Source of the DNA: Gemmatimonadota bacterium
Lineage (GTDB): Bacteria; Latescibacterota; UBA2968; UBA8231
Length of the DNA: 64,000 nucleotides
Direction: 5' to 3'
NCBI GenBank assembly: GCA_038153405.1
Contig: JAYOYH010000007.1
Span: 43,096-107,095, forward strand
The translations under genes were made by a program, and so were the position numbers. Under the pieces are notes generated by a model. The model searched no databases. It saw nothing but the letters and a program-made list of their open reading frames with translations, and was not told the origin of the DNA. This document shows, in pieces, positions 1 through 64,000 of the stretch. Positions within the stretch are counted from its first letter, which is position 1; each line of letters starts with the position of its first letter.

Positions 1-962
1 CCGGCGCCGCTGGACAGATTGGTTACGCGCTGTTGCCGCGCCTGGCATCGGGAGCTGTATTCGGCCCCGACGTGCGCGTTTCGCTGCACCTCCTCGAAAT
101 CACGCCAGCGCTCAAAGCACTGGAGGGCGTGGTCATGGAGTTGGACGACTGCGCCTTTCCACTGCTCGACGATATCGTGCTTACAGACGACGCAGAGAAG
201 GCGTTTGACGGCATTAATTGGGGTCTACTGGTGGGCTCCAAACCGCGCGGGAAGGGTATGGAGCGCGGCGATTTGATTCGCGAAAACGGGCCTATTTTCG
301 TCGGGCAGGGCAAGGCGCTGGCGCGCGCAGCGTCCGATGTGCGGGTGCTAGTCGTGGGCAATCCGGCCAACACAAACTGCCTGATTGCCATGCACAATGC
401 CGCGGGGGCCGGGGTGCCTAAGGAGCGCTTTCACGCCATGACGCGCCTCGATCAGAATCGCGCCCAGGCGCAGCTAGCCAAGAAGGCCGGCGTCAAAGTG
501 GCCGAGGTGACCAATATGGCCATCTGGGGCAATCATAGCGCGACCCAGTACCCCGACGCGGAAAACGCGCGCATCGGTGGGCGCCCGGTTGCCGAAGTAA
601 TCGGCCACGTTTCGTGGCTACAGCAGGATTTTATAAAGATTGTCCAGCAGCGCGGGGCGGCCGTTATCGAAGCGCGCGGTCTGTCGTCGGCTGCTTCGGC
701 TGCCAATGCCGCCCTCGACCACGTAATGAGCATGGAGCGCGCCACGCCCGAGGGCGACTTTTTCTCGGCGGCCATTGTCTCTGACGGCAGCTATGGCGTT
801 GAGGAGGGGCTGATTTACTCCTTCCCCGTTTGCAGCGATGGAAAGGGGAACTGGAGTATCGTACAGGGGCTCGAATTGAGCGGTTTTGCCCGCGAAAAGA
901 TTGCCGCCACCGAGGCCGAACTCAAAGAAGAGCGGGCCGTCATAGCCGATTTGCTTTCGTAA
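1..962 (+). CDS. mdh: Malate dehydrogenase (LDH-like cytosolic type), 5'-truncated at the window edge
   Basis: The frame continues upstream of nt 33: the translation from nt 3 reads [21 protein letters not shown], the NAD-binding N-terminal region of MDH. Downstream motifs include [33 protein letters not shown] and IWGNHS. Stop is at 960-962. Confidence 0.9.
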
Positions 963-1733
963 TTGTCTCCCTCTGCAGTGCAGTGGGACGCCCGTCTGTA
1001 CGATGAGCACCACGGCTACGTGGCTCGCTTTGGGCGCGATCTGCTCGATGTGTTGCGCCCCCAGGTCGGTGAGTCCATCCTCGACCTGGGGTGCGGCACG
1101 GGCGATTTGACGGTGCAGTTGGCCGCAGTTGGATCGCAGGTGCTGGGCGTGGATGCCTCGCCCGCGATGGTCGATGCGGCCCGCGCTAAGTATCCTCAGC
1201 AATCCTTTTTACAGGCCGATGTGCGCACGCTGGATCAGGTGCTCGGACAGCGTCGCTTCGACGCCGTTTTTTCCAATGCCGTTCTCCACTGGGTTCGCCA
1301 GCCCGAACTGGCGCTGGGCCAGATGGCCGCCCGGCTGAAAAAGGGCGGCCGCTTGGTGTTGGAAATGGGCGGTGCGCGCAATATTGCCGCCATACGCGAT
1401 GGCTTGGATAGGGCCCGCCGTCACTTGGCACTGCCCGCAGTGCAATCCCCCTGGTATTTTCCCTCGCTAAGTCAGTACTGCGCCCTGGTAGAAGGGTGCG
1501 GCCTGCGCGTTGGCGCGGCGTGGCATTTTGCGCGCCCGACGCCGATGGAAGGGGAAGGGGGCCTGCGCGACTGGTTGTCCATGTTTGCCACCGCCTACCT
1601 AGACGACGTGGATTTGTCGATGAGGGAAAAATTGGTCGAAGCCGTTGAAGGACACGCCCGTGCCCAACTCTACCGCGACGGCCAGTGGTGGGTCGACTAC
1701 TGGCGGCTGCGCGTCGTCGCCCACGAGGGTTGA
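963..1733 (+). CDS. SAM-dependent methyltransferase, trans-aconitate methyltransferase (Tam)-like
   Basis: LDLGCGTGDLT is SAM-binding motif I, with the conserved VLGVDASPAMV..A downstream. The ORF begins with TTG at 963 directly after the mdh stop; GTG at 978 is an alternative start. Confidence 0.7.
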   Translation: MSPSAVQWDARLYDEHHGYVARFGRDLLDVLRPQVGESILDLGCGTGDLTVQLAAVGSQVLGVDASPAMVDAARAKYPQQSFLQADVRTLDQVLGQRRFDAVFSNAVLHWVRQPELALGQMAARLKKGGRLVLEMGGARNIAAIRDGLDRARRHLALPAVQSPWYFPSLSQYCALVEGCGLRVGAAWHFARPTPMEGEGGLRDWLSMFATAYLDDVDLSMREKLVEAVEGHARAQLYRDGQWWVDYWRLRVVAHEG

Positions 1734-1739
1734 GCTCGA

Positions 1740-2504
1740 ATGGAAGCCTACCGAGCGCGGTTTTACGACGCCTATTTTACTGGAGTGGATGGCGAAGTCG
1801 ACTTTTACGTGGACGAGGCGGCCGAAGCCAGCGGTCCCGTGCTCGAATTGGGCTGCGGCACGGGGCGCGTATTATTGCCCATCGCCCGCAGCGGGGTGGA
1901 GGTCGTTGGGCTGGATCGATCGCCTGAATTGTTGGATGTGCTGAGAGAAAAACTGGCTGGCGAAGAGGATGCCGTCGTTGAGCGGGTTGGCCTCGTCGAA
2001 GCCGATATGATTGATTTTTCCCTCGGGCAAAGAGTGGGCGCTGCCCTCATTCCCTACCGCTCGTTCCAGCACCTCTTGGATCGGAGCGACCAGGAGTGCG
2101 CGCTGCGCACTATCTGGCAGCATCTCGAGGTGGGGGGGCGACTGGTGTTCAATGCCTACGACCCGCTGGGCGATATTGCGCGCGAGGGGCTTTCCTGTCC
2201 GCTGCGCAAAGATATCGATTTCTTCGACAATCGCACCGGACACGCGGTGACCGTCTATTACAGTCGGCAAGTCGATCCCCAGGTGCAGATCATAGAGCAG
2301 GAATTCATCTATGAAGAGTTTGATGCGGAGGGCATTTCGCAGGGGCGCTGGATGAATTTGCTGCAGCTGCGCTGGACCCCGCAGGGAGAAATGGCGCATT
2401 TGTTGGAGCGCTGTGGATTTTGCATAGAGGCGCTGTACGGCGATTTCGAGGGAGCGCCCTATGCGGGATACGGCGAACAGGTATGGGTAGCCAGCCGAAC
2501 ATAA
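1740..2504 (+). CDS. Class I SAM-dependent methyltransferase
   Basis: VLELGCGTGRVLLPIA..VVGLDRSPELL is a Rossmann SAM-binding signature. It sits 6 nt after the previous methyltransferase. Confidence 0.7.
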   Translation: MEAYRARFYDAYFTGVDGEVDFYVDEAAEASGPVLELGCGTGRVLLPIARSGVEVVGLDRSPELLDVLREKLAGEEDAVVERVGLVEADMIDFSLGQRVGAALIPYRSFQHLLDRSDQECALRTIWQHLEVGGRLVFNAYDPLGDIAREGLSCPLRKDIDFFDNRTGHAVTVYYSRQVDPQVQIIEQEFIYEEFDAEGISQGRWMNLLQLRWTPQGEMAHLLERCGFCIEALYGDFEGAPYAGYGEQVWVASRT

Positions 2505-3163
2505 AAACCTACCGGCACTTGGTCTGGGATTGGAACGGCACGCTGATGGACGATGTGCAGCTGTGTCTCGAAATAACAAATCTGCTGCTAGCCCGTCGCG
2601 CCCTGCCCTCGGTCGATGTCGTTCGCTATCGCGATGTTTTTGGCTTTCCCCTGCGCGACTATTGCCTGCGACTGGGGTTTGACTTGCGCCGAGATTCCTT
2701 TGAGCAGATCAGCGACGAGTTTGCCGAAATCTACGAAGGGCGACGCTACGAGTGCCCGCTGCAGACCGGGAGCGCTCAGCGCTTGGCCGATCTTGAACGC
2801 AGAGGCGTAGAGCACTCGCTGCTTTCGGCCTACGGACAAGAACGGTTGGAAGAGATCGTGGACTACTACGAATTGACGCCCTTTTTCTCCGCGATTATTG
2901 GACTCGATAACGACTATGCTCAAGGCAAGGTCGAGCGCGGCCGTCGCTGCATGGCCGAAATGAATTGGGCTGCTGCCGACATGCTCTACATTGGGGACAC
3001 GCTGCACGACGCCGAGGTCGCACGGGCCATGGGCGTCGACTGTCTGCTCGTATCACAGGGACACCAGAGCCGTGCCAGACTGCTGTCTTCCGGTTTTCCA
3101 GTGGTAGACGATCTGGGCGCCGTGGGCCTTTTTTTAGCCGGTGGCCATGACGCCCGTCCGTGA
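2483..3163 (+). CDS. HAD-superfamily hydrolase (phosphatase-like)
   Basis: The N-terminus WDWNGTLMDD resembles HAD motif I (DxDGTLxD-like), with a C-terminal GDTLHD motif. The start was moved to the internal ATG at 2483 (MGSQPNIKTYRHLVWDWNGTL); the ORF-track start at 2420 would overlap the upstream gene by 85 nt. Confidence 0.65.
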   Translation: MGSQPNIKTYRHLVWDWNGTLMDDVQLCLEITNLLLARRALPSVDVVRYRDVFGFPLRDYCLRLGFDLRRDSFEQISDEFAEIYEGRRYECPLQTGSAQRLADLERRGVEHSLLSAYGQERLEEIVDYYELTPFFSAIIGLDNDYAQGKVERGRRCMAEMNWAAADMLYIGDTLHDAEVARAMGVDCLLVSQGHQSRARLLSSGFPVVDDLGAVGLFLAGGHDARP

Positions 3164-4352
3164 AGAATTTCTGCGGGCCTGGTGCGAGGTGAGCCGCGCT
3201 GCCCTGCGCACCAATGTGGCTACGCTGCGCTCGGGCTTGGCCGCCGGTGCGCTGCTGGGAATCGTGGTCAAAAGCGATGCCTACGGGCACGGACTCGTGC
3301 TGTGTGCCCGCGAATTTGTCGCTGCCGGTGCCGATTGGTTGGTGGTCAACTCGCTGGACGAGGCGGTGCGACTGCGCCGGGCCGGTTTGATGGTTCCGCT
3401 CTACATCTGTGCGCAGGTTGCCCCCTTTGAGGCATCGCTCGCCGTTGAGAGCGGCGCGCGCATCGTGCTGTGCGATGCGGATACTGCTCGAGCACTGGCC
3501 GCCTCAGCACGTCAGAGCGGCGTTGTGCTTCGCTGTCATATAAAGGTAGAAACAGGCACGCACCGCCAGGGTATAGGGCGGGATGAGCTGCCGGAATTTG
3601 CCCGGCTGGTCAAAGGGCTTGATGGCCTCGAGATAGAGGGCCTGACGACGCACTTTGCCGATATTGAAGAGGCGGCCGATCGCAGTTTTTCCGAAGAGCA
3701 AATGCGCGCCCTATCCGCTGCGGCCTCTGACCTGCGCTCTATGGGGATCGACGTGCCCATGGTGCATGCGGCCAATTCCGCTGCAGCCCTGCTGTGGCCG
3801 GAAACCCACGGCAGCCTCGTGCGGGCCGGCATTGCCGCCTATGGGTTATGGCCCTCCAACGCCACGCATGCGGTGGCCGAAGGGCGCTCAGCGCCGTTGC
3901 CTCGGCTCTACCCGGCGCTGAGCTGGAAGGCGCGCATCGCCCAAGTCAAAACGGTGCCAGTAGGGGGCACCATTGGCTATGGGCGCACCTTTCGCACGCG
4001 CCGTTCCATGCGCATTGGCATCGTGCCGGTTGGCTATTACGAGGGCTACGATCGCCGCATGTCGAACCGGGGCCACGTGCTGGTAGAGGGCGCGCGCGCG
4101 CCCGTGCGCGGTCGCGTTTGCATGAATATGTTTATGATCGATCTCACGGATGTTCCTCAGGTGCGCACCGGGCAGGTGGTGACGCTGCTGGGCGCCGAGG
4201 GAAGCGAGGACGTTGGTGCCCAACAGTGGGCGTCTTGGATGAACAGCATACACTACGAGGCAATCAGTCGGATTCACCCTGAACAGCCGCGTCTGCTGCG
4301 GGCAGAAGACGGGTTGCTCTATTTAGGAGAGGATGCAAAAGCATATGAGTGA
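3141..4352 (+). CDS. alr: Alanine racemase
   Basis: VVKSDAYGHG is the PLP-lysine motif of alanine racemases. The C-terminal YGR..R.G..VPVGYYEGY..R...G.VLV.G.RAP..GRVCM region matches the conserved alr beta-domain. Confidence 0.85.
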   Translation: MAMTPVREEFLRAWCEVSRAALRTNVATLRSGLAAGALLGIVVKSDAYGHGLVLCAREFVAAGADWLVVNSLDEAVRLRRAGLMVPLYICAQVAPFEASLAVESGARIVLCDADTARALAASARQSGVVLRCHIKVETGTHRQGIGRDELPEFARLVKGLDGLEIEGLTTHFADIEEAADRSFSEEQMRALSAAASDLRSMGIDVPMVHAANSAAALLWPETHGSLVRAGIAAYGLWPSNATHAVAEGRSAPLPRLYPALSWKARIAQVKTVPVGGTIGYGRTFRTRRSMRIGIVPVGYYEGYDRRMSNRGHVLVEGARAPVRGRVCMNMFMIDLTDVPQVRTGQVVTLLGAEGSEDVGAQQWASWMNSIHYEAISRIHPEQPRLLRAEDGLLYLGEDAKAYE

Positions 4353-5244
4353 GACTTGGCGCGGAATTATGCCCATCGTGGCCACGCCCTTTACGCGCAC
4401 GTACGAATTAGACGAAGCGGGATTGCGCAAGCTCGTGCACTTTTGCATCGATGCCGGGGCCACTGGACTGGTCGGGCCGGCCAATGCCAGCGAGTTTTCT
4501 ACGCTGTCCGATGACGAGCGCCGGCGCTGGATCGAGATCGTCGTCGGCGAGGCGGGCGGCCAAGTGCCGGTGGTCGCCGCAGTGACCTCCGGTCATGTAT
4601 TGCCGGCCGTGGCCCTATCCTGCTTTGCGCAGCGCGTCGGTGCAGAGGGAATTATGTCGATGCCGCCGCACGTTCTGCATCCCGATGCCGGCGGCTGTTA
4701 TGCTTTTTACGATGCCTTGAGTACGGCGGTAGATATTCCGATATGCGTGCAGAATTTTAACCTGCCGATCGGCACGCCGATGAGCGCTGAACTGCTGGCG
4801 CGCATGTGTGCTGAGTTGGACGGCGTGGACTATATAAAAGAGGAGACCGCGCCCGAACCGCGCCAGATAAGCCGCACCCTCGAAGCGGCCAAAGCCGGCT
4901 GCCGCGGGGTGCTGGGCGGACAGGGGGGTATTTACCTCATCGACGAATACCGCCGTGGAGCTTGCGGCAATATGCCGGGATGCCATACGACGGATGTGTT
5001 GGTGGATTTGTGGACTAAGCTAGAATCCGATGACGAGTCGGGCGCCAGGCAACTCTTTAACCAACTCCTGCCGCTCATGAACTACGAACGGCTCTACGGC
5101 GTGGCCGTCTACAAGCTCATTTTACATCGGCGCGGCCTGATCGATACGCCGCTGCGCCGTGCCCCTGGTGTTGATCTCGATGCCTACGATATGACCGAGT
5201 TGGACAGCGTTCTCAACAGCGTCGAAGCGCTGTTTCGCCTGTAG
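4333..5244 (+). CDS. Dihydrodipicolinate synthase/N-acetylneuraminate lyase family (DapA-like) class I aldolase
   Basis: IMPIVATPF...LDEAGLRKLVHFCIDAGATGLV matches the DHDPS-family N-terminal fold, with a length of about 300 aa. The start may be the internal ATG at 4348. Confidence 0.7.
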   Translation: MQKHMSETWRGIMPIVATPFTRTYELDEAGLRKLVHFCIDAGATGLVGPANASEFSTLSDDERRRWIEIVVGEAGGQVPVVAAVTSGHVLPAVALSCFAQRVGAEGIMSMPPHVLHPDAGGCYAFYDALSTAVDIPICVQNFNLPIGTPMSAELLARMCAELDGVDYIKEETAPEPRQISRTLEAAKAGCRGVLGGQGGIYLIDEYRRGACGNMPGCHTTDVLVDLWTKLESDDESGARQLFNQLLPLMNYERLYGVAVYKLILHRRGLIDTPLRRAPGVDLDAYDMTELDSVLNSVEALFRL

Positions 5245-5250
5245 ATAGCC

Positions 5251-6096
5251 ATGGGGGCCGAGGCGGCGATAGGGGCGATTGCGCGCGACGGGTTTTGCCT
5301 GATTGAAGGCGTAGTGCCAAGCGATGCCCTGCCGGAGATTGGCCGCCAAGTAGTGGCTGCGCAGGGCGCGCACAACTCCGAGTCCGAAGCGCAAAAGCAG
5401 GCTACGAGGGCGCGGGGGCATCGGGTCGGTGCACGCGGAGTCAGCAGCATGCGCCAGATAATAAACGCTTCGCAGGTTTTCGCTCCCTATTTGGCCGATC
5501 GCCGCATACTCGATATCGTCGAGGCCTGCTTTGGTCCTTGGCCGCGCATCTCCTGCACCGACTGCGTCATAAACGAGCCGGGCAATGAACGCGGCTACTG
5601 GCACGCCGACTGGCCCTACAACCAGACCAATGCATCCCATGTGGCCGCGCCCTATCCGGACCTGCTAATGCACCTATCGACCATTTGGATGCTGAGCGAT
5701 TTTACCCGCGAAAACGGCGCTACCTGGATTTTGCCAGGCAGCCATCGACGGGGGGAAAATCCTTCGGCCGGGTCGATGAACGGCATCGACTGCGATCGGG
5801 CACTTCCCGGGCAAATGCAGGTTGAAGGAGAGGCGGGCAGCGTGCTGGTCTACGACAGCCGGCTATGGCACGCCGTGGCGGCCAACGTCAGTTCATCGCG
5901 CCGCTTGGCCCTGTTGGTGCGCTATGCCCCTTGGTGGCTCAATCTCAACCCGACGCATCCCGGCACGCCGGAATATCAGATGATGGTCGACGAGACGGAA
6001 GGGAAGAACTACGAAGTGCCTTCGCTGCGCCGCGAGGTATTTGACGGTCTACCGCCTGCCGTCCAGCCGCTTTACCGACATTGGGTTCACCCGTAG
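5251..6096 (+). CDS. Phytanoyl-CoA dioxygenase (PhyH) family Fe(II)/2OG oxygenase
   Basis: YWHADWPY (HxD) with a later RLWHAV histidine and RRLALLVRY, typical of PhyH-family members. Confidence 0.65.
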   Translation: MGAEAAIGAIARDGFCLIEGVVPSDALPEIGRQVVAAQGAHNSESEAQKQATRARGHRVGARGVSSMRQIINASQVFAPYLADRRILDIVEACFGPWPRISCTDCVINEPGNERGYWHADWPYNQTNASHVAAPYPDLLMHLSTIWMLSDFTRENGATWILPGSHRRGENPSAGSMNGIDCDRALPGQMQVEGEAGSVLVYDSRLWHAVAANVSSSRRLALLVRYAPWWLNLNPTHPGTPEYQMMVDETEGKNYEVPSLRREVFDGLPPAVQPLYRHWVHP

Positions 6097-7615
6097 CGAA
6101 AGGCCTGCCGTGCAGCGCGCTCCCAATATCCTCTATGTGATGACCGACCAGCAGCGCTTTGATACGATTGCGGCGCTGGGCAACAAACATATTTATACGC
6201 CTAATTTCGATCGTCTCGTTGGTCGCGGATTGGCATTTACCAATGCCTATTCGACGTGTCCGGTGTGCGTTGCGGCCCGCTACACCATTCGCACGGGCTG
6301 CGAACCGCTCAATACGCGCGTCTTTTCCAACGGGATAGACGACCCGGCGCCCGGGCAGGGGGCGACGATGGCCGAGCGCTGTGGACCCTATCTGGCTGAA
6401 GCGATGGCTTCGAGGGGCTACCGCACGTTCGGCATTGGCAAGTTTCATACCAATCCCTGGGATGAAGAACTGGGCTATCAATCGCATCTGCGCAGCGAGG
6501 AATTGTACGGCAACCCCGAGCGGCGCCGCGGCGATGCCTATGCCCAGTTTATCGCCCAGCACTACCCGGCTTACGACTTTGTCGAAGGCCTAATGGGCGA
6601 GCGAACAGAGATGTACTATATGCCGCAAATGAGTCCTATGCCCGCCGAGTGCACGGTCGAGGCATGGGCCGCCGATCGCGCCGTAGAGCGCATACGCCTA
6701 GACGACGGCCGGCCCTTTTTTGGCTTTGTCTCCTTTATTGGTCCCCATCCACCGCTGGCCCCGCCCATTCCTTTTAACCGCATGTACGATCCCGATCGCA
6801 TGCCCAGTCCGGTGCGCGGCGCCGTCGATTCAGACCATATGGACGAGCAAATTCCGTGGATGAACTACGCCATTTGGGCCGAAGATATTACCGACGCGCA
6901 TGCCCGCATTTTAAAGGCGCGCTACTACGGAGAGATAAGTTATATCGACCAGTGCTTAGGCCGCATACTCGACGCGGTGGAAGCGCGCGCAGATGCCGAA
7001 GATACGCTCATCTGCTTTTTTGCCGATCACGGCGACCACATGGGCGACCACGGCGCCTGGCAGAAGGAGAGCTTTTTCGACGTTTCGTGCCGCATTCCCT
7101 TTTTGCTCAGTTGGCCGGCGCGTTTACCGGCAGACCAGCGGCGCGAGGAGTTGGTTTGCCTAACGGACCTCTTTGCCATCGCAACGGGGGCCAGTGCCGA
7201 GGTTCAGGTGCGCGATGGGTGCGATATGCTGGGGGTAGTGAGGGGCGATGTAGCCCCCCGCAGTGCGCTCTTTGGCTACTACGGTTCACCGGGCACGCCC
7301 CGGTTTAAGATTATGGTCAGAGAAGGGGAGTGGAAGTATATCTACCTAGCCAACGGTGGGCGTCAACAGCTTTTTAATTTGCGGCAGGATCCGGCGGAAA
7401 TGAGCGAGTGTGCGCGGGACAACCGAGGAAAGGTAGAGCAACTGCGAAGACTAGCTGCTGGTGCACTCGCTTGCAATGCCGGACGGGCGGCGCTTGACGG
7501 AGGCGATCTGCGCGCCTTTGCGTTTGAGGCCCGGCCGCTGCAGCGCATCTACCAATTTGACCGCTCGCGCGGCGTTGTCGGCTTTCCCACACGCCCTGAG
7601 GACGCTCTGAACTAG
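6041..7615 (+). CDS. Sulfatase (arylsulfatase family)
   Basis: NILYVMTDQQRFD is the N-terminal sulfatase signature. CVAAR fits the C/S-x-P/A-x-R formylglycine motif and is followed by GxxxxHxP-like FIGPHPP. The true start may be GTG at 6110, since the ORF-track start overlaps the upstream gene by 56 nt. Confidence 0.8.
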   Translation: MTVYRLPSSRFTDIGFTRSERPAVQRAPNILYVMTDQQRFDTIAALGNKHIYTPNFDRLVGRGLAFTNAYSTCPVCVAARYTIRTGCEPLNTRVFSNGIDDPAPGQGATMAERCGPYLAEAMASRGYRTFGIGKFHTNPWDEELGYQSHLRSEELYGNPERRRGDAYAQFIAQHYPAYDFVEGLMGERTEMYYMPQMSPMPAECTVEAWAADRAVERIRLDDGRPFFGFVSFIGPHPPLAPPIPFNRMYDPDRMPSPVRGAVDSDHMDEQIPWMNYAIWAEDITDAHARILKARYYGEISYIDQCLGRILDAVEARADAEDTLICFFADHGDHMGDHGAWQKESFFDVSCRIPFLLSWPARLPADQRREELVCLTDLFAIATGASAEVQVRDGCDMLGVVRGDVAPRSALFGYYGSPGTPRFKIMVREGEWKYIYLANGGRQQLFNLRQDPAEMSECARDNRGKVEQLRRLAAGALACNAGRAALDGGDLRAFAFEARPLQRIYQFDRSRGVVGFPTRPEDALN

Positions 7616-7626
7616 CTGTCCTCAGG
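7595..7626. terminator. 9-bp perfect inverted repeat CCTGAGGAC/GTCCTCAGG spanning the sulfatase stop, between convergent genes
   Basis: Seen directly in the sequence. There is no U tract, so this is a weak terminator candidate. Confidence 0.25.
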
Positions 7627-7652
7627 CGATGGGAAGCGGGCGCGATCTGCCT

Positions 7653-8891
7653 TTATAAATGCGTTTGCCCGGCGGAATGCAGGGCGCGCGCGCTGACCCC
7701 GAGAACGCCGAGGAAACCCTCTGAGTCGCGGTGGTCAAAGTCGCCGACGGCCTCCATCGAGGCGGTGTCCTCGCTGTAGAGGGAGTGGGGTGCATCGTCG
7801 GCGGCGTGAAACGAGACCTGCCCTTTGTACAGCGACACGGAGATGGTGCCGGTGGCCAGGCCATTGAGGTGTTCGACGAATTTCCAGCAGGCCTGCGTCG
7901 CCGTGTCGAACCAATATCCCTGGTAAATCTGCTCGGCGATATAGTCGCTGATCGGGGCAAAAACGCGCCGTGCACGGCGGTCGAGGACGAGTTGGAGCAG
8001 ATACTCGTAGCACTGTCCGAGCAGCTCGAGAGCCGGGGCTTCGTAAATACCGCGCGATTTGATCCCCACAAAGCGGTTTTCCACCGCGTGCAGTCCGATG
8101 CCGATGCCGTGTCTTCCGCCAATGGCGTTGCTTTGGGCGATGGCCTCCAGCGCCGTGACAGGCGTGCCGTTGATGGCTATGGGCTGTCCCTGCTCAAAGC
8201 GCACCGTAAAGATTTCGGCCTCGTCCGGGGCTTGCACGGCAAAGACGCCCATACCGGGGTTGACGCGGTTCGTCGGCGTATGCAGGTCTTCCAATTCGCC
8301 GGCCTCGTGCGTTAGGCCGAGAATATTGGCGTCCGTCGAGTAGGGTTTGTCGTGCGTGGCGGTTATGGGCAGGTCGTGCGCTTGGCAGTAGTCGATCATT
8401 TCCCTGCGTCCGCCGAAGGAGCTGAGAAAGTGGCTGTCGCGCCAGGGCGCATAAACGGCAATGTGCGGGTCGAGCATTTGCGTGGCTAGCTGGAAGCGCA
8501 CCTGGTCATTGCCCCGTCCAGTAGCGCCGTGTCCGAGAATGCGAATGCCGCGCTCCTGCATCAGCGGCACCATATCGGCGACGACGATGTGGCGGGCAAG
8601 GCCCGTCGTGTTCCAATAGCCGCCCTCGTAGCGGGCCTGTGCCTGCACCAGTTGAATGCCGGCCTGGCTTATGGCATCCTTTAGGTCGCCGATGATCATT
8701 TCGCTTGCGCCGCAGGCCAGCATGCGCGTGCGCACATCTTCGATATCGATCTCGTCGGGCTGTCCCAGATCGGCCGTATAGGCGATCACGTCGACGCCTT
8801 GTTGACTCAGCCAGTGAGTAATGGTGCAGCTATCGAGTCCGCCGGAGACGGCCATCATAATTTTCTGTCCCACGAGATCGGCGACGTTCAT
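7653..8891 (-). CDS. argG: Argininosuccinate synthase, type II (E. coli-like long form)
   Basis: AVSGGLDSC is the PP-loop. ADLGQPDE, YEGGYWNTTGLAR and the NDQVRFQ..ATGRGNDQVRF-type motifs align with the E. coli ArgG layout. The start is set at the ATG at 8889-8891 (MNVADLVGQKI) preceded by AGGAG; the ORF-track start at 8930 is a TTG extension. Confidence 0.9.
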   Translation of the reverse strand: MNVADLVGQKIMMAVSGGLDSCTITHWLSQQGVDVIAYTADLGQPDEIDIEDVRTRMLACGASEMIIGDLKDAISQAGIQLVQAQARYEGGYWNTTGLARHIVVADMVPLMQERGIRILGHGATGRGNDQVRFQLATQMLDPHIAVYAPWRDSHFLSSFGGRREMIDYCQAHDLPITATHDKPYSTDANILGLTHEAGELEDLHTPTNRVNPGMGVFAVQAPDEAEIFTVRFEQGQPIAINGTPVTALEAIAQSNAIGGRHGIGIGLHAVENRFVGIKSRGIYEAPALELLGQCYEYLLQLVLDRRARRVFAPISDYIAEQIYQGYWFDTATQACWKFVEHLNGLATGTISVSLYKGQVSFHAADDAPHSLYSEDTASMEAVGDFDHRDSEGFLGVLGVSARALHSAGQTHL

Positions 8892-9052
8892 TGCAGTAAC
8901 TCCTGATGGGTGCGATGTATTTTTTTGCAAAAAAAGGGGTCATGCGCGCAGAAACGCATTTGCTGAATGGATCTGAATTACCGCTAGCCCTCGAAAAATG
9001 TCAAGATCGAGAGCGGGTTGGGATGAGTGGTTGCCGGGCAGGGGACAGGAGC

Positions 9053-9322
9053 TTAGTGGAGGCCTTCTTCAAAGCTGTAGAGCACGGTGCGCAAGCGCTC
9101 CATATCTTGCGTTGGCACCGCAGCCAGGCGCCGCTCCGGGCCGATCTTAAGCCAGAGCGCGCGCCAAAGGGACAAATCAGAGGCCAAGGGCGAAGCTGGC
9201 GGCCGTTCCCCTTCTGCCCGCTTAGAGCGGCGCAGTGTGCCTAAGACAATATAGGCAATGGCACCTAGAACGTCTAGGACGATGACGATCTGTAGGAGGT
9301 GGGTGAGAAATTGATCCAACAT
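9053..9322 (-). CDS. Small hypothetical membrane protein (89 aa)
   Basis: An ORF carrying one hydrophobic helix (LLQIVIVLDVLGAIAYIVLG). There are no motifs, so coding status is uncertain. Confidence 0.3.
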   Translation of the reverse strand: MLDQFLTHLLQIVIVLDVLGAIAYIVLGTLRRSKRAEGERPPASPLASDLSLWRALWLKIGPERRLAAVPTQDMERLRTVLYSFEEGLH

Positions 9323-9439
9323 GCGCGCTGAAGGTCCTCGTATGAGCCGATGTCGACGATCGCTAGTGGCTCCAGTTTTTGTTAATATAATAAAACTTGA
9401 TACTAAGTCATACTTTATATCGGCCTGCGCTGAGATAAC

Positions 9440-9468
9440 TTGACAGGTTTATGGGAGGTCGGTATCAT
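9440..9468 (+). promoter_or_regulatory. Sigma70-like promoter TTGACA-17nt-TATCAT inside an AT-rich island upstream of the amidohydrolase gene
   Basis: TTGACA at 9440-9445, a 17-nt spacer, and TATCAT at 9463-9468. The surrounding 9340-9545 region is unusually AT-rich for this genome. Confidence 0.4.
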
Positions 9469-9549
9469 TAAAAAAGTATTTCGGCGAAAAGAGACGAGTG
9501 TTTTGACGCTCGATTTTTTTTGTAGGTAATAGTAAAAAAAGGGGCTTAT

Positions 9550-10413
9550 ATGCTGATCGATGCCCATAATCATCCCAATTGGCACGGCTTTAATGCGGAT
9601 AAGATCCTGCGCAATATGGACGAGCAGGGAATCGACCAAATGTGGCTCTTTAGCTGGGAAGTGCCCGAAGACGAATACGCTCCGTCCTACCACGCCGTGC
9701 TGCCGCCTACGGGGATGGGCATTCCACTCGAGGATGTGATTGAGGTTGGCAAGGCAGCCCCCGACCGCTTTGTATTGGGGTACATGCCGCATCCTAAGCG
9801 GCCCGATGCCATAGACCGCCTCAAGGCGGCCGTCGAGATCCATGGGATTCGCCTCGCCTCTGAACTCAAGGTGCGCTTGCCCTTTGACGATCCGGACGCC
9901 CTGCGCCTGTACGCCTTTTGCGGCGAGCAAAAACTGCCCATCACCATTCACCTCGACTATCCCATCGATCACGGCCGCGGTCATTATCCGCGGCCCAACT
10001 GGTGGTACGGCGGCAGCTTGGACGCCTTTGAGCGGGCCGTTGTCGCCTGTCCGGAAACCGTTTTTATCGGCCACGCCCCCGGATTTTGGGCTCATATTTC
10101 GGGCGACGATCAGTTTGATAAGGCCGCCTACCCCGAGGGGCCGGTCGTGCCCGGCGGACGCGTCGGCCAAATGCTGCGCACCCATGCCAACCTCTACGCC
10201 GATTTGTCGGCCGGTTCGGGGCTGCGCGCACTGCAGCGCGACGCGGAATTTGGCCGGCAGTTTCTCATCGAATTTCAGGATCGTCTGCTCTTTGGCCGAG
10301 ATTATTTCGATACCCGCCTTATGGATTTTCTCCTCGAAGCTAAACTGCCTCCGGAAGCCTTTGCCAAGATTACCCATCGCAATGCCGAGCACTTGCTACA
10401 TGCCTATCTCTAA
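9550..10413 (+). CDS. Amidohydrolase-2 family metal-dependent hydrolase (TIM barrel)
   Basis: The N-terminal MLIDAHNHPNW is the HxH metal-binding motif. The length and a later FGRD (Asp) are typical of the PF04909 family. Confidence 0.7.
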   Translation: MLIDAHNHPNWHGFNADKILRNMDEQGIDQMWLFSWEVPEDEYAPSYHAVLPPTGMGIPLEDVIEVGKAAPDRFVLGYMPHPKRPDAIDRLKAAVEIHGIRLASELKVRLPFDDPDALRLYAFCGEQKLPITIHLDYPIDHGRGHYPRPNWWYGGSLDAFERAVVACPETVFIGHAPGFWAHISGDDQFDKAAYPEGPVVPGGRVGQMLRTHANLYADLSAGSGLRALQRDAEFGRQFLIEFQDRLLFGRDYFDTRLMDFLLEAKLPPEAFAKITHRNAEHLLHAYL

Positions 10414-10505
10414 ACGAGCGCTCTTTTGAATGAGCCTAGCGCTGCCTACCGACCGCATGTGCATTGCGTTGCCACGTTCTCTTCTCCCGTCCGGTATTAG
10501 GTGCG

Positions 10506-11447
10506 ATGAATCCCCTAGAAATCTTCTGGTTTATACTGGGTTTGGTTGGACTGTACTTCGGTGCAGAATGGATGGTCACAGGTGCTTCGCGCGCTGCCGG
10601 CAGCTTTGGCATACGGCCCATCGTCGTCGGCCTGACGGTGGTGGCTTTTGGCACCTCCAGCCCCGAGTTGGCGGTGAGTATGATTGCCGTTTTCGAGGAG
10701 AGCAACGGCATTGCCATCGGTAATATCATCGGCAGCAATATTGCCAATGTGGGACTTATTTTGGGCGCTTCAGCCCTCGTTTCTCCGCTCAAGGTAGAGC
10801 TCAATGTCCTGCGCAGAGAGCTGCCGATTATGGTCTTTGTATCCCTGCTTTTTATTGTTCTACTCTACGACGGCACTATAGGGTTTTGGGATGGATGCCT
10901 GCTCTTTGTCGGCCTCCTAGTCTACTTGGCTTACCAGCTGCGCGGTCTGTTTAAGGGTGGCCAACCAACGGCCGAGTTGCCGAAGGGCCAGGGAGTGGCA
11001 CCGCGCCACGGATGGAATGCGCTGTTGATCGTCGTGGGGCTGGGTCTGTTGGTGGGGGGAGCGAACCTGATGATCGAGTCGGGTATTGTTATTGCCAAAA
11101 TGTTCGGCATTAGCGAAATCGCTATTGGCATTGCGCTGGTAGCCGTCGGAACGTCACTGCCCGAATTGGCCACCTCTATGGTAAGCGCCTTTCGCGGCGA
11201 GAGCGATATATCGGTTGGCAATATCATCGGTAGCAATATTTTCAACATCATGTGCGTCGTGGGGTTGGTCTCGATGATCGCCCCGTTGTCCGTAAGCGCG
11301 GAACTGCTTTATTTTGAACTACCCGTTATGATTGCGTTTAGTCTCGTGCTCTTTCCCTTTATGCGTTCGGGCTTTGTCCTCAGTCGCTTGGAGGGAGCGG
11401 CGCTACTCGTCGGATATGCCGTATTCATGGTTTTTGTGTTTGACTGA
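10506..11447 (+). CDS. Ca2+/Na+ antiporter, CaCA family (YrbG-like)
   Basis: Two alpha-repeats, GTSSPELAVSMIA and GTSLPELATSMVSA, each followed by GNIIGSNI(A/F)N, form the internal duplication diagnostic of CaCA exchangers. The start was chosen at ATG 10506 (MNPLEIFWF). Confidence 0.85.
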   Translation: MNPLEIFWFILGLVGLYFGAEWMVTGASRAAGSFGIRPIVVGLTVVAFGTSSPELAVSMIAVFEESNGIAIGNIIGSNIANVGLILGASALVSPLKVELNVLRRELPIMVFVSLLFIVLLYDGTIGFWDGCLLFVGLLVYLAYQLRGLFKGGQPTAELPKGQGVAPRHGWNALLIVVGLGLLVGGANLMIESGIVIAKMFGISEIAIGIALVAVGTSLPELATSMVSAFRGESDISVGNIIGSNIFNIMCVVGLVSMIAPLSVSAELLYFELPVMIAFSLVLFPFMRSGFVLSRLEGAALLVGYAVFMVFVFD

Positions 11448-11555
11448 TTCAGATTGCGCACATCGGGTGGAAGAGGCAAGAGCGCGCAACCGAACTCAGG
11501 TTAGGCGTTGGCGCATCGGGCGCATAGGTGATTTAAAAAAGCAAAGGAGTTTGAC

Positions 11556-12326
11556 ATGGATCTGGGTTTAGGAGGCAAAGTCGCCATCGTCAGCGGTGCC
11601 AGTCGCGGGATTGGCCGCTCTATTGCGCTGGCACTAGCCGCCGAAGGCGCTAAGCTGTGCGTTTGTGCTCGCAATGAGGAGGGCCTCACCATAGCCGCAG
11701 AGGAGATGCGCGTCGCCGGAGCAGAGGTTGAAGCGCTCGCGCTGGACGTGACGACGGCAGAGGGCGCCGACGCGCTGGTCGCCGGTGCGGTGGCCCGCTT
11801 TGGCGGCGTCGACATTCTCGTCAACAACGTCGGTGGCTCAGTATGGACCCCCTTTGCCGAAATAAGCGATGACGAGTGGAACCACGTGCTCAATTTGAGC
11901 TTTATGTCGGCCGTGCGCGTAAGCCGAGCCGCGTTCCCGGTGATGGAGCGAAGAGGGGGCGGCAGCATCGTCAACATCTCGTCGATCTTTGGCCGCGAGA
12001 CAGGGGGGCCCATTTCATACAACGCCGCTAAGTCGGCCATGATCAGCATGTCGTCCAATTTGGCCATAGAGGGTGCCGGCAAGAATATTCGCGTCAATTC
12101 GGTAGCGCCGGGATCCATTATCTTTCCCGGCGGCAGCTGGGAGCGCCGGCAGAAGGAAAACCCCGAGCAGATTGCCGCATTTATCGATGCCAATCTGCCC
12201 TTTGGGCGCTTCGGCAAGCCGGAAGAGGTAGCCGACGTCGTTGCTTTTCTCGTTTCCGAGCGCGGCAGTTGGGTCACGGGCGCGTGCATCAATGTCGACG
12301 GTGGCCAGTCCAAATCGAATACGTGA
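11556..12326 (+). CDS. SDR-family oxidoreductase (3-oxoacyl-ACP reductase-like)
   Basis: The TGxxxGIG motif (VSGASRGIGRSIA), NNVG, and Y..AK in the YNAAKSAM catalytic tetrad. Confidence 0.85.
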   Translation: MDLGLGGKVAIVSGASRGIGRSIALALAAEGAKLCVCARNEEGLTIAAEEMRVAGAEVEALALDVTTAEGADALVAGAVARFGGVDILVNNVGGSVWTPFAEISDDEWNHVLNLSFMSAVRVSRAAFPVMERRGGGSIVNISSIFGRETGGPISYNAAKSAMISMSSNLAIEGAGKNIRVNSVAPGSIIFPGGSWERRQKENPEQIAAFIDANLPFGRFGKPEEVADVVAFLVSERGSWVTGACINVDGGQSKSNT

Positions 12327-13356
12327 TTGGGCCGTGGCGTTCGGGCTGGTTATCGCCTTGCTCGTTGCAGGGCCCCTACTCGTCGATAAAACCGATGCGC
12401 AATCGCGCAAACAGTCGATCGACTTTCTCAACGAGCGCCTGAAGATTCCCGATTCGTCGAGGTTTACCGAAGGCGAATACATCGAGAGCGGCGTGGGGGT
12501 GCCCTTTGGCGTGGACAAGCGCCTCAGCTATTTTAGCGGCAACTACGCCGAGTCCATTACGCGCTTTAGCGAGGCGCTGCGTCGCTACCCCTACAAAGCG
12601 GAAATATGGGTATTTCTGGCGCGCTCTTTTTTCTATGAAAAGGTACCCGAAGAAGCCAAGCGGACGATTGAGCGCGCCGCTGAAGTGATGCCCGATCTAG
12701 CGGAGAGCTTCTGGGATCCTCTTTTGGAAAGCATGCTGGGCGAAATTCACAATCGCGCCTTAGAGCAGCAGGCGCAGATCGATTTTTATACGAGGAGCCA
12801 AGAGGAGTTTCTCGAACTTTTCCGACTCTTTCGCTTCCTGGTCGATGAAAATGGCATGGTTGGTATCGTGCTGCGGGCCGATGCCAAAGCGGCGAAAATG
12901 TCGTTTTTGGCGACGATGGTCTCGGCCGACTCGCGCACGCGCTACCGGGCCGAATCGGATAAGTGGGTGGCGCTGGCCGAGCAGATGCGCGGTGAAATGC
13001 GCAACTTGGGGTTTTCGCCGCCGGAGGCTGTCGAAGTGCCGGTATACCGGGAGGAGGAAGTGCCCCTCGACGATGCCGACCTCCTCGAGCAGACGCACCA
13101 GTTGCAGCTAAAAGTCGATTTTTACCAGCCACTGCTAGCTGATTTTAGCGCCCTTTTTGAAAACTATCTTGCCCTAGACCTGCCCGATGGAGCGCGCTTT
13201 GTCCTTGAGGGATTGCAGCGCGAAGCCGGGCGCGTGCGCCTGCAGGCCGATACTGCCAACGACTTTGCCATGGCCAGCCAGTACGGCGAAGAGGCCGATG
13301 CGCTCGATGCGCTGCGCGAGGAACTCCTTCAGCGCTTGCCTGATAGCGGGCCCTGA
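12292..13356 (+). CDS. Hypothetical secreted/periplasmic protein, first gene of a MotA/ExbB-like operon
   Basis: A hydrophobic N-terminal segment (WAVAFGLVIALLVAGPLLV) follows possible starts at ATG 12292, GTG 12301 or GTG 12334. No recognisable catalytic motifs. Confidence 0.5.
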   Translation: MSTVASPNRIRDWAVAFGLVIALLVAGPLLVDKTDAQSRKQSIDFLNERLKIPDSSRFTEGEYIESGVGVPFGVDKRLSYFSGNYAESITRFSEALRRYPYKAEIWVFLARSFFYEKVPEEAKRTIERAAEVMPDLAESFWDPLLESMLGEIHNRALEQQAQIDFYTRSQEEFLELFRLFRFLVDENGMVGIVLRADAKAAKMSFLATMVSADSRTRYRAESDKWVALAEQMRGEMRNLGFSPPEAVEVPVYREEEVPLDDADLLEQTHQLQLKVDFYQPLLADFSALFENYLALDLPDGARFVLEGLQREAGRVRLQADTANDFAMASQYGEEADALDALREELLQRLPDSGP

Positions 13357-14507
13357 TGAACTGGGTCGCCGCATTGCTGCTGCTGTGGTGCGCGGGCGAG
13401 TGCATGGCGAATACCCCCCTTGCGTGGCGTCGCGAGTACAATCAGGTCGTCGCCAGCATCGATACGCTCACTCGCCTCAATGGCGATCAAGACGTTGAGG
13501 CCCTCGTGCGACAGCAGGGTAATCGGGGGGCGAACGTGCCGCTCGTGCTGCTGTTTTGGGCAGACGACGAGGCGGAAATATTCATCAACGGCTTTCGCAT
13601 CGCCGAAACGCGCCTAACGCCGACGCAGGTGGAAATACCTGCTCTCTACCTGCGCGATATGAACCACATCCGCGCCCACTGCTGGGATACGGACAAGGTA
13701 GAGAGCGGGTTTATGGCGGGTTTATATGCGCGCGATGCTTCCGGCGGTCTGCGCCCGGTGCTGGTTACCAGCGAGGGGCCGTGGCGGATCGGTGAGAGAC
13801 GCGCCGAAGTGCGCTTCTACTCCAACACGCAGCCCGATATCCCCGGTGCCGAGGTCATTTGGGGCGATGGGCTTTACGGCGAAGTGTGGTTGGAGGCCGA
13901 ATTCAGCGCGCAGGCCATTCAGCAGGCGATGCAGCGTCCCGCGGTAGAGATGCCCGCGGCCAACCAGCAGTCGATGGAGGCACACGCCGTCCTGAGCCGC
14001 ATAGTGCAGCTACAGACTCGGCAAAAAGAGCTTGAAGTGCGCTTGGGCGCTAGCGCTCAAGCGGCCGAAACGCCGCGCTATAAGGGCTATGTCAGCGGTC
14101 GTTTGGGGTTTAGTTTGGGGCGGGCGGGCAGGCTGGCCGAGCGGGAAAATCGCCTGCAGGCCGAAGCGCTGTACCAATGGGCGCAGGCGCTACCTGCCCA
14201 AGAGCGCGCGCTCGTTTTTCGCCCGCCGCGCCAGTTAAAAGGGGCCGAAGCCGCCGTGCAGCGCCAGTCGCTGGCCGCCGGCGGGAGCGAGGGACGCGCG
14301 GATCGCCGCAAAGACTACTTGCCGCCGCCGGAACGAGCACCGCAGCGCGCAGGGCAGACCGCGGCTGCCTTCGCCGTTTCCCTACCTGCTGCGGGTCGCG
14401 CTATGGCTTGGTTGAGTTGGACGGCATTGATCGGATTGCTGGGGTATGCCGCTGCGGCTGGAAGGCATTGGTGGTCCCTTTTTACAGCTGAGGATTGGAA
14501 GCGATGA
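13356..14507 (+). CDS. Hypothetical exported protein with a C-terminal membrane anchor
   Basis: The ATG overlaps the upstream stop (ATGA). There is an N-terminal signal-like segment (VAALLLLWCAGEC) and a C-terminal hydrophobic helix (AMAWLSWTALIGLLGYAAAAG). The 3' end overlaps the next gene by 13 nt. Confidence 0.55.
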   Translation: MNWVAALLLLWCAGECMANTPLAWRREYNQVVASIDTLTRLNGDQDVEALVRQQGNRGANVPLVLLFWADDEAEIFINGFRIAETRLTPTQVEIPALYLRDMNHIRAHCWDTDKVESGFMAGLYARDASGGLRPVLVTSEGPWRIGERRAEVRFYSNTQPDIPGAEVIWGDGLYGEVWLEAEFSAQAIQQAMQRPAVEMPAANQQSMEAHAVLSRIVQLQTRQKELEVRLGASAQAAETPRYKGYVSGRLGFSLGRAGRLAERENRLQAEALYQWAQALPAQERALVFRPPRQLKGAEAAVQRQSLAAGGSEGRADRRKDYLPPPERAPQRAGQTAAAFAVSLPAAGRAMAWLSWTALIGLLGYAAAAGRHWWSLFTAEDWKR

Positions 14508-15271
14508 ACGCATTGCTCATCGTAGTTGGTATTGCCCTTGTCGCCGCTGGCGGGATTAGCGGCAGCTTGCTGCAGCTAATGCGCGCGCGCCGGTTACATC
14601 TGCGCGATCGCGAGCACGGCGTAGCGGTAGAACCCCTACGCCACGTGGCCGGTGCCATAGGAGCGGTGGCCGGGGTAATCGTCGGTGCGTTAGTCGCCTA
14701 TTACCTATCGCTTAACCAGCGCGCCGATCTGATCGCCTGGGTCGGACGCTGCTCATATGTACTCATCGCCTGGTCGGCCAGCGGCCACCTGATTACGCTG
14801 GCGCATATGGGATTGCATCTGGTGCGGGAGGAACGAGCCCTGCGCAAATTAGGATCGGACCCATCGCTGACCGCGCGTCGGTTGCACCTGCTGCAGGAAG
14901 AGCGCAGGACGCACCGCCACTACATCGATTTCAAGACGCGCGATGAAGAGGTAATGGATGGGTTGATCGGATTCTTTGCCGAACCGCTGCTCAACGCACG
15001 GCGGGATATGGCCCGCCTGCCCCTCTACGGCTATCTGGGCACGGTGTGCGGCATTTTACTCATGGCGCAGGAGTTGGGCCAGATCGACGAGGCTTCCCAG
15101 ACGTTTAAGGTGCTATCCTCTATGGCCGAGGGATTGGCCTTGGCTTTTAAGACGACGCTGGTCGCTCTGGTTTCTTACCTACCGCTGCGCAAGGCCGTCG
15201 ACTACATGTTGCAGCGCGTTGCCGTTGTCGAGGGAGCCTGGCGGCGCATGCGCGAGGATGCGAACGCATGA
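14495..15271 (+). CDS. Divergent MotA/TolQ/ExbB-family proton-channel protein
   Basis: The C-terminal region LPLYGYLGTVCGILLMAQELG...MAEGLALAFKTTLVALVSYLPLR matches the conserved TM2-TM3 core of MotA/TolQ/ExbB (LGT..G...aF.......ladgi.eAL.tT..GL.vAiP). The N-terminal half is atypical. Confidence 0.55.
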   Translation: MEAMNALLIVVGIALVAAGGISGSLLQLMRARRLHLRDREHGVAVEPLRHVAGAIGAVAGVIVGALVAYYLSLNQRADLIAWVGRCSYVLIAWSASGHLITLAHMGLHLVREERALRKLGSDPSLTARRLHLLQEERRTHRHYIDFKTRDEEVMDGLIGFFAEPLLNARRDMARLPLYGYLGTVCGILLMAQELGQIDEASQTFKVLSSMAEGLALAFKTTLVALVSYLPLRKAVDYMLQRVAVVEGAWRRMREDANA

Positions 15272-15687
15272 GCCGTTTACTGCGGCGTTGGGAAGAGGAG
15301 GTCGAAGAGCACGATATTAGCAAAGAGCTCTTTCTCGGCATTATGATGCTCATGCTCTGTTTGGGTATTATGATTCTCAACGCGACGCAGCCGGTCTGGC
15401 GCGTCCACCGACACGATCCGCAGCCCGATGATATTGTCGTACTCTACACGCGCGATGGGCTTGGTCTTTCGCAGGACGGCTACACGATTGTCCAGCCGCT
15501 GGCCGAGGCTAGCTTTCGCAAACTGGTGCAGGGAATGGTCAGCGATCCCGAAGCGGATTTGCATCTCTTCTTAAAGGGAGGCAGCCGCGACCAATTGGTG
15601 CGCCATGCATCGTTTGCCGATTCGCTGCTGTCGACGGATCAGGCGGGCAACAAAGTGCGCACCGCCGTATACGTCCATACGTGGTAG
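15268..15687 (+). CDS. Probable ExbD/TolR-like protein (divergent)
   Basis: A single N-terminal TM (ELFLGIMMLMLCLGIMIL) sits at the position of the ExbD TM helix. The C-terminal LHLFLKGGSRDQLVRHASFADSLLSTDQAG loosely aligns to the ExbD periplasmic domain. It is start-overlapped (ATGA) with the MotA-like gene. Confidence 0.4.
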   Translation: MSRLLRRWEEEVEEHDISKELFLGIMMLMLCLGIMILNATQPVWRVHRHDPQPDDIVVLYTRDGLGLSQDGYTIVQPLAEASFRKLVQGMVSDPEADLHLFLKGGSRDQLVRHASFADSLLSTDQAGNKVRTAVYVHTW

Positions 15688-15690
15688 AAC

Positions 15691-15733
15691 AAAAAAGGGG
15701 CTGGAGGCCGCTCGGCTCCAACCCCTTTTTTTG
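15691..15733. terminator. Bidirectional rho-independent terminator between convergent genes
   Basis: An A-run, then GGGGCTGGAG-GCCGCTCG-GCTCCAACCCC, then TTTTTTT. The GC-rich stem is flanked by an A tract upstream and a T tract downstream, so it can serve both strands. Confidence 0.55.
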
Positions 15734-15748
15734 CGGTTGATCTATGCG

Positions 15749-16567
15749 CTAATTCCCAATTACAGCGAGGACGTCAGTGCCCGCGACCATTTCGTTTAAA
15801 AAGGTGATGGTCGTTTGCCCATCGGCCGTTTTGAGTTTGTAATCATCGCCTTTTTTCAACGTGCCATAGCGGTCGGCCAGAGCGTTTACCTTGCCCGCCA
15901 CGACGACTTCAGTGCCGACGGGTACTAACTGCACGCCGGGGTCTTCAGGGTCGACCTTCTTGACTAGCTTATACTGCTTGCGGAAGGCGCTGCCAAAAGG
16001 GCGGCTGGTATCGAGGTAGCCGTTTTCCTGCAGAAATTGCTCGCTTGCCACATATAGGCGTACCGAAGTTTGCGCAGCCTTGAGCGTCGAGACTTGGTCT
16101 TGGGTTTTGGCCAGGTCCATTTCCAACTGGCGAATGTGGTCGCTCTGGCGGCGGATGGAGGTGTGGGCTTCCAAGAGCACCGTATTGAGGCTGTCGGCTT
16201 GTCCGCGCAGGCTGGCAATGGTGCGGCTATCGGCCTGCTTATCCTCTTTAAGACGGCGGATTTCGGCCTGCAGTCGGTCGTTCTGCTGTCGGCGCTGCTC
16301 GGCCAAATTGCGGAACTCGCGCAGCGATTTATTGAGGCCCTGCACGTCGCTGATGAGCTTCTCGTTGACGTGCTGTGCGCTATCGGCTTTGGCGCGCATG
16401 GCGTCGAGCAGCAGGTTGGAGTCGTCGAGCGTATAGGTTAGCGAATCAATGGCCGAGTTGGCCGAGTTGAGGTCGGTCTGCAGCTGGGCCAGCATCTGCT
16501 CCTGCTCTTCGTTGGCGCAGGCCGTCAACGAAACTGCAGTGCAGACAAGGGCGATATAGCGTAGCAT
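15749..16567 (-). CDS. Coiled-coil lipoprotein with a C-terminal globular domain
   Basis: A lipobox (SLTAC) after the signal peptide, a long heptad-rich Q/L/E/R region, and a ~100-aa non-repetitive C-terminus. Confidence 0.55.
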   Translation of the reverse strand: MLRYIALVCTAVSLTACANEEQEQMLAQLQTDLNSANSAIDSLTYTLDDSNLLLDAMRAKADSAQHVNEKLISDVQGLNKSLREFRNLAEQRRQQNDRLQAEIRRLKEDKQADSRTIASLRGQADSLNTVLLEAHTSIRRQSDHIRQLEMDLAKTQDQVSTLKAAQTSVRLYVASEQFLQENGYLDTSRPFGSAFRKQYKLVKKVDPEDPGVQLVPVGTEVVVAGKVNALADRYGTLKKGDDYKLKTADGQTTITFLNEMVAGTDVLAVIGN

Positions 16568-16584
16568 GAGAGCTCCTTTGTGCG

Positions 16585-17442
16585 TTATTTAAACTCTTTT
16601 GTGTACAGGCTATCGACTTCGGCCATGGTCTTGTTCAAGTCGTCGTAGAGCGAGGCTTGGTTGCGCGCCAATGCGTCGATCTTCTGCGCTGTCAAATCCT
16701 GTATCTCGCGGGTGGTGTTGACCTTTCCAAGCAGCGTATTCTGCCTTGAGTCGAGGGATGCCGTCGTCGTATTGAGCTTGGCCAAGTCGCTCTGCACCGC
16801 ACTGAGTTGCTGTTGCATGGTTTGCTGCCAGCGGCGCTGTGCTTCAGTAAATTCGCGATAGCGCGCATCTTCCTGAACAAAGCGATCTTCGAGCGTTTTA
16901 TTGGTCTGCTGCTGGTAGGCCAGCCTAGCGCGTCGTTCGGCTTCGAGCTTAGATTCGAGAGCGTCAGTGGCCTCGCTTTGGTCGGCCAACGCTTGGCGCG
17001 TCCGCTCGTGGTTGCTGCGTTCGTTTTGTAGGTCGCGCCGCACTTCGAATTCCGACTGAGTCAGATTGGCTTTTTCCTCCAATTGGGCGGCGAGCCGTAC
17101 GCTGAGGGCATTGAGTCGCGACGAAAACTCATTCATCTGTTCGTTGAGCTCTTGGCGATGCTCTTTTTGGCGTTCGTGATTGGTGTAGAGCACCAGGCCC
17201 ATAACGCTGCCGGCCACCAGCGTGGCATAGGCGCCGAGTAGGAAGATATGTTTGCGTTCAAACATATCGACGACGCGCAGCAGGCCGATTATACCGCCCC
17301 AAATCAGAACAATGCCGCCCGCGATTGCGGCGATGATTACGTTCAACGGGCTAATCCTCACTTGCCATGTGTAAGGGGATACAAAAGAAAAAATAACATG
17401 CTCTACAGTGCGGCGCAAACGCCAATGTGTAGCGGTCGCCAT
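16585..17442 (-). CDS. Membrane-anchored coiled-coil protein
   Basis: An N-terminal TM (LNVIIAAIAGGIVLIWGGIIGLL) followed by ~200 aa of coiled-coil-like sequence. It lies in tandem with the preceding lipoprotein. Confidence 0.5.
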   Translation of the reverse strand: MATATHWRLRRTVEHVIFSFVSPYTWQVRISPLNVIIAAIAGGIVLIWGGIIGLLRVVDMFERKHIFLLGAYATLVAGSVMGLVLYTNHERQKEHRQELNEQMNEFSSRLNALSVRLAAQLEEKANLTQSEFEVRRDLQNERSNHERTRQALADQSEATDALESKLEAERRARLAYQQQTNKTLEDRFVQEDARYREFTEAQRRWQQTMQQQLSAVQSDLAKLNTTTASLDSRQNTLLGKVNTTREIQDLTAQKIDALARNQASLYDDLNKTMAEVDSLYTKEFK

Positions 17443-17509
17443 TCGCCGTGCCGTTGCAAAAAGGGCGATTGCCCGTAATGTTTAATGAAGTGATTTAAAG
17501 GAAATTTTT

Positions 17510-19195
17510 TTGAGCGAACGGTTAACGGGGGAGCGGGCTTTGCCGCGTAAAAAAGTCTCATATGGATTTGGGCATATGCTGTGGACCATCGCACTGTCGG
17601 GCACTGTGGCGACTGTGCTCAGTGCACAGCAGGTCCATTTCGTCGACGTGACGCGGGCCGTCGGCATTGAATTTACCCATTACAATGGCGTTAGCGAAGA
17701 AAAGCGCCTGCCCGAGACGGACGGTTCCGGTGGGGCTTTTCTCGACTACGATAACGACGGCGACCTCGATCTCTACCTGGTCAACAGCGGCGATCTCATA
17801 GAGGGACGCGGACCGTGGCACAATGCGCTCTACCGCAACGATGGGTCACTTTTTGCCGACGTTACCCAAGCTACAAACACGGCCGGTGAGCGCTATGGCA
17901 TGGGGGTGGTTGCCGCCGACTACGACAACGACGGCGACGCCGATATGTATCTGACCAACTGGGGTGAGGATGCGCTCTACCGCAACGATGGGGGGTCTTT
18001 TACCAATGCGACGGGTGCGGCGGGTATTTCCAATGAGGCGTGGGGCAGCAGTGCGGCTTTTTTCGATTACGATAACGACGGCGACCTCGATCTATTTGTC
18101 GTCAACTACGTCGACTTTAGCCTTCAGACGCACAAGTGGTGTGGGCACGAGGCGCTGGGGCTGCGCTTTTACTGCGATCCACGTCAGCACAACCCCACTG
18201 TCGATCTGCTTTTTCGCAACAACGGCGATGGGACCTTTAGCGATATTGGACAGCAGGCAGGCATTGTCGAAAAGGGCAACGGCTTGGGATTGGCGTGCTG
18301 GGACTACGACAACGACGGCGATCAGGATGTCTACGTAGCCAATGATATGGAGGCCAATTTCCTATACGAAAACCAGGGGAACGGCCAGTTTTTGGAAGCC
18401 GGTTTGCTCTCGGGCACGGCGCTGAGCGCCGACGGCGCGGCGCAGGCGGGCATGGGCGTGGATACGGGTGACTTTGACGGCGACGGCGATCTCGATCTAT
18501 TTGTGACCAACTACCAATTGGAAAACAACGCGCTCTACCGCAACGACGGTCTGATGTTTAGCGACGTTAGCTTCCGCACGGGATTGGGAGAAATCAGCCT
18601 GAACTACTTGGGGTTTGGCGCTCTATTTACGGATTTCGATAACGACGGGTGGTTGGATCTATTTGTAGCCAATGGACACGTGCACGACAATATCGAGGCA
18701 TACGATAAGCTGGTTACCTATGCGCAGAAAGCGCAGCTTTTCCGCAACGAAATGGGTTCCTTTCGCGAGTTGACGGTCGATGCTGGACCGGCCTTTCAGG
18801 CAGAATACGTCGGACGCGGCACGGCGCAGGGCGACTACGATAGCGATGGAGATATGGATCTACTGTTGACCAATTCGGGCGGCGCAGCCGCGCTGCTGCG
18901 CAACGAGGGGGGCAACGCCGGAAATTGGCTGCAGGTCGATCTACGGGGAACGCTAAGCAACCGCGACGGGATAGGCGCGATTGTGCGCCTAGAGGCGGGG
19001 GGCATGCAGCGCATGCAGCAGGTCAAAGCCGGATCGGGCTATCAGTCGAGCAGCCAGAAGGCGCTCTTTTTCGGATTGGGCCGCATCGAGCGCGTTGAAC
19101 GTATTGGCATCGAGTGGCCTTCCGGGGTCAGGCAATACATACGCGATATCGCGGCAAATCAGGCGATATACATCGTCGAAGAGACGGCTCCCTAA
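17510..19195 (+). CDS. CRTAC1-family protein: FG-GAP/VCBS repeat beta-propeller plus ASPIC/UnbV C-terminal domain
   Basis: Seven or more repeats of FxDYDNDGDLDL(Y/F)V.N (FG-GAP Ca-binding motif), and a C-terminal NWLQVDLRG..SNRDGIGA.VR...G...Q....GSGYQS (ASPIC/UnbV). A signal peptide is present; the real start is possibly ATG 17576. Confidence 0.8.
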   Translation: MSERLTGERALPRKKVSYGFGHMLWTIALSGTVATVLSAQQVHFVDVTRAVGIEFTHYNGVSEEKRLPETDGSGGAFLDYDNDGDLDLYLVNSGDLIEGRGPWHNALYRNDGSLFADVTQATNTAGERYGMGVVAADYDNDGDADMYLTNWGEDALYRNDGGSFTNATGAAGISNEAWGSSAAFFDYDNDGDLDLFVVNYVDFSLQTHKWCGHEALGLRFYCDPRQHNPTVDLLFRNNGDGTFSDIGQQAGIVEKGNGLGLACWDYDNDGDQDVYVANDMEANFLYENQGNGQFLEAGLLSGTALSADGAAQAGMGVDTGDFDGDGDLDLFVTNYQLENNALYRNDGLMFSDVSFRTGLGEISLNYLGFGALFTDFDNDGWLDLFVANGHVHDNIEAYDKLVTYAQKAQLFRNEMGSFRELTVDAGPAFQAEYVGRGTAQGDYDSDGDMDLLLTNSGGAAALLRNEGGNAGNWLQVDLRGTLSNRDGIGAIVRLEAGGMQRMQQVKAGSGYQSSSQKALFFGLGRIERVERIGIEWPSGVRQYIRDIAANQAIYIVEETAP

Positions 19196-19216
19196 TGGGA
19201 AGGTCCGGTCTTGCCG

Positions 19217-20533
19217 CTATTTCTGCCCGTTGAGCTGGGCCAGCCGCTGCTGTATTTGTTCGTGCAGCGGATGGCCCGGTCCCGCGCGCTCGAGGCTTTT
19301 TTGCCACGCTTGCCGAGCGCGCACAGGGCGGCCCGCATTGAATTCACTCAGTCCGTAGGCGTACCATCCGCGCGGGTCGTCAGGCGCTAGGTGCTGCACG
19401 CGTTCGTAATAAGCGCGCGCCTCCTGGCCGCGCTTAAGCAGCTCGAGTGCCACGCCGGCGTTGAGCAGCGTGGGGATGTGCTGTGGCTGTGTGCGCAGGG
19501 CCGCTTTAAACAGGCGGAGAGCGGATAGGGGGCGTTTGTAGCGCAGCATAAGGGCGCCCATTCTTCTGTGTTGTTCGACCTCTGCACCGGGCAGTTCGCT
19601 GGCCAGATCAAACAGGTTTTCCGCTTCGTCTAAGAAACCGTGCTGGGCGAAAAAAGCGCCCAAGCGCTCGTGGTACAGGGGGGATTCCGGGGCGTTGAGT
19701 ATGGATGCACGCAGCTTTTTCATTTGCTTTGGCACGTCTGGATCGCCGGCGCCGATACGCTGTAACCGCTGGAACTTTTGCATGCTCAGTCGAGCTAGGT
19801 CGGCCCGGCCAGCGCGGCGCGCTAGCTGGGCTAAGCGGTAAAAGCCTTCGGCAAAGCCGCTGTCCAATTGAGTGGATTCAGCGAAGGCGACTAGCGCGTC
19901 GTCGTCGTTGCCTGCTCCTTCGTAGGCGCGTCCCAGATAGTAGTGCAGCGTGGAGGCATTGGGGAAGAGGCGGATGGCCTCATTGAATTGCGCAGCGGCC
20001 TCGGCAAAGCGCTCGGTTCCCAGGTATACTTCTCCCAGGCGCCGGTGGACTTCCGGTTGGTTTGGGGCATGGGTCAGCGCTTGCAATAAGTAGTGCTCGG
20101 CCGATTCGTACTGGCCGAGTTTGGTGTAAATCCCGCCCAGATTGAGATAGGTTAGGGCAAAATCAGGTCGCAGCCCGCGTATGCGTTCCAATGCGGCAAT
20201 GGCAAGCGCATAGCGCCCTTCAGAGGCGTGCGCTGTAGCCATGATATTGAGAAGGTCAACGGAGGTCGAATCGATCGCCAACCCCGCTTGGCAAGCGCTT
20301 ACCGCTTCGAGATACTGCCCGTTGACCATGTGCTCCTGCGCGCGCTGCAGGTGGTTTATAGAGGATTGACTTGGGGGCAGGGGGACCGGGGCGGTTTGCT
20401 CCGTCTGCTGGGGGGCGTCGTCGCAGGAGCAGTAGGCGATGGCCAGCAGTAGGAAGATGGTCCACTGCAGAGGCGTACGGGTCCGTTGGGGTGGTCGGCG
20501 CAATAGGGCGTGCAGTGCGTTGGCGTTGGGCAA
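19217..20533 (-). CDS. TPR-repeat lipoprotein
   Basis: An N-terminal signal with AYCSC lipobox-like Cys, and more than 8 TPR-like 34-aa units (A..Y..LG..Y...G.Y..A...). Confidence 0.75.
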   Translation of the reverse strand: MPNANALHALLRRPPQRTRTPLQWTIFLLLAIAYCSCDDAPQQTEQTAPVPLPPSQSSINHLQRAQEHMVNGQYLEAVSACQAGLAIDSTSVDLLNIMATAHASEGRYALAIAALERIRGLRPDFALTYLNLGGIYTKLGQYESAEHYLLQALTHAPNQPEVHRRLGEVYLGTERFAEAAAQFNEAIRLFPNASTLHYYLGRAYEGAGNDDDALVAFAESTQLDSGFAEGFYRLAQLARRAGRADLARLSMQKFQRLQRIGAGDPDVPKQMKKLRASILNAPESPLYHERLGAFFAQHGFLDEAENLFDLASELPGAEVEQHRRMGALMLRYKRPLSALRLFKAALRTQPQHIPTLLNAGVALELLKRGQEARAYYERVQHLAPDDPRGWYAYGLSEFNAGRPVRARQAWQKSLERAGPGHPLHEQIQQRLAQLNGQK

Positions 20534-20664
20534 AAGAAGAAAACCGTGGTTCTTTTATCGTAGACGGAATGCGTACGGAGTCGGATCAGCCAAGCAATAT
20601 AAGCTATTTTGGAGTGTATATTGAACTGCAAGGGTAGAAAAGTGCGTGGAGAATCAACTTTCTC

Positions 20665-21933
20665 ATGAGCGCAAAACAAAGAAAACTTGAACAGCACCAG
20701 CGCGATCAGCGCCAGCGTCGGCGGTGGATGGCCATCGGCTTACTCGCGGCGATTGGCCTGGGAGCCGGCTACTGGCAGTGGCAGCGCACCGTCGATGAGC
20801 GCGAGGCTGCCGAGGCGTTGCGCCGCGGAGATCAGCTTATGGCGCAGGGAAGTGTGCTACAAGCCATTGCCGTCTACCGACGGGCTGTGGAAAGGGCACC
20901 CGAACGAGCAGATGGCTGGGTGAAAATTGCGTCGGCGCATGCGGCCGCCGAGCGCTTTGCAGAGGCAGCGCCGCTGTACGAGCGGGCGCTGGATCGGGAT
21001 CCGGCCCATTTTGAAGCGCGCATTGGTCTGGCCATAAGCCGAGAGCGGCTCGGTGAGTTCTTGGTAGCGGAAGCGCATTACAAAGCAGCCATTGGGCTTC
21101 GGCCGACCTTTGCCGAGATCTACTACAACCTCGGTTATCTGTATCAGCAGCAGCGCTTGTATCAAAACGCAGCGCTCCAATATGAGAAAGCCCTCGAGCT
21201 AAAGCCAAAGTTTATTGGCGCATTGGCCAATTTGGGATGGGTCTGGGACCGACTACACGATCCAGGTAAGGCCGTGGATATATATAAGAGGGCGTTGGCC
21301 CTAAAGCCAGATGAGGTGCCCATATACGTGCGGCTAGGGGCCAGCTATATGAGTATGAGCCAGTATGAGGAAGCAAGGACGGCCTATGAGAAGGCGCTGA
21401 GCTTGGGCGACGAGCGCCCTTCCGTTCTGCATGATTTGGGCGTTATCAATGAACAGGGGGGGCAACTTGAAGAAGCGCGCGTCTATTTTCGCCGGGCTTT
21501 GCAGCAGCAGCCGAGGGCCAGTGAAACGCATTTTCACCTGGCCGGCGTGTTGGATCAGCTAGGGGATCGGGTGGGAGCCGAGGTGCATTTTCGCCGGTCT
21601 ATTGAGTTAGATCCGGATAATGCGGGCGCACATTATGGTCTAGCGCAGCTCTATTTTGCGGTTGGGCGCGGCCAAGAAGGACAGGCATTGTTGAAGATCT
21701 TTGCCCTGCTGAAGGAGTATCAAGGGCGACTGGTCCCGTTGAAGCGCGCCGTGGAACAGGCACCGCGCGATGCACAGGCCGCATACGACTTGGCCCAGTT
21801 ACATATAGAATACGGCCGAGTGCAAAAAGGCGCCGCTATCCTGCAGCGCATTCTCGAGTTGAATCCCGATTTTACAGAAGCGCAAAAACGCCTTGGAGAA
21901 ATCGCGGAGCCATCGAAGGCCGATAGGCTCTAA
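20665..21933 (+). CDS. TPR-repeat protein with an N-terminal membrane anchor
   Basis: A TM segment (WMAIGLLAAIGLGAGYW) and then about 10 TPR units (AHYKAAIGLRP..AEIYYNLGYLYQQQ.. and others). Its 3' end overlaps the convergent downstream gene by 4 nt. Confidence 0.75.
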   Translation: MSAKQRKLEQHQRDQRQRRRWMAIGLLAAIGLGAGYWQWQRTVDEREAAEALRRGDQLMAQGSVLQAIAVYRRAVERAPERADGWVKIASAHAAAERFAEAAPLYERALDRDPAHFEARIGLAISRERLGEFLVAEAHYKAAIGLRPTFAEIYYNLGYLYQQQRLYQNAALQYEKALELKPKFIGALANLGWVWDRLHDPGKAVDIYKRALALKPDEVPIYVRLGASYMSMSQYEEARTAYEKALSLGDERPSVLHDLGVINEQGGQLEEARVYFRRALQQQPRASETHFHLAGVLDQLGDRVGAEVHFRRSIELDPDNAGAHYGLAQLYFAVGRGQEGQALLKIFALLKEYQGRLVPLKRAVEQAPRDAQAAYDLAQLHIEYGRVQKGAAILQRILELNPDFTEAQKRLGEIAEPSKADRL

Positions 21934-23657
21934 GGCTGGATCGTATAGGGGTTGGAACGCAGGTTAATCGCGCTGTGCGAGCCACCCTGATGCACGACGA
22001 GGAGTTGATTAGCCGCTAGGTCGAGCAGGCGCTGGTTCGTTCCGTTAGGCCAGGTAATATCGACAGCGTCAATGCGTTCGGCCGCGCCGAGGCCAAATTG
22101 GGCGCGCAGGTCGCTGTGCGATAGATAGCTTCCAGCGCCGTTAATGCGCCGGCGCTGGCGTACGTCCCCGCTGGTAACCTCGATCAGCGCGCCGACTCCG
22201 TCGCGGCTGTCCGCACGGCCGATAAGCTGCACGTACAGCCAATTTTGCCGGTTGCCACCCTCGTTGCGCATCAGCACGGCGCGATCGTTTAAGTTGACGA
22301 CTAAAATGTCGAAGTCGCCGTCATTGTCATAGTCGCCAAAGGCCGCCCCTCTGCTGACCTGTTCAAGTGCGAGCGCGCGTGCGGCTTCTACTTGCTTAAA
22401 GCGCCCGTTTCCGACGTTGGAAAAAAGTTGGTTGGGTTGCCTGTAGCGCGATCCCGTATCGATGCGGTCGACCTGAGGGTATACGTGGCCGTTGGCCACG
22501 AACACGTCCAATAGCCCATCGTTGTCAAAATCGAAAAAGCGCGTCCCCCAGCCCATTAAATCAATGGTGGGTCCGGCTAGGCCTGCCGTCGTCGTCACAT
22601 CGGTAAAGCGCAGGCCGCCTTCGTTGCGGTATAGCGTATTGGTTTCGCTAAAGAAATGGGTGACGTAGACGTCGGGATCGCCGTCGTTGTCGTAATCGGC
22701 AAAGTCGACGCCCATGCCCGCCTCGGTGTCCCCATCGGCATTGTAAGCGACGCCAGCCATTAACGCGACGTCTTCAAACGTGCCGTCTCCGCGATTGTGG
22801 AAGAGGACGTTGGGCGTTTCGTCGTTGGCGACAAAGAGATCCAATAGCCCATCGCCATTGTAGTCTTCGGGCACGACTCCGAGGCCGTAATAGCGGTTGG
22901 CGCGTCCGATGCCGGAGGCCTCCGTGACGTCGGTAAAGACGCCGTTGCCCTCGTTGCGGTAGAGTACGTCTGGCGCGCCGACCAATCCTTTGGGGCCGCA
23001 GTAGACCTGCAGGCCGCCGTAAAAGGTGCAGAGCTGGGGGTCAGCAGGGCGATTTTCGGCGTCAAAAACGACGTAGTTAGTGACGTAGAGGTCGAGGTCG
23101 CCGTCGTTATCGTAGTCGAAGAACGCCGAACTGGCACTGAAGTCATCGCCCGCAGTGCCGGCTGCCTGCGTGCCATCGACAAAGGTACCCCTGCCTTCGT
23201 TGAGGTAGAGCATATTGGCGCCAAAGTTGGTGACGTAGAGGTCGCGATCGCCATCGTTGTCGACGTCGCCGACGGCAATGCCCGTACCCCAACCGGCGTG
23301 GTCTGCACCGGAAGCGGCGCTGTGGTCGGCGTAGTGCCCCTCGCCGTCGTTGAGGTAAAACTGATTGCCCGGCCCCGACTGATCTAAATAGGTTGAAAAG
23401 GTCGCTCCGTTGGGGAGATACAGATCTAAGTCCCCGTCGTTATCTGCATCGAAAAAGGCCGCACCGTTGCCGTGCGCTTCCAGCACGTAGCGCTTGTCGA
23501 GGTCGCCGCAGACATTGTCATAAGCAATGCCAGCGGCCTGTGTTTGGTCGCTAAAGTGCACCTGTGCCGACAGCGCTAGAGGGGCGAGGGCAAAGCCATG
23601 CCCGAGAATAATCGACTTGATCAATTTCGACTTCGTACGAATGCGTGATGGCCTCAT
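21930..23657 (-). CDS. CRTAC1-family FG-GAP/ASPIC-UnbV protein (paralog)
   Basis: A signal peptide, repeated F.DYDNDGD.DLYV.N motifs, and a C-terminal NWLYVQLIGRADSRDGVGALIEV...GAGSYLS. Confidence 0.8.
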   Translation of the reverse strand: MRPSRIRTKSKLIKSIILGHGFALAPLALSAQVHFSDQTQAAGIAYDNVCGDLDKRYVLEAHGNGAAFFDADNDGDLDLYLPNGATFSTYLDQSGPGNQFYLNDGEGHYADHSAASGADHAGWGTGIAVGDVDNDGDRDLYVTNFGANMLYLNEGRGTFVDGTQAAGTAGDDFSASSAFFDYDNDGDLDLYVTNYVVFDAENRPADPQLCTFYGGLQVYCGPKGLVGAPDVLYRNEGNGVFTDVTEASGIGRANRYYGLGVVPEDYNGDGLLDLFVANDETPNVLFHNRGDGTFEDVALMAGVAYNADGDTEAGMGVDFADYDNDGDPDVYVTHFFSETNTLYRNEGGLRFTDVTTTAGLAGPTIDLMGWGTRFFDFDNDGLLDVFVANGHVYPQVDRIDTGSRYRQPNQLFSNVGNGRFKQVEAARALALEQVSRGAAFGDYDNDGDFDILVVNLNDRAVLMRNEGGNRQNWLYVQLIGRADSRDGVGALIEVTSGDVRQRRRINGAGSYLSHSDLRAQFGLGAAERIDAVDITWPNGTNQRLLDLAANQLLVVHQGGSHSAINLRSNPYTIQP

Positions 23658-23661
23658 GAAC

Positions 23662-25965
23662 CTATTCTGTTTCGGTGAAGTGCAGCACTTGGTTGGTCTG
23701 TAAGGGACCGTGCCGCTCGCTCTGTCCAGAGGGCCAGTAGATATGCAGGCTATCTACGATCTCTTGCTGACCGAGACCGAATTCGAGCGCAAAGCTGCTG
23801 GTCGAGCCAAAGCCACCGCCGCTCTGGATTTCGGCGCGGAGCGCGCGTCTGCCGCTATAGACAACGGCCTGGGCGCCGATGGCGGAAGTGTTGGGGGGGC
23901 GTCCCTCTATATCGACGCTGAGCCACCGGTTGGAAGTTCCTTCGTTGCGGTAGAGGCTGTTGGGCCACAGGTCGCCGGGATAGTGGCCGCCGAGCCCCAC
24001 GTAGAAGTCTACATCGCCGTCGCCGTCGTAGTCGGCAAAGGCGACGCCGTGGCCCTTACCTTGATTGTCGACGCCGGCATCGCTGGCCACGTCCACATAG
24101 CTACCGTCGCGGGCGATAAAAAGCGCATTCGGCTCAAAGCGCGCCATAATAGGGCCGCCATTGGCCAGGTATATATCGATTTGCCCATCGCCGTCTAGGT
24201 CGCTGTAGCCGGCCCCCATCGAGCCAAATGCGCGCGCTAGGCCGGCGTCGGGTGCCCGTTCGTGAAAGCGATCGTTGCCGTCGTTGCGGTAGAGGTGTGC
24301 GCGACTGCGGTAGATGCCTGCGTCGCTCGTGGCCGAGGCCACAAAGTCCTCGTAATAGGCCATCGCCGAAACGAAAATATCTAGGTCGCCGTCGCTGTCG
24401 CTATCAAAAAAGAGGGGGACATAGCTGCCGTTGACCGGCGCGCTGACGCCGGCCTTTTCTGCCATATCGGCAAAGCGACCGCCGTCGTTGCGGAAGAGGC
24501 GATTGGCACCGGCGACATTGGCCACGTAAAGATCGAGATCGCCGTCGCCGTCGTAGTCGCCAAAGGCCACGCCCAAGGATTTGCCCACATCGTCTATGCC
24601 AAAAGGCGCTGCGCGCTCGCGGAACCTCCCGCTTCCGCTGTTGATATACAATTTGTTGGGTGCCCCGCTGCCGGTTACGCCGTCGGCCACGTAGAGGTCT
24701 AGCCAGCCGTCGCCGTCGACGTCGCCCCAGGCGGCGGTAAAGCTATCGTCTCCGTCTTCGGTGCCCGCTGTCGCCGCGATATCGGCAAAGCGCGCGTAGC
24801 CGTCGTTTTGGTAGAGGGAGTTGACCTCGGCACCTTCCCACGCGTCGCGCGTCACGTAGAGGTCGCTATCGCCGTCGCCGTCAAAATCGGCAGCAATGGC
24901 GGCCCAGCCCCCGATGTGTTTATCCAGTTCAGATCGCTCCGATGCGGGTGCAAAGCGTCCGTTGTCCTGTATAAACAGCCCGTGAGGTGTGGATATCCCG
25001 ACGGTGAAAAGGTCGAGATGGTCGTCGCCGTCCAAGTCGGCCCACGCTACGCCGCGGCCGCGGTCGGTTTTGTCGACCCGGTTTTCTGGCGCCACGTCGG
25101 TAAAATGCACCGGAGACGGCTGCTGCCCGTGTGCAGGTGAAATGACGTAGGCGGATGGCAGATTGCCCGGATAGGTAGCGTGTGCTGCTAGGTAGGCCAG
25201 GCGCAGGTTCCAGAGGCGCACCGGCCGCTGCGGAGAAGCGGAGGGCAGAACGTCGATTGCGCGCTTATAGGCTTCGATGGCGCCGATAAAATCGCGCTGC
25301 CAGTGTCGTGCCGTGGCCAGTAAAAAGGGCAGATGCAAATCGTCGGGGGCCTTTTGCAGGAGATCTTCAAAATCGCGCTCGGCGCGTTCAAACTGTCCCA
25401 ATCGCAGGCGCGAAGCAGCGGCCCCGGCCTTGGCCTTGACCATTTCGGGATCCACTTTCAGAATGGCCTCATACTGCTCTAAGGCTCCCTCTGGACTGGG
25501 GGGTGCATCCGTCATTAACACATCGGCATAGGCCATGCAGGCCGGCGTAAAGGTTGGAAAGCGCTCGACGATGAGCTTGAGCAGTTTGCGCGCCTCGCCG
25601 TCGCGTCGCATCATGCGGTATACCTGTGCCAGTTGAAAGGGCGCGTCAACGCGCAGAGTATCCAGCCGTATGGCGCGCTGAAGAATGGGGATGGCTTGTT
25701 CTAACTGGCGCTTGCGCATACTGATTTCGGCTAGGCCGAGCAGGGCCGTATACTCCGTCGAGTCGCGCAGGACGATTTGGCCAAAGAGCACACGCGCTGA
25801 ATCGAGCTGGGAACGGGCTACGAGCTGCATGGCCCGTTCATAGAGCGCGGGGATGTGCTCTTTAGATGGAGGTTCCGGTTCGGGTACAGGATCACAGCTA
25901 ACCACTGCGATCGCTGCTACAACAACGAATAGGGCCGAACGGGCAATGCGCATACGGGCAGTCAT
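23662..25965 (-). CDS. Fusion lipoprotein: N-terminal TPR region plus FG-GAP/ASPIC-UnbV beta-propeller
   Basis: The start was chosen at the internal Met (MTARMRIARSALFVVVAAIAVVSC, lipobox), which avoids overlap with the upstream gene. The N-terminal ~300 aa are TPR-like; the C-terminal 500 aa have FG-GAP motifs and an ASPIC tail (RWLSVDIEGRPPNTSAIGA). Confidence 0.8.
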   Translation of the reverse strand: MTARMRIARSALFVVVAAIAVVSCDPVPEPEPPSKEHIPALYERAMQLVARSQLDSARVLFGQIVLRDSTEYTALLGLAEISMRKRQLEQAIPILQRAIRLDTLRVDAPFQLAQVYRMMRRDGEARKLLKLIVERFPTFTPACMAYADVLMTDAPPSPEGALEQYEAILKVDPEMVKAKAGAAASRLRLGQFERAERDFEDLLQKAPDDLHLPFLLATARHWQRDFIGAIEAYKRAIDVLPSASPQRPVRLWNLRLAYLAAHATYPGNLPSAYVISPAHGQQPSPVHFTDVAPENRVDKTDRGRGVAWADLDGDDHLDLFTVGISTPHGLFIQDNGRFAPASERSELDKHIGGWAAIAADFDGDGDSDLYVTRDAWEGAEVNSLYQNDGYARFADIAATAGTEDGDDSFTAAWGDVDGDGWLDLYVADGVTGSGAPNKLYINSGSGRFRERAAPFGIDDVGKSLGVAFGDYDGDGDLDLYVANVAGANRLFRNDGGRFADMAEKAGVSAPVNGSYVPLFFDSDSDGDLDIFVSAMAYYEDFVASATSDAGIYRSRAHLYRNDGNDRFHERAPDAGLARAFGSMGAGYSDLDGDGQIDIYLANGGPIMARFEPNALFIARDGSYVDVASDAGVDNQGKGHGVAFADYDGDGDVDFYVGLGGHYPGDLWPNSLYRNEGTSNRWLSVDIEGRPPNTSAIGAQAVVYSGRRALRAEIQSGGGFGSTSSFALEFGLGQQEIVDSLHIYWPSGQSERHGPLQTNQVLHFTETE

Positions 25966-26780
25966 TCGATAACGTAGTCGATGCCCGTCAGTTCCTGCAG
26001 CGCTTTGCGAGCGGCTTCGGCATCGGGGCCTTGGCGCTGTTTCAATAAGTCCAGCAGCGCCTCTGCTGAGGCCGTATCCCCCCGAGCAGAAATTCCACGC
26101 ACCGCTTCCAAACGGACCCACTCGCTGGGGTCTTGCAGCGCCGCGCGAAGCAGGGGCAGTGCGTCATCGATGGGGCGAATGGCCGCTATTTGGGTGGCGA
26201 TATAGCGGACCTTTTCGTCGGGGTCGCGCATGGAGCGCAATACGGCCGGCGCGGCACTCGGCGACCAGATTTTATTGATGGCGGCCAGGGCGCTCTGGCG
26301 CACGATGGCGATACTATCGCCAAGCGCTAGCTGGAGCACGTGCGTAGCCGATGTGTCGCGGAAGCCGGGTAGGCCCTCCGCTGCGGCGGCGCGCAGATCG
26401 GCGTGGGGCGAAGAGAGTAGGAACTGTCGCACGGTATCGAGGAGAGCCGGCACGTGGATCTTCGACAGCGCGAGGACGGCTTCTTTGGCAATGTGCGTAT
26501 TGGGGTCGTGGGCGAGTGCGCGCAGCGCGTTTTCGGCGCGGGGGGAGCCTATCCGGCCGAGGACCTGAGCGCCTATATAGCGCAGGGTATCCGAGCCGCT
26601 GTCCATGGCTGCGATGAGCGGTTCAACGGCCGTGCTGCCTTGGTCGACGAGGCGATAGGCCGCTTTGCGTCGCACCGCCGACGAGGCATCGGCTAAATCG
26701 CTTACGAGCTGGTCGGTGCTGTGTTGCTCACAGCCCAGACAGCAGAGCAGAGCGATGACTAAGTATCGAGGGAACGGCAT
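25962..26780 (-). CDS. HEAT-repeat (PBS-lyase-type) lipoprotein
   Basis: The signal peptide ends LLCCLGCEQ (lipobox). Repeated A..A(A)..L(G)..(G/R)...A...L..LL.D.d..VR..A helical hairpins fit HEAT/PBS repeats. Confidence 0.7.
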   Translation of the reverse strand: MPFPRYLVIALLCCLGCEQHSTDQLVSDLADASSAVRRKAAYRLVDQGSTAVEPLIAAMDSGSDTLRYIGAQVLGRIGSPRAENALRALAHDPNTHIAKEAVLALSKIHVPALLDTVRQFLLSSPHADLRAAAAEGLPGFRDTSATHVLQLALGDSIAIVRQSALAAINKIWSPSAAPAVLRSMRDPDEKVRYIATQIAAIRPIDDALPLLRAALQDPSEWVRLEAVRGISARGDTASAEALLDLLKQRQGPDAEAARKALQELTGIDYVIE

Positions 26781-26876
26781 GGCGGGAAATGGGGGATTGC
26801 ACTGTTCCGAGGGGAAGATACCTCTCGGAACAGCGCGTTGTATTTAAGCAGTGAGAAAATGGATCGCAGTGCGGTC

Positions 26877-28058
26877 TCAGTTGACCATCTGCATAAGGCG
26901 CTGCGTCATGGAGCCTTCCTGAGTCAGCGCGTAGACGATGACGTTGATCGCCATTTGCATCTGGCGCAGCTTATCCTGCCCTTCAACGGATTCCGTATAC
27001 CCCAGGCCGAGGCTGAAATCGATTCCTACGAGGCGCCCCTTTATAAAGTGTCCCGTGGTATATTGCCAAGCATTTTGGTTCTTGTTGGAACTGGTTCCGC
27101 GCGTCGAAGTAGGCGCTCCCCCTTTGAAATCGAAATAGGAGCTGAAGACCGGGTGGTCGTCTGGGAGGCGCTCAGACCAGAAATCGCGGCCCTCTACCAA
27201 ACCGCCGTACTTTTCGAGGCCCTCTTTAACAAAACCGATGCCGCCAAAAATAAATCCGCCGGACAGCAGATAGCGGGTCATCTGCTCCAATTCGCTCTCG
27301 TTGGGTGCACCTGCGGGCAGGATAATGGGTATTTCCAATAGGCGATCGTCGTCGTAGGTGATGCTGCCGATGAAATCGGCGCTGATGCCCGTATACTCGT
27401 TCAGGCCGTTAACTAAAAAGCGCAGATTATTGGTCGATCCGGTCGCCGTGCCCGAAGCCAGTGCGGCAGCAGATATTACGCGGGCAAAGTTGATGAACCC
27501 TTTAATGGCCTGCGGATCGCCCTGTTCCTGCACGAGCATGGCGCGGTAGCGTCCGGTGTCCATGCTATTGACGTCGAGCATTTCAAGCGCCATATCGATT
27601 TTATTGTCCGGTTGGCGCGTGCCCGTAATGTCTACGGCGGTCATGGAAGGCTCCAGGGCAACCGTCCCCAAATCCACGGAGCGGGCCACCATCATCGATG
27701 GGCTTGCAGTCATGTTGAGTGCGGAAATGGTGCTAAAACTGGCCGTGGCCTTCACCTGGTCCATCCGCGCGCGCGTGGCTACGGTCTGGCGCTGGATCAT
27801 TTGCCGTTTGGGTTTGGGGATCTTGCGCAGTTCAAGTGGCTTGGTCAGCCGCGGTTCGCGCTTTATGAACTTGGTCGTCAGCGGCCTTGGAGCCGTCTCA
27901 ACCGTCTCTTCCAGGGGATCGATGATCGCCGCGCAAAGGTGGATGAGCACGGCGAGTATCAGCGATAATAGGAGATACTTATGGAGCTCTTTGAGAAGAA
28001 TCTCAGGATGGAACGATCGGGCGGGTGAAACAAAGCGCCGCGCAATGCCTGAACTCAT
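26877..28058 (-). CDS. Hypothetical membrane-anchored protein, possibly DUF4159-like C-terminal domain
   Basis: An N-terminal TM (YLLLSLILAVLIHLCAAII). The C-terminal segment TRYLLSGGFIFGG...RDFWSERLPDDHPVFSSYFDF resembles the DUF4159 signature as I recall it. This is a tentative assignment made from memory. Confidence 0.45.
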   Translation of the reverse strand: MSSGIARRFVSPARSFHPEILLKELHKYLLLSLILAVLIHLCAAIIDPLEETVETAPRPLTTKFIKREPRLTKPLELRKIPKPKRQMIQRQTVATRARMDQVKATASFSTISALNMTASPSMMVARSVDLGTVALEPSMTAVDITGTRQPDNKIDMALEMLDVNSMDTGRYRAMLVQEQGDPQAIKGFINFARVISAAALASGTATGSTNNLRFLVNGLNEYTGISADFIGSITYDDDRLLEIPIILPAGAPNESELEQMTRYLLSGGFIFGGIGFVKEGLEKYGGLVEGRDFWSERLPDDHPVFSSYFDFKGGAPTSTRGTSSNKNQNAWQYTTGHFIKGRLVGIDFSLGLGYTESVEGQDKLRQMQMAINVIVYALTQEGSMTQRLMQMVN

Positions 28059-29131
28059 TGTAAAACCCTTTTCTCGTAGTGAACGGGCCGCTGCTTTGAA
28101 AAGACGAGATCGCCGATGCCCAGTGTCTGACCGCGTTTACGCACAGCGCGCTCCAACTTGTGGAGTCGCACCGTTGCCGAAGTGGGACCGACGGCTACTA
28201 CTTTTACTCGGCCCAGCTTCATCTGCCTGTTTTCTCGCTGGAACACATCGAGCTGCATCCCTTCAATAATGCCATGATTAGCCCCTCTGTCAATGCGATA
28301 CTGAGGTCGGTTGTCTTCATCGGTCGCTAGGATGGTGGAGATCGTTCCCCACAGGGGCAGGTGTGCGTCAATTTGGGGCAGGAGATCGCGTATCATGCAA
28401 TCGATGAGATGGCCGCCGATGGCCGCATCGTTTTCGAGTGGGGATAGATACCAGCGGTCAGCGGAATTCAGCATGCGCAGGGAGGGTGGGTTTTTAAAGC
28501 GCTGACGCATAATCGGTGCTACGTAATCGCGTATGACCTCGGGGTGGGTATAGCCCGGATATTTGTCGGGATTGTAAACAAATCGGTTGTCGTGCTGCAG
28601 CATGATAGTGCTATCCTGTAAAGCGGACCAGACGATTTTATCGCGCTGGGTTTCTATCAGTCTAACTTCGATCGCCGCGCTCAGTGCGGGAAGAGCGGCT
28701 ACTTCTCTGGGCTGAGAGTCGGCGGAACCGGAAAGCGTGGCTGCACTCGGCTCTGTGTAATACAGTGTGCGGTTGCGGTACAGCCTATCGATGCGCCGCA
28801 GCACGAAGTGTAAAACAAAGTCGATGCCTTCCTCCGCTTGAAATACGCTTCGTCCCCGCTGATCTAACTGTGCCGCTCGCGAGACCAGCCTGCAGCGGGG
28901 AAGGGTACCCAAGCCCCGCATTACGCCTTTTTGGGCCCGATAGCTTGCCGACTCGTATAGCGAATCGAGATGATCCCATCGCTTATCGGCGTCGGTCTCG
29001 TCGCTGAATGCGATGGCAACATTTAGGTGGGGTCTGGCCTGTAGGGCAGAGGGAGCAATTAGACCGAGGAGGATGCTCCACGCGCTCCACCGTATCATGA
29101 GCCTCTTTTCGTAGTCTATATTGAGCGCCAA
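28055..29131 (-). CDS. Hypothetical secreted protein (first gene of the long minus-strand operon)
   Basis: Signal peptide (MIRWSAWSILLGLIAPSALQA). No known motif. There is a 4-nt overlap with the downstream gene. Confidence 0.5.
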   Translation of the reverse strand: MALNIDYEKRLMIRWSAWSILLGLIAPSALQARPHLNVAIAFSDETDADKRWDHLDSLYESASYRAQKGVMRGLGTLPRCRLVSRAAQLDQRGRSVFQAEEGIDFVLHFVLRRIDRLYRNRTLYYTEPSAATLSGSADSQPREVAALPALSAAIEVRLIETQRDKIVWSALQDSTIMLQHDNRFVYNPDKYPGYTHPEVIRDYVAPIMRQRFKNPPSLRMLNSADRWYLSPLENDAAIGGHLIDCMIRDLLPQIDAHLPLWGTISTILATDEDNRPQYRIDRGANHGIIEGMQLDVFQRENRQMKLGRVKVVAVGPTSATVRLHKLERAVRKRGQTLGIGDLVFSKQRPVHYEKRVLQ

Positions 29132-29285
29132 ATTGTGCGTAAAAATACATCTGCCTTAAGGCAATAACAATAATTATTTTTTTAGTTGTATGGGATTTTA
29201 AGATATAGACAACTATAGCCAAACACAGGCAATGCAATGCGTTTATGAATTTGTTAAGAATTTTGAAAAAGGGGGCGATATGATC

Positions 29286-29314
29286 TTGACTTTGGTTGCA
29301 CTGCCAATTATCTT
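29286..29314 (+). promoter_or_regulatory. Sigma70-like promoter TTGACT-17-TATCTT in a ~270-bp AT-rich divergent intergenic region
   Basis: TTGACT at 29286-29291 and TATCTT at 29309-29314. The island at 29132-29400 is far more AT-rich than the flanking DNA and separates divergent operons. Confidence 0.35.
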
Positions 29315-29414
29315 GGCCAATCAAGTAGACATTTTTTTACGCTCAATACCTAGGCTCTAATCGCGCAGCGTGCGCGGGGATGACCTAAGGTGTTTTTCTT
29401 CAAGGAGAAGAAGT

Positions 29415-30347
29415 ATGAGGAAGCTGAGCATAGCTGCAGCTGCAGTGGTCGGTTTGGCCGGTGCCGCTTTCGCCCAGGGCGAAAGGGTATTCGACCTGCC
29501 GAAGCTTACCCAGGCACCCGTTCTCGACGGTGTCATTGACGGCGATGAGTGGAACGGTTCGCTCGAACTCGACTGTTCCCCCTCGCGCGTTCAGGCCGAC
29601 GGTGCCGAGTATGGCTGGCGCGACATCGAAGCCCAGCAGAGCGAAGTTAGCGTCAATCAGTTGGTGCAGTCGGATGGCGAAGATGCCGCGATTGCCCGCA
29701 CCGATGCCGACTTCAGCTCGCGCATTTGGCAGGCTTGGGATGACGACGGCCTGTGGGTCGTAACCGCCGCTGCCGACAACGTCCATGACGTTGAGGGTGG
29801 TGACCGCGGTTGGGCCTGGTGGGAGCGCGATAGCCTCTCCCTCTACGTCGATCTGCTCAACGAAAAAGAAGAGTCTGTGCTCAACGGTGAATACACCGCG
29901 CTGAATATCATCAACTTCCAGGCTCGTCCGCTTGAGTCCAGCCCCTACACCGTTTCGTGGGCCCGCACGGTTGAAAATGCGCGTTCTGACGAAGACGGTA
30001 ACGATCCCGACCTCGTCGCTGGTTTCGACAACGGCTATCGCGACGCAGGCGACGAGTTTGGTGGCGAAGCAGACTACGTCCTTGAGATGTTTATTCCCTG
30101 GGAGAACCTGCTCCGTTTTAACCTGCCCGCCACGCCGGTCGTCGGCACCGAGATGGGTTTCTCTTGGCTGCCGCCAGATCCGGATGGCGATGACGCCTAC
30201 GGCGGTCAGTTGCAGTGCTGGGGATGGGCTGATGACCCCTCCAACTACTCCACTTGGATCTTCTCCGACATGCCGGCTGGTCCCGCTGGTGGCAGCACGG
30301 CCGTCGAGAGCGATTCATGGGGTCGCATCAAGACGACGTTCCAGTAA
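29415..30347 (+). CDS. Secreted CBM9-like (carbohydrate-binding family 9 / DOMON-like) protein
   Basis: AAGGAG Shine-Dalgarno 8 nt before ATG 29415. The signal peptide ends AFA-QGE. The mature N-terminus LTQAPVLDGVIDGDEWNGS matches the CBM9 opening motif (P.IDG..DE.W), and later W/D-rich beta strands follow. Confidence 0.65.
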   Translation: MRKLSIAAAAVVGLAGAAFAQGERVFDLPKLTQAPVLDGVIDGDEWNGSLELDCSPSRVQADGAEYGWRDIEAQQSEVSVNQLVQSDGEDAAIARTDADFSSRIWQAWDDDGLWVVTAAADNVHDVEGGDRGWAWWERDSLSLYVDLLNEKEESVLNGEYTALNIINFQARPLESSPYTVSWARTVENARSDEDGNDPDLVAGFDNGYRDAGDEFGGEADYVLEMFIPWENLLRFNLPATPVVGTEMGFSWLPPDPDGDDAYGGQLQCWGWADDPSNYSTWIFSDMPAGPAGGSTAVESDSWGRIKTTFQ

Positions 30348-30512
30348 GACTGGGCTTTATAGCCTGATGTAAAGGTCGTATTGTTGAGTTTCATGCCGGG
30401 GAAGTTACTTCCTCGGCATGAAACCTATAGAGGCCTATGCCTTTTTTCACTACAATACAAATTTGGATACGTGCCCGTGCGGGTGCGTGTCGAGGATGAC
30501 GGGGAGCCGACG

Positions 30513-33500
30513 GTGAAAACGCCCTTCAAGGTGAATTTAAGCCAAATAGCACGGTTCTTGGCGTTGGTTGGCTTATGGACGCTTGCCTCCCAGGCCGATG
30601 CGCAGCGCCATCCGGAATCGCAGGGCCCCTTGCCCTACTATCGCGATGAACCGGGGGTGTTGCCGGAGCCTGAATGGCTGCATCGCCCCGAGTTCATCCG
30701 TGGGCCGCGGGATCGCTATGAGCGCGGTGCCAATCGACTGTTTTTGGCCACAGGGGACGACGTTCCCTACCTCAACTACGCCGAAGAGCGCTTTATCCTC
30801 TCGCAGCGAGAGTTAATTCCTTGGTTCCAGCCCAAAGGCCGTTCTTGGAAATTTCGCAACACGCGCTGGGATCGCATGGGCAATTATATGGGATCCCCCT
30901 CCAGTACATCCTCGCCGGCCAGCGGTTATTTGCGGCTGTTTTCTTGGGAGGAAACGCGCAGCGACGACGACGGTTTAGGGCGCAGTTTTATCGACCATCG
31001 CTCGCCTTCGCCGTGGGGGCCGCCTGCCGGATATAACGACGCCACTTTGCGCATAGGTCATTACAACTATAAAGATCTTCACTGGACGGCTACCGTCGGT
31101 CAGAGTGTGCGCAGTTATTTCACGCCGTTGACGCTAGCGCAAAGCCATCTTTCCGTGGCGCGCTTGGACTTCGATAATAAATTCGGCAAAGACCGCGCCA
31201 CGATTCTGCTCAACAGGGGGCGGACGCGGCCCGGTGGCCTCTTTTCCGAATGGGCTTCCGTTGGCGGTGAAACCGAAGATGCCAACCCAGTCCTTATGTA
31301 CGGTCTCCACTACAAGCATCGCTTCGGCCGCTACGCCCAATTTGGCACGACGCTCCTCAACCAGGTTTTGAACCAACCCGGATCCGGCAGCAGCAGTCCT
31401 TTGAAGGGCGATCTGCCCTACGATATGCTCGGTCCGCGCGTGATTCGCGTGTTCATCGCCGATGATTCACCCAGAGAGAGCCTGCACAATGCCAAGGTCT
31501 ACGGCGTCGACATCGTCGTTCGCGGCACGCGCGGAGACCAGCCCGTGACCCTTAGCAACCGCCAGGGGGAATTCTACGACCCGGGTTTAGAGCCGGTAGT
31601 GGCAGGTGGGCGGTTGCTGAGCGGAGATGGGCGGGAGGCGGTCGGTCTTGAAACGGTCGTGTATGAATTTACTATTCCGGGTGATATTACGGCGACCTCG
31701 GCCCGCTTCTTCGCCGATGTCTCCAACGACTATCGAATTGGCATTCGGCAAATCTACGATTTTCCCGGCATTAGCCGCTCGGGCGAGCTCGATTTGGAAG
31801 AGCGGGTTTGGCCCGACGACTTCGTCACCACCGAATCCGTCACGCGCCGCCCCTTTAAGTGGGATATCCAGGAGGGCGAGGAACCCTATTATACGGTGGC
31901 CCGTTCGGAGGGCGTGGGGCAAAATGGTTCAAACCGTCGCGTCGTGCAGTTCGATCACGGCATTCCCACGGGCCAGAACCTATTTTCGTTCGACGCACAG
32001 GCCAATCTCATCGGTCTGAAGTTCAGCGGCGAAATCGTCCGCAACAATCAGAATTACATCTATCCCGTAGGCCGCAATGACGGGCGGCGGACCAGCCACA
32101 AGGCGTTGGCCTATTGGCTCAACGTCAAAAAGGATATTGGGATTGCCAAGCGCTTGGGCGCGCAGCTGGGCGCCGAGTTTTTTCGCTTGGATCCCAGCTA
32201 TAGCGGCGGCTATGACAGCCAGCGCGGCGGCATGGCCTTCCACTTAGATCTGCAGGAATCACCGGGTGGGCGCGTGAAGTCGGATACGCAGGAGTACGGA
32301 CTGGTCGAAGACAACGACGACGACGATCAGTGGCCCGATGATTTTGTCGAAGATACAGCCTCGCCGGGACGCCTTTCTTACCCCGGTTGGCCCAACGCAT
32401 CCGTATATCCGGGCTTGGACGAAAATCTCGACAATATTCCCGACGTCGACCGCAACGAAAACTTTGTGCCCGATTGGAACGAGGCATTTCTCACCTACGA
32501 TGTCGATCCGCCAGAGTTTGTCTACGGAATAGACTTTAACAACAACGGCATGCCGGATTTTCGCGAGAACGACGACTTGCCCGACTATCCTTATCGCCGG
32601 GATCAAAAGGGACGCCACTTCTTCCTATTGCTTGACCGCTTGGGCGGCTGGGGCAAATCCATTTCCGCTGGCTACTATAAGTCGAACGAGATTGCTGGCG
32701 GGACTGAGGCCAAAAGCATGTACCTGCGCTATGCTCTCGAAAAGCAGCGAGATGGGGTGGGGAGTTTACAAATCAACATCGATACCAAGATCGTAGAGGA
32801 CAATATTCAAGACGATAGCTACGTGTATATCGTCCCGCCCAACGACGACGATGTCATTCCCTGGCTCAACAAGCCGGACCATCATCCCGACGTTGCCGGT
32901 CGCTACCGTCCTGCAACGCCCGATCCGCTGCTGATGCGCGACAGCTGGGTCAATACCGCTTATATCGACGCCGATTACCTGAAGATTGCGAATATGCGCA
33001 TTCACAATGCGCTGCTGTGGACGCGCAACAGCATGTCCGAGATTCCCCTTGAAGGAGGCGGAGATGGCGAGTTGTTGCAGGCCGAAGACGTCCGCTCGCG
33101 CCTCATCGTGATCAACAAAGTCGATCGAACCTGGTTGCTTAAGTCCATCGCGATTTCGACCAAGTTCAAACACCGCTTAATCTACGAAAATGTCGACAGC
33201 GAAGAAGATCCGCGCATATCAGCTTCCGATTTTATTCCCATCGTGATGGGGGAGTATGCGCTGACGCCCAAGACCCGATTGGTGCTGGGCGCACAGGGCA
33301 TGCCTTTTTTGCCCATGAAGCACTGGGATAGAGCCAATAAAGACGGCACTTATTCTCAGACCGACTACGCCTTCATGTACAAGATGCGCTCGGAGTATTT
33401 CGGTTTTGAAAACGACTTCTTCTTCGGCTATTTGCTTACGGATAGGCAGCACACTCGATTGCGCGACCGCGACTTCAATCGCGGCACGTTTTTCGTCGAA

Positions 33501-33518
33501 GTCATAACGCCATTCTAA
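30513..33518 (+). CDS. Large (~1000 aa) predicted outer-membrane beta-barrel protein with an acidic Ca-binding-like insert (paralog A)
   Basis: The GTG start at 30513 is preceded by GGGGAG and gives the signal peptide MKTPFKVNLSQIARFLALVGLWTLASQADA. The C-terminus ...FFVEVITPF carries the terminal Phe typical of OM beta-barrels. It is a strong paralog of 37552..40482. It lacks TonB-box/plug motifs, so it is not a classical TBDT. Confidence 0.7.
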   Translation: MKTPFKVNLSQIARFLALVGLWTLASQADAQRHPESQGPLPYYRDEPGVLPEPEWLHRPEFIRGPRDRYERGANRLFLATGDDVPYLNYAEERFILSQRELIPWFQPKGRSWKFRNTRWDRMGNYMGSPSSTSSPASGYLRLFSWEETRSDDDGLGRSFIDHRSPSPWGPPAGYNDATLRIGHYNYKDLHWTATVGQSVRSYFTPLTLAQSHLSVARLDFDNKFGKDRATILLNRGRTRPGGLFSEWASVGGETEDANPVLMYGLHYKHRFGRYAQFGTTLLNQVLNQPGSGSSSPLKGDLPYDMLGPRVIRVFIADDSPRESLHNAKVYGVDIVVRGTRGDQPVTLSNRQGEFYDPGLEPVVAGGRLLSGDGREAVGLETVVYEFTIPGDITATSARFFADVSNDYRIGIRQIYDFPGISRSGELDLEERVWPDDFVTTESVTRRPFKWDIQEGEEPYYTVARSEGVGQNGSNRRVVQFDHGIPTGQNLFSFDAQANLIGLKFSGEIVRNNQNYIYPVGRNDGRRTSHKALAYWLNVKKDIGIAKRLGAQLGAEFFRLDPSYSGGYDSQRGGMAFHLDLQESPGGRVKSDTQEYGLVEDNDDDDQWPDDFVEDTASPGRLSYPGWPNASVYPGLDENLDNIPDVDRNENFVPDWNEAFLTYDVDPPEFVYGIDFNNNGMPDFRENDDLPDYPYRRDQKGRHFFLLLDRLGGWGKSISAGYYKSNEIAGGTEAKSMYLRYALEKQRDGVGSLQINIDTKIVEDNIQDDSYVYIVPPNDDDVIPWLNKPDHHPDVAGRYRPATPDPLLMRDSWVNTAYIDADYLKIANMRIHNALLWTRNSMSEIPLEGGGDGELLQAEDVRSRLIVINKVDRTWLLKSIAISTKFKHRLIYENVDSEEDPRISASDFIPIVMGEYALTPKTRLVLGAQGMPFLPMKHWDRANKDGTYSQTDYAFMYKMRSEYFGFENDFFFGYLLTDRQHTRLRDRDFNRGTFFVEVITPF

Positions 33519-33523
33519 TCACG

Positions 33524-34285
33524 GTGAATGCGATGCCTCTGTTGAACTATACCGGCATACTCGCGGCTCTGTTGATCGCGGGATGCGCGCTTCCTCCGCA
33601 CTCTGTCCTTAAGTATCAGGTGCAGGCTTTACCCATTATCCCCGCGGGTGAATCGGTCTTTTACGAAGATCCGGTAGACAGCACCATTGTTTGGAGCAAA
33701 GAGGGCCTACAAATCAAAGTCCGGTTTTACAACGACGACATGCTCGATGCCCGTTTTGATCCGAGAGTGAGCCCCTATACGCTGACCGGATGGAGCGATC
33801 CAATCTTGGGGTACACGCCGCCGCTGTGGACGACGTTTGAAATCACGGTGATCAACCGCACGCGCGAACGCGTAGAACTCGACCCGACACAGGCCATACT
33901 GCGACTGGACAATGGCAACCATCTCTATTGTCGTCAAGGCGTTGGGGTTTGGAAGACGCTGCCGCACTACTACGACTACAGCTATCTGAAGTGGAGTGGC
34001 CGCCAGGGCAACGTCGAGTTTTATGCCAATACGGACCGTAACGCCATTTGGAACCGCACGGAATTTCAGCGCGAAAAGCCCGTGCGCAAAGGGCGCAAAT
34101 ACACGGGTATGCTAACCTTTCCTCGGCTGCCCAATGACGTCGAGTCGTTCACCCTTGAAATCAACGATTTCATCTTGGCCTATGACAGTGCCGAAGCCGG
34201 TTTTGGCAATCCGATAGAGTTTACTGATATACACTTTGACTTTACAGTGAAGCAGGGAGTGGTCACCGTGGAGAGGAGTCGCTAA
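33524..34285 (+). CDS. Lipoprotein, uncharacterised family (paralog of 45422..46216)
   Basis: Lipobox LIAGCA. It shares ..F.ITV.N.T....E.DP....L....G..L.Y.. and a C-terminal ..DF.L.(F/Y)D(S/A)...P....F....F.V.QGVV motif with 45422..46216. Confidence 0.65.
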   Translation: MNAMPLLNYTGILAALLIAGCALPPHSVLKYQVQALPIIPAGESVFYEDPVDSTIVWSKEGLQIKVRFYNDDMLDARFDPRVSPYTLTGWSDPILGYTPPLWTTFEITVINRTRERVELDPTQAILRLDNGNHLYCRQGVGVWKTLPHYYDYSYLKWSGRQGNVEFYANTDRNAIWNRTEFQREKPVRKGRKYTGMLTFPRLPNDVESFTLEINDFILAYDSAEAGFGNPIEFTDIHFDFTVKQGVVTVERSR

Positions 34286-34954
34286 ATGAGAGCGCCTGCT
34301 CTATACATGCGCGCGTTTGCCGTGTTTGCTGCGTTGGCTGCCGTTGTTGGCTGTGGAAATCTGAAATACCAGGCGCTCAAGGGGACCAGCGTGGAGAATC
34401 CACCGCAGGCTCCGGTGAAGGTCTACGTAAAGGAGTTCCCCGTTACGAGCAAGGCCAATGTAATCGATCCCAATGCCGCGCTGGGGGACGGCGGTTACGG
34501 TGGAGGCGGGCGATCGATCAATGCGCTGGCGGAAGTGGGCAATGCCATCATGGTCATATCGAGGCCCTCGCGCATCGAAGACCTAACCCGTTCCCTACTG
34601 CGCGAACTGCGTCCGCGGCAGCTGCGCATCTTTTCCGAGTACGATCGGGTAACAGACTTGAAGGGCGTTCGCAATATTGACAACCCATTTGTCCTCGTGC
34701 CGCCGGAAGACGAGTCGGCGCAGCTCGAAATTAGTGGCACTGTCTACTTGTTGAGCGAACGCGTCGAGCAGCGTTTTTCGCAAAACAGCAGCAGCGCGCG
34801 CGTGGAGCTTGTAGTGCGTGATGTTGCCAGCGGGGAAGAGGTTCGCTTGCCGCCGACGGCGGCCGGTATAAGCATGACCTATAACTCGAAAGAATTGGAA
34901 GAGGCGATCGCCATTTTCATCTCCACGCTGCTAACCCAAAAGACGCTCTTTTGA
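34286..34954 (+). CDS. Lipoprotein, hypothetical
   Basis: Signal with lipobox VVGCG, and a Gly-rich linker DGGYGGGGRS. It is translationally coupled, with the ATG 1 nt after the upstream stop. Confidence 0.55.
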   Translation: MRAPALYMRAFAVFAALAAVVGCGNLKYQALKGTSVENPPQAPVKVYVKEFPVTSKANVIDPNAALGDGGYGGGGRSINALAEVGNAIMVISRPSRIEDLTRSLLRELRPRQLRIFSEYDRVTDLKGVRNIDNPFVLVPPEDESAQLEISGTVYLLSERVEQRFSQNSSSARVELVVRDVASGEEVRLPPTAAGISMTYNSKELEEAIAIFISTLLTQKTLF

Positions 34955-34955
34955 G

Positions 34956-36602
34956 GTGGTGAGGAAGATTGCCTTGGTATCAATGGTAACCATGCTGACG
35001 GCCTTTCCCAGCGCAGTGGATGCTGCAAGCCAAACGGTGACTTGGCGTTGGGATGGCGAGGATGCGAGTGTCTTGCAGTTGCTGCAGACAAGCGTTGACG
35101 TCGGCCGCGGAGTTGTGTTGGACGTGCTCTCGCCAGACAAAAATATAGCTTTGGGAGCGATCGCGCGGAACGATTTTGGTCTGCGTGAACCGCTGACGGA
35201 CGGGGAGGTCTCTCTGGTTGCCAGCGAGTGGATATCCAATACGCCGAACGTATTCGGTCGATATTTCACCGTTGACCTTGGTGTAAACCGTGCGATAACG
35301 CGGGTGCGGGTGCGGCCCGGTCAAACCGCGATTAACCAACCGGAATACTACATCCGCGGATACAGAGTGGAAGCGGCCTTGGAAAATGATCCGGATATTT
35401 GGCGTCTGCTGGCCGAAGAGCGCACGAACTTCAATTTGCTAATTGACACCGGTGCGGACTCTACGTGGGCCGTTGTGGCCGATGGTCAACTCGCTTCTCG
35501 TTTGGGCCGCTACGTGCGCTTTACCATTACCCGGCAGGACCGCAGCAATTGGGTGGCAATTGGCGATATCGAGGTGTTCGGCGAGGGCGTTGAGGCTGAG
35601 GGTACGGCTCAATACACCTGGTTGCCGCAAGCACCGGTGAATGTGGGGCGCATACGGTGGCAGACCGAAGACCGTGCAGAGGGATTTAGTCTGTCTGCCA
35701 AGGGCGGTGATGAAACGTGGTCTACCGTCAACCCGCTGGAGTCCGATCGGTCTTTTGCAGGAGCTGAACCGATCGACTCGCTGCAATTTATGGCCTCGCT
35801 GTCGACTCACGATCCGTTTGCCACGCCCGTTTGGCGCGGGGTAGAGGTCGAATACGACACGCGCTTAGTCGCCGACGGGGCGTTGGGGGCGGTTGAGCCC
35901 AACGCGGTTGCCCGCGGGGAGTGGGCCGAGATTAACTACAGCATTGAACTGGCACTGCGAGCGGATAATTACGGTGTGGATAGGGTGCTATTGGACGGAA
36001 CGGCGCTGGTCGTTGATGGGCTGCGCGTGGATGGCGTCTTGCTGAGCAATAATGAGTATAGCTACAGCGCCAACGACGAATTGGGTCAGACTGAGATACA
36101 GATAAACCGCGCGGTCTTGCAGACGGCTCTGCTCCAAATAGAAGGCCGGGGCCTTTTCCTCAACGAGGTAACGGAGATAGGATTTCGCGTTGGCAATGCG
36201 CAGCAGGAAGAAGCCGACGGCTATATTAACTGGCAAAACGGCCGAGAGAGCCCGGTGGCTAGTTGGCGCGTGCGCGCTCAGGGAACACCCGGCGAATTGC
36301 TCGGCGAGATCGAGCTTTCCGAGCGGCCATTCTCGCCCTACGAAAGCAAAGAGCTGACGTTCAAGTTTATCGTCTCCAATTTGAACAACCCAACGGATAT
36401 CGTCCTTTCGCTCTATCGTTTGAACGGCGTGCGGGTCCGGCAAATGCAGCAAAACGGCGGTGCGCGGCCCTATGAATTCCGCTGGGATGGAAGGGATGAA
36501 GGGGACCGATTGGTGGACCCCGGTCTCTACTTGTACGAGGTAAGAGTAGCCGGTGGCGGCGAGAGGAGCGGGCGGCGAGGAACATGCGTTGTCGCCTATT
36601 AG
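34956..36602 (+). CDS. Secreted protein with a discoidin (F5/8 type C)-like domain and a C-terminal FlgD-Ig-like domain
   Basis: The central YVRFTITRQDRSNWVAIGDIEVFGEG is a discoidin-domain signature. The C-terminus YEFRWDGRDEGDRLVDPGLYLYEVRV matches the FlgD Ig-like/T9SS-type C-terminal domain pattern. Start could be GTG 34956 or ATG 34983. Confidence 0.6.
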   Translation: MVRKIALVSMVTMLTAFPSAVDAASQTVTWRWDGEDASVLQLLQTSVDVGRGVVLDVLSPDKNIALGAIARNDFGLREPLTDGEVSLVASEWISNTPNVFGRYFTVDLGVNRAITRVRVRPGQTAINQPEYYIRGYRVEAALENDPDIWRLLAEERTNFNLLIDTGADSTWAVVADGQLASRLGRYVRFTITRQDRSNWVAIGDIEVFGEGVEAEGTAQYTWLPQAPVNVGRIRWQTEDRAEGFSLSAKGGDETWSTVNPLESDRSFAGAEPIDSLQFMASLSTHDPFATPVWRGVEVEYDTRLVADGALGAVEPNAVARGEWAEINYSIELALRADNYGVDRVLLDGTALVVDGLRVDGVLLSNNEYSYSANDELGQTEIQINRAVLQTALLQIEGRGLFLNEVTEIGFRVGNAQQEEADGYINWQNGRESPVASWRVRAQGTPGELLGEIELSERPFSPYESKELTFKFIVSNLNNPTDIVLSLYRLNGVRVRQMQQNGGARPYEFRWDGRDEGDRLVDPGLYLYEVRVAGGGERSGRRGTCVVAY

Positions 36603-37452
36603 AAGCTGGTTGTTGTTCATTAATTGTTTGGGACTCAGTGTCGTAGGGCCAGTCGGCGCCGCGTTTGAAACGGGGGCAGGGGCGTATTCCACTGCGCTGG
36701 GCAACGCTTTTTCGGCCGGGGTAGAATCGGCCGAAGGAGTATGGTTTAATCCTGCGACCTCTGCTAGGCTGCGTTTGCCGCGCGTCGCCATAACGCAGGG
36801 TGCGCTCTACTCAGGGCTGAGCGATCGCCCAAGCATCAGCGCTGCAGCCGGTGTTTGGCCCCGGCGCTGGGGCACGCTGCAGGCGGGTTTTTCCGGCCTG
36901 TGGGCAGATGATTGGGCTGAAAGCCAGTGGCTATTGGGCTACGGTCGCGTGCTGCACCCTCGGTTGTCGGTTGGAGCGCAGCTGCGGACGGCCAGTTGGA
37001 GTTCGGGGCGCTATGGGCAGCGCCGCTGGCTGGCCACCGTCGGTGCCCTATACGAAGCGGGGTGGGTCAGTTCGCGTTCCTACGTTCGCTTTTCGGCTGT
37101 CGTGGCCAATATAGGCCGGCCCGATTCCAAGTCGGCCAGGGCGTCGGGTATGCCCGCGCGTTCGCATACGTTGGGCATGCAGGTTCGAAATGCAACGCGT
37201 GCCCTCTTGCTCGACTTGGTCGAACAGGGCGGCGATTGGCAGGCGCGCTGCGGGTATGAATCGGTGCTGCGCGCCGAATTAAAGCTGCGGCTTGGAGCGA
37301 CGGTATTGCGGGGTGATACCGTAAATAAGACCGGGCATATAGGACTGGGGTACGAGTGGAAAAACGTGCATTTTGACTATGCGTTTTCGCGTTCGTACGA
37401 CCTAAACGACTTCGGGGCCGACCACCGTTTTGGCATTGGCTATGCTTGGTGA
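36553..37452 (+). CDS. Small predicted outer-membrane beta-barrel protein with a FadL/PorV-like Gly-rich N-terminal motif
   Basis: GAGAYSTALGNAFSAGVESAEGVWFNPA resembles the FadL/PorV N-terminal motif (G.G.a....GAia.DA....NPA). The C-terminal ...RFGIGYAW carries a terminal aromatic. The likely true start is TTG 36610, giving the signal peptide LLFINCLGLSVVGPVGAA. Confidence 0.5.
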   Translation: MAARGAGGEEHALSPIRSWLLFINCLGLSVVGPVGAAFETGAGAYSTALGNAFSAGVESAEGVWFNPATSARLRLPRVAITQGALYSGLSDRPSISAAAGVWPRRWGTLQAGFSGLWADDWAESQWLLGYGRVLHPRLSVGAQLRTASWSSGRYGQRRWLATVGALYEAGWVSSRSYVRFSAVVANIGRPDSKSARASGMPARSHTLGMQVRNATRALLLDLVEQGGDWQARCGYESVLRAELKLRLGATVLRGDTVNKTGHIGLGYEWKNVHFDYAFSRSYDLNDFGADHRFGIGYAW

Positions 37453-37551
37453 GGTTTCGGACGCAACGAAAAGGCAAAAGGATTCGCTGAGCGGAGGCGA
37501 ATGTCCATGAAAATAGAGCGGTTTTTATACTTCTCGGGTGAGGGAGCAATT

Positions 37552-40482
37552 ATGGAGCACGCGAATCGCGGTTATCGCTTGAGGTTACACGTCCTCGGGG
37601 TGCTTTGCGCGCTGGTCGCTCTGGGCGATGTCGGGTTTGCGCAGACGCACCTGCGCGATCGCGACTTTCTCAATCTGGGCTCGACAGAGGGCTATCTCAA
37701 CTACGGCCGCACGGAATACGAGCCCTATCCCGAACTCATTAGTGCGCGCAATCGCTACGACCGCCTGGGCAATTTTCAGATGCGCGGCCACAGGACGTTC
37801 ACCTGGGAACTCCAGCGTCCTGGGTTTAGCGAAATCAGCACGCGCTCTGAGCAGTATCTGGGTTGGTTTAACAACCTCATCATTATGAATGATACTTACC
37901 GGGGTTGGGATTTCGGGGTGACGGTTGGTGAGGATATCCGCACTAAACTCACCGATTTGACCTTCCACGATCCGCGCTACTACGGTATTCGCATGGACGG
38001 CGCGTCGGCCGATAACCGCTTTACGCTACTGCTTAGCCAGGGCGGCACGCAGGCCACGCAGTCGCCCAATCCCAAGTTTTCCACTTTTCAGGGCGGCAAA
38101 GAGCGTTCGTCTGTGCTGATGTTTGGTGGACACTGGGAGACGCAGTTGGGCAATATCCTCAAACTGGGCGCTACTTATTTCAACCACCATATGTTGGATA
38201 CGTTCAATGACAAGGGCGCCTTTGTCCGCGGCGATACACCCTATAGCATGCTGGCGCCCGCCTTTATTACGATCATCGTCGAGGACGATTCGCCCGATGC
38301 CAATCAGGTCGGTGCCGTCGTATACGATGTGGGTATCGAAATTCAGGCCGAGTCGCTGGGGCAGCAAATCCGCCTTAGCAGCTTGGAAGGCGATGCCAAC
38401 TACGATCCCACTCTGAGGCCGACGGTAGAAGGCGGCCTTCTCAACGCAGACGGCGGTCGTCACGTCAGCGGCGACGGCCAGCGCGTATTCTACACTTTCC
38501 GGATGCCCGAGTTCGCCCTGCCCGACGCGGCCGACTATGCCAACGATCCGTCCGCGGCGTTAAACGGACTCACGGTCAAATCGGTTCGCTTTCTGGCCGA
38601 TGTAGCCGGCGATTACAGAATATTGGTTAAGCAGCAGCACCTCTTCTTCAATGAATCGGCCTACGAGAAGAACCTCGAAAAAGAGTATGTGCCCGGCGAT
38701 AATAGCTACGTCAATCCATTCACCGGTTTGAAAGGAGCGGATGCCCTGCTGAGTCCGCAAGAAGCCTACGAAGCGGGGGAAGAAATATTCAAGCAGTGGC
38801 CGGTGCCGCCCAACCAGTCGATTAGCCAACTCAACCCCTTTATGCAGTTCAAATGGGATCTGGAAAACCCAGAAGAGGTGGCCTATACCGTCGTCCGCGC
38901 CGAGTCCAACTCAACCGATCTGAGCAACCGCCGCATCGTGAGCTTTGACTACGGCATTCCCACCGGGCAAGCGCTATTCGGTCTCAATAGCCACCTGACG
39001 TTGGGTGGATTTGATGTCAAGGCCGAGTTCGTTACAAATCCGCAGTATTTTATCTACCCGATTGGGAATAATGCGGGCAAGCGATTTCAGAAGAAGACGT
39101 TGGCCTACTTCATCAATGCGGTCAAGCGCTACGAGTCGCTGTCCTTTGGCGTTGAACTCTTCCAACTCGACCCCGACTACGGCGGCAATTACGACAGCAT
39201 TCGCGGTGGCGTGCCCTTTTTTACTGATGTGGCGCAAACCGGTTCGCAAATGCAGGAAATATTCGTCATGACCGACAACGACGACAACGATCAGTGGCCC
39301 GACGAACTCATCGTCGAACTGCCTAGCGCAGACCGCCAAGATTCGGGCGTTTTTCCCGGCCTCGACGAAAACCAGGATCTGGTGCCCGATACCGATCAGA
39401 ACCTCAACGGCATCGCCGACTGGACCGAGCCCATTATTTTTTACGATGCCGATCCACCCGAATTCGTCTACGGCCTCGACTTCAACAACAACGGCGTAGT
39501 CGATTTTCGCGAAAACGATGGGTTGCCCGATTACCCCTATCGCCGTGATCGCCGCGGGTTCCACCTCTTCACGCGCAAGGACGGCCTCGGCTTGTTGGGT
39601 AAGACCCTTTCGCTGGGCTACTACGACACCAAGGAAGTGGCTGGTCGCGGCAGGGCCAAGGCCATCTACGCGCGCTACGAGTACAGCACGAACTCACCGT
39701 ATTTGGGCCGTATTCGCATCAACGAGGATATCAAACGCGTAGAAGACAGTATTCGCGATGACGTCTATATCTGGCGCGATCGCAGCGTGCAGCGCATCGA
39801 CTCGCCCTATCCGCACATCACGCCGCGTCAGATAGAGGAGCGCGACCTCAACTCGCAGTTGCTGCCGCCCGACAGGGACCCGTTGCTGATGCGCAACAGC
39901 CTAGTCAATACCCTCTTTATCGAGGCACGCACCAGCCCCATCATCGATTTTAATTTGATCAACAACATTCAATGGCTGCGCAACAGCCAGTCAGCTGACG
40001 AGTTTGACGACGGCGTAGTACAAGAAGAGGACGTCCGTTCGCTCATCACCATGGTCAATAAAGTCGACTATACGATCCGCGCTGGAAATGTTACGGTAAA
40101 GCCCATGTTCAAGCATTTGCTCCTGCGCGAACACTCGCAAAAGCTCGATCGCGAACAGGGTCAAGGCAGCACGCGCTCGTTTTCCATTTTTACGCCGATT
40201 TTGCGCACCCGTCTCGATCTGACCAACAAATCCTACCTGCAGCTGGGATTTCAGGGGTTGCCGTTCTGGCGCTACACCAAGACCGACCGCGTCGACAGCA
40301 GCCAGAATTTCAAGGAGTGGACTACCGTATTCATGTTGACCAATCGATCGGATTACTATGGTTTTGCGCTGTCGACTCAAATTGGCTGGGAGACTACCCG
40401 CCGCGAGTATGACGACGAGATCAATTCGGCGCTCAACCGCAACAGCTCTACGCTGTTTTTCGATGTGCTGGCCGGCTTTTAA
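37552..40482 (+). CDS. Large predicted outer-membrane beta-barrel protein with an acidic Ca-binding-like insert (paralog B)
   Basis: GAGGGA Shine-Dalgarno before ATG 37552. The signal peptide is MEHANRGYRLRLHVLGVLCALVALGDVGFAQT and the C-terminus ...LFFDVLAGF. It shares long blocks with paralog A, for example NDD(D/N)DQWPDE, GLDEN.D..PD.D.N, DPPEFVYG(I/L)DFNNNG..DFRENDxLPDYPYRRD and PLLMR(D/N)S.VNT. Confidence 0.7.
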   Translation: MEHANRGYRLRLHVLGVLCALVALGDVGFAQTHLRDRDFLNLGSTEGYLNYGRTEYEPYPELISARNRYDRLGNFQMRGHRTFTWELQRPGFSEISTRSEQYLGWFNNLIIMNDTYRGWDFGVTVGEDIRTKLTDLTFHDPRYYGIRMDGASADNRFTLLLSQGGTQATQSPNPKFSTFQGGKERSSVLMFGGHWETQLGNILKLGATYFNHHMLDTFNDKGAFVRGDTPYSMLAPAFITIIVEDDSPDANQVGAVVYDVGIEIQAESLGQQIRLSSLEGDANYDPTLRPTVEGGLLNADGGRHVSGDGQRVFYTFRMPEFALPDAADYANDPSAALNGLTVKSVRFLADVAGDYRILVKQQHLFFNESAYEKNLEKEYVPGDNSYVNPFTGLKGADALLSPQEAYEAGEEIFKQWPVPPNQSISQLNPFMQFKWDLENPEEVAYTVVRAESNSTDLSNRRIVSFDYGIPTGQALFGLNSHLTLGGFDVKAEFVTNPQYFIYPIGNNAGKRFQKKTLAYFINAVKRYESLSFGVELFQLDPDYGGNYDSIRGGVPFFTDVAQTGSQMQEIFVMTDNDDNDQWPDELIVELPSADRQDSGVFPGLDENQDLVPDTDQNLNGIADWTEPIIFYDADPPEFVYGLDFNNNGVVDFRENDGLPDYPYRRDRRGFHLFTRKDGLGLLGKTLSLGYYDTKEVAGRGRAKAIYARYEYSTNSPYLGRIRINEDIKRVEDSIRDDVYIWRDRSVQRIDSPYPHITPRQIEERDLNSQLLPPDRDPLLMRNSLVNTLFIEARTSPIIDFNLINNIQWLRNSQSADEFDDGVVQEEDVRSLITMVNKVDYTIRAGNVTVKPMFKHLLLREHSQKLDREQGQGSTRSFSIFTPILRTRLDLTNKSYLQLGFQGLPFWRYTKTDRVDSSQNFKEWTTVFMLTNRSDYYGFALSTQIGWETTRREYDDEINSALNRNSSTLFFDVLAGF

Positions 40483-40526
40483 AAGGCCCAACCACCTAGG
40501 ACGCAGAACGAACTGAGGATCCAACT

Positions 40527-43500
40527 ATGCTTCTTGTGAATCTTCTCGTGATTGCCATAATGGGCGGAGCTGTGGGGTTGACGTCGCGCTATTTTTCCCC
40601 GCAAGAGCTGCAAGATCGCTTTGGCTTTGGGCAAAAGCTCTATGCCTTGGGCGACTACGAGAAGGCCTTGCCTCATTTCGAAGCCGTTATGGCGACGAAA
40701 AACAACATCACGATCAACGTCGAAGATGTCACTGTTACTCTCGACGAGTTTATCTTGCCCGTGCGAGTTGCTGCCACCTATCAGCTGGGCAATACGCACA
40801 ACAAGCTGGGGCAGGACAAACTGCGCCGCTCGGGGTTCTTGCGCGCAGAGGGCAAAGAGGATCAAGCCGATCAGCGCTACCAAGAGGCATTGGAGGAATT
40901 CAAGCGCAGCTTGGAGTATTTTGGCGAAATAAGCGCTGGCGAAGAAATCGATGAGCGCACGCGGGTTATGGCGCAATTCCAGACGCTTGAAACCAACTAC
41001 AAGCTCAAGCAATTTGATAGCGTGATTGAAGAGGGGGAACGCCTGCTCGAGCAGTTTCCCAACAGCGTGTATGAGACGGCCGCTTACTATAATATCGGCT
41101 GGTCGTATTACGAATTGGGTCAATACGGCAACGCTATCGACAACTTTAAAGAAGTGATAACGCTGTCGCCGCGCGGTTCGCACGCCGACCGCTCATACTT
41201 TCAGATCGCCGAATCGTACGGCAATTTGGAAGAGTACGACCAATCGCTGAACTACCTGGACCGGCTCATACGGCGCTATGACTTTTCCGCGATGTCGGAA
41301 AAGGAACTGATAGAAATGGCCAGCCTCAAGCTCAAAGGCCTCGTCGAGGAGACCTCGCGTGAATTGGTCGCCAAAGCACAGCTCAAGCGCGGCGATATTT
41401 TTTCCCGGCGCGGCGATGTAGATATGGCGCTGGCGGCCTATGCCAATGTGCCGGAAAAGTATCCGATGGAGACGGCACTAGTCGAGAATGCCTACATTCG
41501 CTCAGCCGAACTGATCAACGAAACGCGCGGCACCGACGCGGCGCTTATCGCCTACCAGAGCGCCATTGAAAACGTTGACGACAAGCGCTTTCAGGCCAGA
41601 ACTCAGCTGACGATCGCGCGCTTGCTGTTTGAAAAAGATGCCTTTGAACGGGCGGCCGAGCAGTACCGCATCTTCCTCAGCGCCTACGGAGACGTGGCGG
41701 CGCGCATTGGCTTTGCCGAAGACAAGGTGCTCTTCCGCATCAGCCAGTGTCACCAAGCGCTGATTCGCACGCACTTGGCCAACGGCAATGCCGATGGGGC
41801 AGACGAAGCAACGGCTGAGGCGTTGAGGATCTACGACGAGCTGCTAGTCAAACACGGCGATAGCCCGCTGTTGCCCGACGTCTACTTCTCGCGCGGTTAC
41901 GCCCGCCAGCTAATAAAAGACGCAGGAGCAGCCGACGACTTCACGCATATGGTTAGTACCTACCCCGATCACCCAGCCGCCCCCAATGCGCTTCTGCAGC
42001 TTGCGCGCATCGACTTTGAGGCGGGTAAGTTCCAGAGGGCACAGGCGACCTATGAGCGATTGCTGACGGACTTTCCCGAATCTGACCCGATCAATCCCGC
42101 GCGTATGGAACTGGGTCTGTGCTTCAAGAATATGAACGACCTGACCCGCGCAATCGCCTCCTTTGAATCGATTGATTCGCAGTGGAGCCAGTGGGGCAAA
42201 GTGCAGGCTGAGTTGGCCGACCTCTACGTGCGTTCCGGCGATCGCTCGGGTGCCAAGCGCGTGCTCGAGCGCGCTATGGAGCAGGTTGACAGCGATGAAC
42301 TGCGCGGACAGCTCGTTTACGTAAAATCGCGCGTCCACTTCACCGAGGCCGAGTATCGCGAGGCCATTGAAGGCTTTTCGCAAGCGCTGGAACTGCCTAT
42401 TCGCGAAGATATTTACAACGGTTCGCTTCTCTCGCGGGGCAGTGCATACTACGAACTGGCCAAAACGCTCGATGCCAAGGGCGATACGGCGCGCGCGCGC
42501 GGCGAATACGAGTTGTCTTTGATTGATATGAAAGCGCTCCTTGAGCGCGACCCGCCAGCCAACATAAAGGACAGCGCATTTCGTACTTTGGGTGCGGGAA
42601 TGATCCGTCTGCAGCGAGAGGACGAGGCCGTTCGCTACTACAAAGAGCTCATCGCATCCAGCGATGATCAGCAGCAGCGCGCGACGTTTCAAATGCTGCT
42701 GATGGAGCTCTATTTTGATCAGCAGGCCTTCGAACAGTCTGAAATCTTTGCCCGAGAGCTCCTCGAAATGGATTTCGAGGACGACAACAACGCCGGCTAT
42801 TACCGCAAAGAACGCGCCTATTCAATAATTGGCAACGCGCTTGTTCAGCGCAAAGATTATGCGGAAGCCAGTAAGATTTTCGCCGAAGGGCTAGCCCAGT
42901 ATCCACAGTCGGGTGAGAGCGCCAACCTGGCCTTTTCCAAGGCGTTTTCTGATTTCAATGGCGGCGATTACGAACTGGCCGCTAAGGGGTTTGCTTTTTA
43001 TGTCAATTCGTTTTCGAACGATCGCAATGCCGTACACGGCCAGTACTACCTGGCCCATAGCTATCAAATGCTCACCGACTTTGATAGCGCGGCGACGTCA
43101 TTCAGTGAGCTAATGGATCGCTATCCTCGCTCGAACTATACCGAAGAGGCGATGTTCTTAGTCGGGGAAAATTACTACAACAAGCGCGATTTCGCCGCCG
43201 CTTCGCAGGCCTATTCTACGCTGCTAGAGCGCTTTCCGAAGGGAAGGTATGGCGACGCGGCTCTGTACGCCAAGGCCTGGTGCGAATTCGAGCAAGAAGA
43301 TATGGAAGCGGGAGTGGCTTCAATGGCCCAGCTCGTAAGCAACTTTCCCCAAAGCGAGTTTGCCGCCAAAGCTCAGTTTACGGTTGGCGATTACCACTAC
43401 AACAACCGCAACTATAAAGAGGCGCTCAAAGCCTACTCTGTCTTGATCGAGTCCTATGCCTCTACGCCGGAAAAACAGCGCGCAGAAGCTCTCGTCGAAG

Positions 43501-43799
43501 AACTGAGCGAAATCGAGGCGAGTTTGGATTACGCTCAGGTTATGGGCAAATTCGAGTCAAAAGACTATGAAAATGCCATTAGGGGTTTTAAGGAAATTAT
43601 CGAGAAATATCCCGATACCTATACGCAGCTGGCTGCCTATTGCAATCTGGGGCTCACCTACGAGATCCTCAGGCAGTGGCCTCAAGCTGTCGAGAATTAC
43701 GATCAAACCCTGGCCAGAGGGGAGGGCGATATCGAAAATTCGGACGTCGTCAATTTTGCTCGTCTGCACCGGGATTGGATCGTCGAAAACAGGCTATAA
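40527..43799 (+). CDS. 1090-aa TPR-repeat protein with an N-terminal membrane anchor
   Basis: An N-terminal TM (LLVNLLVIAIMGGAVGL) followed by more than 20 TPR-like units throughout (YNIGWSYYELGQYGNAIDNFKEVI and many others). Periplasmic scaffold-like. Confidence 0.8.
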   Translation: MLLVNLLVIAIMGGAVGLTSRYFSPQELQDRFGFGQKLYALGDYEKALPHFEAVMATKNNITINVEDVTVTLDEFILPVRVAATYQLGNTHNKLGQDKLRRSGFLRAEGKEDQADQRYQEALEEFKRSLEYFGEISAGEEIDERTRVMAQFQTLETNYKLKQFDSVIEEGERLLEQFPNSVYETAAYYNIGWSYYELGQYGNAIDNFKEVITLSPRGSHADRSYFQIAESYGNLEEYDQSLNYLDRLIRRYDFSAMSEKELIEMASLKLKGLVEETSRELVAKAQLKRGDIFSRRGDVDMALAAYANVPEKYPMETALVENAYIRSAELINETRGTDAALIAYQSAIENVDDKRFQARTQLTIARLLFEKDAFERAAEQYRIFLSAYGDVAARIGFAEDKVLFRISQCHQALIRTHLANGNADGADEATAEALRIYDELLVKHGDSPLLPDVYFSRGYARQLIKDAGAADDFTHMVSTYPDHPAAPNALLQLARIDFEAGKFQRAQATYERLLTDFPESDPINPARMELGLCFKNMNDLTRAIASFESIDSQWSQWGKVQAELADLYVRSGDRSGAKRVLERAMEQVDSDELRGQLVYVKSRVHFTEAEYREAIEGFSQALELPIREDIYNGSLLSRGSAYYELAKTLDAKGDTARARGEYELSLIDMKALLERDPPANIKDSAFRTLGAGMIRLQREDEAVRYYKELIASSDDQQQRATFQMLLMELYFDQQAFEQSEIFARELLEMDFEDDNNAGYYRKERAYSIIGNALVQRKDYAEASKIFAEGLAQYPQSGESANLAFSKAFSDFNGGDYELAAKGFAFYVNSFSNDRNAVHGQYYLAHSYQMLTDFDSAATSFSELMDRYPRSNYTEEAMFLVGENYYNKRDFAAASQAYSTLLERFPKGRYGDAALYAKAWCEFEQEDMEAGVASMAQLVSNFPQSEFAAKAQFTVGDYHYNNRNYKEALKAYSVLIESYASTPEKQRAEALVEELSEIEASLDYAQVMGKFESKDYENAIRGFKEIIEKYPDTYTQLAAYCNLGLTYEILRQWPQAVENYDQTLARGEGDIENSDVVNFARLHRDWIVENRL

Positions 43800-43835
43800 C
43801 ACGCACCCTACAAGCGCTACAATGGGAGGTCTAAG

Positions 43836-44504
43836 ATGTCGGAAAATTTTATAGTCGGCCAGTTTCTCAAGGGCGGTCCAATGATGTGGCCGCTATTGAT
43901 CTGTTCTCTCATTTCGATGGTCGTTGCCATCGACCGCCTGTTGAGCTATATGCGCCTGCCGTCTGAGGAAGAGGCGGAAGCACATCTTTCGGAAGTGGAA
44001 TCGGTGTTGGAAAAGGGCGGCGAAGCGGCCGCCGTAGAGCACTTCAAGGCGAATAAAGGCGTGCTCAATTACGTTTTTGCCGCGTTGTTAAAACGCTATG
44101 ACTCGCTCGTTTTAGAGAATCGGACGGATGTGGAGGATATGCGGCAGGAACTCATCACGGTTACGGAAGAGGCGGGCATCGACTATCTCGGCCGTCTGCT
44201 CAATGCCTTAGGGACGATTGGGGTGCTCGCACCGCTCATGGGGCTGCTGGGAACGATCGTGGGAATGATCCGCGCCTTTGACGCCATTGCCCAGGCCGGT
44301 GCCGGCGATCCGGCCGCCGTGGCCAGCGGTATTTCCGAAGCGCTTATCACCACGGCTTCGGGTCTGATCGTGGCCATTCCGACCATCGTCTTTCACCGTT
44401 ACCTATCTGCCCGGGCCGACAAGGCGTATAAGGAGATTGAACTCTACTGCCATGCCTTCGCCAACACGCTTATCGTTCGCTTTAGCAATCAGCGCGAGAG
44501 CTAG
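43836..44504 (+). CDS. exbB: MotA/TolQ/ExbB-family proton channel
   Basis: The classic core LGTIGVLAPLMGLLGTIVGMIRAF....GAGDPAAVASGISEALITTASGLIVAIPTIVFHRYL, with 3 TM segments and a length of 222 aa. Confidence 0.85.
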   Translation: MSENFIVGQFLKGGPMMWPLLICSLISMVVAIDRLLSYMRLPSEEEAEAHLSEVESVLEKGGEAAAVEHFKANKGVLNYVFAALLKRYDSLVLENRTDVEDMRQELITVTEEAGIDYLGRLLNALGTIGVLAPLMGLLGTIVGMIRAFDAIAQAGAGDPAAVASGISEALITTASGLIVAIPTIVFHRYLSARADKAYKEIELYCHAFANTLIVRFSNQRES

Positions 44505-44519
44505 AAGAGGAGAAGGGGG

Positions 44520-44966
44520 ATGCCCAAAAGGCCAGCACTAGCTCGGCGAATAAAGGGCAAGGCGCGCAATAATGCGCGTTTTGCGACCAGTACAGATCCG
44601 GATATGACGCCGTTGATCAACTGCATCTTTCTGCTATTGGTCTTCTTTATGGTGGCGACGACCTTTCTCAATACTAAGGGGCTTAGCGTTGATTTGCCTG
44701 GAGGCCAGGGGGATGATTCTTCGCGCGCTAGCAAAGATATCAACATCGTCATAGAAAAAGACGGTGCGATACAGGTCAACGGCGAATTGACGACGACCGA
44801 GCAGCTTGCCGAGCGGATTGGCAATATCGTTCAGTCCGATAATATCAAGAATGTGATTATAGAGGCGCATCGCACCGTTCGACACCAAACGGTGGTCCAG
44901 GTCGTCGATATCGCGCGCGGACAGGGTATCCAAGCGGTGGCTTTTGCCAAGTCGGCGGAGGGCTAG
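44520..44966 (+). CDS. exbD: ExbD/TolR-family protein (copy 1)
   Basis: DMTPLINCIFLLLVFFMVATTF is the ExbD TM signature, with a periplasmic domain following. The length is 148 aa. Confidence 0.85.
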   Translation: MPKRPALARRIKGKARNNARFATSTDPDMTPLINCIFLLLVFFMVATTFLNTKGLSVDLPGGQGDDSSRASKDINIVIEKDGAIQVNGELTTTEQLAERIGNIVQSDNIKNVIIEAHRTVRHQTVVQVVDIARGQGIQAVAFAKSAEG

Positions 44967-44968
44967 CC

Positions 44969-45418
44969 ATGGCGCGCAGAATGCAGACAAGCGATGCCAA
45001 CAACAACGATCTTAACCTGACACCCCTGATTGACGCGGTCTTTCTATTGCTGGTCTTTTTTATGGTCACGTCAGTTTTTGTACAGGCCACGCAGTTAAAG
45101 ATCGAGTTGCCCATTGCCGACAACTACGACAAGATCGACCAGGAGAAAAAGCTGAGCCTGCTCATTTCGGCCGAGGGGCAACTCGAGTTTAACAGTCAGT
45201 TGGTGAGCATGGGCCAGTTGACCGGCTTCATTGAGGACGAACGCCTGCGTTCGGGGTCGGGCACCCTCATCATAACGGCCGATGCGCAAACGCCGCACGG
45301 CTTTGTACTCGATGCGATGGAAATGGCGGTAATGGCAGGTGTGAGCAAGATCGACCTCGAAACCGGCGAAAACAAAGCGGCCGGAGAGGCCAGCGCCGCG
45401 GCCGCAGCAAAGGAATAG
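44969..45418 (+). CDS. exbD: ExbD/TolR-family protein (copy 2)
   Basis: DLNLTPLIDAVFLLLVFFMVTSVF. It starts 3 nt after the copy-1 stop, and the length is 149 aa. Confidence 0.85.
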   Translation: MARRMQTSDANNNDLNLTPLIDAVFLLLVFFMVTSVFVQATQLKIELPIADNYDKIDQEKKLSLLISAEGQLEFNSQLVSMGQLTGFIEDERLRSGSGTLIITADAQTPHGFVLDAMEMAVMAGVSKIDLETGENKAAGEASAAAAAKE

Positions 45419-45421
45419 CGA

Positions 45422-46216
45422 ATGACGTCCCTTCGGTTGAGTTCTATTGCCCTGTGTATGTCCCTTATCGCCACGCTGAGCGGATGTGCCTATCTGGCCA
45501 GCCTCATCCCGCAAGAGATGTATTACGAAATCTCTCTCAGCCCTTTGCTGCCCGAGGGGAGAGGTGAGTATCAGGTTGACCCCGACGATCCCCAAGCGGT
45601 GACGTTTAGCCACGAGGGCATGGTCGTACGGGTGCGGCCCTATACCGACGACGAACTCAACGCGCTCTATCCACCGCTCTTTGACGGGCGCCATACCAAT
45701 CCCTACACCACCGATCAACTCAATGTGGATCTCGGCTACGTGCCGCCGATTTTTATGGTGTTTGACATAACGGTGGTCAACCAGACGTATTCCAAGATCG
45801 AATTTGACCCGGCTAGGACTTTGCTTACGACCAATACCGGACGCAAGCTGCGCTATTACGATCCCGGTAGAGCTGGAGAGGGCGTAGATCCGCTGGGTGG
45901 AAACCGCTTTAGCACCTATTATCAGACGGAGCGGGGCCGTTCGGGTATCGATAAGGACATCAACTTGGAACGCATGGGCCTTATTTACAAAACGGCTTTC
46001 CATCGCTTTCGCCCCGTCTTTCGCGGCGACGAGCGCAGCGGCACGCTGACCTTTGATAAGTTGCCTCCCGATGCGACCGAGGTGGTCCTTTCAGTTGATG
46101 ACTTCGTCCTTTCTTTTGACGCGAGCGGCAACCCCGAACGGACCATTGACTTTGAGTGCCGGTTTAAAGTCAACCAGGGCGTTGTTGAAAGCCAAGTCGA
46201 TCCGCTGTTAGATTAG
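45422..46216 (+). CDS. Lipoprotein, uncharacterised family (paralog of 33524..34285)
   Basis: Lipobox TLSGCA, with FDITVVNQTYSKIEFDP and C-terminal DFVLSFDASGNP...F..RFKVNQGVVE blocks shared with 33524..34285. Confidence 0.65.
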   Translation: MTSLRLSSIALCMSLIATLSGCAYLASLIPQEMYYEISLSPLLPEGRGEYQVDPDDPQAVTFSHEGMVVRVRPYTDDELNALYPPLFDGRHTNPYTTDQLNVDLGYVPPIFMVFDITVVNQTYSKIEFDPARTLLTTNTGRKLRYYDPGRAGEGVDPLGGNRFSTYYQTERGRSGIDKDINLERMGLIYKTAFHRFRPVFRGDERSGTLTFDKLPPDATEVVLSVDDFVLSFDASGNPERTIDFECRFKVNQGVVESQVDPLLD

Positions 46217-46296
46217 GGCGCCAGCCCCCTCTATCGGGGCCCATTTAACGAAGGTTAACTCACCTGTTTAAACCGCACATCGTTTCATCTGCAAGT

Positions 46297-46341
46297 AATT
46301 CGACCAGAGAATGCACGGCCTCCGCACTCTCTGGTCGAATT
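46297..46341. promoter_or_regulatory. Perfect 14-bp inverted repeat AATTCGACCAGAGA-N17-TCTCTGGTCGAATT ending 3 nt before the ATG of the PPIase gene
   Basis: Seen directly: arms at 46297-46310 and 46328-46341. The hairpin would occlude the ribosome-binding region. This is a candidate operator or translational control element, or a terminator for the upstream gene. Confidence 0.5.
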
Positions 46342-46344
46342 GTA

Positions 46345-47985
46345 ATGTCGTCTTTGTCGCTCGCCCTATGTGGGCTGCTGATGGCCTGTGGCGGCGAGAA
46401 GCCGGCGCCCACACTGCTGGCACGAGTAGGCGATAAGTCCATCCATATCGACGATCTCATTGCTTTTGAGCGCGCCATTGAAAGCGGAGATTCGCTGAGC
46501 GCAGAGGCGCATCGCCAGCACCTTAATACGCTCGTCGATCGCGAAGTGCTGATCTTGGAAGCGCGAGCCCAAGGCTTGGAGACCGATGCCTATTTTCAGC
46601 AGGTACTGGCTGGTGATATTGAAACTAAACTAGCCGAAATGATGTTTAATCAGGAGGTGGCCGAGCGCTCTGAACCGACGCCGGAAGAAATTGAGGCGGC
46701 CTATGCCACCGGTGATTGGAAGCAGCAGGTCGTAAGCGTTGAGCTGTTCTTGCCCGACGAGGAAACGGCGCTTAGGGTGCGCGCGGAAATTCTCAATGGA
46801 ATGGACATCTTCGAGGCCGGTCGACTCTATTCGGTTGACCGCCTAATGCACATTCCGATGGGCGGTGCTCAGCAGTTTGTCTATTCCAAACAGGATGGAC
46901 CGGCCGAAGTCGTTCAGCGCGTTTTTCAGATTCCCGCCGGTAGTATTTCATCGCCTATACCGCTATTTAATGGCTTTGTCCTAGCCTACGTCGCCGAGTA
47001 CCGCGACGTCCAGCGTGCGGAGGTCGCCGACGAATTGGCCCGCTATGTTCGCAAGGAAAAGCGTCGCTTGCTGCGGGGGGCCTATTTGCAGCATTTGAAC
47101 AAAGCGCTCAATCTGCAGTTTTCATCGACCGGTTTAGAGCGCGCTGTTGCCCATTTGTCGCAGCTGAAAGCGGACGATTCGACGCCGCTGCCGGCCGACT
47201 CCAATGCGGTGGTCTATTCGTACGGTGACGCGTCTGCCGACCTGGGGACCGTTGTGGGATTGATGCAGGGTCCGGCGCGGCGCTGGCCCGAAATAAATTC
47301 GGAAAATATCGTCGCCGAAATAAAGAATACCGTATTGCCGAATCTGCTAATGGCCGCCAATGCGCGCGAACGCGATATCGATTCCTCGCCCGAGTTCCTC
47401 GCCTGGAAGAGCTGGCGCAGCGAGGATTTGCTCCTTTCGCTGCTGCGCAAAACCGTTTGCTCCGGCATCGAGGTGTCAGAAGATGAGGTGGTCTCGCACT
47501 ATCGGAAAGTGAGGCGGCGCTTTCGCATTCCCGGCTATGCCCGAGTGCGCGATGTGCTGGTGGCAACGCGGGAGGAAGCTGTTGCGCTCAAAGAGGCCGT
47601 TGAAAATGGAGCCGACTTTGCCCAGATCATTGAGGAGCATTCCCTGCGCAAGGGCAGCAAAAAAGGCGTGTTTCGCGTCTTTGCCCTACAGGCCAATAAA
47701 TATGGCAGCGGGTGGATGAACTACGCGTTTAACGTCCCTATCGGACAGCTTGAGGGGCCCGTGCAGGCCGAAGGGGGATTTTCCCTATTGGAAGTAGTCG
47801 AACGGGTCGATGATGCCTATTATTCCCTCGACGAGTCTAGGGTGCGCTCGGCGGTCACGCGCGATATGCAAAAAATAAAAGAACGCAGCGCGTTTAATGA
47901 ATTTGTAAGGGACGTGCGCGCAAGGCGCGCTGAGCAAATTACCCTATACCAAGATCATCTGGCAGCTGTTTGGGAGCGCCCGTAG
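46345..47985 (+). CDS. SurA/PpiD/PrsA-like periplasmic chaperone lipoprotein with a parvulin-type PPIase domain
   Basis: The signal ends LLMACGG (lipobox). The parvulin domain RVRDVLVATREEAVALKEAVENGADFAQIIEEHS..KG.....F..G.M...F....F....G.L.GPV....GF.LLEV is typical of PpiC/SurA. Confidence 0.75.
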   Translation: MSSLSLALCGLLMACGGEKPAPTLLARVGDKSIHIDDLIAFERAIESGDSLSAEAHRQHLNTLVDREVLILEARAQGLETDAYFQQVLAGDIETKLAEMMFNQEVAERSEPTPEEIEAAYATGDWKQQVVSVELFLPDEETALRVRAEILNGMDIFEAGRLYSVDRLMHIPMGGAQQFVYSKQDGPAEVVQRVFQIPAGSISSPIPLFNGFVLAYVAEYRDVQRAEVADELARYVRKEKRRLLRGAYLQHLNKALNLQFSSTGLERAVAHLSQLKADDSTPLPADSNAVVYSYGDASADLGTVVGLMQGPARRWPEINSENIVAEIKNTVLPNLLMAANARERDIDSSPEFLAWKSWRSEDLLLSLLRKTVCSGIEVSEDEVVSHYRKVRRRFRIPGYARVRDVLVATREEAVALKEAVENGADFAQIIEEHSLRKGSKKGVFRVFALQANKYGSGWMNYAFNVPIGQLEGPVQAEGGFSLLEVVERVDDAYYSLDESRVRSAVTRDMQKIKERSAFNEFVRDVRARRAEQITLYQDHLAAVWERP

Positions 47986-48104
47986 CGCGGGTCTCGACGG
48001 GGGAGTATTTTCCCACGTCGAGCGGTCTCCATTAGAGTGAGCATGCCGGGCGGCTCAACGCTACCGGAGTTGAGTGGGTTCATAGGCTTCTCCTATCAAG
48101 GGAA

Positions 48105-50105
48105 ATGGATCTGAACGTGGCCGATGCAAGAGGGCAGGAGCGCTTCGAAATAATGCCCGAAGACGCGCCGTTTGAGCCAGGGTTTAATATCAAGACGCTC
48201 TGGGCGGCGCTCTTTGTCGGATTCGTTATGTTGCCGGGGGCTATTTACCTCGGATTGGTGACCGGGCAGAGTATGGCCGGCGGCGCCGAGTGGGTGACGC
48301 TCATTCTCTTTATCGAGATTGCCAAGCGCACCTTTGTCCGCCTGCGCACACAAGAGATTATTATTCTCTACTGGGTGGCCGGTGGCTTGGTGCTGATGGG
48401 GGGGAAGCTAGGCACGGGGGCCGACCTGTTTGGCGGTCCGTTTGGCGTGCTCATTTGGGATCAGTATTTAATTCAATCCCCCCAGGCCAATGGCTTGGCC
48501 GAGCACATTCCGGATTGGGTCGTGCCGCCGCGCGGATCGGAAGCGCTGCTCGAGCGCAGCTTTCTGCACGCGGCCTGGATCAAGCCGATTTTCATATTGC
48601 TCGTAGCGGTGGTACTACAGCGGATCAATGCCCTCTCGCTAGGCTATGCGCTCTTTCGCATAACCCACGATATAGAGCGCTTGCCCTATCCCATGGCCTA
48701 TGTGCAGGCTGGGGGAGCTACCGCTCTTGCAGAAACCTCATCGCAAAAAGAAGGTTGGCGCTGGCACGTATTCAGCACGGGTACTTTTATCGGGGCGGTC
48801 TGGGGTCTGTTGTATGTCGTGGTGCCAACGCTGTCTTCTGTATTTCTCACGGAGACGGTTTCCGTTCTGCCCATTCCCTTTATTGATTTCACGGTGCCCA
48901 TGAAGTCGGTGCTGCCGGCTGCAGTAATCGGTTTGGCTACCGATCTCATTCACGTGCTCATTGGATTGGTGCTGCCCTTTTGGGTTGTCGTGGGCGTATT
49001 TTCATCGTCTATTCTAGCCAATCTGGTGGCCAACCCGCTGCTCTATGCCAGTGGGGTATTGCACACCTGGGAACCGGGTATGTCGGCTATTCCGACGATG
49101 ATCGCCAATTCGTTCGACTTTTGGCTGAGCTTCTCCATTGGGGGGGCTATCGTCGTGGCATTGGTCGGTTTTACCACGGCATTTATTTCGCTGCGCGCGG
49201 CACAGCGCTCCGTGGCGCAGCCATCTGATCGAGGCGGTCCCAGCCCCGAGCGCGGCGATATACGCATCGTCTATGCATTGGGTATCTGGGCGTTGAGCAC
49301 GCTGGCCTTTGTTGGGATGGTTTACTATCTGGTGCCCCAATTCCCCTGGTGGATAACTGCCTTTTTTGGCTTTGTGTGGACCCCTATTTACTCCTATATC
49401 GGCGCGCGCATGGTCGGTTTAACTGGCAGCCCACAGGGGGTGACTTTTCCCTACCTGCGCGAGGCGAGCTTCTATCTTTCGGGTTATCAGGGCGCGGGGA
49501 TTTGGTTTGCTCCCGTACCGATCTTCCAGTGGGGGTATGAGGCGCAGACCTTTAAGCAACTCGAGTTAACGCGCACTCGCTTCGGTTCGCTAATAAAAAT
49601 GACGGCCCTGACCCTCTTGGTCATGTTCGTCTGCTCGTTTTTGTTTTGGTCGCTCATTTGGAAATTGGGACCGATTCCCTCGTCGGCCTATCCCTATGTG
49701 CAAAAGCTCTGGCCCTTTCACGCGACGATGCAGGCTTTTTGGGTCAAATCGACGCTGCCAGGTGCCAGTTCGAACCTGCTGACGCAGATCATTCGCTGGG
49801 ACTATATCGGCATCGGGTTGCTCTTCAGCAGCGTGCTCTACGCCGCCCTCCACGTGCTGCACGCGCCGATGGCTATTTTCTACGGTTTTGTCGCTGGGCT
49901 CGGACAGTGGCCGCACTTTGTGATCTTAAATTTTATTGGAGCCATGCTCGGGCGCTTTTACCTGCAAAAGCGCTTTGGCGAGGAACGCTGGCGGGCCTAT
50001 GCGCCGATTTTGCTGGCCGGCTATTCCTGTGGGGTGGGACTCATTGGCATGAGTTCGATTGCCATTGCCCTGATTTCCAAAGCCGTTTCACAGGTCGTCT
50101 TTTAG
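48105..50105 (+). CDS. Large polytopic membrane protein (666 aa), uncharacterised family
   Basis: At least 12 hydrophobic helices, rich in W/Y/G, with no transporter signature recognised by eye. It is encoded immediately upstream of a related-looking 634-aa membrane protein. Confidence 0.6.
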   Translation: MDLNVADARGQERFEIMPEDAPFEPGFNIKTLWAALFVGFVMLPGAIYLGLVTGQSMAGGAEWVTLILFIEIAKRTFVRLRTQEIIILYWVAGGLVLMGGKLGTGADLFGGPFGVLIWDQYLIQSPQANGLAEHIPDWVVPPRGSEALLERSFLHAAWIKPIFILLVAVVLQRINALSLGYALFRITHDIERLPYPMAYVQAGGATALAETSSQKEGWRWHVFSTGTFIGAVWGLLYVVVPTLSSVFLTETVSVLPIPFIDFTVPMKSVLPAAVIGLATDLIHVLIGLVLPFWVVVGVFSSSILANLVANPLLYASGVLHTWEPGMSAIPTMIANSFDFWLSFSIGGAIVVALVGFTTAFISLRAAQRSVAQPSDRGGPSPERGDIRIVYALGIWALSTLAFVGMVYYLVPQFPWWITAFFGFVWTPIYSYIGARMVGLTGSPQGVTFPYLREASFYLSGYQGAGIWFAPVPIFQWGYEAQTFKQLELTRTRFGSLIKMTALTLLVMFVCSFLFWSLIWKLGPIPSSAYPYVQKLWPFHATMQAFWVKSTLPGASSNLLTQIIRWDYIGIGLLFSSVLYAALHVLHAPMAIFYGFVAGLGQWPHFVILNFIGAMLGRFYLQKRFGEERWRAYAPILLAGYSCGVGLIGMSSIAIALISKAVSQVVF

Positions 50106-50228
50106 CCCGATTATAGATCGTTATTTATTCGCTGTTTCCACGGCAATACGCCGCTCCACCGATCCCCTTGAGATGCGTTAATGGATGTGAAATGCGAGCC
50201 ATGCTGCGCACCATTTTGACGAACCGCC

Positions 50229-52133
50229 ATGACCTATAGATCGTTCATATTGGGCACCTTGGTGGTGCTGGCTGTGGTCTGCGGGGCGCCCTATGCCATC
50301 TGGATGGTGCGCTCGTCGGAAATCACGTGGTCCTATTTTCCCACCAGCGTTGGCTTTTGCTTTGTCGTCCTCTTTTTGCTCAATGCACTCATACAGAAGG
50401 TGAGCGGTCGGTCTTTTCTACAGCCAAGTGAGTGGGCGATTGTCGTGATTATGGGTTTGGCGGCCACGGGTATACCGACCTTTATCGTCGGCACGCTATT
50501 GGCCATTATTTCCAGTCCATACTACGGGGCAACGCCCGAAAATGACTGGGAGGGCAATATTCACGCTTTCCTCCCCGACTGGCTGGTGCCTAGCCCCGAA
50601 GGCGGAGCCATGCGCCATTTCTACGAGGGGCTGCCCGCCGGCCAGGAGGTGCCCTTTGACGTCTGGATGGGGCCGCTGTTCTGGTGGCTGAGTCTTATTT
50701 TTTCCATCTACTTTATCTGCTTTTGCATGGTCGTGCTGTTTCGAAGGCAGTGGGTTGAAAACGAGCGCTTGGTCTTTCCGCTGATGGAAATGCCGCGCCT
50801 ATTGGTCGACGAAGATGGTCGTCATCTGCTGCGTTCTAAGCTATTCTGGGCCGGGTGTGCTGTGCCCCTGTCTATGATGCTGTTTAACGTGGTGGGTTAT
50901 TTCTACATTGGGTTTCCGCAAATAAACTTTCACCACCCCGTTACGATCGAGTTGAGTCGCGATTTTCCCGCACTCTCGCTCATGCTCTACTTTCCCGTCA
51001 TCGGTTTTATGTATTTGGTGAGCACCTCCGTTTCGCTCAGCATCGTCGTCTTTTACCTAATCGCTGTTCTGCAGGAGGGGATTACCAATCGCATTGGCTA
51101 CGACGTGACGCGCCCCGATGCCTGTGTCTGGGGCATGCAGTCGCTTTCCTGGCAGGCGTGGGGCGGATTTACGGCGATGGTGCTGATCAGTTTGTGGATG
51201 GCTCGGCGACATCTGGGCGCTGTCGCTGGCCAGGTCTTTGCCGGGCAAAGGACCGTGGACGATAGCGAGGAGATGATTTCCTACCGCACAGCGGTTTACG
51301 GTTTCCTCTTGGGGTTGCTCTACGTGGTGGGCTGGCTGTGGAAATCCGGTATGGATCTGCACGTCGCCCTGCTCTTTATCGGCGCCGTATTGATCGCCTA
51401 TTACGGCGTTACCCGCCTGGTTATCCAGGCCGGCATTTACTTTCTGACCCCCCCAGTGGGTGCCCAAGCATTTGCCCTAGCCATAACCGGCACGAGCATT
51501 GGCGGTCACAACTTGGTTGCTCTGGGGCTCTCCTACGCCTGGTTTGGCGACGTGCAGTCGCTCTTTATGCCGGCGGCTGCGCACGGGGCGCGCCTAGCCG
51601 AAATTTATCGCGTGCGTCGCGGTATGGCTTGGGCGCTGGGGGCGGCCGTGCTGATCGGTTTTGTCGCCAATATCTACTTTGTCCTGACGCTGTGCTACAA
51701 GTTTGGCGCGGGCAATTTTGGCTCCTGGTACTTTGTTGCCGGGGGCGGAGCAGGAGGCATGGCTTTTAACGGAGTCATTCGCCATTTTAACGATCCCTGG
51801 CCGATGGATGTAAACAAGCTTAGCTACTTTGCCATTGGAGCATGTGCCTACGCGCTGCTGGCATTTTGTCAATATCGCTTTTACTGGTGGCCACTGTCGC
51901 CCGTAGGGATTGCCGTCGCACCACTGTGGATGACGCGTCTGATCGTGTTTTCGGTCTTTTTGGCTTGGGTGAGCAAGAGTGCCATTATGCGCTATGGGGG
52001 GATTAGCGCCTACCGCACGGCGCGGCCATTTTTCATGGGGCTGATCGCGGGTTATTTTCTCGGCGTCGGCATTTCCTACTGCATAGATGCCATTTGGTTT
52101 ATGGGGGACGGACACGTTTATTTTCACGGCTAG
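50229..52133 (+). CDS. Large polytopic membrane protein (634 aa), paralog of 60796..62802
   Basis: It shares extended blocks with the 60796..62802 product: GAPYAIW..SSEITWS(Y/F)FP..VGF.FV, MGL..TGIP.F..G, W..P.FWWLS.I...Y..CFC.VV..R.QWVE.ERL..PLME.P, FLAWV.KS.IMR.GGI. Confidence 0.7.
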   Translation: MTYRSFILGTLVVLAVVCGAPYAIWMVRSSEITWSYFPTSVGFCFVVLFLLNALIQKVSGRSFLQPSEWAIVVIMGLAATGIPTFIVGTLLAIISSPYYGATPENDWEGNIHAFLPDWLVPSPEGGAMRHFYEGLPAGQEVPFDVWMGPLFWWLSLIFSIYFICFCMVVLFRRQWVENERLVFPLMEMPRLLVDEDGRHLLRSKLFWAGCAVPLSMMLFNVVGYFYIGFPQINFHHPVTIELSRDFPALSLMLYFPVIGFMYLVSTSVSLSIVVFYLIAVLQEGITNRIGYDVTRPDACVWGMQSLSWQAWGGFTAMVLISLWMARRHLGAVAGQVFAGQRTVDDSEEMISYRTAVYGFLLGLLYVVGWLWKSGMDLHVALLFIGAVLIAYYGVTRLVIQAGIYFLTPPVGAQAFALAITGTSIGGHNLVALGLSYAWFGDVQSLFMPAAAHGARLAEIYRVRRGMAWALGAAVLIGFVANIYFVLTLCYKFGAGNFGSWYFVAGGGAGGMAFNGVIRHFNDPWPMDVNKLSYFAIGACAYALLAFCQYRFYWWPLSPVGIAVAPLWMTRLIVFSVFLAWVSKSAIMRYGGISAYRTARPFFMGLIAGYFLGVGISYCIDAIWFMGDGHVYFHG

Positions 52134-52190
52134 TGCGCCGTAGCTGTTGGGGCTATGGTCCCGAATGGGAAGGTTTCGAGGGAGTTGGCT

Positions 52191-55100
52191 ATGAAGAAAT
52201 TGCTCAGTGGAGCGGTCCTGGTCTTTGCGCTGGGAATGGTGCTGGCGCTGGCCGTTGGCGATCCGCAGCGGATCAATACGCGAGTAAATGCCTTTTTCGG
52301 CTGGGAGCCAACGCCTCCACGGGCCGAGCGCCTAGTGGGCGAAGAGGAGGCTGGGGCCCTGCGCGCGCTGGTATCGGGCATTCGCCGTCAGGATGTGGCT
52401 GCCGAGATTGAGCATTTTGCCGCTATGGGATCCCGCGTTACGGGCTATCCGGGTGAGCGCCGTGCCTATGAGTATATTCGCGACCGTTTTGCCGAATTGG
52501 GGTTAGATGATGTCCGCAGCGAGGCCTTTTCAGTCACAGTGCCCATTGACAAGGGAGGGCAATTGCACCTTCCCAACGGTCAGGTAAAAGAGCTCTACAG
52601 CCTGTGGCCCAACGGCGTGCGCACGCCTTCGCTGCCGGCTGGCGGCATACGAGGGCCGCTGGTATATGGCGGCAAGGGAACGCTGGAAGAGGTGGACGGT
52701 AAGGTGCTAGACGGCGCGATCGTCTTACTCGATTTCGACGGTGGGCAAAACTACTTGAACCTGGCCACGCTGGGAGTTCGAGCGGTCGTCTTCTTCGACA
52801 ACGGCGGCGTCAATCGCGAGCAGGCCGCCGACAAATTTCTCAAGGTCTCGGTCGACGTCCCGCGGTTTTGGATCGAGCGCCAAGATGCATTGGCGTTGGT
52901 AGACGAGCTGCAGCGCAATTCGGTGCAGGTTCGGGTCGAGGCGCAAATGGATTGGGAGGCGGTGGAGGCCCGCAATATCTACGGTTGGCTACCCGGCTCC
53001 GAGGCCATGATGCCGCCCAAAAGTCGCGAAGGCGATCAGGCGTGGAGGGAACAGGTCATCGTCGTGCAGGCCTATTACGATGCGATGTCGGTGGTCCCTG
53101 CTAGGGCGCCTGGGGCGGAAAATGCCGCCGGCATTGTCGCCCTGCTCAAACTGGCCGAAACGCTTAGGGAACAGCGACCGCAATACTCGGTGTTATTCTT
53201 GGCGACATCGGGGCATTTTCAGGGGCTGGAAGGCATCAACGACTTCCTCTATCGGCACAGTCGCGGCAGCGAGTATTTTCGCGAGCGCATGGCCGATGCC
53301 GAGCGCATAGACTTCGACCTAATGCTCTCGCTCGACCTATCGAGCCACGGCCAGCGCAGTGCTTCCTTTGGCATGGGGACCTTCTACAACCCCGAGTGGC
53401 AGACCGACAACTACGTCAAATACATGCTCACCCCTTATTCCAAGCGCTTAAGTCAGGCCATCGAAGAGATTTTTGCCGATTCCACGCGCCACTACGAGGG
53501 GATCGCGCCCCCCAAGCGCACGTGGAAAAATTTCATGCCTATTCCGCTGGCCTTTGCCAGCGAGGCGGCCGCCTTTGTCGGGCAAAAGGCCCTGGCGCTG
53601 GCCACGGCCAACGATGCGCGCAGAGCGGTCGACACGCCCCTCGACGTGCCCGAAGCAATGAATCTGGACAATCTCACCCGGCAGATCCGCACGCTGGCCG
53701 CTATGCTGGCATGGGCCGGGCGCGATGCCGAATTGCTCAAGCCGGGCAAGTTGGAACTGGAAGACTATGGGCACAGCCTAGCCGGGTCCATTTACTGGTT
53801 TGATCGGGACGTAAACTTTGCCGTGCCCAAATCGCCGGTGGCCGGTGCACTGGTGACCTACCAGCAGCAGGGGCCCAATTCGGTGGCCGGCGTGCGCACG
53901 CTCATGGTGCGCAAGGCCGACGACGAAGGGCGATTTCGCTTTGATATCATGCGCAATCGCTACGAAAATACCATCAAGGCCTACGAAATTGATGCGCGCG
54001 GTCAGATCGTTTCTGCGCCCGATATGGGGCAGGAAGGGGACGAGACCTATCCTATGGCTCACCCCTGGGGTTGGTGGGAAAATGAAATGCTGCAGGTCCT
54101 CTTTAAATGCCGCGCGCTGAGTCTGTTTGAAACGGTCGACTCGCGCTACCTATCGGTGCTCGATCACGTAACGGTACTCGACGATCGCGACGGTGTGCCG
54201 CAGTCGTGGGGGGCCGACTACGTCGAGCGCCAGAGCAACGAAGAGGGTAAGGTCACGCTGGCTTCCGTCGTCTACGCTCAGCCGGGCACGCGGGTCAAGG
54301 TGCTGATGAGCACCAGTCTGTTTGGCGTGCGCTACTTGCTCAGCGGTGCCCCCGATGCGCTCCTAGAAAACCCCGTTCAGCCGGAAGAAGTCGACGAGGG
54401 AGTGCTAAAGCGCGCGTTGGGCAATGGCTATCCCATCGACGCCGGCACCGTGCTGCGGCCGAGTTATGCAGCGGCGCGCGATATGTGGACGCTCGACGAC
54501 GCGCGCATCAAGCAGTTGGCCCGCTACGGGGTGCGCAACGACAAGTTTATGCGTCTGCACGAGGAGGCGCGCGCCGCGCTGATGGCGGCGCGCGAGCACC
54601 TCGATGCACTTCGCTACAGCCAGTACAAGGCCAGCACGCGGGAAGCGTGGGGCTTAGAGGGGCGAGGGTATCCAGATATCAAAGCAACGGCCGATGATAC
54701 CGTATACGGCGTGATTTTTTACTTTGCTCTGCTGCTGCCTTTCTCCTTTTGCTGCGAGCGGCTCTTTTTCGGCTTTGCCGACGTGCGCAGGCAGATGCTG
54801 GGCGCGGCGCTATTCTTTCTCGGCATCTTCCTCCTCATGCGCTTTATCCACCCGGCGTTTAAGTTGTCGTCATCGCCCTATATCATTTTCTTGGCCTTTG
54901 TAATTTTTGCCATTGGCGGCACGGCGCTCATGATGATTCTCGGCCGCTTTACGCGCGAGGTCAGCCAGCGCAAGCGCGCATCGGCCGGCGTACACGAGAC
55001 CGATATCGGCCGCATTAGCGCAACGGCAGCGGCGGTTGCACTGGGCATTTCGAACCTGCGCAAGCGCAAAGTCCGCACCCTACTAACCGTTGTCACATTA

Positions 55101-56810
55101 ACATTGCTAACATTTACGGCACAAGCATTTACGTCTGTTCAAAGTTATTTGAAGTACTATCAGATTCCGCGTCCTAACGCCCCAAGCTATGAAGGTGCTC
55201 TGCTGCGCGATCGCGGTTGGAAGGGCATGCAGCTTTCTGTGCTCGACTATGCGGAGAGCGCTTTCGGCAGCGAGGGCCAGGTGCTGCCGCGCTCCTGGCT
55301 GTCGACCCACCTGATTGGCGAGCGCGCCTACATCGATGTGCAGCGCCGGGAGACAGGGGCCGAAAGCTTTGCCTTCGCTATGATGGGCGTGGTCCCTGCG
55401 GAGCGCGATCTGATGGGGTATGGCGATATGCTGGTCGGTGCGGAGAGTCGCTTTTTTGCCGAAGGGGAGCGCGACGTATGCATTTTGCCCCAGGCGCTGG
55501 CCGAAATTCTCGGCATCGGCGCGCAGGACGTCGGCCGCGTCGAGGTGTGGATCATGGGACAGGCCTACCGCGTTATCGGCTTAATCGACGGGGAGCAAAT
55601 CGATGTGCTGCGCGATTTGGACAACGAGAGTCCCATGCCGGTCGATACGGTGGCCGAGGCGCAGAAAATGCAAGAAATGGCCAATCTCGACCCGCGCCTG
55701 ATGGATACGGCGGCCATCGAAACCTTTACGCACCTGCTGGCCAACAACGTCGTTTTATTGCCCTATCAGAAGGTGATTGATCTGGGGGGCACGCTGCGCT
55801 CAATCGCCCTGGCCGACTTTTCCGACCGCCAGGTTCTGCTCGACGAGGTCGAAGACTTTGTGTCTCGGGTGGCCGTTCCGCTCTTTGTCGGCGCCGACGA
55901 GCGCGTGCGGGTCTATACTTCAATGGGTTCGGCGTCGCTGTCGGGGATGGGCAACCTGTTCGTGCCGATGCTCATCGCCGCGCTGATCGTCCTCAATACC
56001 ATGTTGGGTTCGGTCTATGAGCGCTCGTCGGAAATTGGCGTATACAGTTCGGTGGGGCTGGCCCCCGGGCACATTTCCTCGCTCTTTATCGCCGAGAGTA
56101 TGGTATTTGCCATCGTCGGCGCGGTGCTGGGCTATCTCGTCGGCCAGTCGACTACCCTCTTGCTAACGCGCTACGAACTGCTGGGGGGGATGTTTCTCAA
56201 CTACTCATCGCTTTCGGCCATCACCTCGACGCTGATCGTCATGGCCACCGTAGTTCTTTCCACGCTCTATCCGGCCCGCAAAGCGGCGTCGATGTCCGTG
56301 CCCGATGTGACGCGGCGCTGGACCTTTCCCGAACCCGACGGCGATCGCTGGCAGTTCGACTTTCCCTTTACGCTGGCGCGCAACGATGCGCTGGGCAGCG
56401 GGGCTTACCTGCACCGGGTATTTTCCTCCTACGGCGAGGGATCGGTGGGCGATTTCATGACCGAAGACGTGGCGTTTCGTCGGGAGCGCGGCGGAGCCGA
56501 TCCGATTTACGCACTCGAACTCATGGTTTGGCTAGCTCCCTACGATTTGGGCGTGAGTCAGCGCGTCGTCTTGCGCATGCTGCCGACGGAGGATATCGCC
56601 GGCATCTATCGCATCGAAATGCAGATAGAGCGGATCAGCGGCGACGTGGCCTCGTGGAAGCGACTCAATTCAGGTTTCCTCAACGTGCTGCGCAAGCGCT
56701 TTCTCGTATGGCGCACTATTCCCCAGGAAATGCGCGCAGCATACCGGCAGCAGGGAGACGAATTGGCCGAGGCATCCACCGTGCCGCAGGGGGCATCTGC
56801 CCGCACTTAG
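52191..56810 (+). CDS. 1551-aa fusion protein: signal/TM, then PA plus M28-peptidase-like ectodomain with degenerate active-site motifs, then C-terminal FtsX/MacB-type ABC permease domain(s)
   Basis: GAGGGAG Shine-Dalgarno before ATG 52191 (MKKLLSGAVLVFALG). Residues ~100-420 show the PA-domain and M28 layout, but with YYDAMS where HxDS is expected, GAENAAG where GA(D/N)DDGSG is expected, and ATSGHFQG where the EE(x)GLxGS-type motif is expected. Residues ~860-1450 show MacB/FtsX topology: TM, a large loop, then three TMs with SSVGLAPGHISSLFIAESMVFAIVGAVLGYLVG...LYPARKAASMSVPDV. No ATPase gene is adjacent. Confidence 0.7.
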   Translation: MKKLLSGAVLVFALGMVLALAVGDPQRINTRVNAFFGWEPTPPRAERLVGEEEAGALRALVSGIRRQDVAAEIEHFAAMGSRVTGYPGERRAYEYIRDRFAELGLDDVRSEAFSVTVPIDKGGQLHLPNGQVKELYSLWPNGVRTPSLPAGGIRGPLVYGGKGTLEEVDGKVLDGAIVLLDFDGGQNYLNLATLGVRAVVFFDNGGVNREQAADKFLKVSVDVPRFWIERQDALALVDELQRNSVQVRVEAQMDWEAVEARNIYGWLPGSEAMMPPKSREGDQAWREQVIVVQAYYDAMSVVPARAPGAENAAGIVALLKLAETLREQRPQYSVLFLATSGHFQGLEGINDFLYRHSRGSEYFRERMADAERIDFDLMLSLDLSSHGQRSASFGMGTFYNPEWQTDNYVKYMLTPYSKRLSQAIEEIFADSTRHYEGIAPPKRTWKNFMPIPLAFASEAAAFVGQKALALATANDARRAVDTPLDVPEAMNLDNLTRQIRTLAAMLAWAGRDAELLKPGKLELEDYGHSLAGSIYWFDRDVNFAVPKSPVAGALVTYQQQGPNSVAGVRTLMVRKADDEGRFRFDIMRNRYENTIKAYEIDARGQIVSAPDMGQEGDETYPMAHPWGWWENEMLQVLFKCRALSLFETVDSRYLSVLDHVTVLDDRDGVPQSWGADYVERQSNEEGKVTLASVVYAQPGTRVKVLMSTSLFGVRYLLSGAPDALLENPVQPEEVDEGVLKRALGNGYPIDAGTVLRPSYAAARDMWTLDDARIKQLARYGVRNDKFMRLHEEARAALMAAREHLDALRYSQYKASTREAWGLEGRGYPDIKATADDTVYGVIFYFALLLPFSFCCERLFFGFADVRRQMLGAALFFLGIFLLMRFIHPAFKLSSSPYIIFLAFVIFAIGGTALMMILGRFTREVSQRKRASAGVHETDIGRISATAAAVALGISNLRKRKVRTLLTVVTLTLLTFTAQAFTSVQSYLKYYQIPRPNAPSYEGALLRDRGWKGMQLSVLDYAESAFGSEGQVLPRSWLSTHLIGERAYIDVQRRETGAESFAFAMMGVVPAERDLMGYGDMLVGAESRFFAEGERDVCILPQALAEILGIGAQDVGRVEVWIMGQAYRVIGLIDGEQIDVLRDLDNESPMPVDTVAEAQKMQEMANLDPRLMDTAAIETFTHLLANNVVLLPYQKVIDLGGTLRSIALADFSDRQVLLDEVEDFVSRVAVPLFVGADERVRVYTSMGSASLSGMGNLFVPMLIAALIVLNTMLGSVYERSSEIGVYSSVGLAPGHISSLFIAESMVFAIVGAVLGYLVGQSTTLLLTRYELLGGMFLNYSSLSAITSTLIVMATVVLSTLYPARKAASMSVPDVTRRWTFPEPDGDRWQFDFPFTLARNDALGSGAYLHRVFSSYGEGSVGDFMTEDVAFRRERGGADPIYALELMVWLAPYDLGVSQRVVLRMLPTEDIAGIYRIEMQIERISGDVASWKRLNSGFLNVLRKRFLVWRTIPQEMRAAYRQQGDELAEASTVPQGASART

Positions 56811-57925
56811 AGGAGCACTTCGCGCCCGCTGCGCGCCGACTCGTAGCAGGCGTCGATGACCTTTTGCAAGTTGAGGAGTTGGCGCGCATCCTGCATATCC
56901 CACGTTTTGCCGCTTAGCAGATTGTCGACGATTGCTGCGTCTTGGGCGTGCACGCTGTCAAACCAGTTGTCGCCGGCCAGTTCGGGGGTGCGGTCGACGA
57001 CCTCGCCCTCTTCGTCGACGAGGACCGAGAAGGGCGCACCGGTTATCGTGCCCTTTTCCGCTGTGAGCTGAAAGCTGTGAAAGTCCGTCACTTCGCTGCA
57101 CCAGTTGCCCTCGAGCGCTAAATAACTGCCGTTGTCAAAGCGCACAAAGGCCCCCAGCAGGTCTTCGGCATCGTAGCGGGCGTGCACGTGTTTGCCCAGC
57201 TTGGGGCCGCGCTTAGTGGGAAAGAGGCGCGAAGTGGAAGCGCTTACGGACACGGGATTGGGCGAGAGACTGACCCACATGACGAGATCCAGCGTGTGCA
57301 CCAAGGTCGAGGCCAGCACGCCGCCGCCCGAGGTGGCCAAGTGGTAGTGTGGGGCCCAGGCCGGCGGAACGGTATGGCAGCCCCAAGCCTTTAAATACAC
57401 GGGGTTCCCCAATGCGCCTTCGACCATGAGCTTGCGCGCATGCTGCGAGGAGGGCAGGTGGCGCATATTGGTGCCCAATTGCACCTGCCGACCAACCTTT
57501 TGGGCCCTTTGAAGCACCTCTGTAGCTTCTTCCGAATTCATCATAAAAGGCTTTTCGCACAGGATATTGGCTCCTGCATCAAGGCTGGCCAATGCCATGA
57601 GACAATGCGTATTGGGCATGGTGGCAATAATGACCAAATCGAGCGCGTCTCCCTCGAGCATGGTTCGGTAGTCGTTGGCTTTGCGCGCCTCGGGCCACTG
57701 CTGACCGGCCGCTTCTAAGCGCTCTGCATCGAGGTCGCATAGGGCGGTAACGGTGACGCGCTCTTCTCCGATTGCTTGGAGACCGCGGAAGTGGACGTTG
57801 GCCTGGGTGCCGCAGCCGATCATGCCGATGCGGATGGGTGAGTTTGCCATGTTCGTATGCCTTCTTGGCGATAGGGGTATTCGGCTTACATCTGTGGTGT
57901 GGAATTGTAGGTAAGCATATGGCAC
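56807..57925 (-). CDS. Gfo/Idh/MocA-family NAD(P)-dependent oxidoreductase
   Basis: The N-terminal IRIGMIGCGTQANVHF Rossmann motif and a conserved EKP motif (ILCEKPFMMN). Confidence 0.85.
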   Translation of the reverse strand: MPYAYLQFHTTDVSRIPLSPRRHTNMANSPIRIGMIGCGTQANVHFRGLQAIGEERVTVTALCDLDAERLEAAGQQWPEARKANDYRTMLEGDALDLVIIATMPNTHCLMALASLDAGANILCEKPFMMNSEEATEVLQRAQKVGRQVQLGTNMRHLPSSQHARKLMVEGALGNPVYLKAWGCHTVPPAWAPHYHLATSGGGVLASTLVHTLDLVMWVSLSPNPVSVSASTSRLFPTKRGPKLGKHVHARYDAEDLLGAFVRFDNGSYLALEGNWCSEVTDFHSFQLTAEKGTITGAPFSVLVDEEGEVVDRTPELAGDNWFDSVHAQDAAIVDNLLSGKTWDMQDARQLLNLQKVIDACYESARSGREVLL

Positions 57926-57946
57926 CTGCGCAAGGCGATGCAGGGC

Positions 57947-58636
57947 CTAATCGACATATTCCGTGCGTTCGGAGTTGAGCAGGTCGCGCACGGACTCAAT
58001 ATTGTCCTGGCCTAAGCGGACGCTTCGGGTCAGGTCTTCTTCGGCCTGCCGCACCGCGGGTAGTTTTTGGCATACGGCATCGAGTTGATCGCGCGGAATG
58101 ACAACGACGCCGTCGCGATCGGCCACGGCGACTTCGCCCGAATCGACGCAGGTGCCTCCCATAACCACGGGTAGCCCCACCGTACCGGGCCCGTTGCGCG
58201 TGCAGGAATTGGGGGTGATACCCATGCAAAAGGTGGGGATGCCCACGGGTATGATACCGTCTATATCGCGCATGAGTCCATCCGTCACAAAGCCGACAAT
58301 GCCTTTGTTGCGCGCCATCGACAGCATAATATCACCAGCTACGCAGGTTTTGGTAAAGGTATCGGTAGCCACGAAAAGGGCGTCGCCTGGCTGGGCCAAT
58401 TCAAGCGCGGCAAAAACGGCCAGATTATCCCCTGGACCCGGGTGACAGGTGACGATGGGGGCGGTGAGTTTGCAGTTGTGCGGATCGAGGGCCTTGATGC
58501 GGTAGTCGAGGGCGCCGCGGCCATTCATGCAGTCTACGATAAAGCCGGTAGGGGTATTGCGCAGCGCGCGCAAAATAGAACTGTCGGGCCGCGGAATATG
58601 GCGGCGCACCGTAAGTAGGGGAGGATCTTTGATCAT
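57947..58636 (-). CDS. RraA-family protein (RraA / 4-hydroxy-4-methyl-2-oxoglutarate aldolase / demethylmenaquinone methyltransferase-like fold)
   Basis: GDNLAVFAALELAQPGDALFVAT...GDIMLSMARNKGIVGFVTDGLMRD and a GEVAVADRDGVVVIP tail are characteristic of the RraA-like family. Confidence 0.8.
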   Translation of the reverse strand: MIKDPPLLTVRRHIPRPDSSILRALRNTPTGFIVDCMNGRGALDYRIKALDPHNCKLTAPIVTCHPGPGDNLAVFAALELAQPGDALFVATDTFTKTCVAGDIMLSMARNKGIVGFVTDGLMRDIDGIIPVGIPTFCMGITPNSCTRNGPGTVGLPVVMGGTCVDSGEVAVADRDGVVVIPRDQLDAVCQKLPAVRQAEEDLTRSVRLGQDNIESVRDLLNSERTEYVD

Positions 58637-58763
58637 TGGGTTATCTCCGTGTGGGCGCTGCGTTTTCTACATAAAAAGTGGATGAGATAAAGTAGCTAAG
58701 CATGGGGTAAACGGCGATGGCTTGGCTCCCCATGTATGTCTGAATCGACCTCGGACAGAAGGC

Positions 58764-59855
58764 TTAGTGGGCAATGACTACCTGAGCCGGGTTGATTGCC
58801 CCATAGCGGCCCTTATTCGCGGTGATTTCAAAGGCCTCCGGCACCTTGTCGAGGCCCTCCAATAGGTGGCGAATGGTAGGCTTCATGGAAATGCGGCCAG
58901 TGGCGACTAGGCGCACGGTGTATTCGAGGTGGGCCTGCGAACTGATATCGGGAAAGAGGTAGCGCAGGCTGCGCTCGCGGAAGACGTCGATATCCAATTC
59001 CAGCGGGGTGCCAAACCACGAAACGCCGACCAGTTTGCCGCCCGAGCGCACCGAATACAGGGCCTGTTTTAGGGCGCGGTCACCGGCCAGGCCTTGTTTG
59101 GGACTGCCGCCGGCGCACTCAAATACCACGTCGGCCCCCTCGCCTCCAGTTAGGTCGAGGATGGCTTCGACCGGATTGCAGTCGCTGGCGTTAATGGCGT
59201 GGTCCGCTCCCAATGCGCGCGAAAGCTGGCAGGCTTCGGGGCGCACGTCGACAGTGATAAGCTGACCGGCTCCGCAGGCGCGGGCCGCTTGCATGCTCTC
59301 AATGCCCATGCTACCCTGACCAAATATGACCACGCTATCGCCGGGGCGTATTTGCGCCGTTTCGACACCGGCTATGCTGTCGCTCAGCGACTGCAGCGTC
59401 GCCGCTTCGCTGTCCGAGATGCGCTCGTCGACCTTTACTAGCGAAATGGCCGGTAGCAGGGCGCGCTCGGCAAAGCAGCCGGGCAGTTGAAACCCGATAA
59501 TGGGGCCCTTGCGACAGTCGTTGCCGCGCTCGGAGCGGCACATCGGGCACAGCCCGCAGGGCAGTTTGGCGCGGGCGGCCACGCGGTCGCCAACGGCGTA
59601 ACCCTCTACGTCCGTGCCCACTTCGACTATGCGCGCGCAAAACTCGTGCCCGAATAGCTGCAGCGGGGCGTCGCGCTCTAAGCGCCGTTTGGTCTGCTCG
59701 TACGCAAGGGTCGGTATGCCGAAGGCCAACTGTGCTTCAGTAACGCTCGGCTGCACGACGAGAGGTTCCACCAATACGTGGTCTGCCGGACAGGTGGGCA
59801 TGTCGATATCGTCCAAGCGCATATCGCCAAATGCGTAAAATCGCCATGCTTTCAT
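58764..59855 (-). CDS. Zn-dependent medium-chain alcohol dehydrogenase (sorbitol/threonine dehydrogenase-like)
   Basis: GHEFCARIVEVG is the catalytic Zn GHE motif. CGLCPMCRSERGNDC is the structural Zn Cys cluster. GQGSMGIESMQAARACGA is the NAD-binding GxGxxG. Confidence 0.85.
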   Translation of the reverse strand: MKAWRFYAFGDMRLDDIDMPTCPADHVLVEPLVVQPSVTEAQLAFGIPTLAYEQTKRRLERDAPLQLFGHEFCARIVEVGTDVEGYAVGDRVAARAKLPCGLCPMCRSERGNDCRKGPIIGFQLPGCFAERALLPAISLVKVDERISDSEAATLQSLSDSIAGVETAQIRPGDSVVIFGQGSMGIESMQAARACGAGQLITVDVRPEACQLSRALGADHAINASDCNPVEAILDLTGGEGADVVFECAGGSPKQGLAGDRALKQALYSVRSGGKLVGVSWFGTPLELDIDVFRERSLRYLFPDISSQAHLEYTVRLVATGRISMKPTIRHLLEGLDKVPEAFEITANKGRYGAINPAQVVIAH

Positions 59856-59973
59856 AGGGTTTCTCCGGTGAAATAGGTAGCAGCAAGGTAGGGTTTAGCA
59901 CGCTGGGCAACAAGGGTCTTGCTGCGCTTTCTGCAAAGGGGGAAATTACAGCAAATATCTCTGGAGGTTACCA

Positions 59974-60789
59974 TTGAACACGCACCCAACTTTTCGCTCC
60001 GATCAGCGCGGTGAGATCCTCAACTTTTTTCGCAGCCAGCAATACGCCGTTGTCGGCGATGCTCTTTGCGCGACGGAAGTGGCCGAACTCAACCAATTGG
60101 TCGACCGCTCCAAGGCGCACTATCCTGCTCTGTGGGGCATCGGCAGCGCCGATATCCACACGCACGGCCAGATCCTCGTCGACCATCCGGAAATGGATCC
60201 CTTTGCCCGCCACCCGCTGGCGCTGGGGTTGGTAAAGGACCTCTTGGGGCCAGAGCCGCGCTTCGCGCAAATAGATTTTCGCGACGTGCCGCCGGGCGTT
60301 GGCGAGAAGGCGGCGCTGCCCTTCCATCGCGATCGCGGATTCGTGCCGGCTGCCTTTTGGCAAGAAAATCTACTTCAATGCGCGTACGTATGCGCCATCT
60401 ACTACTTGAGCGATGTGGGGGATGGGGACACCTGTTTTTGCGTGGTGCCCAACAGCCATCCTTATCCGAGTCGCGAAGAGGCCGCGCTGCAGATGGGGGA
60501 TGCATACGTAGAAATTCCCATTCGCGGATCTGCGGGCACGATGGTGCTCTACAACATAGCGATATACCACACGCGGGTGCTCGGCCAGAGGGATGCCGGA
60601 CGCCGCACGATGCATCACTACTTCAGTCGCGAGGGGAATCCGCCCCTGACCAATTGGGCGCTGGTGCCGCGCCGTTTGGCCCAACACGAAGACGGCGAGA
60701 CGCGCACCTACTACAGCCAGTGGACCGAGGCGATGCAGGTCTATGCAGAAGCGGGTTTTAGCCGTGCCGATACAGACGGAAAGAAATAG
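59974..60789 (+). CDS. Phytanoyl-CoA dioxygenase (PhyH)-family Fe(II)/2OG oxygenase (second copy)
   Basis: PFHRDRGF (HxD) and a later IAIYHTRV His, with a length of about 270 aa. It is related in layout to 5251..6096. Confidence 0.65.
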   Translation: MNTHPTFRSDQRGEILNFFRSQQYAVVGDALCATEVAELNQLVDRSKAHYPALWGIGSADIHTHGQILVDHPEMDPFARHPLALGLVKDLLGPEPRFAQIDFRDVPPGVGEKAALPFHRDRGFVPAAFWQENLLQCAYVCAIYYLSDVGDGDTCFCVVPNSHPYPSREEAALQMGDAYVEIPIRGSAGTMVLYNIAIYHTRVLGQRDAGRRTMHHYFSREGNPPLTNWALVPRRLAQHEDGETRTYYSQWTEAMQVYAEAGFSRADTDGKK

Positions 60790-60795
60790 ACGGTG

Positions 60796-62802
60796 CTACC
60801 CGTGCAAAATGGGATGGCCGTTGCCGGGAAAAAAAATCATATCGACGATAAAGGAGATGCCGACCCCGCTAAAGTGGCCTATGATAAGGCCTAGGAAAAA
60901 AGGAGCGGCCTTGCGATAGAGATCGATGCCGCCGAAGCGCATAATGAGACTTTTAGCCGCCCAGGCGATAAAGATGGCTGCCGCCTGATTGCGAATCATC
61001 CACACGGAAGATATGGCCAATCCAACGGGGTGGAGCGGCCACCATGGAAAGCGGTACTGCAAAAAAGTCAGGACCGACATAGCCGCCGAGCCGATGGCAA
61101 AGAACGTCAGCTTTTGCGCGTGAAAATCGGCTGGACTCTTGATCTTAGCCATGACGTCGTCAAACGAGCGCACGCCGGCGCCGGAGGATACGCGGAAGAA
61201 CCACGAGTTGAAATTCGATGCGCCCTGATCGTAGGCCATAGTGATGACATAGGCCAGCGTGGAGAAAAAGCCAACGCCTAGAGCCAGAATAATGGCTAGC
61301 CCTAGGCCGCGTCGGGTCATGCGCATGGCGTCGTGCAGGCGGGCAGCGTGGGCGGCCGAGGGCATAAAGATCGACTGTACGTCTCCGAAGAAAGAGTAGC
61401 TCAGGCCGAGGGCCGCTAAACCGCTGGGATTTATGGAGGCCGTTCCCAGCGTCATCATGGTCATCGCCTGGCTAACGATGGGCGTGGTCATATAAAATAC
61501 GCCGGTCTGCACCACTAGGCGCGTTATGCCTAGGTAGGCGATGAGTACGCCGGCCAGAAAAAAAGCGGCCACCGAAAACTCCATGCCCGCTCGGTAGAGC
61601 CAGGCCAGCATGTAGGAAACGCCGAGGAGCAATCCCACGCTGGCGGCGCGATAGGACATCAACTCGCGCGAGTCGTCGATCTCTATGCTGGTATTCCACG
61701 CTTTGCGCGCCACGTCTTTGAGGTGGTCGCGCGCCATCCACAGGCTCCACAGCACCAGCGTTACAAAGGCCCCCCAGCACTGCCACGACGTCGAGGGAAG
61801 GCCCCAGACAAAGGTATCGCCCTCCGTTACGCCCAAACCAAAGCGGTTGAAGAGTCCTTCCTCGAGCATAGTGAGGATAAAGAAAAACCATATGCTAAAC
61901 GTGATGTTTAGGTTGGCAAAATACATAAAGCCAACCACGGGGAAGTAGTAGCGGATATTGATCGTTGGAAAGCCGTGGGCTATCTGTATGGGGTGTTCCC
62001 AGGCGATCGTGGGAAAGAAGTGAAAGAAGAAGCCGACGATATTCCACAGGGCAATAAAGAGGGGAATGGCGGCACCGGCCCAGAACACTTTGTTGCGCAT
62101 GATGGCCGGCAGCAGAGAGGGCGAATCTGCATCGGCGACGAGGGCTTGGGGCACTTCCATCAGCGGGTAGGCCAGCCGTTCGCGCTCGACCCACTGCTTG
62201 CGCAGGATGACGACGAGGCAGAAGCAGACCAAGTAGAGGGTCCAGATAAAGCTCAGCCACCAAAACATCGGCATAGTCCAGGCGTTGAGCAGGGTGCTCC
62301 AAGGAATGGGCTCGCCAATGGGAAGACCCTCGAAGAACCAGGTCATGGCTAGCCCCTCGTTCGAGGGGAGCAGCCAGGCGGGAAGGTGGGGCAGAACGTG
62401 AGTGCCCCACTGATTTTCCGCCGAGGCGAAATAGTAGGGCGTCGTCGGAATGGACAGAACGAAGCCCATCATGAAAATGGGTATACCGGTGGTGACTAGA
62501 CCCATGACGACGACGGTAATCATCTCAGCCGGTTGCAGCGCCCAGCGCGGGTTGAGGGCTTTGAGCAGGGCGTTGAGGCCAATGAGGCAGACAAAGAAAA
62601 AGCCGACGGCAATGGGAAAGAATGACCAAGTAATTTCAGACGAACCCAGCACCCAGATGGCATAGGGCGCGCCTAGGCACACGACGAGGACCTGCAGCAG
62701 GCCCAGCAGCAGGGAGCGCAGCGTCAGTCCGCTGGTCAAGCCAGACTGTGCGGAGGGCTCGCCGTCTGATGGATCAGATACGGGCATTGTAGAATTGGGC
62801 AC
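60796..62802 (-). CDS. Large polytopic membrane protein (668 aa), paralog of 50229..52133
   Basis: See the shared blocks listed for 50229..52133. There are 12 or more TM helices. Confidence 0.7.
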   Translation of the reverse strand: MPNSTMPVSDPSDGEPSAQSGLTSGLTLRSLLLGLLQVLVVCLGAPYAIWVLGSSEITWSFFPIAVGFFFVCLIGLNALLKALNPRWALQPAEMITVVVMGLVTTGIPIFMMGFVLSIPTTPYYFASAENQWGTHVLPHLPAWLLPSNEGLAMTWFFEGLPIGEPIPWSTLLNAWTMPMFWWLSFIWTLYLVCFCLVVILRKQWVERERLAYPLMEVPQALVADADSPSLLPAIMRNKVFWAGAAIPLFIALWNIVGFFFHFFPTIAWEHPIQIAHGFPTINIRYYFPVVGFMYFANLNITFSIWFFFILTMLEEGLFNRFGLGVTEGDTFVWGLPSTSWQCWGAFVTLVLWSLWMARDHLKDVARKAWNTSIEIDDSRELMSYRAASVGLLLGVSYMLAWLYRAGMEFSVAAFFLAGVLIAYLGITRLVVQTGVFYMTTPIVSQAMTMMTLGTASINPSGLAALGLSYSFFGDVQSIFMPSAAHAARLHDAMRMTRRGLGLAIILALGVGFFSTLAYVITMAYDQGASNFNSWFFRVSSGAGVRSFDDVMAKIKSPADFHAQKLTFFAIGSAAMSVLTFLQYRFPWWPLHPVGLAISSVWMIRNQAAAIFIAWAAKSLIMRFGGIDLYRKAAPFFLGLIIGHFSGVGISFIVDMIFFPGNGHPILHG

Positions 62803-62877
62803 GGTAAACTCTCGTTTTAGGTCGCGTCAAGATATTTTCCATAGGGACAGACGTCAATGTCGTTGGGGCGGGGTCGA

Positions 62878-63699
62878 TTACTCGGGCAGTCGTCCCAGCG
62901 GCGTTTGCGGTCCCGTCAGCACCGCGTGGCCCCAAGTGCTGTCGTCATCGCCGTTGCCATAGATCATAAAGTGTCCACCGTAGGGGCCGCCGTCGGGATC
63001 GGTGTGGACGATTTCCATGCTGTATTCATCGCCGACCTGCGGCGGCTGCCAGCGCGGGTCACTCTGGCCAAAGGTCGCCGCCATATCCACGCGGGCTTCC
63101 AAGACAAAATCACCGGCATGGCCGCTAAAGCGAACCTGCCATTCAACGGCGGGAATGGTTTCCTCTACGTAGGATTTGCCCGGTGCGCCGTGCCGCCACC
63201 AGGCATGCGAAGGCTTTTGCTCGGTAGAAGCGGTAAAGCAAAAGGCATTGTCGCCCTGGGCAAAAAGTTCAGGGGCGCGATCGCGGGGCCCTTCCATGAA
63301 CCAGCAGATCGCATCGCGAAAATACCAGCGCTTATCGGCTGGCTGTGGGTCATCTACATCGTTTACATTATCGCTTACTTCGGCGCCAAAGTAGAAGTGC
63401 GTGGCATCCCAAGCGGCGTAGTAGCGCGCGCTGAGGTCCTCTTCTATGGGGCCTTCATCACCGTGGTTGGTGAGGCGGTTGCGTGCTCCTCGGTCGAGTG
63501 CGTAGGGTGCCGATTGGCTGATGCGCCGCATATCCCACACGCCATCGCTGTGCGCGCGATCTTTCCATTCGCTCAGATCACCATCAATCGACGGAGGCGC
63601 GAGCAAGAGGGGGATGCGCAGTGGAGTCGGCGATTCGAATGCCCAGAGCGTGGCCGGTACGAGCAGTGCTACGATTGCAATATTGATCATGAACGTCAC
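62878..63699 (-). CDS. Secreted CBM9-like protein (second copy)
   Basis: A signal peptide (MINIAIVALLVPATLWAFE) is followed by APPSIDGDLSEWKD (the CBM9 opening motif) and the W/D-rich YYAAWDATHFYFGAEVSDNVNDVDDP, which parallels 29415..30347. Confidence 0.6.
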   Translation of the reverse strand: MTFMINIAIVALLVPATLWAFESPTPLRIPLLLAPPSIDGDLSEWKDRAHSDGVWDMRRISQSAPYALDRGARNRLTNHGDEGPIEEDLSARYYAAWDATHFYFGAEVSDNVNDVDDPQPADKRWYFRDAICWFMEGPRDRAPELFAQGDNAFCFTASTEQKPSHAWWRHGAPGKSYVEETIPAVEWQVRFSGHAGDFVLEARVDMAATFGQSDPRWQPPQVGDEYSMEIVHTDPDGGPYGGHFMIYGNGDDDSTWGHAVLTGPQTPLGRLPE

Positions 63700-63854
63700 T
63701 CCATTGTTGGAAGGATACTATACGCAAAAAAGGAGAAAACGGCGAGTGAGTATGGTCATTAGGGTAGGGAAGGAATGGCTACAGTGACGCTCATTTTGCC
63801 GATTCACCTTGCAAGTAATGCGACCACTCGCTATATATAACGCCGTGAATAGAA

Positions 63855-64000
63855 CGAAGAAAAATGCGATGGAAGTTATGCGAACTGGGCGCTGGCTGTG
63901 GTGTTGCGTACTGCTGTGCTTTAGCTGCGGGACGCCGGAGCGCATTCGGCCGGGTGAACCAGTTAGAGTTGTCCTATGGGAATTCGGCGGCGTGCCCGGG
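63855..64000 (+). CDS. 5' end of a lipoprotein gene, possibly an ABC-type solute-binding protein; truncated by the window end
   Basis: The frame starting ATG 63855/63864 gives MRTGRWLWCCVLLCFSCGTPE (lipobox) and then VRVVLWEFGGVPG, with no stop before the window ends. Confidence 0.4.

What the first reader, a model, noticed from the sequence alone, without database searches (positions are those of the whole stretch)
40527..45418. ExbB-ExbD-ExbD motor with no TonB, coupled to a 1090-aa anchored TPR protein
The ExbB and tandem ExbD genes are textbook. The gene after them is a lipoprotein, not a Pro-rich TonB. The gene before them is a very long TPR protein with a single N-terminal TM helix. One ExbB with two ExbD paralogs is the arrangement used by Myxococcus AglRQS (gliding) and by some Bacteroidota Ton systems. 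With no TonB_C domain in the window, the energy-transducing partner may be the TPR protein or an unrecognised protein in the operon.
Basis: partly seen in the sequence, partly recalled or inferred. Interest (0 to 1): 0.7.

Follow-up and report, generated by a model that had tools for sequence, protein, structure and literature searches.

The report
TonB-less ExbB-ExbD-ExbD motor cluster
A proton-driven membrane motor (ExbB plus two different ExbD proteins) sits in a gene cluster for cell-envelope proteins that is conserved across the uncultured phylum Latescibacterota; it has no TonB, and its most likely force-transmitting partner is not the neighbouring TPR protein but an uncharacterised membrane-anchored DUF4159 protein encoded at the edge of the cluster.

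Summary
At 40527-45418 lie a 1090-aa TPR protein, one ExbB/TolQ-like gene and two ExbD/TolR-like genes, followed by a lipoprotein. No TonB_C domain was found anywhere in the 64 kb.

The genes belong to a ~27-kb same-strand cluster (29370-56810). The stretch from the lectin-like protein to the 666-aa membrane protein keeps its order in about 40 of 49 Latescibacterota genome loci.

- **Lipoprotein:** it models as a beta-sandwich, not a TonB C-terminal fold.
- **TPR protein:** its N-terminal hydrophobic segment is conserved but has no His or SHLS motif, and it could be a cleaved signal peptide.
- **Better partner candidate:** the 393-aa DUF4159 protein at 26877-28058 (minus strand). It has a cytoplasmic tail, one transmembrane helix with a conserved His, a near-invariant strand-plus-Pro/Lys segment, a linker and a periplasmic globular domain. 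Its gene borders the cluster in every genome checked and lies directly beside exbB or exbD2 in three distant relatives.
- **Asymmetric motor:** ExbD1 carries Asn in place of the proton-binding Asp in 39 of 43 loci. ExbD2 always keeps Asp.

The closest known systems are the Agl-Glt "core complex" and the recently proposed non-TonB (vWA) force transducers. A canonical TonB elsewhere in the genome cannot be excluded. This is a new variant of a known kind.

The parts
40527..43799 (+). 1090-aa TPR protein made of YbgF/BamD-type TPR units, with a conserved N-terminal hydrophobic segment (signal anchor or cleaved signal peptide; no His). Probable periplasmic scaffold.
   Evidence: Pfam and NCBIfam. 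Ortholog N-termini. Hydropathy. Orthologs of 1088-1096 aa in about 45 loci.
43836..44504 (+). ExbB/TolQ-like proton-channel subunit, 222 aa, three TM segments. Carries the GLLGTIVGM and SEALITT motifs.
   Evidence: PF01618 6.8e-30. TolQ TIGR02796 99.6 bits and ExbB TIGR02797 70.2 bits, both below cut-off. Motif counts.
44520..44966 (+). ExbD/TolR-like paralog 1, 148 aa. The TM helix reads TPLINCIF, with Asn where the proton-binding Asp normally sits.
   Evidence: PF02472 3.5e-26. Asn in 39 of 43 genome loci and Asp in 4 divergent ones.
44969..45418 (+). ExbD/TolR-like paralog 2, 149 aa. The TM helix reads TPLIDAVF, with the canonical Asp.
   Evidence: PF02472 1.1e-25. Asp in 44 of 44 loci. 29% identical to paralog 1.
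45422..46216 (+). 264-aa lipoprotein (lipobox LSGC) of a family found almost only in Latescibacterota, with a beta-sandwich fold. It occupies the operon position where tonB often sits.
46345..47985 (+). 546-aa parvulin-type peptidyl-prolyl isomerase lipoprotein (SurA/PpiD-like chaperone).
   Evidence: Rotamase_2 5.6e-14. Conserved synteny.
48105..50105 (+). 666-aa polytopic inner-membrane protein with about 10 hydrophobic segments and no known family. 78% identical in distant genomes.
37501..40482 (+). 993-aa outer-membrane beta-barrel of an undescribed family, with a signal peptide, a C-terminal Phe and an invariant Asp-rich, calcium-site-like insert at about residues 586-680.
36553..37452 (+). 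299-aa small outer-membrane barrel, weakly PorV/PorQ-like, with a C-terminal Trp.
   Evidence: NF033709 32.9 bits, E 4.8e-8, below the cut-off of 90. Synteny.
34956..36602 (+). 548-aa secreted protein with a discoidin (F5/8 type C) lectin-like domain and a C-terminal FlgD-Ig/T9SS-CTD-like region.
   Evidence: all hits weak. Synteny.
33524..34954 (+). Two lipoproteins. The 253-aa one is a paralog of the 264-aa lipoprotein. The 222-aa one is of unknown family.
   Evidence: 34% identity, E 3e-40. Lipoboxes. Synteny in L027, L056, L059 and L060.
30381..33518 (+). 1045-aa paralog of the 993-aa outer-membrane barrel.
   Evidence: 35% identity over about 1000 residues, E 6e-158.
29370..30347 (+). 325-aa secreted CBM9-like protein, the first gene of the same-strand cluster.
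   Evidence: CBM9_1 2.7e-7. Same position in L056, L059 and L060.
50229..56810 (+). DUF6785/DUF6784 polytopic membrane protein (634 aa) and a 1551-aa M28 peptidase-FtsX-like permease fusion. These form the downstream end of the cluster.
   Evidence: Synteny.
26877..28058 (-). 393-aa DUF4159 protein, the candidate TonB-analogous force transducer. In order it has a basic cytoplasmic tail, a TM helix LSLILAVLIHLCAAII with a conserved His, the near-invariant segment APRPLTTKFIKREPRLTKPLELRKIPKPKRQM, a linker of about 100 aa, and a periplasmic DUF4159 domain.
   Evidence: PF13709. Sequence. Alignments. Gene adjacency to exbB or exbD2 in L052, L053 and L054. Cluster-border position in L056, L057/L058, L059, L060 and L003. 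The N-terminal module is specific to this family.
28055..29131 (-). 358-aa secreted protein of unknown family. Its stop overlaps the DUF4159 start by 4 nt, and it is transcribed divergently from the cluster.
   Evidence: The same arrangement (343-384 aa gene overlapping the DUF4159 start) occurs in L056, L059 and L060.

Best explanation
**What it is.** This is the motor module of a conserved Latescibacterota envelope system. It is built like the Agl-Glt 'core complex' and like the TPR-TolQ-TolR-TolR loci with non-TonB transducers, but it has no TonB-domain protein.

**Shown here.**
- One ExbB/TolQ-like and two ExbD/TolR-like genes lie in a tight same-strand run with a 1090-aa TPR protein, a beta-sandwich lipoprotein, a PPIase lipoprotein, two paralogous ~1000-aa outer-membrane barrels, a small PorV-like barrel and polytopic inner-membrane proteins.
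- The order from the lectin-like gene to the 666-aa membrane protein is kept across the phylum.
- ExbD1 has Asn and ExbD2 has Asp at the proton-binding position.

**Inferred.**
1. ExbB forms the usual pentamer around an obligate ExbD1/ExbD2 heterodimer that has a single protonatable Asp.
2. Proton flow drives this stator.
3. Force leaves the stator through the DUF4159 protein, not through TonB or the TPR protein.
4. The His-bearing transmembrane helix of the DUF4159 protein docks on ExbB in the way the TonB/TolA helix does.
5. Its invariant strand segment (PLTTKFIK) is held by the ExbD periplasmic domains, like the TonB/TolA 'motor box'.
6. Its linker spans the periplasm.
7. The TPR protein acts as a periplasmic scaffold in the manner of GltD, CpoB, BamD or SprE. 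It links the motor side to the barrel, lipoprotein and PPIase assembly in the outer membrane.

**Output.** The energised step is most likely transport or surface assembly of macromolecules at the outer membrane. Its direction and substrate are unknown.
For: **Motor genes and operon structure:**

**Phylum-wide synteny:** genes g05-g14 keep their order in about 40 of 49 genome loci (also 16).

**No TonB_C in the window:**

**The lipoprotein is not TonB-like:**

**DUF4159 protein architecture:**
- TonB-like topology: a basic N-tail, one TM helix, an acidic start to the periplasmic part, a Pro/Lys-rich segment, a linker and a globular C-terminal domain.
- His40 is at least 90% conserved, and P59, K63, F64, R67, P69, R70, T72 and K73 onward are invariant in the 13-sequence N-terminal alignment A4.
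- Several remote members have S-x3-H, as TonB and TolA do.
- A profile of the first 110 residues finds only 173 cluster representatives among 1.84 billion. Nine of nine full-length proteins sampled carry DUF4159.

**DUF4159 gene neighbourhood:**
- Directly after exbD2 in L052 and L054, and directly before exbB in L053.
- Head-to-head with the first cluster gene in the window, L056, L059 and L060.
- At the downstream end of the cluster in L057/L058 and L003.

**Asymmetric ExbD pair:** ExbD1 has Asn in 39 of 43 loci and ExbD2 has Asp in 44 of 44.

**Precedents:**
- Non-TonB transducers (TM helix with SHLS, motor box, vWA domain) lie downstream of TPR-tolQ-tolR-tolR (PMC12204202).
- The Agl-Glt core complex has a 1191-aa TPR protein, GltD, and AglR interacts with the TM protein GltG (PMC3169522).
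Against: - There is no direct evidence of any protein-protein contact.
- In the window the DUF4159 gene is 12.5 kb from the TPR gene (15.8 kb from exbB), on the other strand and in another transcription unit.
- Some family members lack the TM His (L053 and the P0240/P0257 group).
- The window protein has A-x3-H rather than S-x3-H.
- The N-terminal profile did not retrieve any TonB or TolA protein. The resemblance is therefore architectural, and homology is not demonstrated.
- DUF4159 proteins also occur in other contexts. A second, shorter copy without the TM module is present in L052 and L059.
- Three loci from two MAGs (L020, L027, L049) keep TPR-lipoprotein but have no exbB-exbD-exbD between them. 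The motor is therefore separable from the cluster.
- A canonical TonB elsewhere in the genome was not excluded. Latescibacteria genomes are reported to have TonB and a Tol-Pal locus.
Confidence: 0.45

Rival explanations
1. This is an ordinary Ton motor whose TonB is encoded elsewhere. ExbB-ExbD-ExbD would energise canonical TonB-dependent transporters through an unlinked tonB, as in E. coli. The TPR protein and the neighbouring genes would be merely co-located.
For: In E. coli tonB is unlinked to exbBD (established knowledge). Latescibacteria single-cell genomes are reported to encode TonB, ExbB, ExbD and Plug-domain proteins (PMC4454575). Only 64 kb of the genome was visible. The motor genes are missing from the cluster in L020, L027 and L049, so motor and cluster are separable.
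Against: Strict phylum-wide synteny links the motor to a fixed set of non-TBDT envelope genes. The Asp-to-Asn change in ExbD1 is fixed. None of the TolQ, ExbB, TolR or ExbD equivalog thresholds is reached. In divergent relatives the TonB position is taken by a TM-anchored DUF4159 protein. No Plug or TonB_dep_Rec domain occurs in the cluster, and the barrel model shows no plug.
Confidence: 0.2
2. One reading: the 1090-aa TPR protein is itself the energy-transducing partner. It would be anchored beside ExbB by its N-terminal helix and would reach the outer membrane with its TPR array.
For: It lies immediately upstream in the same operon, 36 nt from exbB. Its N-terminal hydrophobic segment and length are conserved in about 45 orthologs. 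TPR genes accompany TolQ-TolR-TolR in Agl-Glt core complexes, in Fibrobacter and in PVC loci.
Against: No ortholog has a His or any charged residue in the helix. There is no disordered or Pro-rich linker and no motor-box-like strand, because the TPR repeats begin about 15 residues after the helix. The segment looks like a signal peptide with an A-x-G/S site. In the known analogues the TPR proteins carry signal peptides and a separate TM protein binds the motor (GltG with AglR). TPR and lipoprotein stay adjacent in loci that have no motor genes between them.
Confidence: 0.1
3. The cluster is a type-9-like secretion or surface-attachment machine. The large barrel would be the translocon, with a PorV-like shuttle, a PPIase subunit and a SprE/PorW-like TPR protein. 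An ExbB-ExbD motor would energise it instead of GldLM/PorLM.
For: The parts list parallels the T9SS translocon: SprA barrel, PPI, PorV or Plug, SprE TPR lipoprotein, and a PMF motor (PMC10994853). There is a PorV/PorQ-family hit at E 4.8e-8 and a PorW/SprE model hit at 108 bits. The 548-aa protein has a C-terminal FlgD_Ig/PorU-tail-like region. In a remote relative (L005) the barrel, a 286-aa gene in the PorV-like position (no homology detected), the PPIase and the lipoprotein sit among CHU_C (type B CTD) proteins.
Confidence: 0.15
4. It is a divergent Tol-Pal-type outer-membrane stabilising system. TolQ and TolR-like proteins would work with a giant CpoB-like TPR protein, and the lipoproteins would play the Pal role.
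For: The best NCBIfam matches of the motor genes are TolQ and TolR rather than ExbB and ExbD. The TPR protein scores 229 bits on the CpoB/YbgF model, whose cut-off is 90.
Against: No TolA, TolB (PD40) or OmpA-type Pal domain is present in the cluster or the window. The TolQ and TolR scores are far below the equivalog cut-offs. A canonical tolR-tolA-tolB-pal-cpoB locus is documented in a Latescibacteria MAG (supplement of PMC12204202).
Confidence: 0.07

Closest known systems
Agl-Glt 'core complex' (aglR, aglQ, aglS with gltD, gltE, gltG, gltC; Luciano et al. 2011, PMC3169522), including the Fibrobacter succinogenes FSU_2397-2403 cluster (PMC6851124)
   Same: Both have one TolQ/ExbB-like and two different TolR/ExbD-like genes in one operon with a TPR protein of about 1100-1200 aa that carries an N-terminal export signal. 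Both occur in non-gliding bacteria with unknown function. Fibrobacter belongs to the same FCB superphylum.
   Different: The core complex includes a TonB-domain TM protein (GltG in Myxococcus, FSU_2403 in Fibrobacter). Here that protein is absent. A beta-sandwich lipoprotein follows exbD2, and a TM-anchored DUF4159 protein is the candidate partner. ExbD1 has lost the proton-binding Asp. The cluster also carries novel ~1000-aa barrels, a PorV-like barrel and a PPIase. Sequence homology of the TPR protein to GltD was not tested.
vWA-type 'novel force transducers' next to TPR-tolQ-tolR-tolR (PMC12204202, Mol Biol Evol 2025)
   Same: The gene order matches: TPR, tolQ-like, two heterologous tolR-like genes, then a non-TonB protein with a TM helix bearing a conserved His, a post-helix strand, a linker of about 100 residues and an alpha/beta globular C-terminal domain. 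L052 shows exactly this order with DUF4159 as the last element.
   Different: The C-terminal domain here is DUF4159 (PDB relative 4i66), not a domain annotated as vWA. Whether the two are the same fold was not tested. In the window the gene is displaced to the cluster border. That family was reported from Proteobacteria, PVC, Bacteroidetes and Rhodothermaeota, not from Latescibacterota.
Canonical Ton system (ExbB-ExbD-TonB with TonB-dependent transporters)
   Same: The ExbB and ExbD Pfam families are present, ExbB keeps the conserved channel motifs, and ExbD2 keeps the Asp.
   Different: There is no TonB_C protein and no Plug or TBDT domains in the cluster. There are two ExbD paralogs, one with Asn for Asp. 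Scores fall below the equivalog thresholds.
Type 9 secretion translocon (SprA-PorV/Plug-PPI-SprE, driven by GldLM; PMC10994853)
   Same: The kinds of parts match: a very large outer-membrane barrel, a small PorV-like barrel, a PPIase, a large TPR protein and a PMF-driven 5:2-type motor.
   Different: No SprA, GldK, GldL, GldM or GldN homologs were found. The barrel is less than half the size of SprA. All T9SS-specific matches are sub-threshold. The motor is of the ExbBD type.

Membership tests
Ton system (ExbB-ExbD-TonB) | ExbB/TolQ/MotA-family proton channel with three TM helices | tested here: met
   PF01618 at 6.8e-30. Three hydrophobic segments. GLLGT and SEALITT motifs present.
Ton system (ExbB-ExbD-TonB) | ExbD with the proton-binding Asp in its TM helix (Asp25 in E. 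coli ExbD) | tested here: inconclusive
   Met in ExbD2 (Asp in 44 of 44 loci). Not met in ExbD1 (Asn in 39 of 43 loci).
Ton system (ExbB-ExbD-TonB) | A TonB protein with a TonB_C domain (PF03544) | tested here: not met
   None in about 39 window proteins or in the six-frame phmmer search. The rest of the genome was not visible.
Ton system (ExbB-ExbD-TonB) | Curated equivalog score for ExbB or ExbD | tested here: not met
   ExbB TIGR02797 scores 70.2 against a cut-off of 206.2. ExbD models score 32-49 against 123-216.
Ton system (ExbB-ExbD-TonB) | Cognate outer-membrane transporter with a plug domain and a TonB box | tested here: not met
   No Plug or TonB_dep_Rec hits in the cluster. The barrel model has no plug, although its residues 40-124 are low-confidence.
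Tol-Pal system | TolQ and TolR equivalogs | tested here: not met
   TolQ scores 99.6 against 221. TolR scores 63.6 and 57.8 against 127.3.
Tol-Pal system | TolA, TolB (beta-propeller) and Pal (OmpA-like lipoprotein) in the locus | tested here: not met
   No such domains in the window. A canonical locus exists in a Latescibacteria MAG.
Tol-Pal system | CpoB/YbgF TPR domain | tested here: met
   TIGR02795 scores 229 bits (cut-off 90.1), but as 6 stretches inside a 1090-aa protein. The CpoB architecture itself is not met (PRK10803 scores 83 against 383).
Agl-Glt core complex (Luciano et al. 2011) | One TolQ-like plus two TolR-like genes in one operon | tested here: met
Agl-Glt core complex (Luciano et al. 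2011) | Large exported TPR protein (GltD, 1191 aa) and further TPR proteins (GltE, GltC) in the operon | tested here: inconclusive
   One 1090-aa TPR protein with an N-terminal export-type segment. L053 has TPR genes of 425 and 1177 aa. Homology to GltD, GltE or GltC could not be tested because no sequences were available.
Agl-Glt core complex (Luciano et al. 2011) | GltG-type TM protein with a Pro-rich region and a TonB_C domain | tested here: not met
   Absent from the window. Only a sub-threshold TonB_C-like tail occurs, on the lipoproteins of L052 and L054.
Non-TonB (vWA-type) force transducers, PMC12204202 | Single TM helix with a conserved His or SHLS motif, N-in topology | tested here: met
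   His is at least 90% conserved in A4. S-x3-H appears in some remote members, while the window protein has A-x3-H. A full SHLS motif is not present.
Non-TonB (vWA-type) force transducers, PMC12204202 | Post-helix 'motor box' strand that binds the ExbD/TolR periplasmic domains | not testable with these tools
   A near-invariant segment PRPLTTKFIKREPRLTKPLELRK is present. Binding would need multimer modelling or experiment.
Non-TonB (vWA-type) force transducers, PMC12204202 | vWA-fold C-terminal domain | not tested
   The domain is DUF4159 (PF13709), with PDB relative 4i66 at E 2e-9. The fold was not compared with vWA.
Non-TonB (vWA-type) force transducers, PMC12204202 | Gene directly downstream of TPR-tolQ-tolR-tolR | tested here: inconclusive
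   Met in L052 and L054, and upstream-adjacent in L053. In the window and the main clade the gene is at the cluster border, 10-17 kb away.
Type 9 secretion system | SprA/Sov translocon, GldK/L/M/N core and PorV at curated thresholds | tested here: not met
   PorV_fam scores 32.9 against 90, and PorW/SprE scores 108.6 against 250. No other T9SS models were hit. SprA is not among the top structural matches.

The most novel reading that the evidence does not exclude
The cluster encodes a previously undescribed trans-envelope machine that is nearly universal in Latescibacterota. It would have three unusual features:
1. A 5:2-type stator with an intrinsically asymmetric ExbD heterodimer, with one Asp and one Asn.
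2. A new class of TonB-analogous force transducer with a DUF4159 head.
3. A novel outer-membrane complex of ~1000-aa barrels, a PorV-like barrel, beta-sandwich lipoproteins and a PPIase. This would be functionally analogous to the type 9 translocon, or to an import gate, but evolutionarily separate from both.
Probability: 0.25. Interest if true: 0.85.

Novelty: new variant of a known kind. Interest (0 to 1): 0.6.

Why it matters
ExbB/TolQ/MotA-type stators are now seen as general rotary engines that can be plugged into different outputs: TonB, TolA, GltG, GldM and the recently proposed vWA proteins.

This locus adds three things.
- It gives a phylum-wide, tightly conserved example where the TonB-type output is missing. 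A different protein, a TM-anchored DUF4159 domain that has virtually no literature, is the best candidate to replace it.
- It provides a natural stator in which one of the two plug subunits has lost the proton-binding Asp. That bears directly on how two Asp residues share the work in 5:2 motors, a question usually approached with artificial mutants.
- It links the motor to a set of uncharacterised, highly conserved outer-membrane proteins in an uncultured phylum, and so points to an unknown energised process at the outer membrane.

None of this is shown experimentally. The value lies in a well-defined, testable set of parts.

Tried and rejected
- **Lipoprotein as a hidden TonB.** Rejected. There is no Pfam, NCBIfam or PDB sequence hit, and a confident AF2 model is a beta-sandwich close to YcdA/YjhA/MPT63. 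Two relatives from one distant MAG do carry a sub-threshold TonB_C-like tail, but the main-clade protein ends before it.
- **N-terminal module of the DUF4159 protein as a detectable TonB/TolA homolog.** An HMM search of 1.84 billion representatives returned only DUF4159-type proteins. Homology to TonB is therefore not demonstrated.
- **Promoter and terminator scan.** No enrichment, so it was uninformative.
- **Foldseek against afdb50.** The library was unavailable.
- **tRNA scan of the window.** None found.
- **Whole-genome search for tonB in this organism.** Not possible.

Full report
**1. The observation**

- 40527-43799 (+) encodes a 1090-aa protein covered by TPR families (TPR_6 3.7e-49, TPR_2 1.3e-44, YfiO/BamD 8.8e-23). 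NCBIfam gives six stretches matching the CpoB/YbgF TPR model (229 bits).
- 43836-44504 is a MotA/TolQ/ExbB-family protein (6.8e-30) with three hydrophobic segments.
- 44520-44966 and 44969-45418 are ExbD/TolR-family proteins (3.5e-26 and 1.1e-25) that are only 29% identical to each other.
- 45422-46216 is a 264-aa lipoprotein (lipobox LSGC) with no family hit.

Gaps between these genes are 2-44 nt, and no intergenic terminator-like site was found.

No TonB_C domain is present in about 39 proteins covering the window.

One qualification applies. The motor genes reach Pfam thresholds but none of the curated TolQ, ExbB, TolR or ExbD equivalog thresholds, so they are family members rather than textbook ExbB and ExbD.

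**2. Source and conservation**

Exact and near-exact copies occur only in metagenome assemblies. Named homologs are from Candidatus Latescibacterota. Some close relatives are labelled Gemmatimonadota in NCBI.

The operon is part of a ~27-kb same-strand cluster (29370-56810). In order it encodes:
- a CBM9-like protein;
- a 1045-aa protein;
- two lipoproteins;
- a discoidin-domain protein with a CTD-like tail;
- a small PorV/PorQ-like barrel (sub-threshold, E 4.8e-8);
- a 993-aa protein;
- the TPR protein, ExbB, ExbD1, ExbD2 and the lipoprotein;
- a parvulin PPIase lipoprotein;
- a 666-aa polytopic membrane protein;
- a DUF6785/DUF6784 membrane protein;
- an M28-FtsX fusion.

A scan of one genome per GTDB species with the lipoprotein alignment returned 49 loci, almost all Latescibacterota. 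The order from the discoidin protein to the 666-aa protein is kept in about 40 of them.

The 1045-aa and 993-aa proteins are paralogs (35% identity, E 6e-158). So are the 253-aa and 264-aa lipoproteins (34%, E 3e-40). The cluster therefore holds two barrel-plus-lipoprotein pairs.

**3. What the neighbours are**

**4. Is the TPR protein the transducer?**

About 45 orthologs share the N-terminus M[IL]LVNLL..A..G....L[ST]TR[FY]FSP.ELQDRF. Several features argue against a TonB/TolA-like role.
- It has no His and no charged residue.
- It has no positively charged n-region.
- It ends in a small-x-small pattern compatible with signal-peptidase cleavage.
- TPR repeats begin about 15 residues later, with no Pro-rich or disordered linker.

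These are not the features of TonB, TolA or GltG. In the known analogues the large TPR proteins carry signal peptides, and a separate TM protein binds the motor. I consider the TPR protein a scaffold. Whether it stays anchored could not be determined.

**5. A better candidate: the DUF4159 protein**

The 393-aa DUF4159 protein at 26877-28058 (minus strand) has this layout:
- a basic cytoplasmic tail;
- one TM helix, LSLILAVLIHLCAAII;
- an acidic exit followed by APRPLTTKFIKREPRLTKPLELRKIPKPKRQM;
- a low-complexity linker of about 100 residues;
- a C-terminal DUF4159 domain, with a solved relative in 4i66 at E 2e-9.

This is the TonB/TolA three-part layout with a different head.

*Conservation.* The His is at least 90% conserved, and the post-helix segment is nearly invariant across homologs of 50-90% identity. 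Remote members show S-x3-H, as in TonB. A profile of the first 110 residues searched against 1.84 billion representatives finds only 173 proteins, mostly 380-450 aa. All nine full-length proteins sampled carry DUF4159 and none carries TonB_C. The module is therefore a defined family. Homology to TonB is not demonstrated.

*Gene neighbourhood.*
- In divergent relatives the gene sits directly beside the motor: TPR-ExbB-ExbD-ExbD-DUF4159-DUF4159'-lipoprotein in L052, ExbD-ExbD-DUF4159-lipoprotein in L054, and DUF4159-ExbB-ExbD-ExbD-DUF4340-TPR-TPR-lipoprotein in L053.
- In the main clade it borders the cluster in every context examined. It is head-to-head with the first cluster gene in the window, L056, L059 and L060.
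- It lies at the downstream end in L057/L058 and L003.

**6. An asymmetric stator**

ExbD1 reads TPLINC where ExbD2 reads TPLIDA. This position aligns with Asp25 of E. coli ExbD (Asp23 of TolR, Asp32 of MotB), which established knowledge treats as the essential proton-binding residue.
- Asn occurs in ExbD1 in 39 of 43 genome loci. The four with Asp are the most divergent (L048, L052-L054).
- ExbD2 has Asp in 44 of 44 loci.
- ExbB keeps its GLLGT and SEALITT motifs.

A fixed substitution in a conserved, translationally coupled gene argues for an obligate ExbD1/ExbD2 heterodimer with one protonatable Asp. This is inference.

**7. A link between the lipoprotein family and TonB_C**

In L052 and L054, two loci of one distant MAG, the lipoprotein is 417 and 437 aa. 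Its C-terminal extension matches TonB_C just below threshold (21.6 and 19.8 bits against 24.6) and includes a KWRFKP-type motif. The main-clade lipoprotein lacks this tail. This suggests that the lipoprotein works at the outer-membrane end of the force path, but the evidence is weak.

**8. Limits and rivals**

- *tonB may simply be elsewhere.* tonB is unlinked to exbBD in E. coli. Latescibacteria single-cell genomes are reported to encode TonB, ExbB, ExbD and Plug proteins (PMC4454575). A canonical tolR-tolA-tolB-pal-cpoB locus is listed for a Latescibacteria MAG. So 'no TonB in the operon' does not show independence from TonB. The Tol-Pal locus does argue against this cluster being the phylum's Tol-Pal system.
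- *The motor is separable.* Three loci from two MAGs (L020, L027, L049) keep TPR-lipoprotein with no motor genes between them.
- *A type-9-like reading is possible.* The T9SS translocon is a large barrel with a PPIase, PorV or Plug and the TPR lipoprotein SprE, driven by a PMF motor (PMC10994853). The same kinds of parts occur here, and a remote relative (L005) places the barrel, a small gene in the PorV-like position, the PPIase and the lipoprotein among CHU_C-tailed proteins. All T9SS-specific matches are sub-threshold, however, and SprA is not a structural match.

**9. Comparison with known systems**

The locus works like, and is laid out like, the Agl-Glt core complex: aglR, aglQ, aglS with gltD (1191-aa TPR), gltE, gltG and gltC. 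That complex forms a single operon of unknown function in several non-gliding bacteria, including Fibrobacter (PMC3169522). The Fibrobacter cluster has TPR genes FSU_2397 and FSU_2398 close to the predicted operon FSU_2400-2403 (ExbB, ExbD, ExbD, TonB).

It fails membership on the TonB-domain component. It also resembles the vWA-transducer loci but has a DUF4159 head. I therefore file it as a new variant of a known kind.

**10. Verdict**

- Best explanation (confidence about 0.45): a TonB-less stator module, similar to the Agl-Glt core complex, with an Asn/Asp ExbD heterodimer. Its output goes through the TM-anchored DUF4159 protein. The TPR protein acts as scaffold to a novel outer-membrane barrel, lipoprotein and PPIase assembly.
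- The energised process at the outer membrane remains unknown.
- Interest 0.6.

Noticed in passing
window 12241-15687 (+): A second, very divergent MotA/ExbB-like gene lies at 14495-15271 (258 aa; PF01618 at only 30 bits, C-terminal part). It sits in a run with a weakly TPR-like 371-aa gene, a 383-aa unknown and a 139-aa single-TM protein that has no Asp in its helix. This may be another stator-like module with an unknown partner.
   Followed up: partly
window 44520-44966; loci L007-L054: ExbD1 has Asn at the universally conserved proton-binding Asp position in 39 of 43 Latescibacterota loci, while ExbD2 keeps Asp in 44 of 44. The four loci with Asp in both are the most divergent (L048, L052, L053, L054).
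   Followed up: yes
L052:8206-9459 and L054:2275-3588: In one distant MAG the beta-sandwich lipoprotein homologs are 417 and 437 aa. They carry a C-terminal extension with a sub-threshold TonB_C match (21.6 and 19.8 bits, cut-off 24.6; motif KWRFKP/TWSFRT).
   Followed up: partly
L020, L027 (Handelsmanbacteria MAG VGJS01) and L049: In these loci the TPR gene is followed directly by the lipoprotein, with no exbB-exbD-exbD between them. The same MAG has two such copies of the cluster.
   Followed up: partly
window 37501-40482 (residues ~586-680) and 30381-33518: Both ~1000-aa barrel paralogs carry an invariant Asp/Asn-rich stretch (DNDDNDQWPD...LDEN.D..PD.D.N...DW...DFNNNG..DFREND.LPDYPYRRD). 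It resembles thrombospondin type 3 or calcium-binding repeats and is modelled with low confidence.
   Followed up: no
window 17510-19195 (+), 21930-23657 (-), 23662-26121 (-); also L053, L056, L059, L060: FG-GAP/ASPIC-UnbV beta-propeller proteins, some fused to TPR, and a HEAT-repeat protein (25962-26780, minus strand) recur next to the DUF4159 operon in the window and in distant relatives. This suggests a wider conserved neighbourhood.
   Followed up: no
window 60796-62802 (-) and 50229-52133 (+): The window holds two paralogous DUF6785/DUF6784 polytopic membrane proteins. Relatives (L057) have two more beside an ABC sugar-transporter operon.
   Followed up: no
L003:14550-15392, L057:2648-3313, L058:2359-3309: In some relatives a small FGE-sulfatase-domain protein (the domain type found in T9SS GldK/PorK) is inserted after the 666-aa membrane protein. 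It is absent from the window.
   Followed up: no
L007, L008, L012, L013 and others: The closest genome relatives of the window (up to 94% identity) are labelled Gemmatimonadota in NCBI, whereas the family is otherwise Latescibacterota. This is probably inconsistent MAG taxonomy.
   Followed up: no

Follow-up and report, generated by a model that had tools for sequence, protein, structure and literature searches.

A conserved RNA hairpin at one envelope-gene junction of Latescibacterota and a 17-mer that it shares, most likely by coincidence, with a distant predicted promoter

Two widely separated intergenic sites in a 64,000-nt stretch of DNA (hereafter the window, meaning the whole stretch analysed) carry nearly the same 17-mer, and one of the two copies runs into a palindrome, which raises the question whether the sites share a regulatory element and what the palindrome does. 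Copy A, TGCAAGTAATTCGACCA (46290-46306, forward strand), and copy B, TGCAAGTAATGCGACCA (63810-63826, forward strand), differ at a single base, and the window has no third match with 3 or fewer mismatches. Copy A lies 39-55 nt ahead of the start codon of a PPIase gene (site A) and copy B 43-59 nt ahead of that of a solute-binding-protein gene (site B). The palindrome at site A is a perfect inverted repeat, AATTCGACCAGAGA (46297-46310) and TCTCTGGTCGAATT (46328-46341) separated by 17 nt, which ends 3 nt before the ATG at 46345. These features had been reported in the original prediction, and all of them were found again as described.

Upstream of site A are five genes on the same strand. They encode a 1090-aa TPR/YbgF-like protein with YbgF/CpoB- and BamD-like repeats at the head of the cluster (40527-43799; a TPR protein and not a TonB-dependent receptor), a MotA/ExbB/TolQ protein (43836-44504, forward strand), two ExbD/TolR proteins (44520-44966 and 44969-45418, forward strand), these three recognised by Pfam and NCBIfam, and a 264-aa protein without a family match in either collection (45422-46216, forward strand). 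The gene that follows encodes a PPIC-type PPIase lipoprotein (46345-47985, forward strand, when called from the first ATG; Pfam Rotamase_2/Rotamase, lipobox LMAC). The order of the ExbB/ExbD-type cluster and the PPIase gene was the same in every relative fetched (L001, L002, L003, L140, L143 and the P0035 contig), and the PPIase homologs with a named source came from Candidatus Latescibacterota. The cluster may be of the Tol type rather than the TonB type. Directly after the stop codon of the 264-aa gene lies a separate small GC hairpin, GCCCC-N7-GGGGC followed by CCATTT (46224-46240, forward strand), which has the compensated form GCCCCT-N4-AGGGGC in L002; its counterparts in L003, L122 and L123 read GCTCT(C)...(G)AGRGC, then T4-T5. 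A pair of paralogous DUF6785/DUF6784 genes (50229-52133, forward, and 60796-62802, reverse) stands in inverted orientation with about 71-73% DNA identity over parts of their length, an arrangement also seen in L003, L135, L140 and L143.

The palindrome forms most of a stem-loop (46296-46342, forward strand) in which the arms 46297-46310 and 46328-46341 enclose 3 inner base pairs and a 9-nt loop. Of all local inverted repeats in the window, the one formed by these arms is the longest, and the RNA folds at -27 kcal/mol (z = -4.5). Within the stem, CCAG (46304-46307) and CTGG (46331-46334) bound an invariant forward-strand core of 31 nt. The same CCAG-N23-CTGG hairpin was carried by every one of the 17 orthologous junctions of the cluster with the PPIase gene, over a range of PPIase amino acid identities from 99% to 33%; the junctions read were those of the window, L001, L002, L003, L122-L125, L127-L132 and L140-L143. 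The core was 31 nt long throughout, except for 30 nt in L132, and the hairpin of L131 was found by a covariance model although this sequence was absent from the training set. Each of the 16 sequences folded gave a stable sense-strand stem-loop, at -15 to -27 kcal/mol.

Covariation supports this structure. In an alignment of 16 sequences (A4), 91.5% of the cells formed standard pairs and two-sided compensatory changes were found at 7 of the 14 pairs, for example from AGAGA/TCTCT to AGCGA/TCGCT in L125 and to GGAAACG/CGTTTGC in L127-L129. These pairing values were reached by none of 500 shuffles, pairing fell to 35-42% when the partners were slid by 1-3 columns, and RNAalifold independently gave the same helix. 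The four CCAG/CUGG pairs were invariant and the sequence of the loop was not conserved. Among the non-Watson-Crick cells 30 were of the G.U type and 5 of the A.C type, a count to which no exact probability is attached since the sequences are related, and this excess indicates that the hairpin acts as sense-strand RNA and not as duplex DNA. In 248 kb of Latescibacterota DNA the covariance model found a single copy at each locus, unlike what a dispersed repeat of the REP or MITE kind would give. It scored the true sites at 37-50 bits and reached at most 14.8 bits when run on 760 kb of DNA from unrelated bacteria. A search of Rfam 15 gave no relevant match at E <=10 for the window region or at E <=1 for five orthologous loci, and literature searches gave nothing on the motif. 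In L141, an ortholog of 38% identity, GGTCGTTTTTTTAAGGCA (the hairpin 3' foot plus the T-run) occurs as a tandem triplication at 40-100, directly after the hairpin.

That the hairpin might be a by-product of a conserved peptide (TREC...SGR) was considered and rejected: the compensatory changes alter residues (in L125, R becomes S while S becomes A), relative to the gene frame the hairpin of L130 and L132 is in other phases, and in L142 a stop codon in frame lies between the hairpin and the PPIase start. Judged by the orthologous junctions, the palindrome is a real, conserved, covarying, strand-specific and locus-confined RNA hairpin across Latescibacterota. By the same comparison it is functional, and it probably sets how much PPIase message is made or used.

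The deep-branching orthologs L142, L141, L130, L131 and L132 share a layout in which T7-T8 directly follows the stem, then AAGGG or GGAG, and then the start codon. L142 has a 13-bp stem, T8, AAGGG, 9 nt and ATG, L130 has the stem, T8, GGAG, 8 nt and TTG, L132 and L131 have the stem, TTTCTTTTTT, GGAG, 8 nt and TTG, and L141 has T7 after the stem. A terminator scan called the hairpin site in L130 and L132, and missed that of L142 only because it allows loops of up to 8 nt. The distance from the T-run to the ATG in L142 is 14 nt and leaves no room for a separate promoter, so that the PPIase gene would there be transcribed through the hairpin. This layout points to an intrinsic terminator or attenuator in the leader, and the common function of the hairpin is most likely transcription attenuation or termination rather than simple occlusion of the start codon.

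The 8 bases after the stem include 3 T in the window and in L002, and 4-6 in the lineages of 52-65% PPIase identity, where the T-rich tail may encode hydrophobic signal-peptide residues. The window also contains a textbook bidirectional intrinsic terminator, AAAAAAGGGGCTGGAG-N9-CTCCAACCCCTTTTTTT with a T7 run (15691-15731), between the convergent genes 15268-15687 (forward) and 15749-16567 (reverse), and against this example the decayed U-tract makes termination at site A doubtful in the window's own lineage. Terminator scans of the whole window were at background level and carried no information. No competing (antiterminator) pairings were seen in folds of the whole intergenic regions, in which the hairpin was dominant. 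A counterpoint to attenuation is that the invariant lower stem and the fixed length amount to more constraint than terminators normally show; they could be the mark of a protein contact.

On balance we lean, by a modest degree, towards an account in which a coincidental 17-mer joins a sigma70-like promoter at site B and a conserved junction hairpin of attenuator origin at site A. On this account the hairpin would have its origin in an intrinsic terminator or attenuator that separated the PPIase gene from the motor genes, and would set or regulate the amount of transcription that continues into the PPIase gene. In the clade of the window the spacer would have collapsed, leaving the hairpin next to the ATG or within an ORF that starts at an upstream CUG. 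With the U-tract decayed, the effect of the hairpin there would more likely be a lower PPIase expression, brought about by RNA structure at the 5' end. With a CUG start of the ORF, the stem would be melted by the translating ribosome, and read-through would be linked to translation.

The palindrome had also been suggested to be a translational control hairpin, and this idea was borne out in so far as a conserved sense-strand RNA structure does exist; the control of translation fares less well, as the position of the start varies and the U-run of the deep-branching orthologs favours attenuation or termination. In its fuller form the hairpin would be a translational operator that blocks access of the ribosome to the PPIase start, either constitutively or through an RNA-binding protein on the GRCCAG/CUGGUY stem. 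Its geometry fits in several lineages, with the stem stopping 3 nt short of ATG 46345 in the window and overlapping the ATG in L002, and with an ATG in the loop or the 3' arm in L140, L130, L131 and L132. The invariant lower stem and the fixed size suggest specific recognition, and ATG 46345 has no Shine-Dalgarno sequence although the genome uses them, a clear GGAG or GAGG standing upstream of other genes in the window. The start is nevertheless found after, inside or before the stem depending on the lineage, a well-spaced Shine-Dalgarno sequence and start lie unoccluded 17-65 nt beyond the stem in L142, L141, L130 and L132, and the sequence of the loop is not conserved; for a thermosensor version the stem, at -20 to -27 kcal/mol, is too stable. 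We know of no protein that binds the PPIase leader hairpin. A translational operator is in our judgement possible, though unlikely.

The position of the PPIase start may itself differ from the first ATG. An SD-like GAAGG (46250-46254) and an in-frame CTG (46264-46266) form a candidate CUG start of the PPIase ORF (46250-46266, forward strand). In 12 of 12 lineages of the 52-99% group an in-frame CTG (TTG in L140) stands upstream of the hairpin CCAG without an intervening stop, and it is preceded at -14 to -7 by AGGA, GGAG, GAAGG or AGGGG; the SD-like block and the CTG were seen in the window, L002, L003, L122-L129, L140 and L143. The distance from the CTG to the CCAG is 37 nt, with 34 nt in L140 and 31 nt in L125, differences that are multiples of three, and of the frames open upstream of the hairpin that of the gene is the longest in each of the 15 lineages tested. 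The window, L002 and L143 have their first canonical start beyond the hairpin and L140 has it in the loop, whereas it lies at the hairpin 5' foot in L128 and L129 (TTG) and 4-7 codons before the hairpin in L003 and P0035. No ATG, GTG or TTG precedes the signal-peptide core in L122, L123, L124, L125 and L127, and both L123 and L127 have TTA at a position occupied by ATG or TTG in their sister lineages. At least five different start positions are used in the database entries for this PPIase, and an exact-protein look-up of the window PPIase gave no match, the database entry starting at a different codon.

CUG starts are very rare in bacteria. The segment between the CTG and the hairpin has no third-position (codon-position) substitution bias, so that the case for a CUG start is made by frame, spacing and the Shine-Dalgarno sequence. 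The CTG at 46264 may be the true start of the PPIase, which we put forward as a lead and not as a finding; the hairpin would then cover approximately codons 12-27 and the 17-mer of site A would be coding. An extension of this lead is that the PPIase starts at the conserved CUG and that the hairpin, 37 nt downstream, is a translated attenuator whose CCAG/CUGG foot contacts a factor. RNA polymerase would then read into the gene only when a ribosome from the weak CUG follows closely and melts the stem, and the synthesis of an envelope chaperone would depend on the capacity for translation initiation. Although we consider this combination rather improbable, a CUG start with translation-coupled attenuation would, if confirmed, make a compact case of gene control from a lineage about whose gene regulation, to our knowledge, nothing is known. 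The locus in any event likely exposes a problem in the start-codon annotation of the PPIase.

Another possible role for the hairpin is that of an intercistronic RNA processing or stability element, protecting the motor-gene mRNA as a 3' stem or the PPIase mRNA as a 5' stem. The genes on either side of the hairpin are co-oriented, tightly spaced and of conserved order, an arrangement in which such an element would give different amounts of product from one operon, and the hairpin is stable with or without a U-tract. The second-strongest local hairpin of the window is likewise intercistronic and lacks a U-tract: an 18-nt inverted repeat, GTTTCATGCCGGGGAAGT / ACTTCCTCGGCATGAAAC, with its arms 1 nt apart (30388-30424), flanked by the gene 29370-30347 and by the following one, whose ATG is likely at 30437 after GAGG. 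Stems of this kind normally drift in sequence, whereas the lower stem here is invariant, and in several lineages the hairpin would lie inside an ORF. We regard the role as doubtful on these grounds.

We return below to the hairpin, with its proposed attenuator origin, and turn here to the 17-mer that led to it. A 16/17 match in 64 kb had been held to be very unlikely by chance. This claim was not borne out, for in 20 dinucleotide-preserving shuffles of the window there were 13-28 17-mer pairs at 16/17 or better, with a mean of approximately 19, about 10 of them direct. The window itself contains 106 independent 17-mer pairs with at most one mismatch, many of them from paralogous repeats. Most 17-mer matches within the window come from two genes (17510-19195 and 21930-26121) with repeats of about 150-200 nt that encode D-x-D-x-D-G-type (FG-GAP/VCBS-like) units. 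Two other large paralogous genes (about 1000 aa each; 30381-33518 and 37501-40482) have stretches of 74-85% identical DNA.

When both copies are required to be intergenic (2,430 nt), 0.007 direct pairs are expected and P is approximately 0.01 under a first-order Markov null, although this restriction was picked post hoc, after the match had been seen, and the null ignores the promoter-type sequence common to intergenic regions. The value also lapses should CTG 46264 be the start of the PPIase ORF, which would make site A coding. A scan of a genome collection for TGCAAGTAATNCGACCA gave at least 118 matches. Those listed were single matches in unrelated taxa, with no Latescibacterota genome among them, and they fit a rough estimate by which a few hundred would be expected by chance.

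The relatives separate the two parts of the 17-mer at site A. On the left, 11 nt belong to a flank that evolves fast; the remaining 6 nt, CGACCA, form the base of the hairpin 5' arm. Site A of L001 (99%) is identical to that of the window. L002, the closest relative that has diverged at site A (86% PPIase amino acid identity), reads CGTTACGCATC against TGCAAGTAATT in the window, with 7 of the 11 positions changed and CGACCA kept, and both flanks of the changed 11-nt stretch are nearly unchanged. The left part of the 17-mer was conserved in none of the more distant orthologs. A gene-conversion patch was considered as the source of the 17-mer and set aside, since the clustering of the 7/11 mismatches that separate L002 from the window does not reach significance (P = 0.07). 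Inspection by eye also gave no sigma-54, ECF-sigma or sigma70 element at site A, where GG/GC spacing is lacking and no -10 box stands 16-18 nt from CTGCAA.

Site B lies between a minus-strand CBM9-like gene (62878-63690) and the ATG at 63869 of the solute-binding-protein lipoprotein gene, of which the window, by whose end the gene is cut, holds the 5' part (63869-64000, forward strand); the start was located by alignment to the 425-aa SBP gene called in L135. The downstream operon consists of SBP_bac_1 and permeases of an ABC transporter. A sigma70-like promoter is predicted here, with a -35 box TTGCAA (63809-63814), a 17-nt spacer and a -10 box TATATA (63832-63837; in all 63809-63837, forward strand), and copy B of the 17-mer is made up of the last 5 nt of the -35 box and 12 nt of the spacer. 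L135, whose CBM9-like protein is 92% identical, reads CCTTGCAAGCAATGCGGCCACTCGCTATATATA, as does L136, and the L135 counterpart of copy B is TGCAAGCAATGCGGCCA, with two changes in the 17-mer, both in the spacer. TTGCAA-N17-TATATA is kept in L135 and L136, and L139 (72%) has TTGCTC-N17-TATATA with an unrelated spacer. Across the window, L135/L136 and L139 it is thus the hexamers and their distance of 17 nt that are kept while the spacer diverges, as in a promoter of the sigma70 type. A consensus promoter scan made no call at site B, because position 6 of the -10 box is an A, and the promoter is accepted on the comparative evidence from the relatives and not on the scan. The covariance model of the hairpin had no match at site B. 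The 17-mer there would therefore, as judged from sequence comparison, be part of an ordinary sigma70-like promoter for the solute-binding-protein operon.

A shared transcription-factor operator or alternative-sigma element had been proposed for the two sites, and neither is upheld, as the sites are unlike each other in the relatives, the left half of site A is unconserved and site B is a promoter box with a free spacer. A true cis element co-regulating both lipoprotein genes in this lineage could draw on the 16/17 match between two intergenic regions (P approximately 0.01 under the intergenic-only null), on the same orientation of the copies and on their similar distances to the ATG. The 17-mer has, however, neither dyad nor direct-repeat symmetry, the copy at site A is not conserved in relatives, site A of L002 and site B of L135 match at only 9 of 17 bases, it is the promoter boxes and not the 17-mer that are conserved at site B, and the similarity between the sites stops exactly at the edges of the 17-mer. 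Such an element is very unlikely. The match is most likely a coincidence, with a small residual chance of a lineage-specific element, and the claim of a shared regulatory 17-mer should be dropped, which avoids the inference of a false regulon. Least probable of all, and hardly credible to us, is a reading of the palindrome as a duplex DNA operator bound by a dimeric transcription factor. It has in its favour two half-sites, GACCAG and CTGGTC, that never vary and stand at a fixed distance, but pairing is maintained through covariation of the interior, for which a DNA-binding protein has no need, the sense-strand G.U-type bias (30 vs 5) points to RNA, and a distance of 23 bp between half-sites is unusual for an operator.

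The hairpin at the PPIase junction is, with the 17-mer set apart, a well-supported and undescribed cis-acting RNA motif of an uncultivated phylum that is tied to one envelope-biogenesis gene junction, and the evidence from covariation and strand bias is good enough for an entry of the Rfam type.

Among known systems, site B compares with sigma70-type promoters in that TTGCAA and TATATA lie 17 nt apart before the first gene of an operon, with conserved boxes and a free spacer. It departs from the sigma70 consensus by an A for T at position 6 of the -10 box.

For the hairpin, the MS2 replicase operator and the leaders of ribosomal-protein genes are comparable as hairpins at a translation start, since the PPIase start codon abuts the stem or lies inside the hairpin in several lineages and part of the stem is invariant and could be a protein contact. 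The PPIase hairpin differs from them in its unconserved loop and in a start that ranges from before the stem to well after it. The infC gene, with its AUU start and non-AUG autoregulation, offers a parallel for the CTG preceded by a Shine-Dalgarno sequence, the only in-frame start candidate common to the 52-99% group; unlike in infC, the use of the PPIase CUG is putative, and the segment that follows it carries no substitution bias of the coding type.

The closest likeness to the preferred reading, that of a hairpin of attenuator origin, is with intrinsic terminators and attenuators such as the pyrBI leader. In contrast to intrinsic terminators the window hairpin has a degenerate U-tract, and its lower stem and 31-nt core are invariant across a phylum-level spread; in contrast to leader attenuators, neither a separate leader peptide nor an antiterminator pairing was found at the hairpin. 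In common with them it is a stable GC-based stem-loop on the sense strand between co-oriented genes, it is followed by T7-T8 in L130, L131, L132, L141 and L142, and in L142 the PPIase gene has no room for a promoter of its own. In the pyrBI leader a translating ribosome prevents formation of the terminator, and as in attenuators of the pyrBI type an open reading frame runs through the hairpin in the clade of the window.

Follow-up and report, generated by a model that had tools for sequence, protein, structure and literature searches.

Three membrane proteins at the locus

The 64-kb stretch of DNA that we analysed (64,000 nucleotides; hereafter the window) encodes three proteins, A, B and C, that are each polytopic by hydropathy (Table 1). 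In the closest database homolog the start lies 5 codons further downstream than in C, which may therefore be 663 aa long. Predicted models of A and B are largely helical and show ~15-17 long helices, broken helices and hairpins included, where a plain hydropathy scan fuses some segments or overlooks them. A tblastn search of 72,556 plasmids returned no match to A or B. Between 45300 and 57200, promoter-like sites are no commoner than the shuffled expectation and terminator-like sites are in modest excess (23 versus 15.3 expected, sd 4.3); none of the latter lies in the gap between A and B or in that between B and the M28-like/FtsX gene.

Table 1 Features of the window discussed in the text
Feature	Position	Strand	Remarks
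Sulfatase	6041..7615
ExbB	43836..44504	+	Pfam MotA_ExbB
ExbD	44520..44966	+	Pfam ExbD
ExbD, second	44969..45418	+	Pfam ExbD
Lipoprotein, unknown family	45422..46216	+
SurA-like PPIase	46345..47985	+	Pfam Rotamase_2
A, divergent membrane protein, predicted OPT fold	48105..50105	+	666 aa; intact ORF
B, DUF6785+DUF6784 protein, predicted OPT fold	50229..52133	+	634 aa; intact ORF
M28-like/FtsX protein	52155..56810	+	1551 aa; Pfam FtsX E 6e-15, Peptidase_M28 E 6e-8
C, DUF6785+DUF6784 protein, paralog of B	60796..62802	-	668 aa; intact ORF
CBM9/DOMON-like protein, secreted or anchored	62878..63699	-	directly upstream of C; N-terminal hydrophobic segment

Family placement and relatedness

The initial annotation had treated the three proteins as an unrecognised family made up of two clear paralogs, B and C, and a similar protein, A. 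The first part of this description has to be given up, since B and C strongly match the Pfam families DUF6785 and DUF6784 (PF20581 and PF20580; gathering scores 25 and 26.4, respectively). The scores are 336.1 bits (E about 1e-100) and 77.4 bits (E about 1e-21) for B, and 368.5 bits (E 6e-110) and 91.2 bits (E 5e-26) for C, and the two models are matched end to end in both proteins as well as in every listed homolog. B and C are ordinary DUF6785+DUF6784 members; A is a non-member and matches nothing in Pfam, even at E<=10. An NCBIfam scan yielded no family match for any of the three. At E<=1e-3, the DUF6785 family profile recovered 6,153 representatives of metagenome clusters (50% identity). 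A literature search for DUF6785, DUF6784, PF20581 and PF20580 found no paper, and we came across no experimental study of a protein from DUF6785 or from the A family.

The remainder of the description stands. BLASTP aligns B and C over 627 residues at 49% identity (607 bits), confirming them as paralogs. Similarity of A to B or C is not significant by BLASTP, and the kinship proposed for A is a remote one: compared with hhalign, an A-family alignment matches DUF6785 (represented by 124 diverse sequences) with a probability of 91.9% (E 6.8e-7, 557 aligned columns), against 1.1% for the reversed A alignment and 3-8% for five block-shuffled versions. The IPDW..P and ERLxFP motifs that A shares with B and C align in register. 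At the level of sequence, A is a full-length remote homolog of B and C, detected by profiles alone.

A predicted OPT/Yellow-Stripe fold

The AF2 model of A (pLDDT 76.6, pTM 0.81) has real Foldseek matches in the PDB to HvYS1 only (7wst/7wsr; E 3e-9, TM 0.61-0.68), and all matches of the A and B models other than YS1 have a TM of about 0.1. On this basis MFS, APC/LeuT, RND and ABC folds were dropped for A and B, and the models place A, B and C in a common OPT/YS1 fold, which combines a YS core with scaffold domains. The three proteins resemble the OPT/YSL family (PF03169; TCDB 2.A.67; HvYS1 PDB 7WSR/7WST) in being polytopic and all-helical with about 600-700 aa, but they are only 12-15% identical to HvYS1, and B and C belong to a Pfam family pair of their own. 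OPT proteins are described as having 16 (or 17) transmembrane segments that arose by internal duplication (PMC3061005).

Sequence profiles reach this relationship only at its edge. None of A, B and C matches PF03169; a few A-family members barely do so (2 of 53 homologs, best E 7e-7; P0113, for example, scores 26.5 bits at a cut-off of 25.8), and NCBI names the A homologs "peptide transporter". In a PDB search at E<=10, HvYS1 was not found with either the A-family or the DUF6785 profile, and the sole match, a glutamate-tRNA ligase at E 1, was set aside as noise. The link of B and C to OPT proteins is therefore one of predicted structure and of remote homology to A. The earlier statement that no OPT signature is present holds for PF03169, which none of the three proteins reaches, and fails for the fold, which is predicted to be OPT/Yellow-Stripe in all three. 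Likewise, the well-known transporter family whose recognition would have spoken against a novel family is found at the level of fold or superfamily only, with DUF6785 lacking a characterised member.

Gene neighbourhoods of A, B and C

Directly 5' of A lies an ExbB-ExbD-ExbD-lipoprotein-PPIase array (43836..47985) whose order is kept at about 30 loci of Latescibacterota. This cluster, which is preceded by genes for a TPR protein and a ~1000-aa probable outer-membrane protein, invariably ends with A. The A homologs in Latescibacterota MAGs are 60-97% identical.

On its other side, A is followed by B, and the M28-like/FtsX gene starts 21 bp after B. Both this pairing and that of C with a CBM9-like protein had been pointed out in the initial annotation, and both recur in related genomes. 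Orthologs of B have the M28-like/FtsX gene downstream in 25 of 29 cases and A upstream in 25 of 26. The pair of B and M28-like/FtsX is also kept in a marine lineage that is ~33% identical, there without A and without ExbBD, and a single 2120-aa ORF on a 123-kb contig fuses a full-length homolog of the M28-like/FtsX protein (37% identity over about 1500 aa) to DUF6785+DUF6784; the fusion occurs in one cluster only among the 150 clusters listed. Association with peptidase-like domains has precedent among OPT proteins (PMC3061005), whereas an FtsX-type partner such as that of B is not described for them.

For C, 9 of 47 orthologs have a CBM9-like gene directly 5', and in 19 of 26 cases one lies on the same strand no more than 9 kb away; C orthologs frequently occur in tandem duplicate. 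The match of the neighbouring product (62878..63699) to CBM9_1 (E 7.7e-5, 23.1 bits) falls just under the gathering score of 23.4. The pairing had, in addition, been called a repeated one, which is not the case within the window: the other CBM9-like gene (29370..30347) has no transporter partner of the A, B or C type and is followed by a gene for a 1045-aa protein without a Pfam match. As most of the synteny described here comes from one phylum, some of it may be due to common descent and not to selection.

An FtsX-type partner with an altered M28-like domain

The partner of B is predicted to consist, in order, of a signal anchor, an extracytoplasmic PA/M28-like domain, three TM helices and a MacB/FtsX-type module, the latter with four TM helices, a periplasmic domain and then a C-terminal cytoplasmic domain. 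Pfam locates the FtsX domain at residues 1270-1381, and hydropathy detects one hydrophobic segment at 977-995 and three within 1260-1374, with about 265 residues between. The protein has an FtsX four-TM permease module with the periplasmic domain between TM1 and TM2. The fused homolog (P0410) matches MacB_PCD; in NCBIfam, the matches of the window protein to MacB, LolC/E and FtsX are weak and far sub-threshold. Its C-terminal FtsX domain and its layout of one TM helix, a large periplasmic domain and three TM helices are shared with MacB, LolCE and FtsEX (type VII ABC). It differs from these systems in its extra N-terminal part of ~930 aa, which holds three additional TM helices besides the PA/M28-like domain, in having an OPT-fold protein (as predicted) for its constant neighbour, and in lacking both a nucleotide-binding domain and a linked ABC ATPase gene. 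We found no nucleotide-binding or ATPase domain in the protein itself. A Walker A plus LSGGQ signature of an ABC ATPase is absent from the 64-kb window and, at each of ~35 loci carrying the M28-like/FtsX gene, from the sequence up to 10 kb away, and the window ORFs scanned (main non-overlapping ORFs of at least 150 aa) gave no ABC_tran Pfam match.

The extracytoplasmic domain aligns over about 280 residues, PA insert included, to a PA-containing M28 aminopeptidase (Aneurinibacillus, PDB 2EK8). At the H-x-D, D and E-E motifs, which the comparison covered and which in M28 metallo-aminopeptidases hold co-catalytic zinc ligands and the catalytic Glu, the canonical residues are replaced: HHDS reads YYDA (H-x-D becoming Y-Y-D), NDD reads ENA (the bridging Asp becoming Glu) and EE reads HF. 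These replacements are kept in all orthologs examined, distant ones too, suggesting that the domain is either non-catalytic or mechanistically different. M28-like homologs that are not peptidases exist, the transferrin receptor being one example. Because of the replaced motifs, an active aminopeptidase that feeds a peptide importer was downgraded as a firm mechanism.

Proposed function and alternatives

We consider it likely that A, B and C are secondary transporters of the inner membrane that fall into two bacterial branches, deeply separated from each other, of the OPT (oligopeptide transporter/Yellow-Stripe-like) superfamily. A belongs to an OPT-like "peptide transporter" family, and in B and C the PF20581 and PF20580 models jointly span one predicted OPT-type fold. 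OPT proteins are known for the proton-coupled uptake of oligopeptides, glutathione or metal chelates. By analogy with characterised OPT/YSL proteins, all three would be ion-coupled, probably proton-coupled, elevator-type carriers that take up small organic solutes out of the periplasm. As substrate, oligopeptides are the default guess, weakened by the lack of canonical metal-ligand and catalytic residues in the M28-like domain, with oligosaccharides or chelates as less likely candidates. B would act with the M28-like/FtsX membrane protein, probably in physical contact, and the PA/M28-like domain of the latter would bind or process the substrate of B. C would work with the secreted CBM9/DOMON-like protein, and A would form the inner-membrane end of the ExbB/ExbD-linked envelope cluster. 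Prokaryotic OPT proteins are widespread and uncharacterised, their context frequently points to peptides, and some are fused to proteases (PMC3061005). Latescibacterota genomes carry several DUF6785 paralogs in differing catabolic contexts, which suggests diversified substrate specificity. Speaking against this reading of A, B and C, more distant DUF6785 genes occur in mixed settings: near sulfatases, with an MR_MLE enzyme, in a leucine biosynthesis cluster, and beside a sugar ABC system with genes for CBM9 and glycosidase-like proteins.

The substrate could instead derive from carbohydrates, with OPT-fold importers taking up oligosaccharides or modified sugars from algal or sulfated polysaccharides and the CBM9-like protein serving as a glycan-binding helper, which is in essence what the initial annotation had suggested. 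We regard this as rather unlikely, even though several contexts point to it: a CBM9-like gene is associated with C in many loci, one distant DUF6785 gene has as neighbours a sugar ABC system and genes for CBM9 and GH67N/DUF4838 (glycosidase-like) proteins, and sulfatase and HGSNAT-like genes occur near DUF6785-M28/FtsX modules, the window itself encoding a sulfatase. Xylan oligosaccharides have also been proposed, on context, for one prokaryotic OPT subcluster (PMC3061005), and Latescibacteria have been predicted to break down algal polysaccharides (PMC4454575). However, the CBM9 match beside C is under the Pfam threshold, no glycoside hydrolase gene of the window adjoins A, B or C, and sugar transport is experimentally shown for no OPT member according to the OPT review (PMC3061005). 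Other DUF6785 genes have amino-acid-related contexts. Import of metal chelates in the Yellow-Stripe manner (siderophore- or nicotianamine-like), with A placed after an outer-membrane uptake step energised by ExbB/ExbD, is highly improbable in our view. The sole structural match, HvYS1, is an Fe(III)-phytosiderophore transporter, the OPT tree places prokaryotic members in its "iron-siderophore subdivision" (PMC3061005), and A invariably closes an ExbB-ExbD-ExbD cluster that follows a TPR protein and a probable outer-membrane protein. Yet the PDB searches matched no OPT-type structure other than HvYS1, which makes the match uninformative on substrate, and in the window we saw no Fur-type or iron-related genes and none for siderophore biosynthesis. 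The same review concludes from context that prokaryotic members are mostly peptide transporters (PMC3061005), and nutrient uptake is a better fit to genomes that carry several paralogs, each in a catabolic context.

A different kind of explanation would make B, and DUF6785 proteins in general, an energy-coupling or scaffolding partner of an ATPase-less FtsX-type mechanotransmission protein in place of a solute carrier; the pair would then work in the periplasm, for instance by extracting the ligand that the M28-like domain binds, or by presenting or releasing it. The missing ATPase domain and the lack of an ABC ATPase signature nearby are consistent with this, as are the M28-like domain, which appears non-catalytic yet conserves its substituted residues, and the position of DUF6785 as the only constant neighbour across distant lineages, fused once. 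Nonetheless, we find such a role very doubtful: the genome may carry an ATPase gene at another locus, and many DUF6785 genes, C among them, have no adjacent FtsX gene, which argues for a function of their own. To our knowledge, all characterised OPT-fold proteins are transporters, and we know of no precedent for a secondary carrier that drives an FtsX module. It is also quite unlikely that B and the ATPase-less M28-like/FtsX protein constitute one machine, in which an OPT-fold carrier driven by an ion gradient would replace the ABC ATPase and power or gate the FtsX module while the degenerate M28/PA domain captures a periplasmic ligand.

Implications

If B and its partner did form one machine, a type VII ABC-like permease would be coupled to a secondary transporter in a way not described before. 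The architecture in which DUF6785 is paired with an FtsX-type protein was not expected, and it could bring to light a new accessory or coupling mechanism. With >6,000 clusters, DUF6785/DUF6784 is a very large family without an assigned function, for which placement in the predicted OPT/Yellow-Stripe fold provides a testable mechanism. This placement would widen a superfamily of transporters that has hardly been studied in prokaryotes, and may allow a better reading of nutrient uptake in an uncultured, globally distributed phylum.

Family and fold of the three membrane proteins

The three ORFs for large membrane proteins described in the initial annotation, A, B and C, were all recovered (table below), and hydropathy indicates that each product is strongly hydrophobic and polytopic. 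The database homolog nearest to C starts 5 codons downstream of its called start. The annotation had left the family unplaced. B and C in fact match Pfam DUF6785 (PF20581; E 4e-100 and 6e-110, respectively) followed by DUF6784 (PF20580; E 1e-21 and 5e-26), which makes them members of a catalogued, uncharacterised family. At E<=1e-3 the DUF6785 family profile detects the representatives of 6,153 clusters built at 50% identity, of which 2,014 reach E<=1e-30, and several genomes carry three to five or more paralogs. A literature search found no paper naming DUF6785, DUF6784 or their accessions.

Coordinates of features in the window
Feature	Position	Strand	Product or remark
PhyH-type dioxygenases (two) and sulfatase	5251..6096, 6041..7615, 59974..60789
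Weak TPR ORF	12241..13356
ORF without Pfam match	13356..14507
ExbB/MotA-like gene, weaker	14495..15271
FG-GAP/ASPIC-UnbV repeat proteins (three)	17510..19195, 21930..23657, 23662..26121		one with TPR repeats
CBM9-like gene	29370..30347
Paralogs of about 1000 aa	30381..33518, 37501..40482		no Pfam match
Conserved block directly upstream of A	40527..47985		present in about 30 Latescibacterota genomes
A	48105..50105	+	666 aa
B	50229..52133	+	634 aa
M28/FtsX gene	52155..56810	+	1551 aa
Replaced M28 motifs	about 53060..53225
GFO/IDH/MocA oxidoreductase, RraA-like, Zn-dependent dehydrogenase (Zn-ADH) and PhyH genes	56807..60789		between M28/FtsX gene and C
C	60796..62802	-	668 aa
CBM9-like ORF	62878..63699	-	putative secreted or anchored protein

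BLASTP aligns B with C over 627 residues at 49% identity (607 bits), bearing out the paralogy proposed earlier. No significant BLASTP match joins A to B or C, the sole signal being a short patch (HIPDWVVP...ERLPYP versus HLPAWLLP...ERLAYP). A has no Pfam match even at E 10 and no NCBIfam match; its homologs, 60-97% identical and named "peptide transporter" by NCBI, derive from MAGs that carry the label Latescibacterota or "Gemmatimonadetes", and a few give a marginal match to the OPT (oligopeptide transporter/Yellow-Stripe-like) model, PF03169. For the region as a whole, the closest genomic relatives are likewise MAGs labelled Latescibacterota or Gemmatimonadota. An hhalign comparison of 53 A-family proteins with a diverse set of 124 DUF6785 proteins, which share 27-50% identity with B, gave a match probability of 91.9% (E 6.8e-7) over 557 columns, spanning residues 22-648 of A and 1-615 of B. 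A reversed A alignment reached 1.1% and five block-shuffled versions 3-8%, so the signal is not an artefact of hydrophobicity. As judged by these profile alignments, A is a remote homolog of B and C along its full length.

The AlphaFold2 model of B, built from an 81-sequence alignment, is confident (pLDDT 90.4, pTM 0.91), and that of A is fair (pLDDT 76.6, pTM 0.81). The only PDB match of either model in Foldseek is the OPT/YSL transporter barley Yellow Stripe 1 (HvYS1, 7WST/7WSR), found with E 2.6e-7, probability 1.0 and TM 0.65/0.68 for B and with E 3e-9 and TM 0.61-0.68 for A; the remaining matches have TM of about 0.1. We assign A, B and C to the OPT superfamily with high confidence. In working terms they resemble OPT/YSL carriers. 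All three fall short of the Pfam OPT model.

B is paired with an M28/FtsX gene

As reported earlier, B precedes a peptidase-FtsX fusion: only 21 bp separate its end from an ORF with Peptidase_M28 and FtsX matches. In a context survey of 75 loci taken from species-representative genomes (almost all of them Latescibacterota; as these are related, shared ancestry inflates the counts), the M28/FtsX gene lies downstream of B on the same strand in 25 of 29 orthologs and is adjacent in 11. In a marine lineage, a DUF6785 gene whose product falls in a cluster sharing about 33% identity with B overlaps the beginning of an M28/FtsX gene that encodes 1551 aa, and neither A nor ExbBD is near the pair. P0410, a 2120-aa protein encoded by a single 6,363-nt ORF on a 123-kb metagenome contig (L076, 6001..12363), joins an M28/FtsX homolog, full-length and 37% identical across about 1500 residues, to DUF6785 and DUF6784, in an order opposite to the gene order in the window. 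The marine pair and this fusion extend the partnership beyond closely related genomes.

The partner protein begins with a signal anchor and an extracytoplasmic domain alignable to a PA-domain M28 aminopeptidase, followed by three TM helices. Next come a MacB/FtsX-type unit, in which about 265 extracytoplasmic residues separate a first TM helix from three more, and a C-terminal domain of roughly 170 aa. Relative to aminopeptidase 2EK8, the canonical motifs for metal ligands and catalysis have changed: HHDS is replaced by YYDA, NDD by ENA and EE by HF, HxD thereby reading YYD and a canonical D reading E. This sets the protein apart from M28 aminopeptidases at the active site. Since all orthologs checked, the fused and marine ones among them, keep these replacements, the domain is probably non-catalytic or works differently from those enzymes.

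The FtsX-type module contains no ATPase domain. The ABC ATPase signature (Walker A plus LSGGQ) is absent from the 64-kb window, Pfam scans of its main ORFs return no ABC_tran domain, and no locus holding the M28/FtsX gene has the signature within 10 kb of it; among loci L001-L083 just four contain it, all of them loci that lack the gene. The partner thus has an FtsX module yet lacks a linked ATPase, which is unusual for such permeases.

Genomic contexts of A, B, C and distant relatives

A closes a conserved block encoding a TPR protein, ExbB, two ExbD proteins, a lipoprotein of no known family and a SurA-like PPIase; we recognised no TonB-like gene among them. A lies upstream within 6 kb in 25 of 26 B orthologs (at least 60% identity) and is adjacent in only 4, NHL-repeat genes on the opposite strand separating the two in most genomes. 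In one Latescibacterota genome (L029, 10001..18172), the A-B arrangement gives way to four tandem DUF6785 genes directly after the PPIase gene.

The pairing of C with a CBM9-like gene also holds, the CBM9-like ORF standing directly before C on the minus strand. Such a gene is directly upstream of 9 of 47 C orthologs, and 19 of 26 have one on the same strand no more than 9 kb away. C orthologs are frequently duplicated, with two tandem C-type genes in many genomes. In L002, L003 and L027 the CBM9-C pair is convergent with, and at or near the end of, the M28/FtsX gene; a GFO-type gene is all that separates the two in L002 and L003, and in L027 none of the window's intervening genes is present, which indicates that the window carries extra genes here.

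Other distant DUF6785 genes lack the M28/FtsX partner and occur in varied contexts. In L079 (10001..12007) and L080 (6203..8209) such a gene comes straight after leuB, and in the same orientation, within an ilvBHC-leuA-leuB cluster, which hints at an amino-acid-related role for this paralog. One is flanked by a short-chain dehydrogenase and an MR_MLE enzyme, with sulfatase, PhyH and M19 dipeptidase genes close by; another adjoins a sugar ABC system, a CBM9 protein and a glycosidase-like protein, and another a beta-eliminating lyase. On distant contigs (L076, L077 and L082), PhyH and sulfatase genes are again found close to DUF6785 or M28/FtsX modules. FG-GAP/ASPIC-UnbV proteins, which the window encodes too, flank the fused gene in L076 and one distant DUF6785 gene.

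The window also encodes two paralogs of about 1000 aa (35% identity), one following a CBM9-like gene and the other preceding the TPR-ExbB-ExbD cluster closed by A. Their acidic DxDxD-type repeats and C-terminal Phe suggest large outer-membrane proteins. The second, weaker ExbB/MotA-like gene, after the weak TPR ORF and an ORF without Pfam match, may belong to another envelope energy-transduction cluster (12241..15271).

Proposed function

Family, homology, fold and gene partnerships are documented here; beyond these, we infer that A, B and C would act as ion-coupled OPT-type importers, and a transporter function is likely. In one rival reading, B is no carrier and instead serves the ATPase-less FtsX protein as its coupling partner. 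The missing ATPase would suit it and the HvYS1-like fold would not, and we regard it as very improbable.

The substrate is the weakest step of the import proposal. Peptides would be the default, as suggested by OPT precedent, by prokaryotic OPTs whose contexts have been analysed and some of which are fused to proteases (PMC3061005), and by the saprophytic lifestyle predicted for Latescibacterota (PMC4454575); this assignment is tentative and rather doubtful. The degenerate M28 site and the mixed DUF6785 contexts leave room for oligosaccharides or other solutes, and carbohydrate-derived substrates seem unlikely but conceivable. Metal chelates, an idea tied to the ExbBD cluster, would be a long shot.

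A, B and C belong to a bacterial branch of the OPT superfamily that is large, has gone unstudied and has an unusual conserved partner. Both the placement of this 6,000-cluster DUF by structure and the OPT-FtsX coupling merit follow-up.
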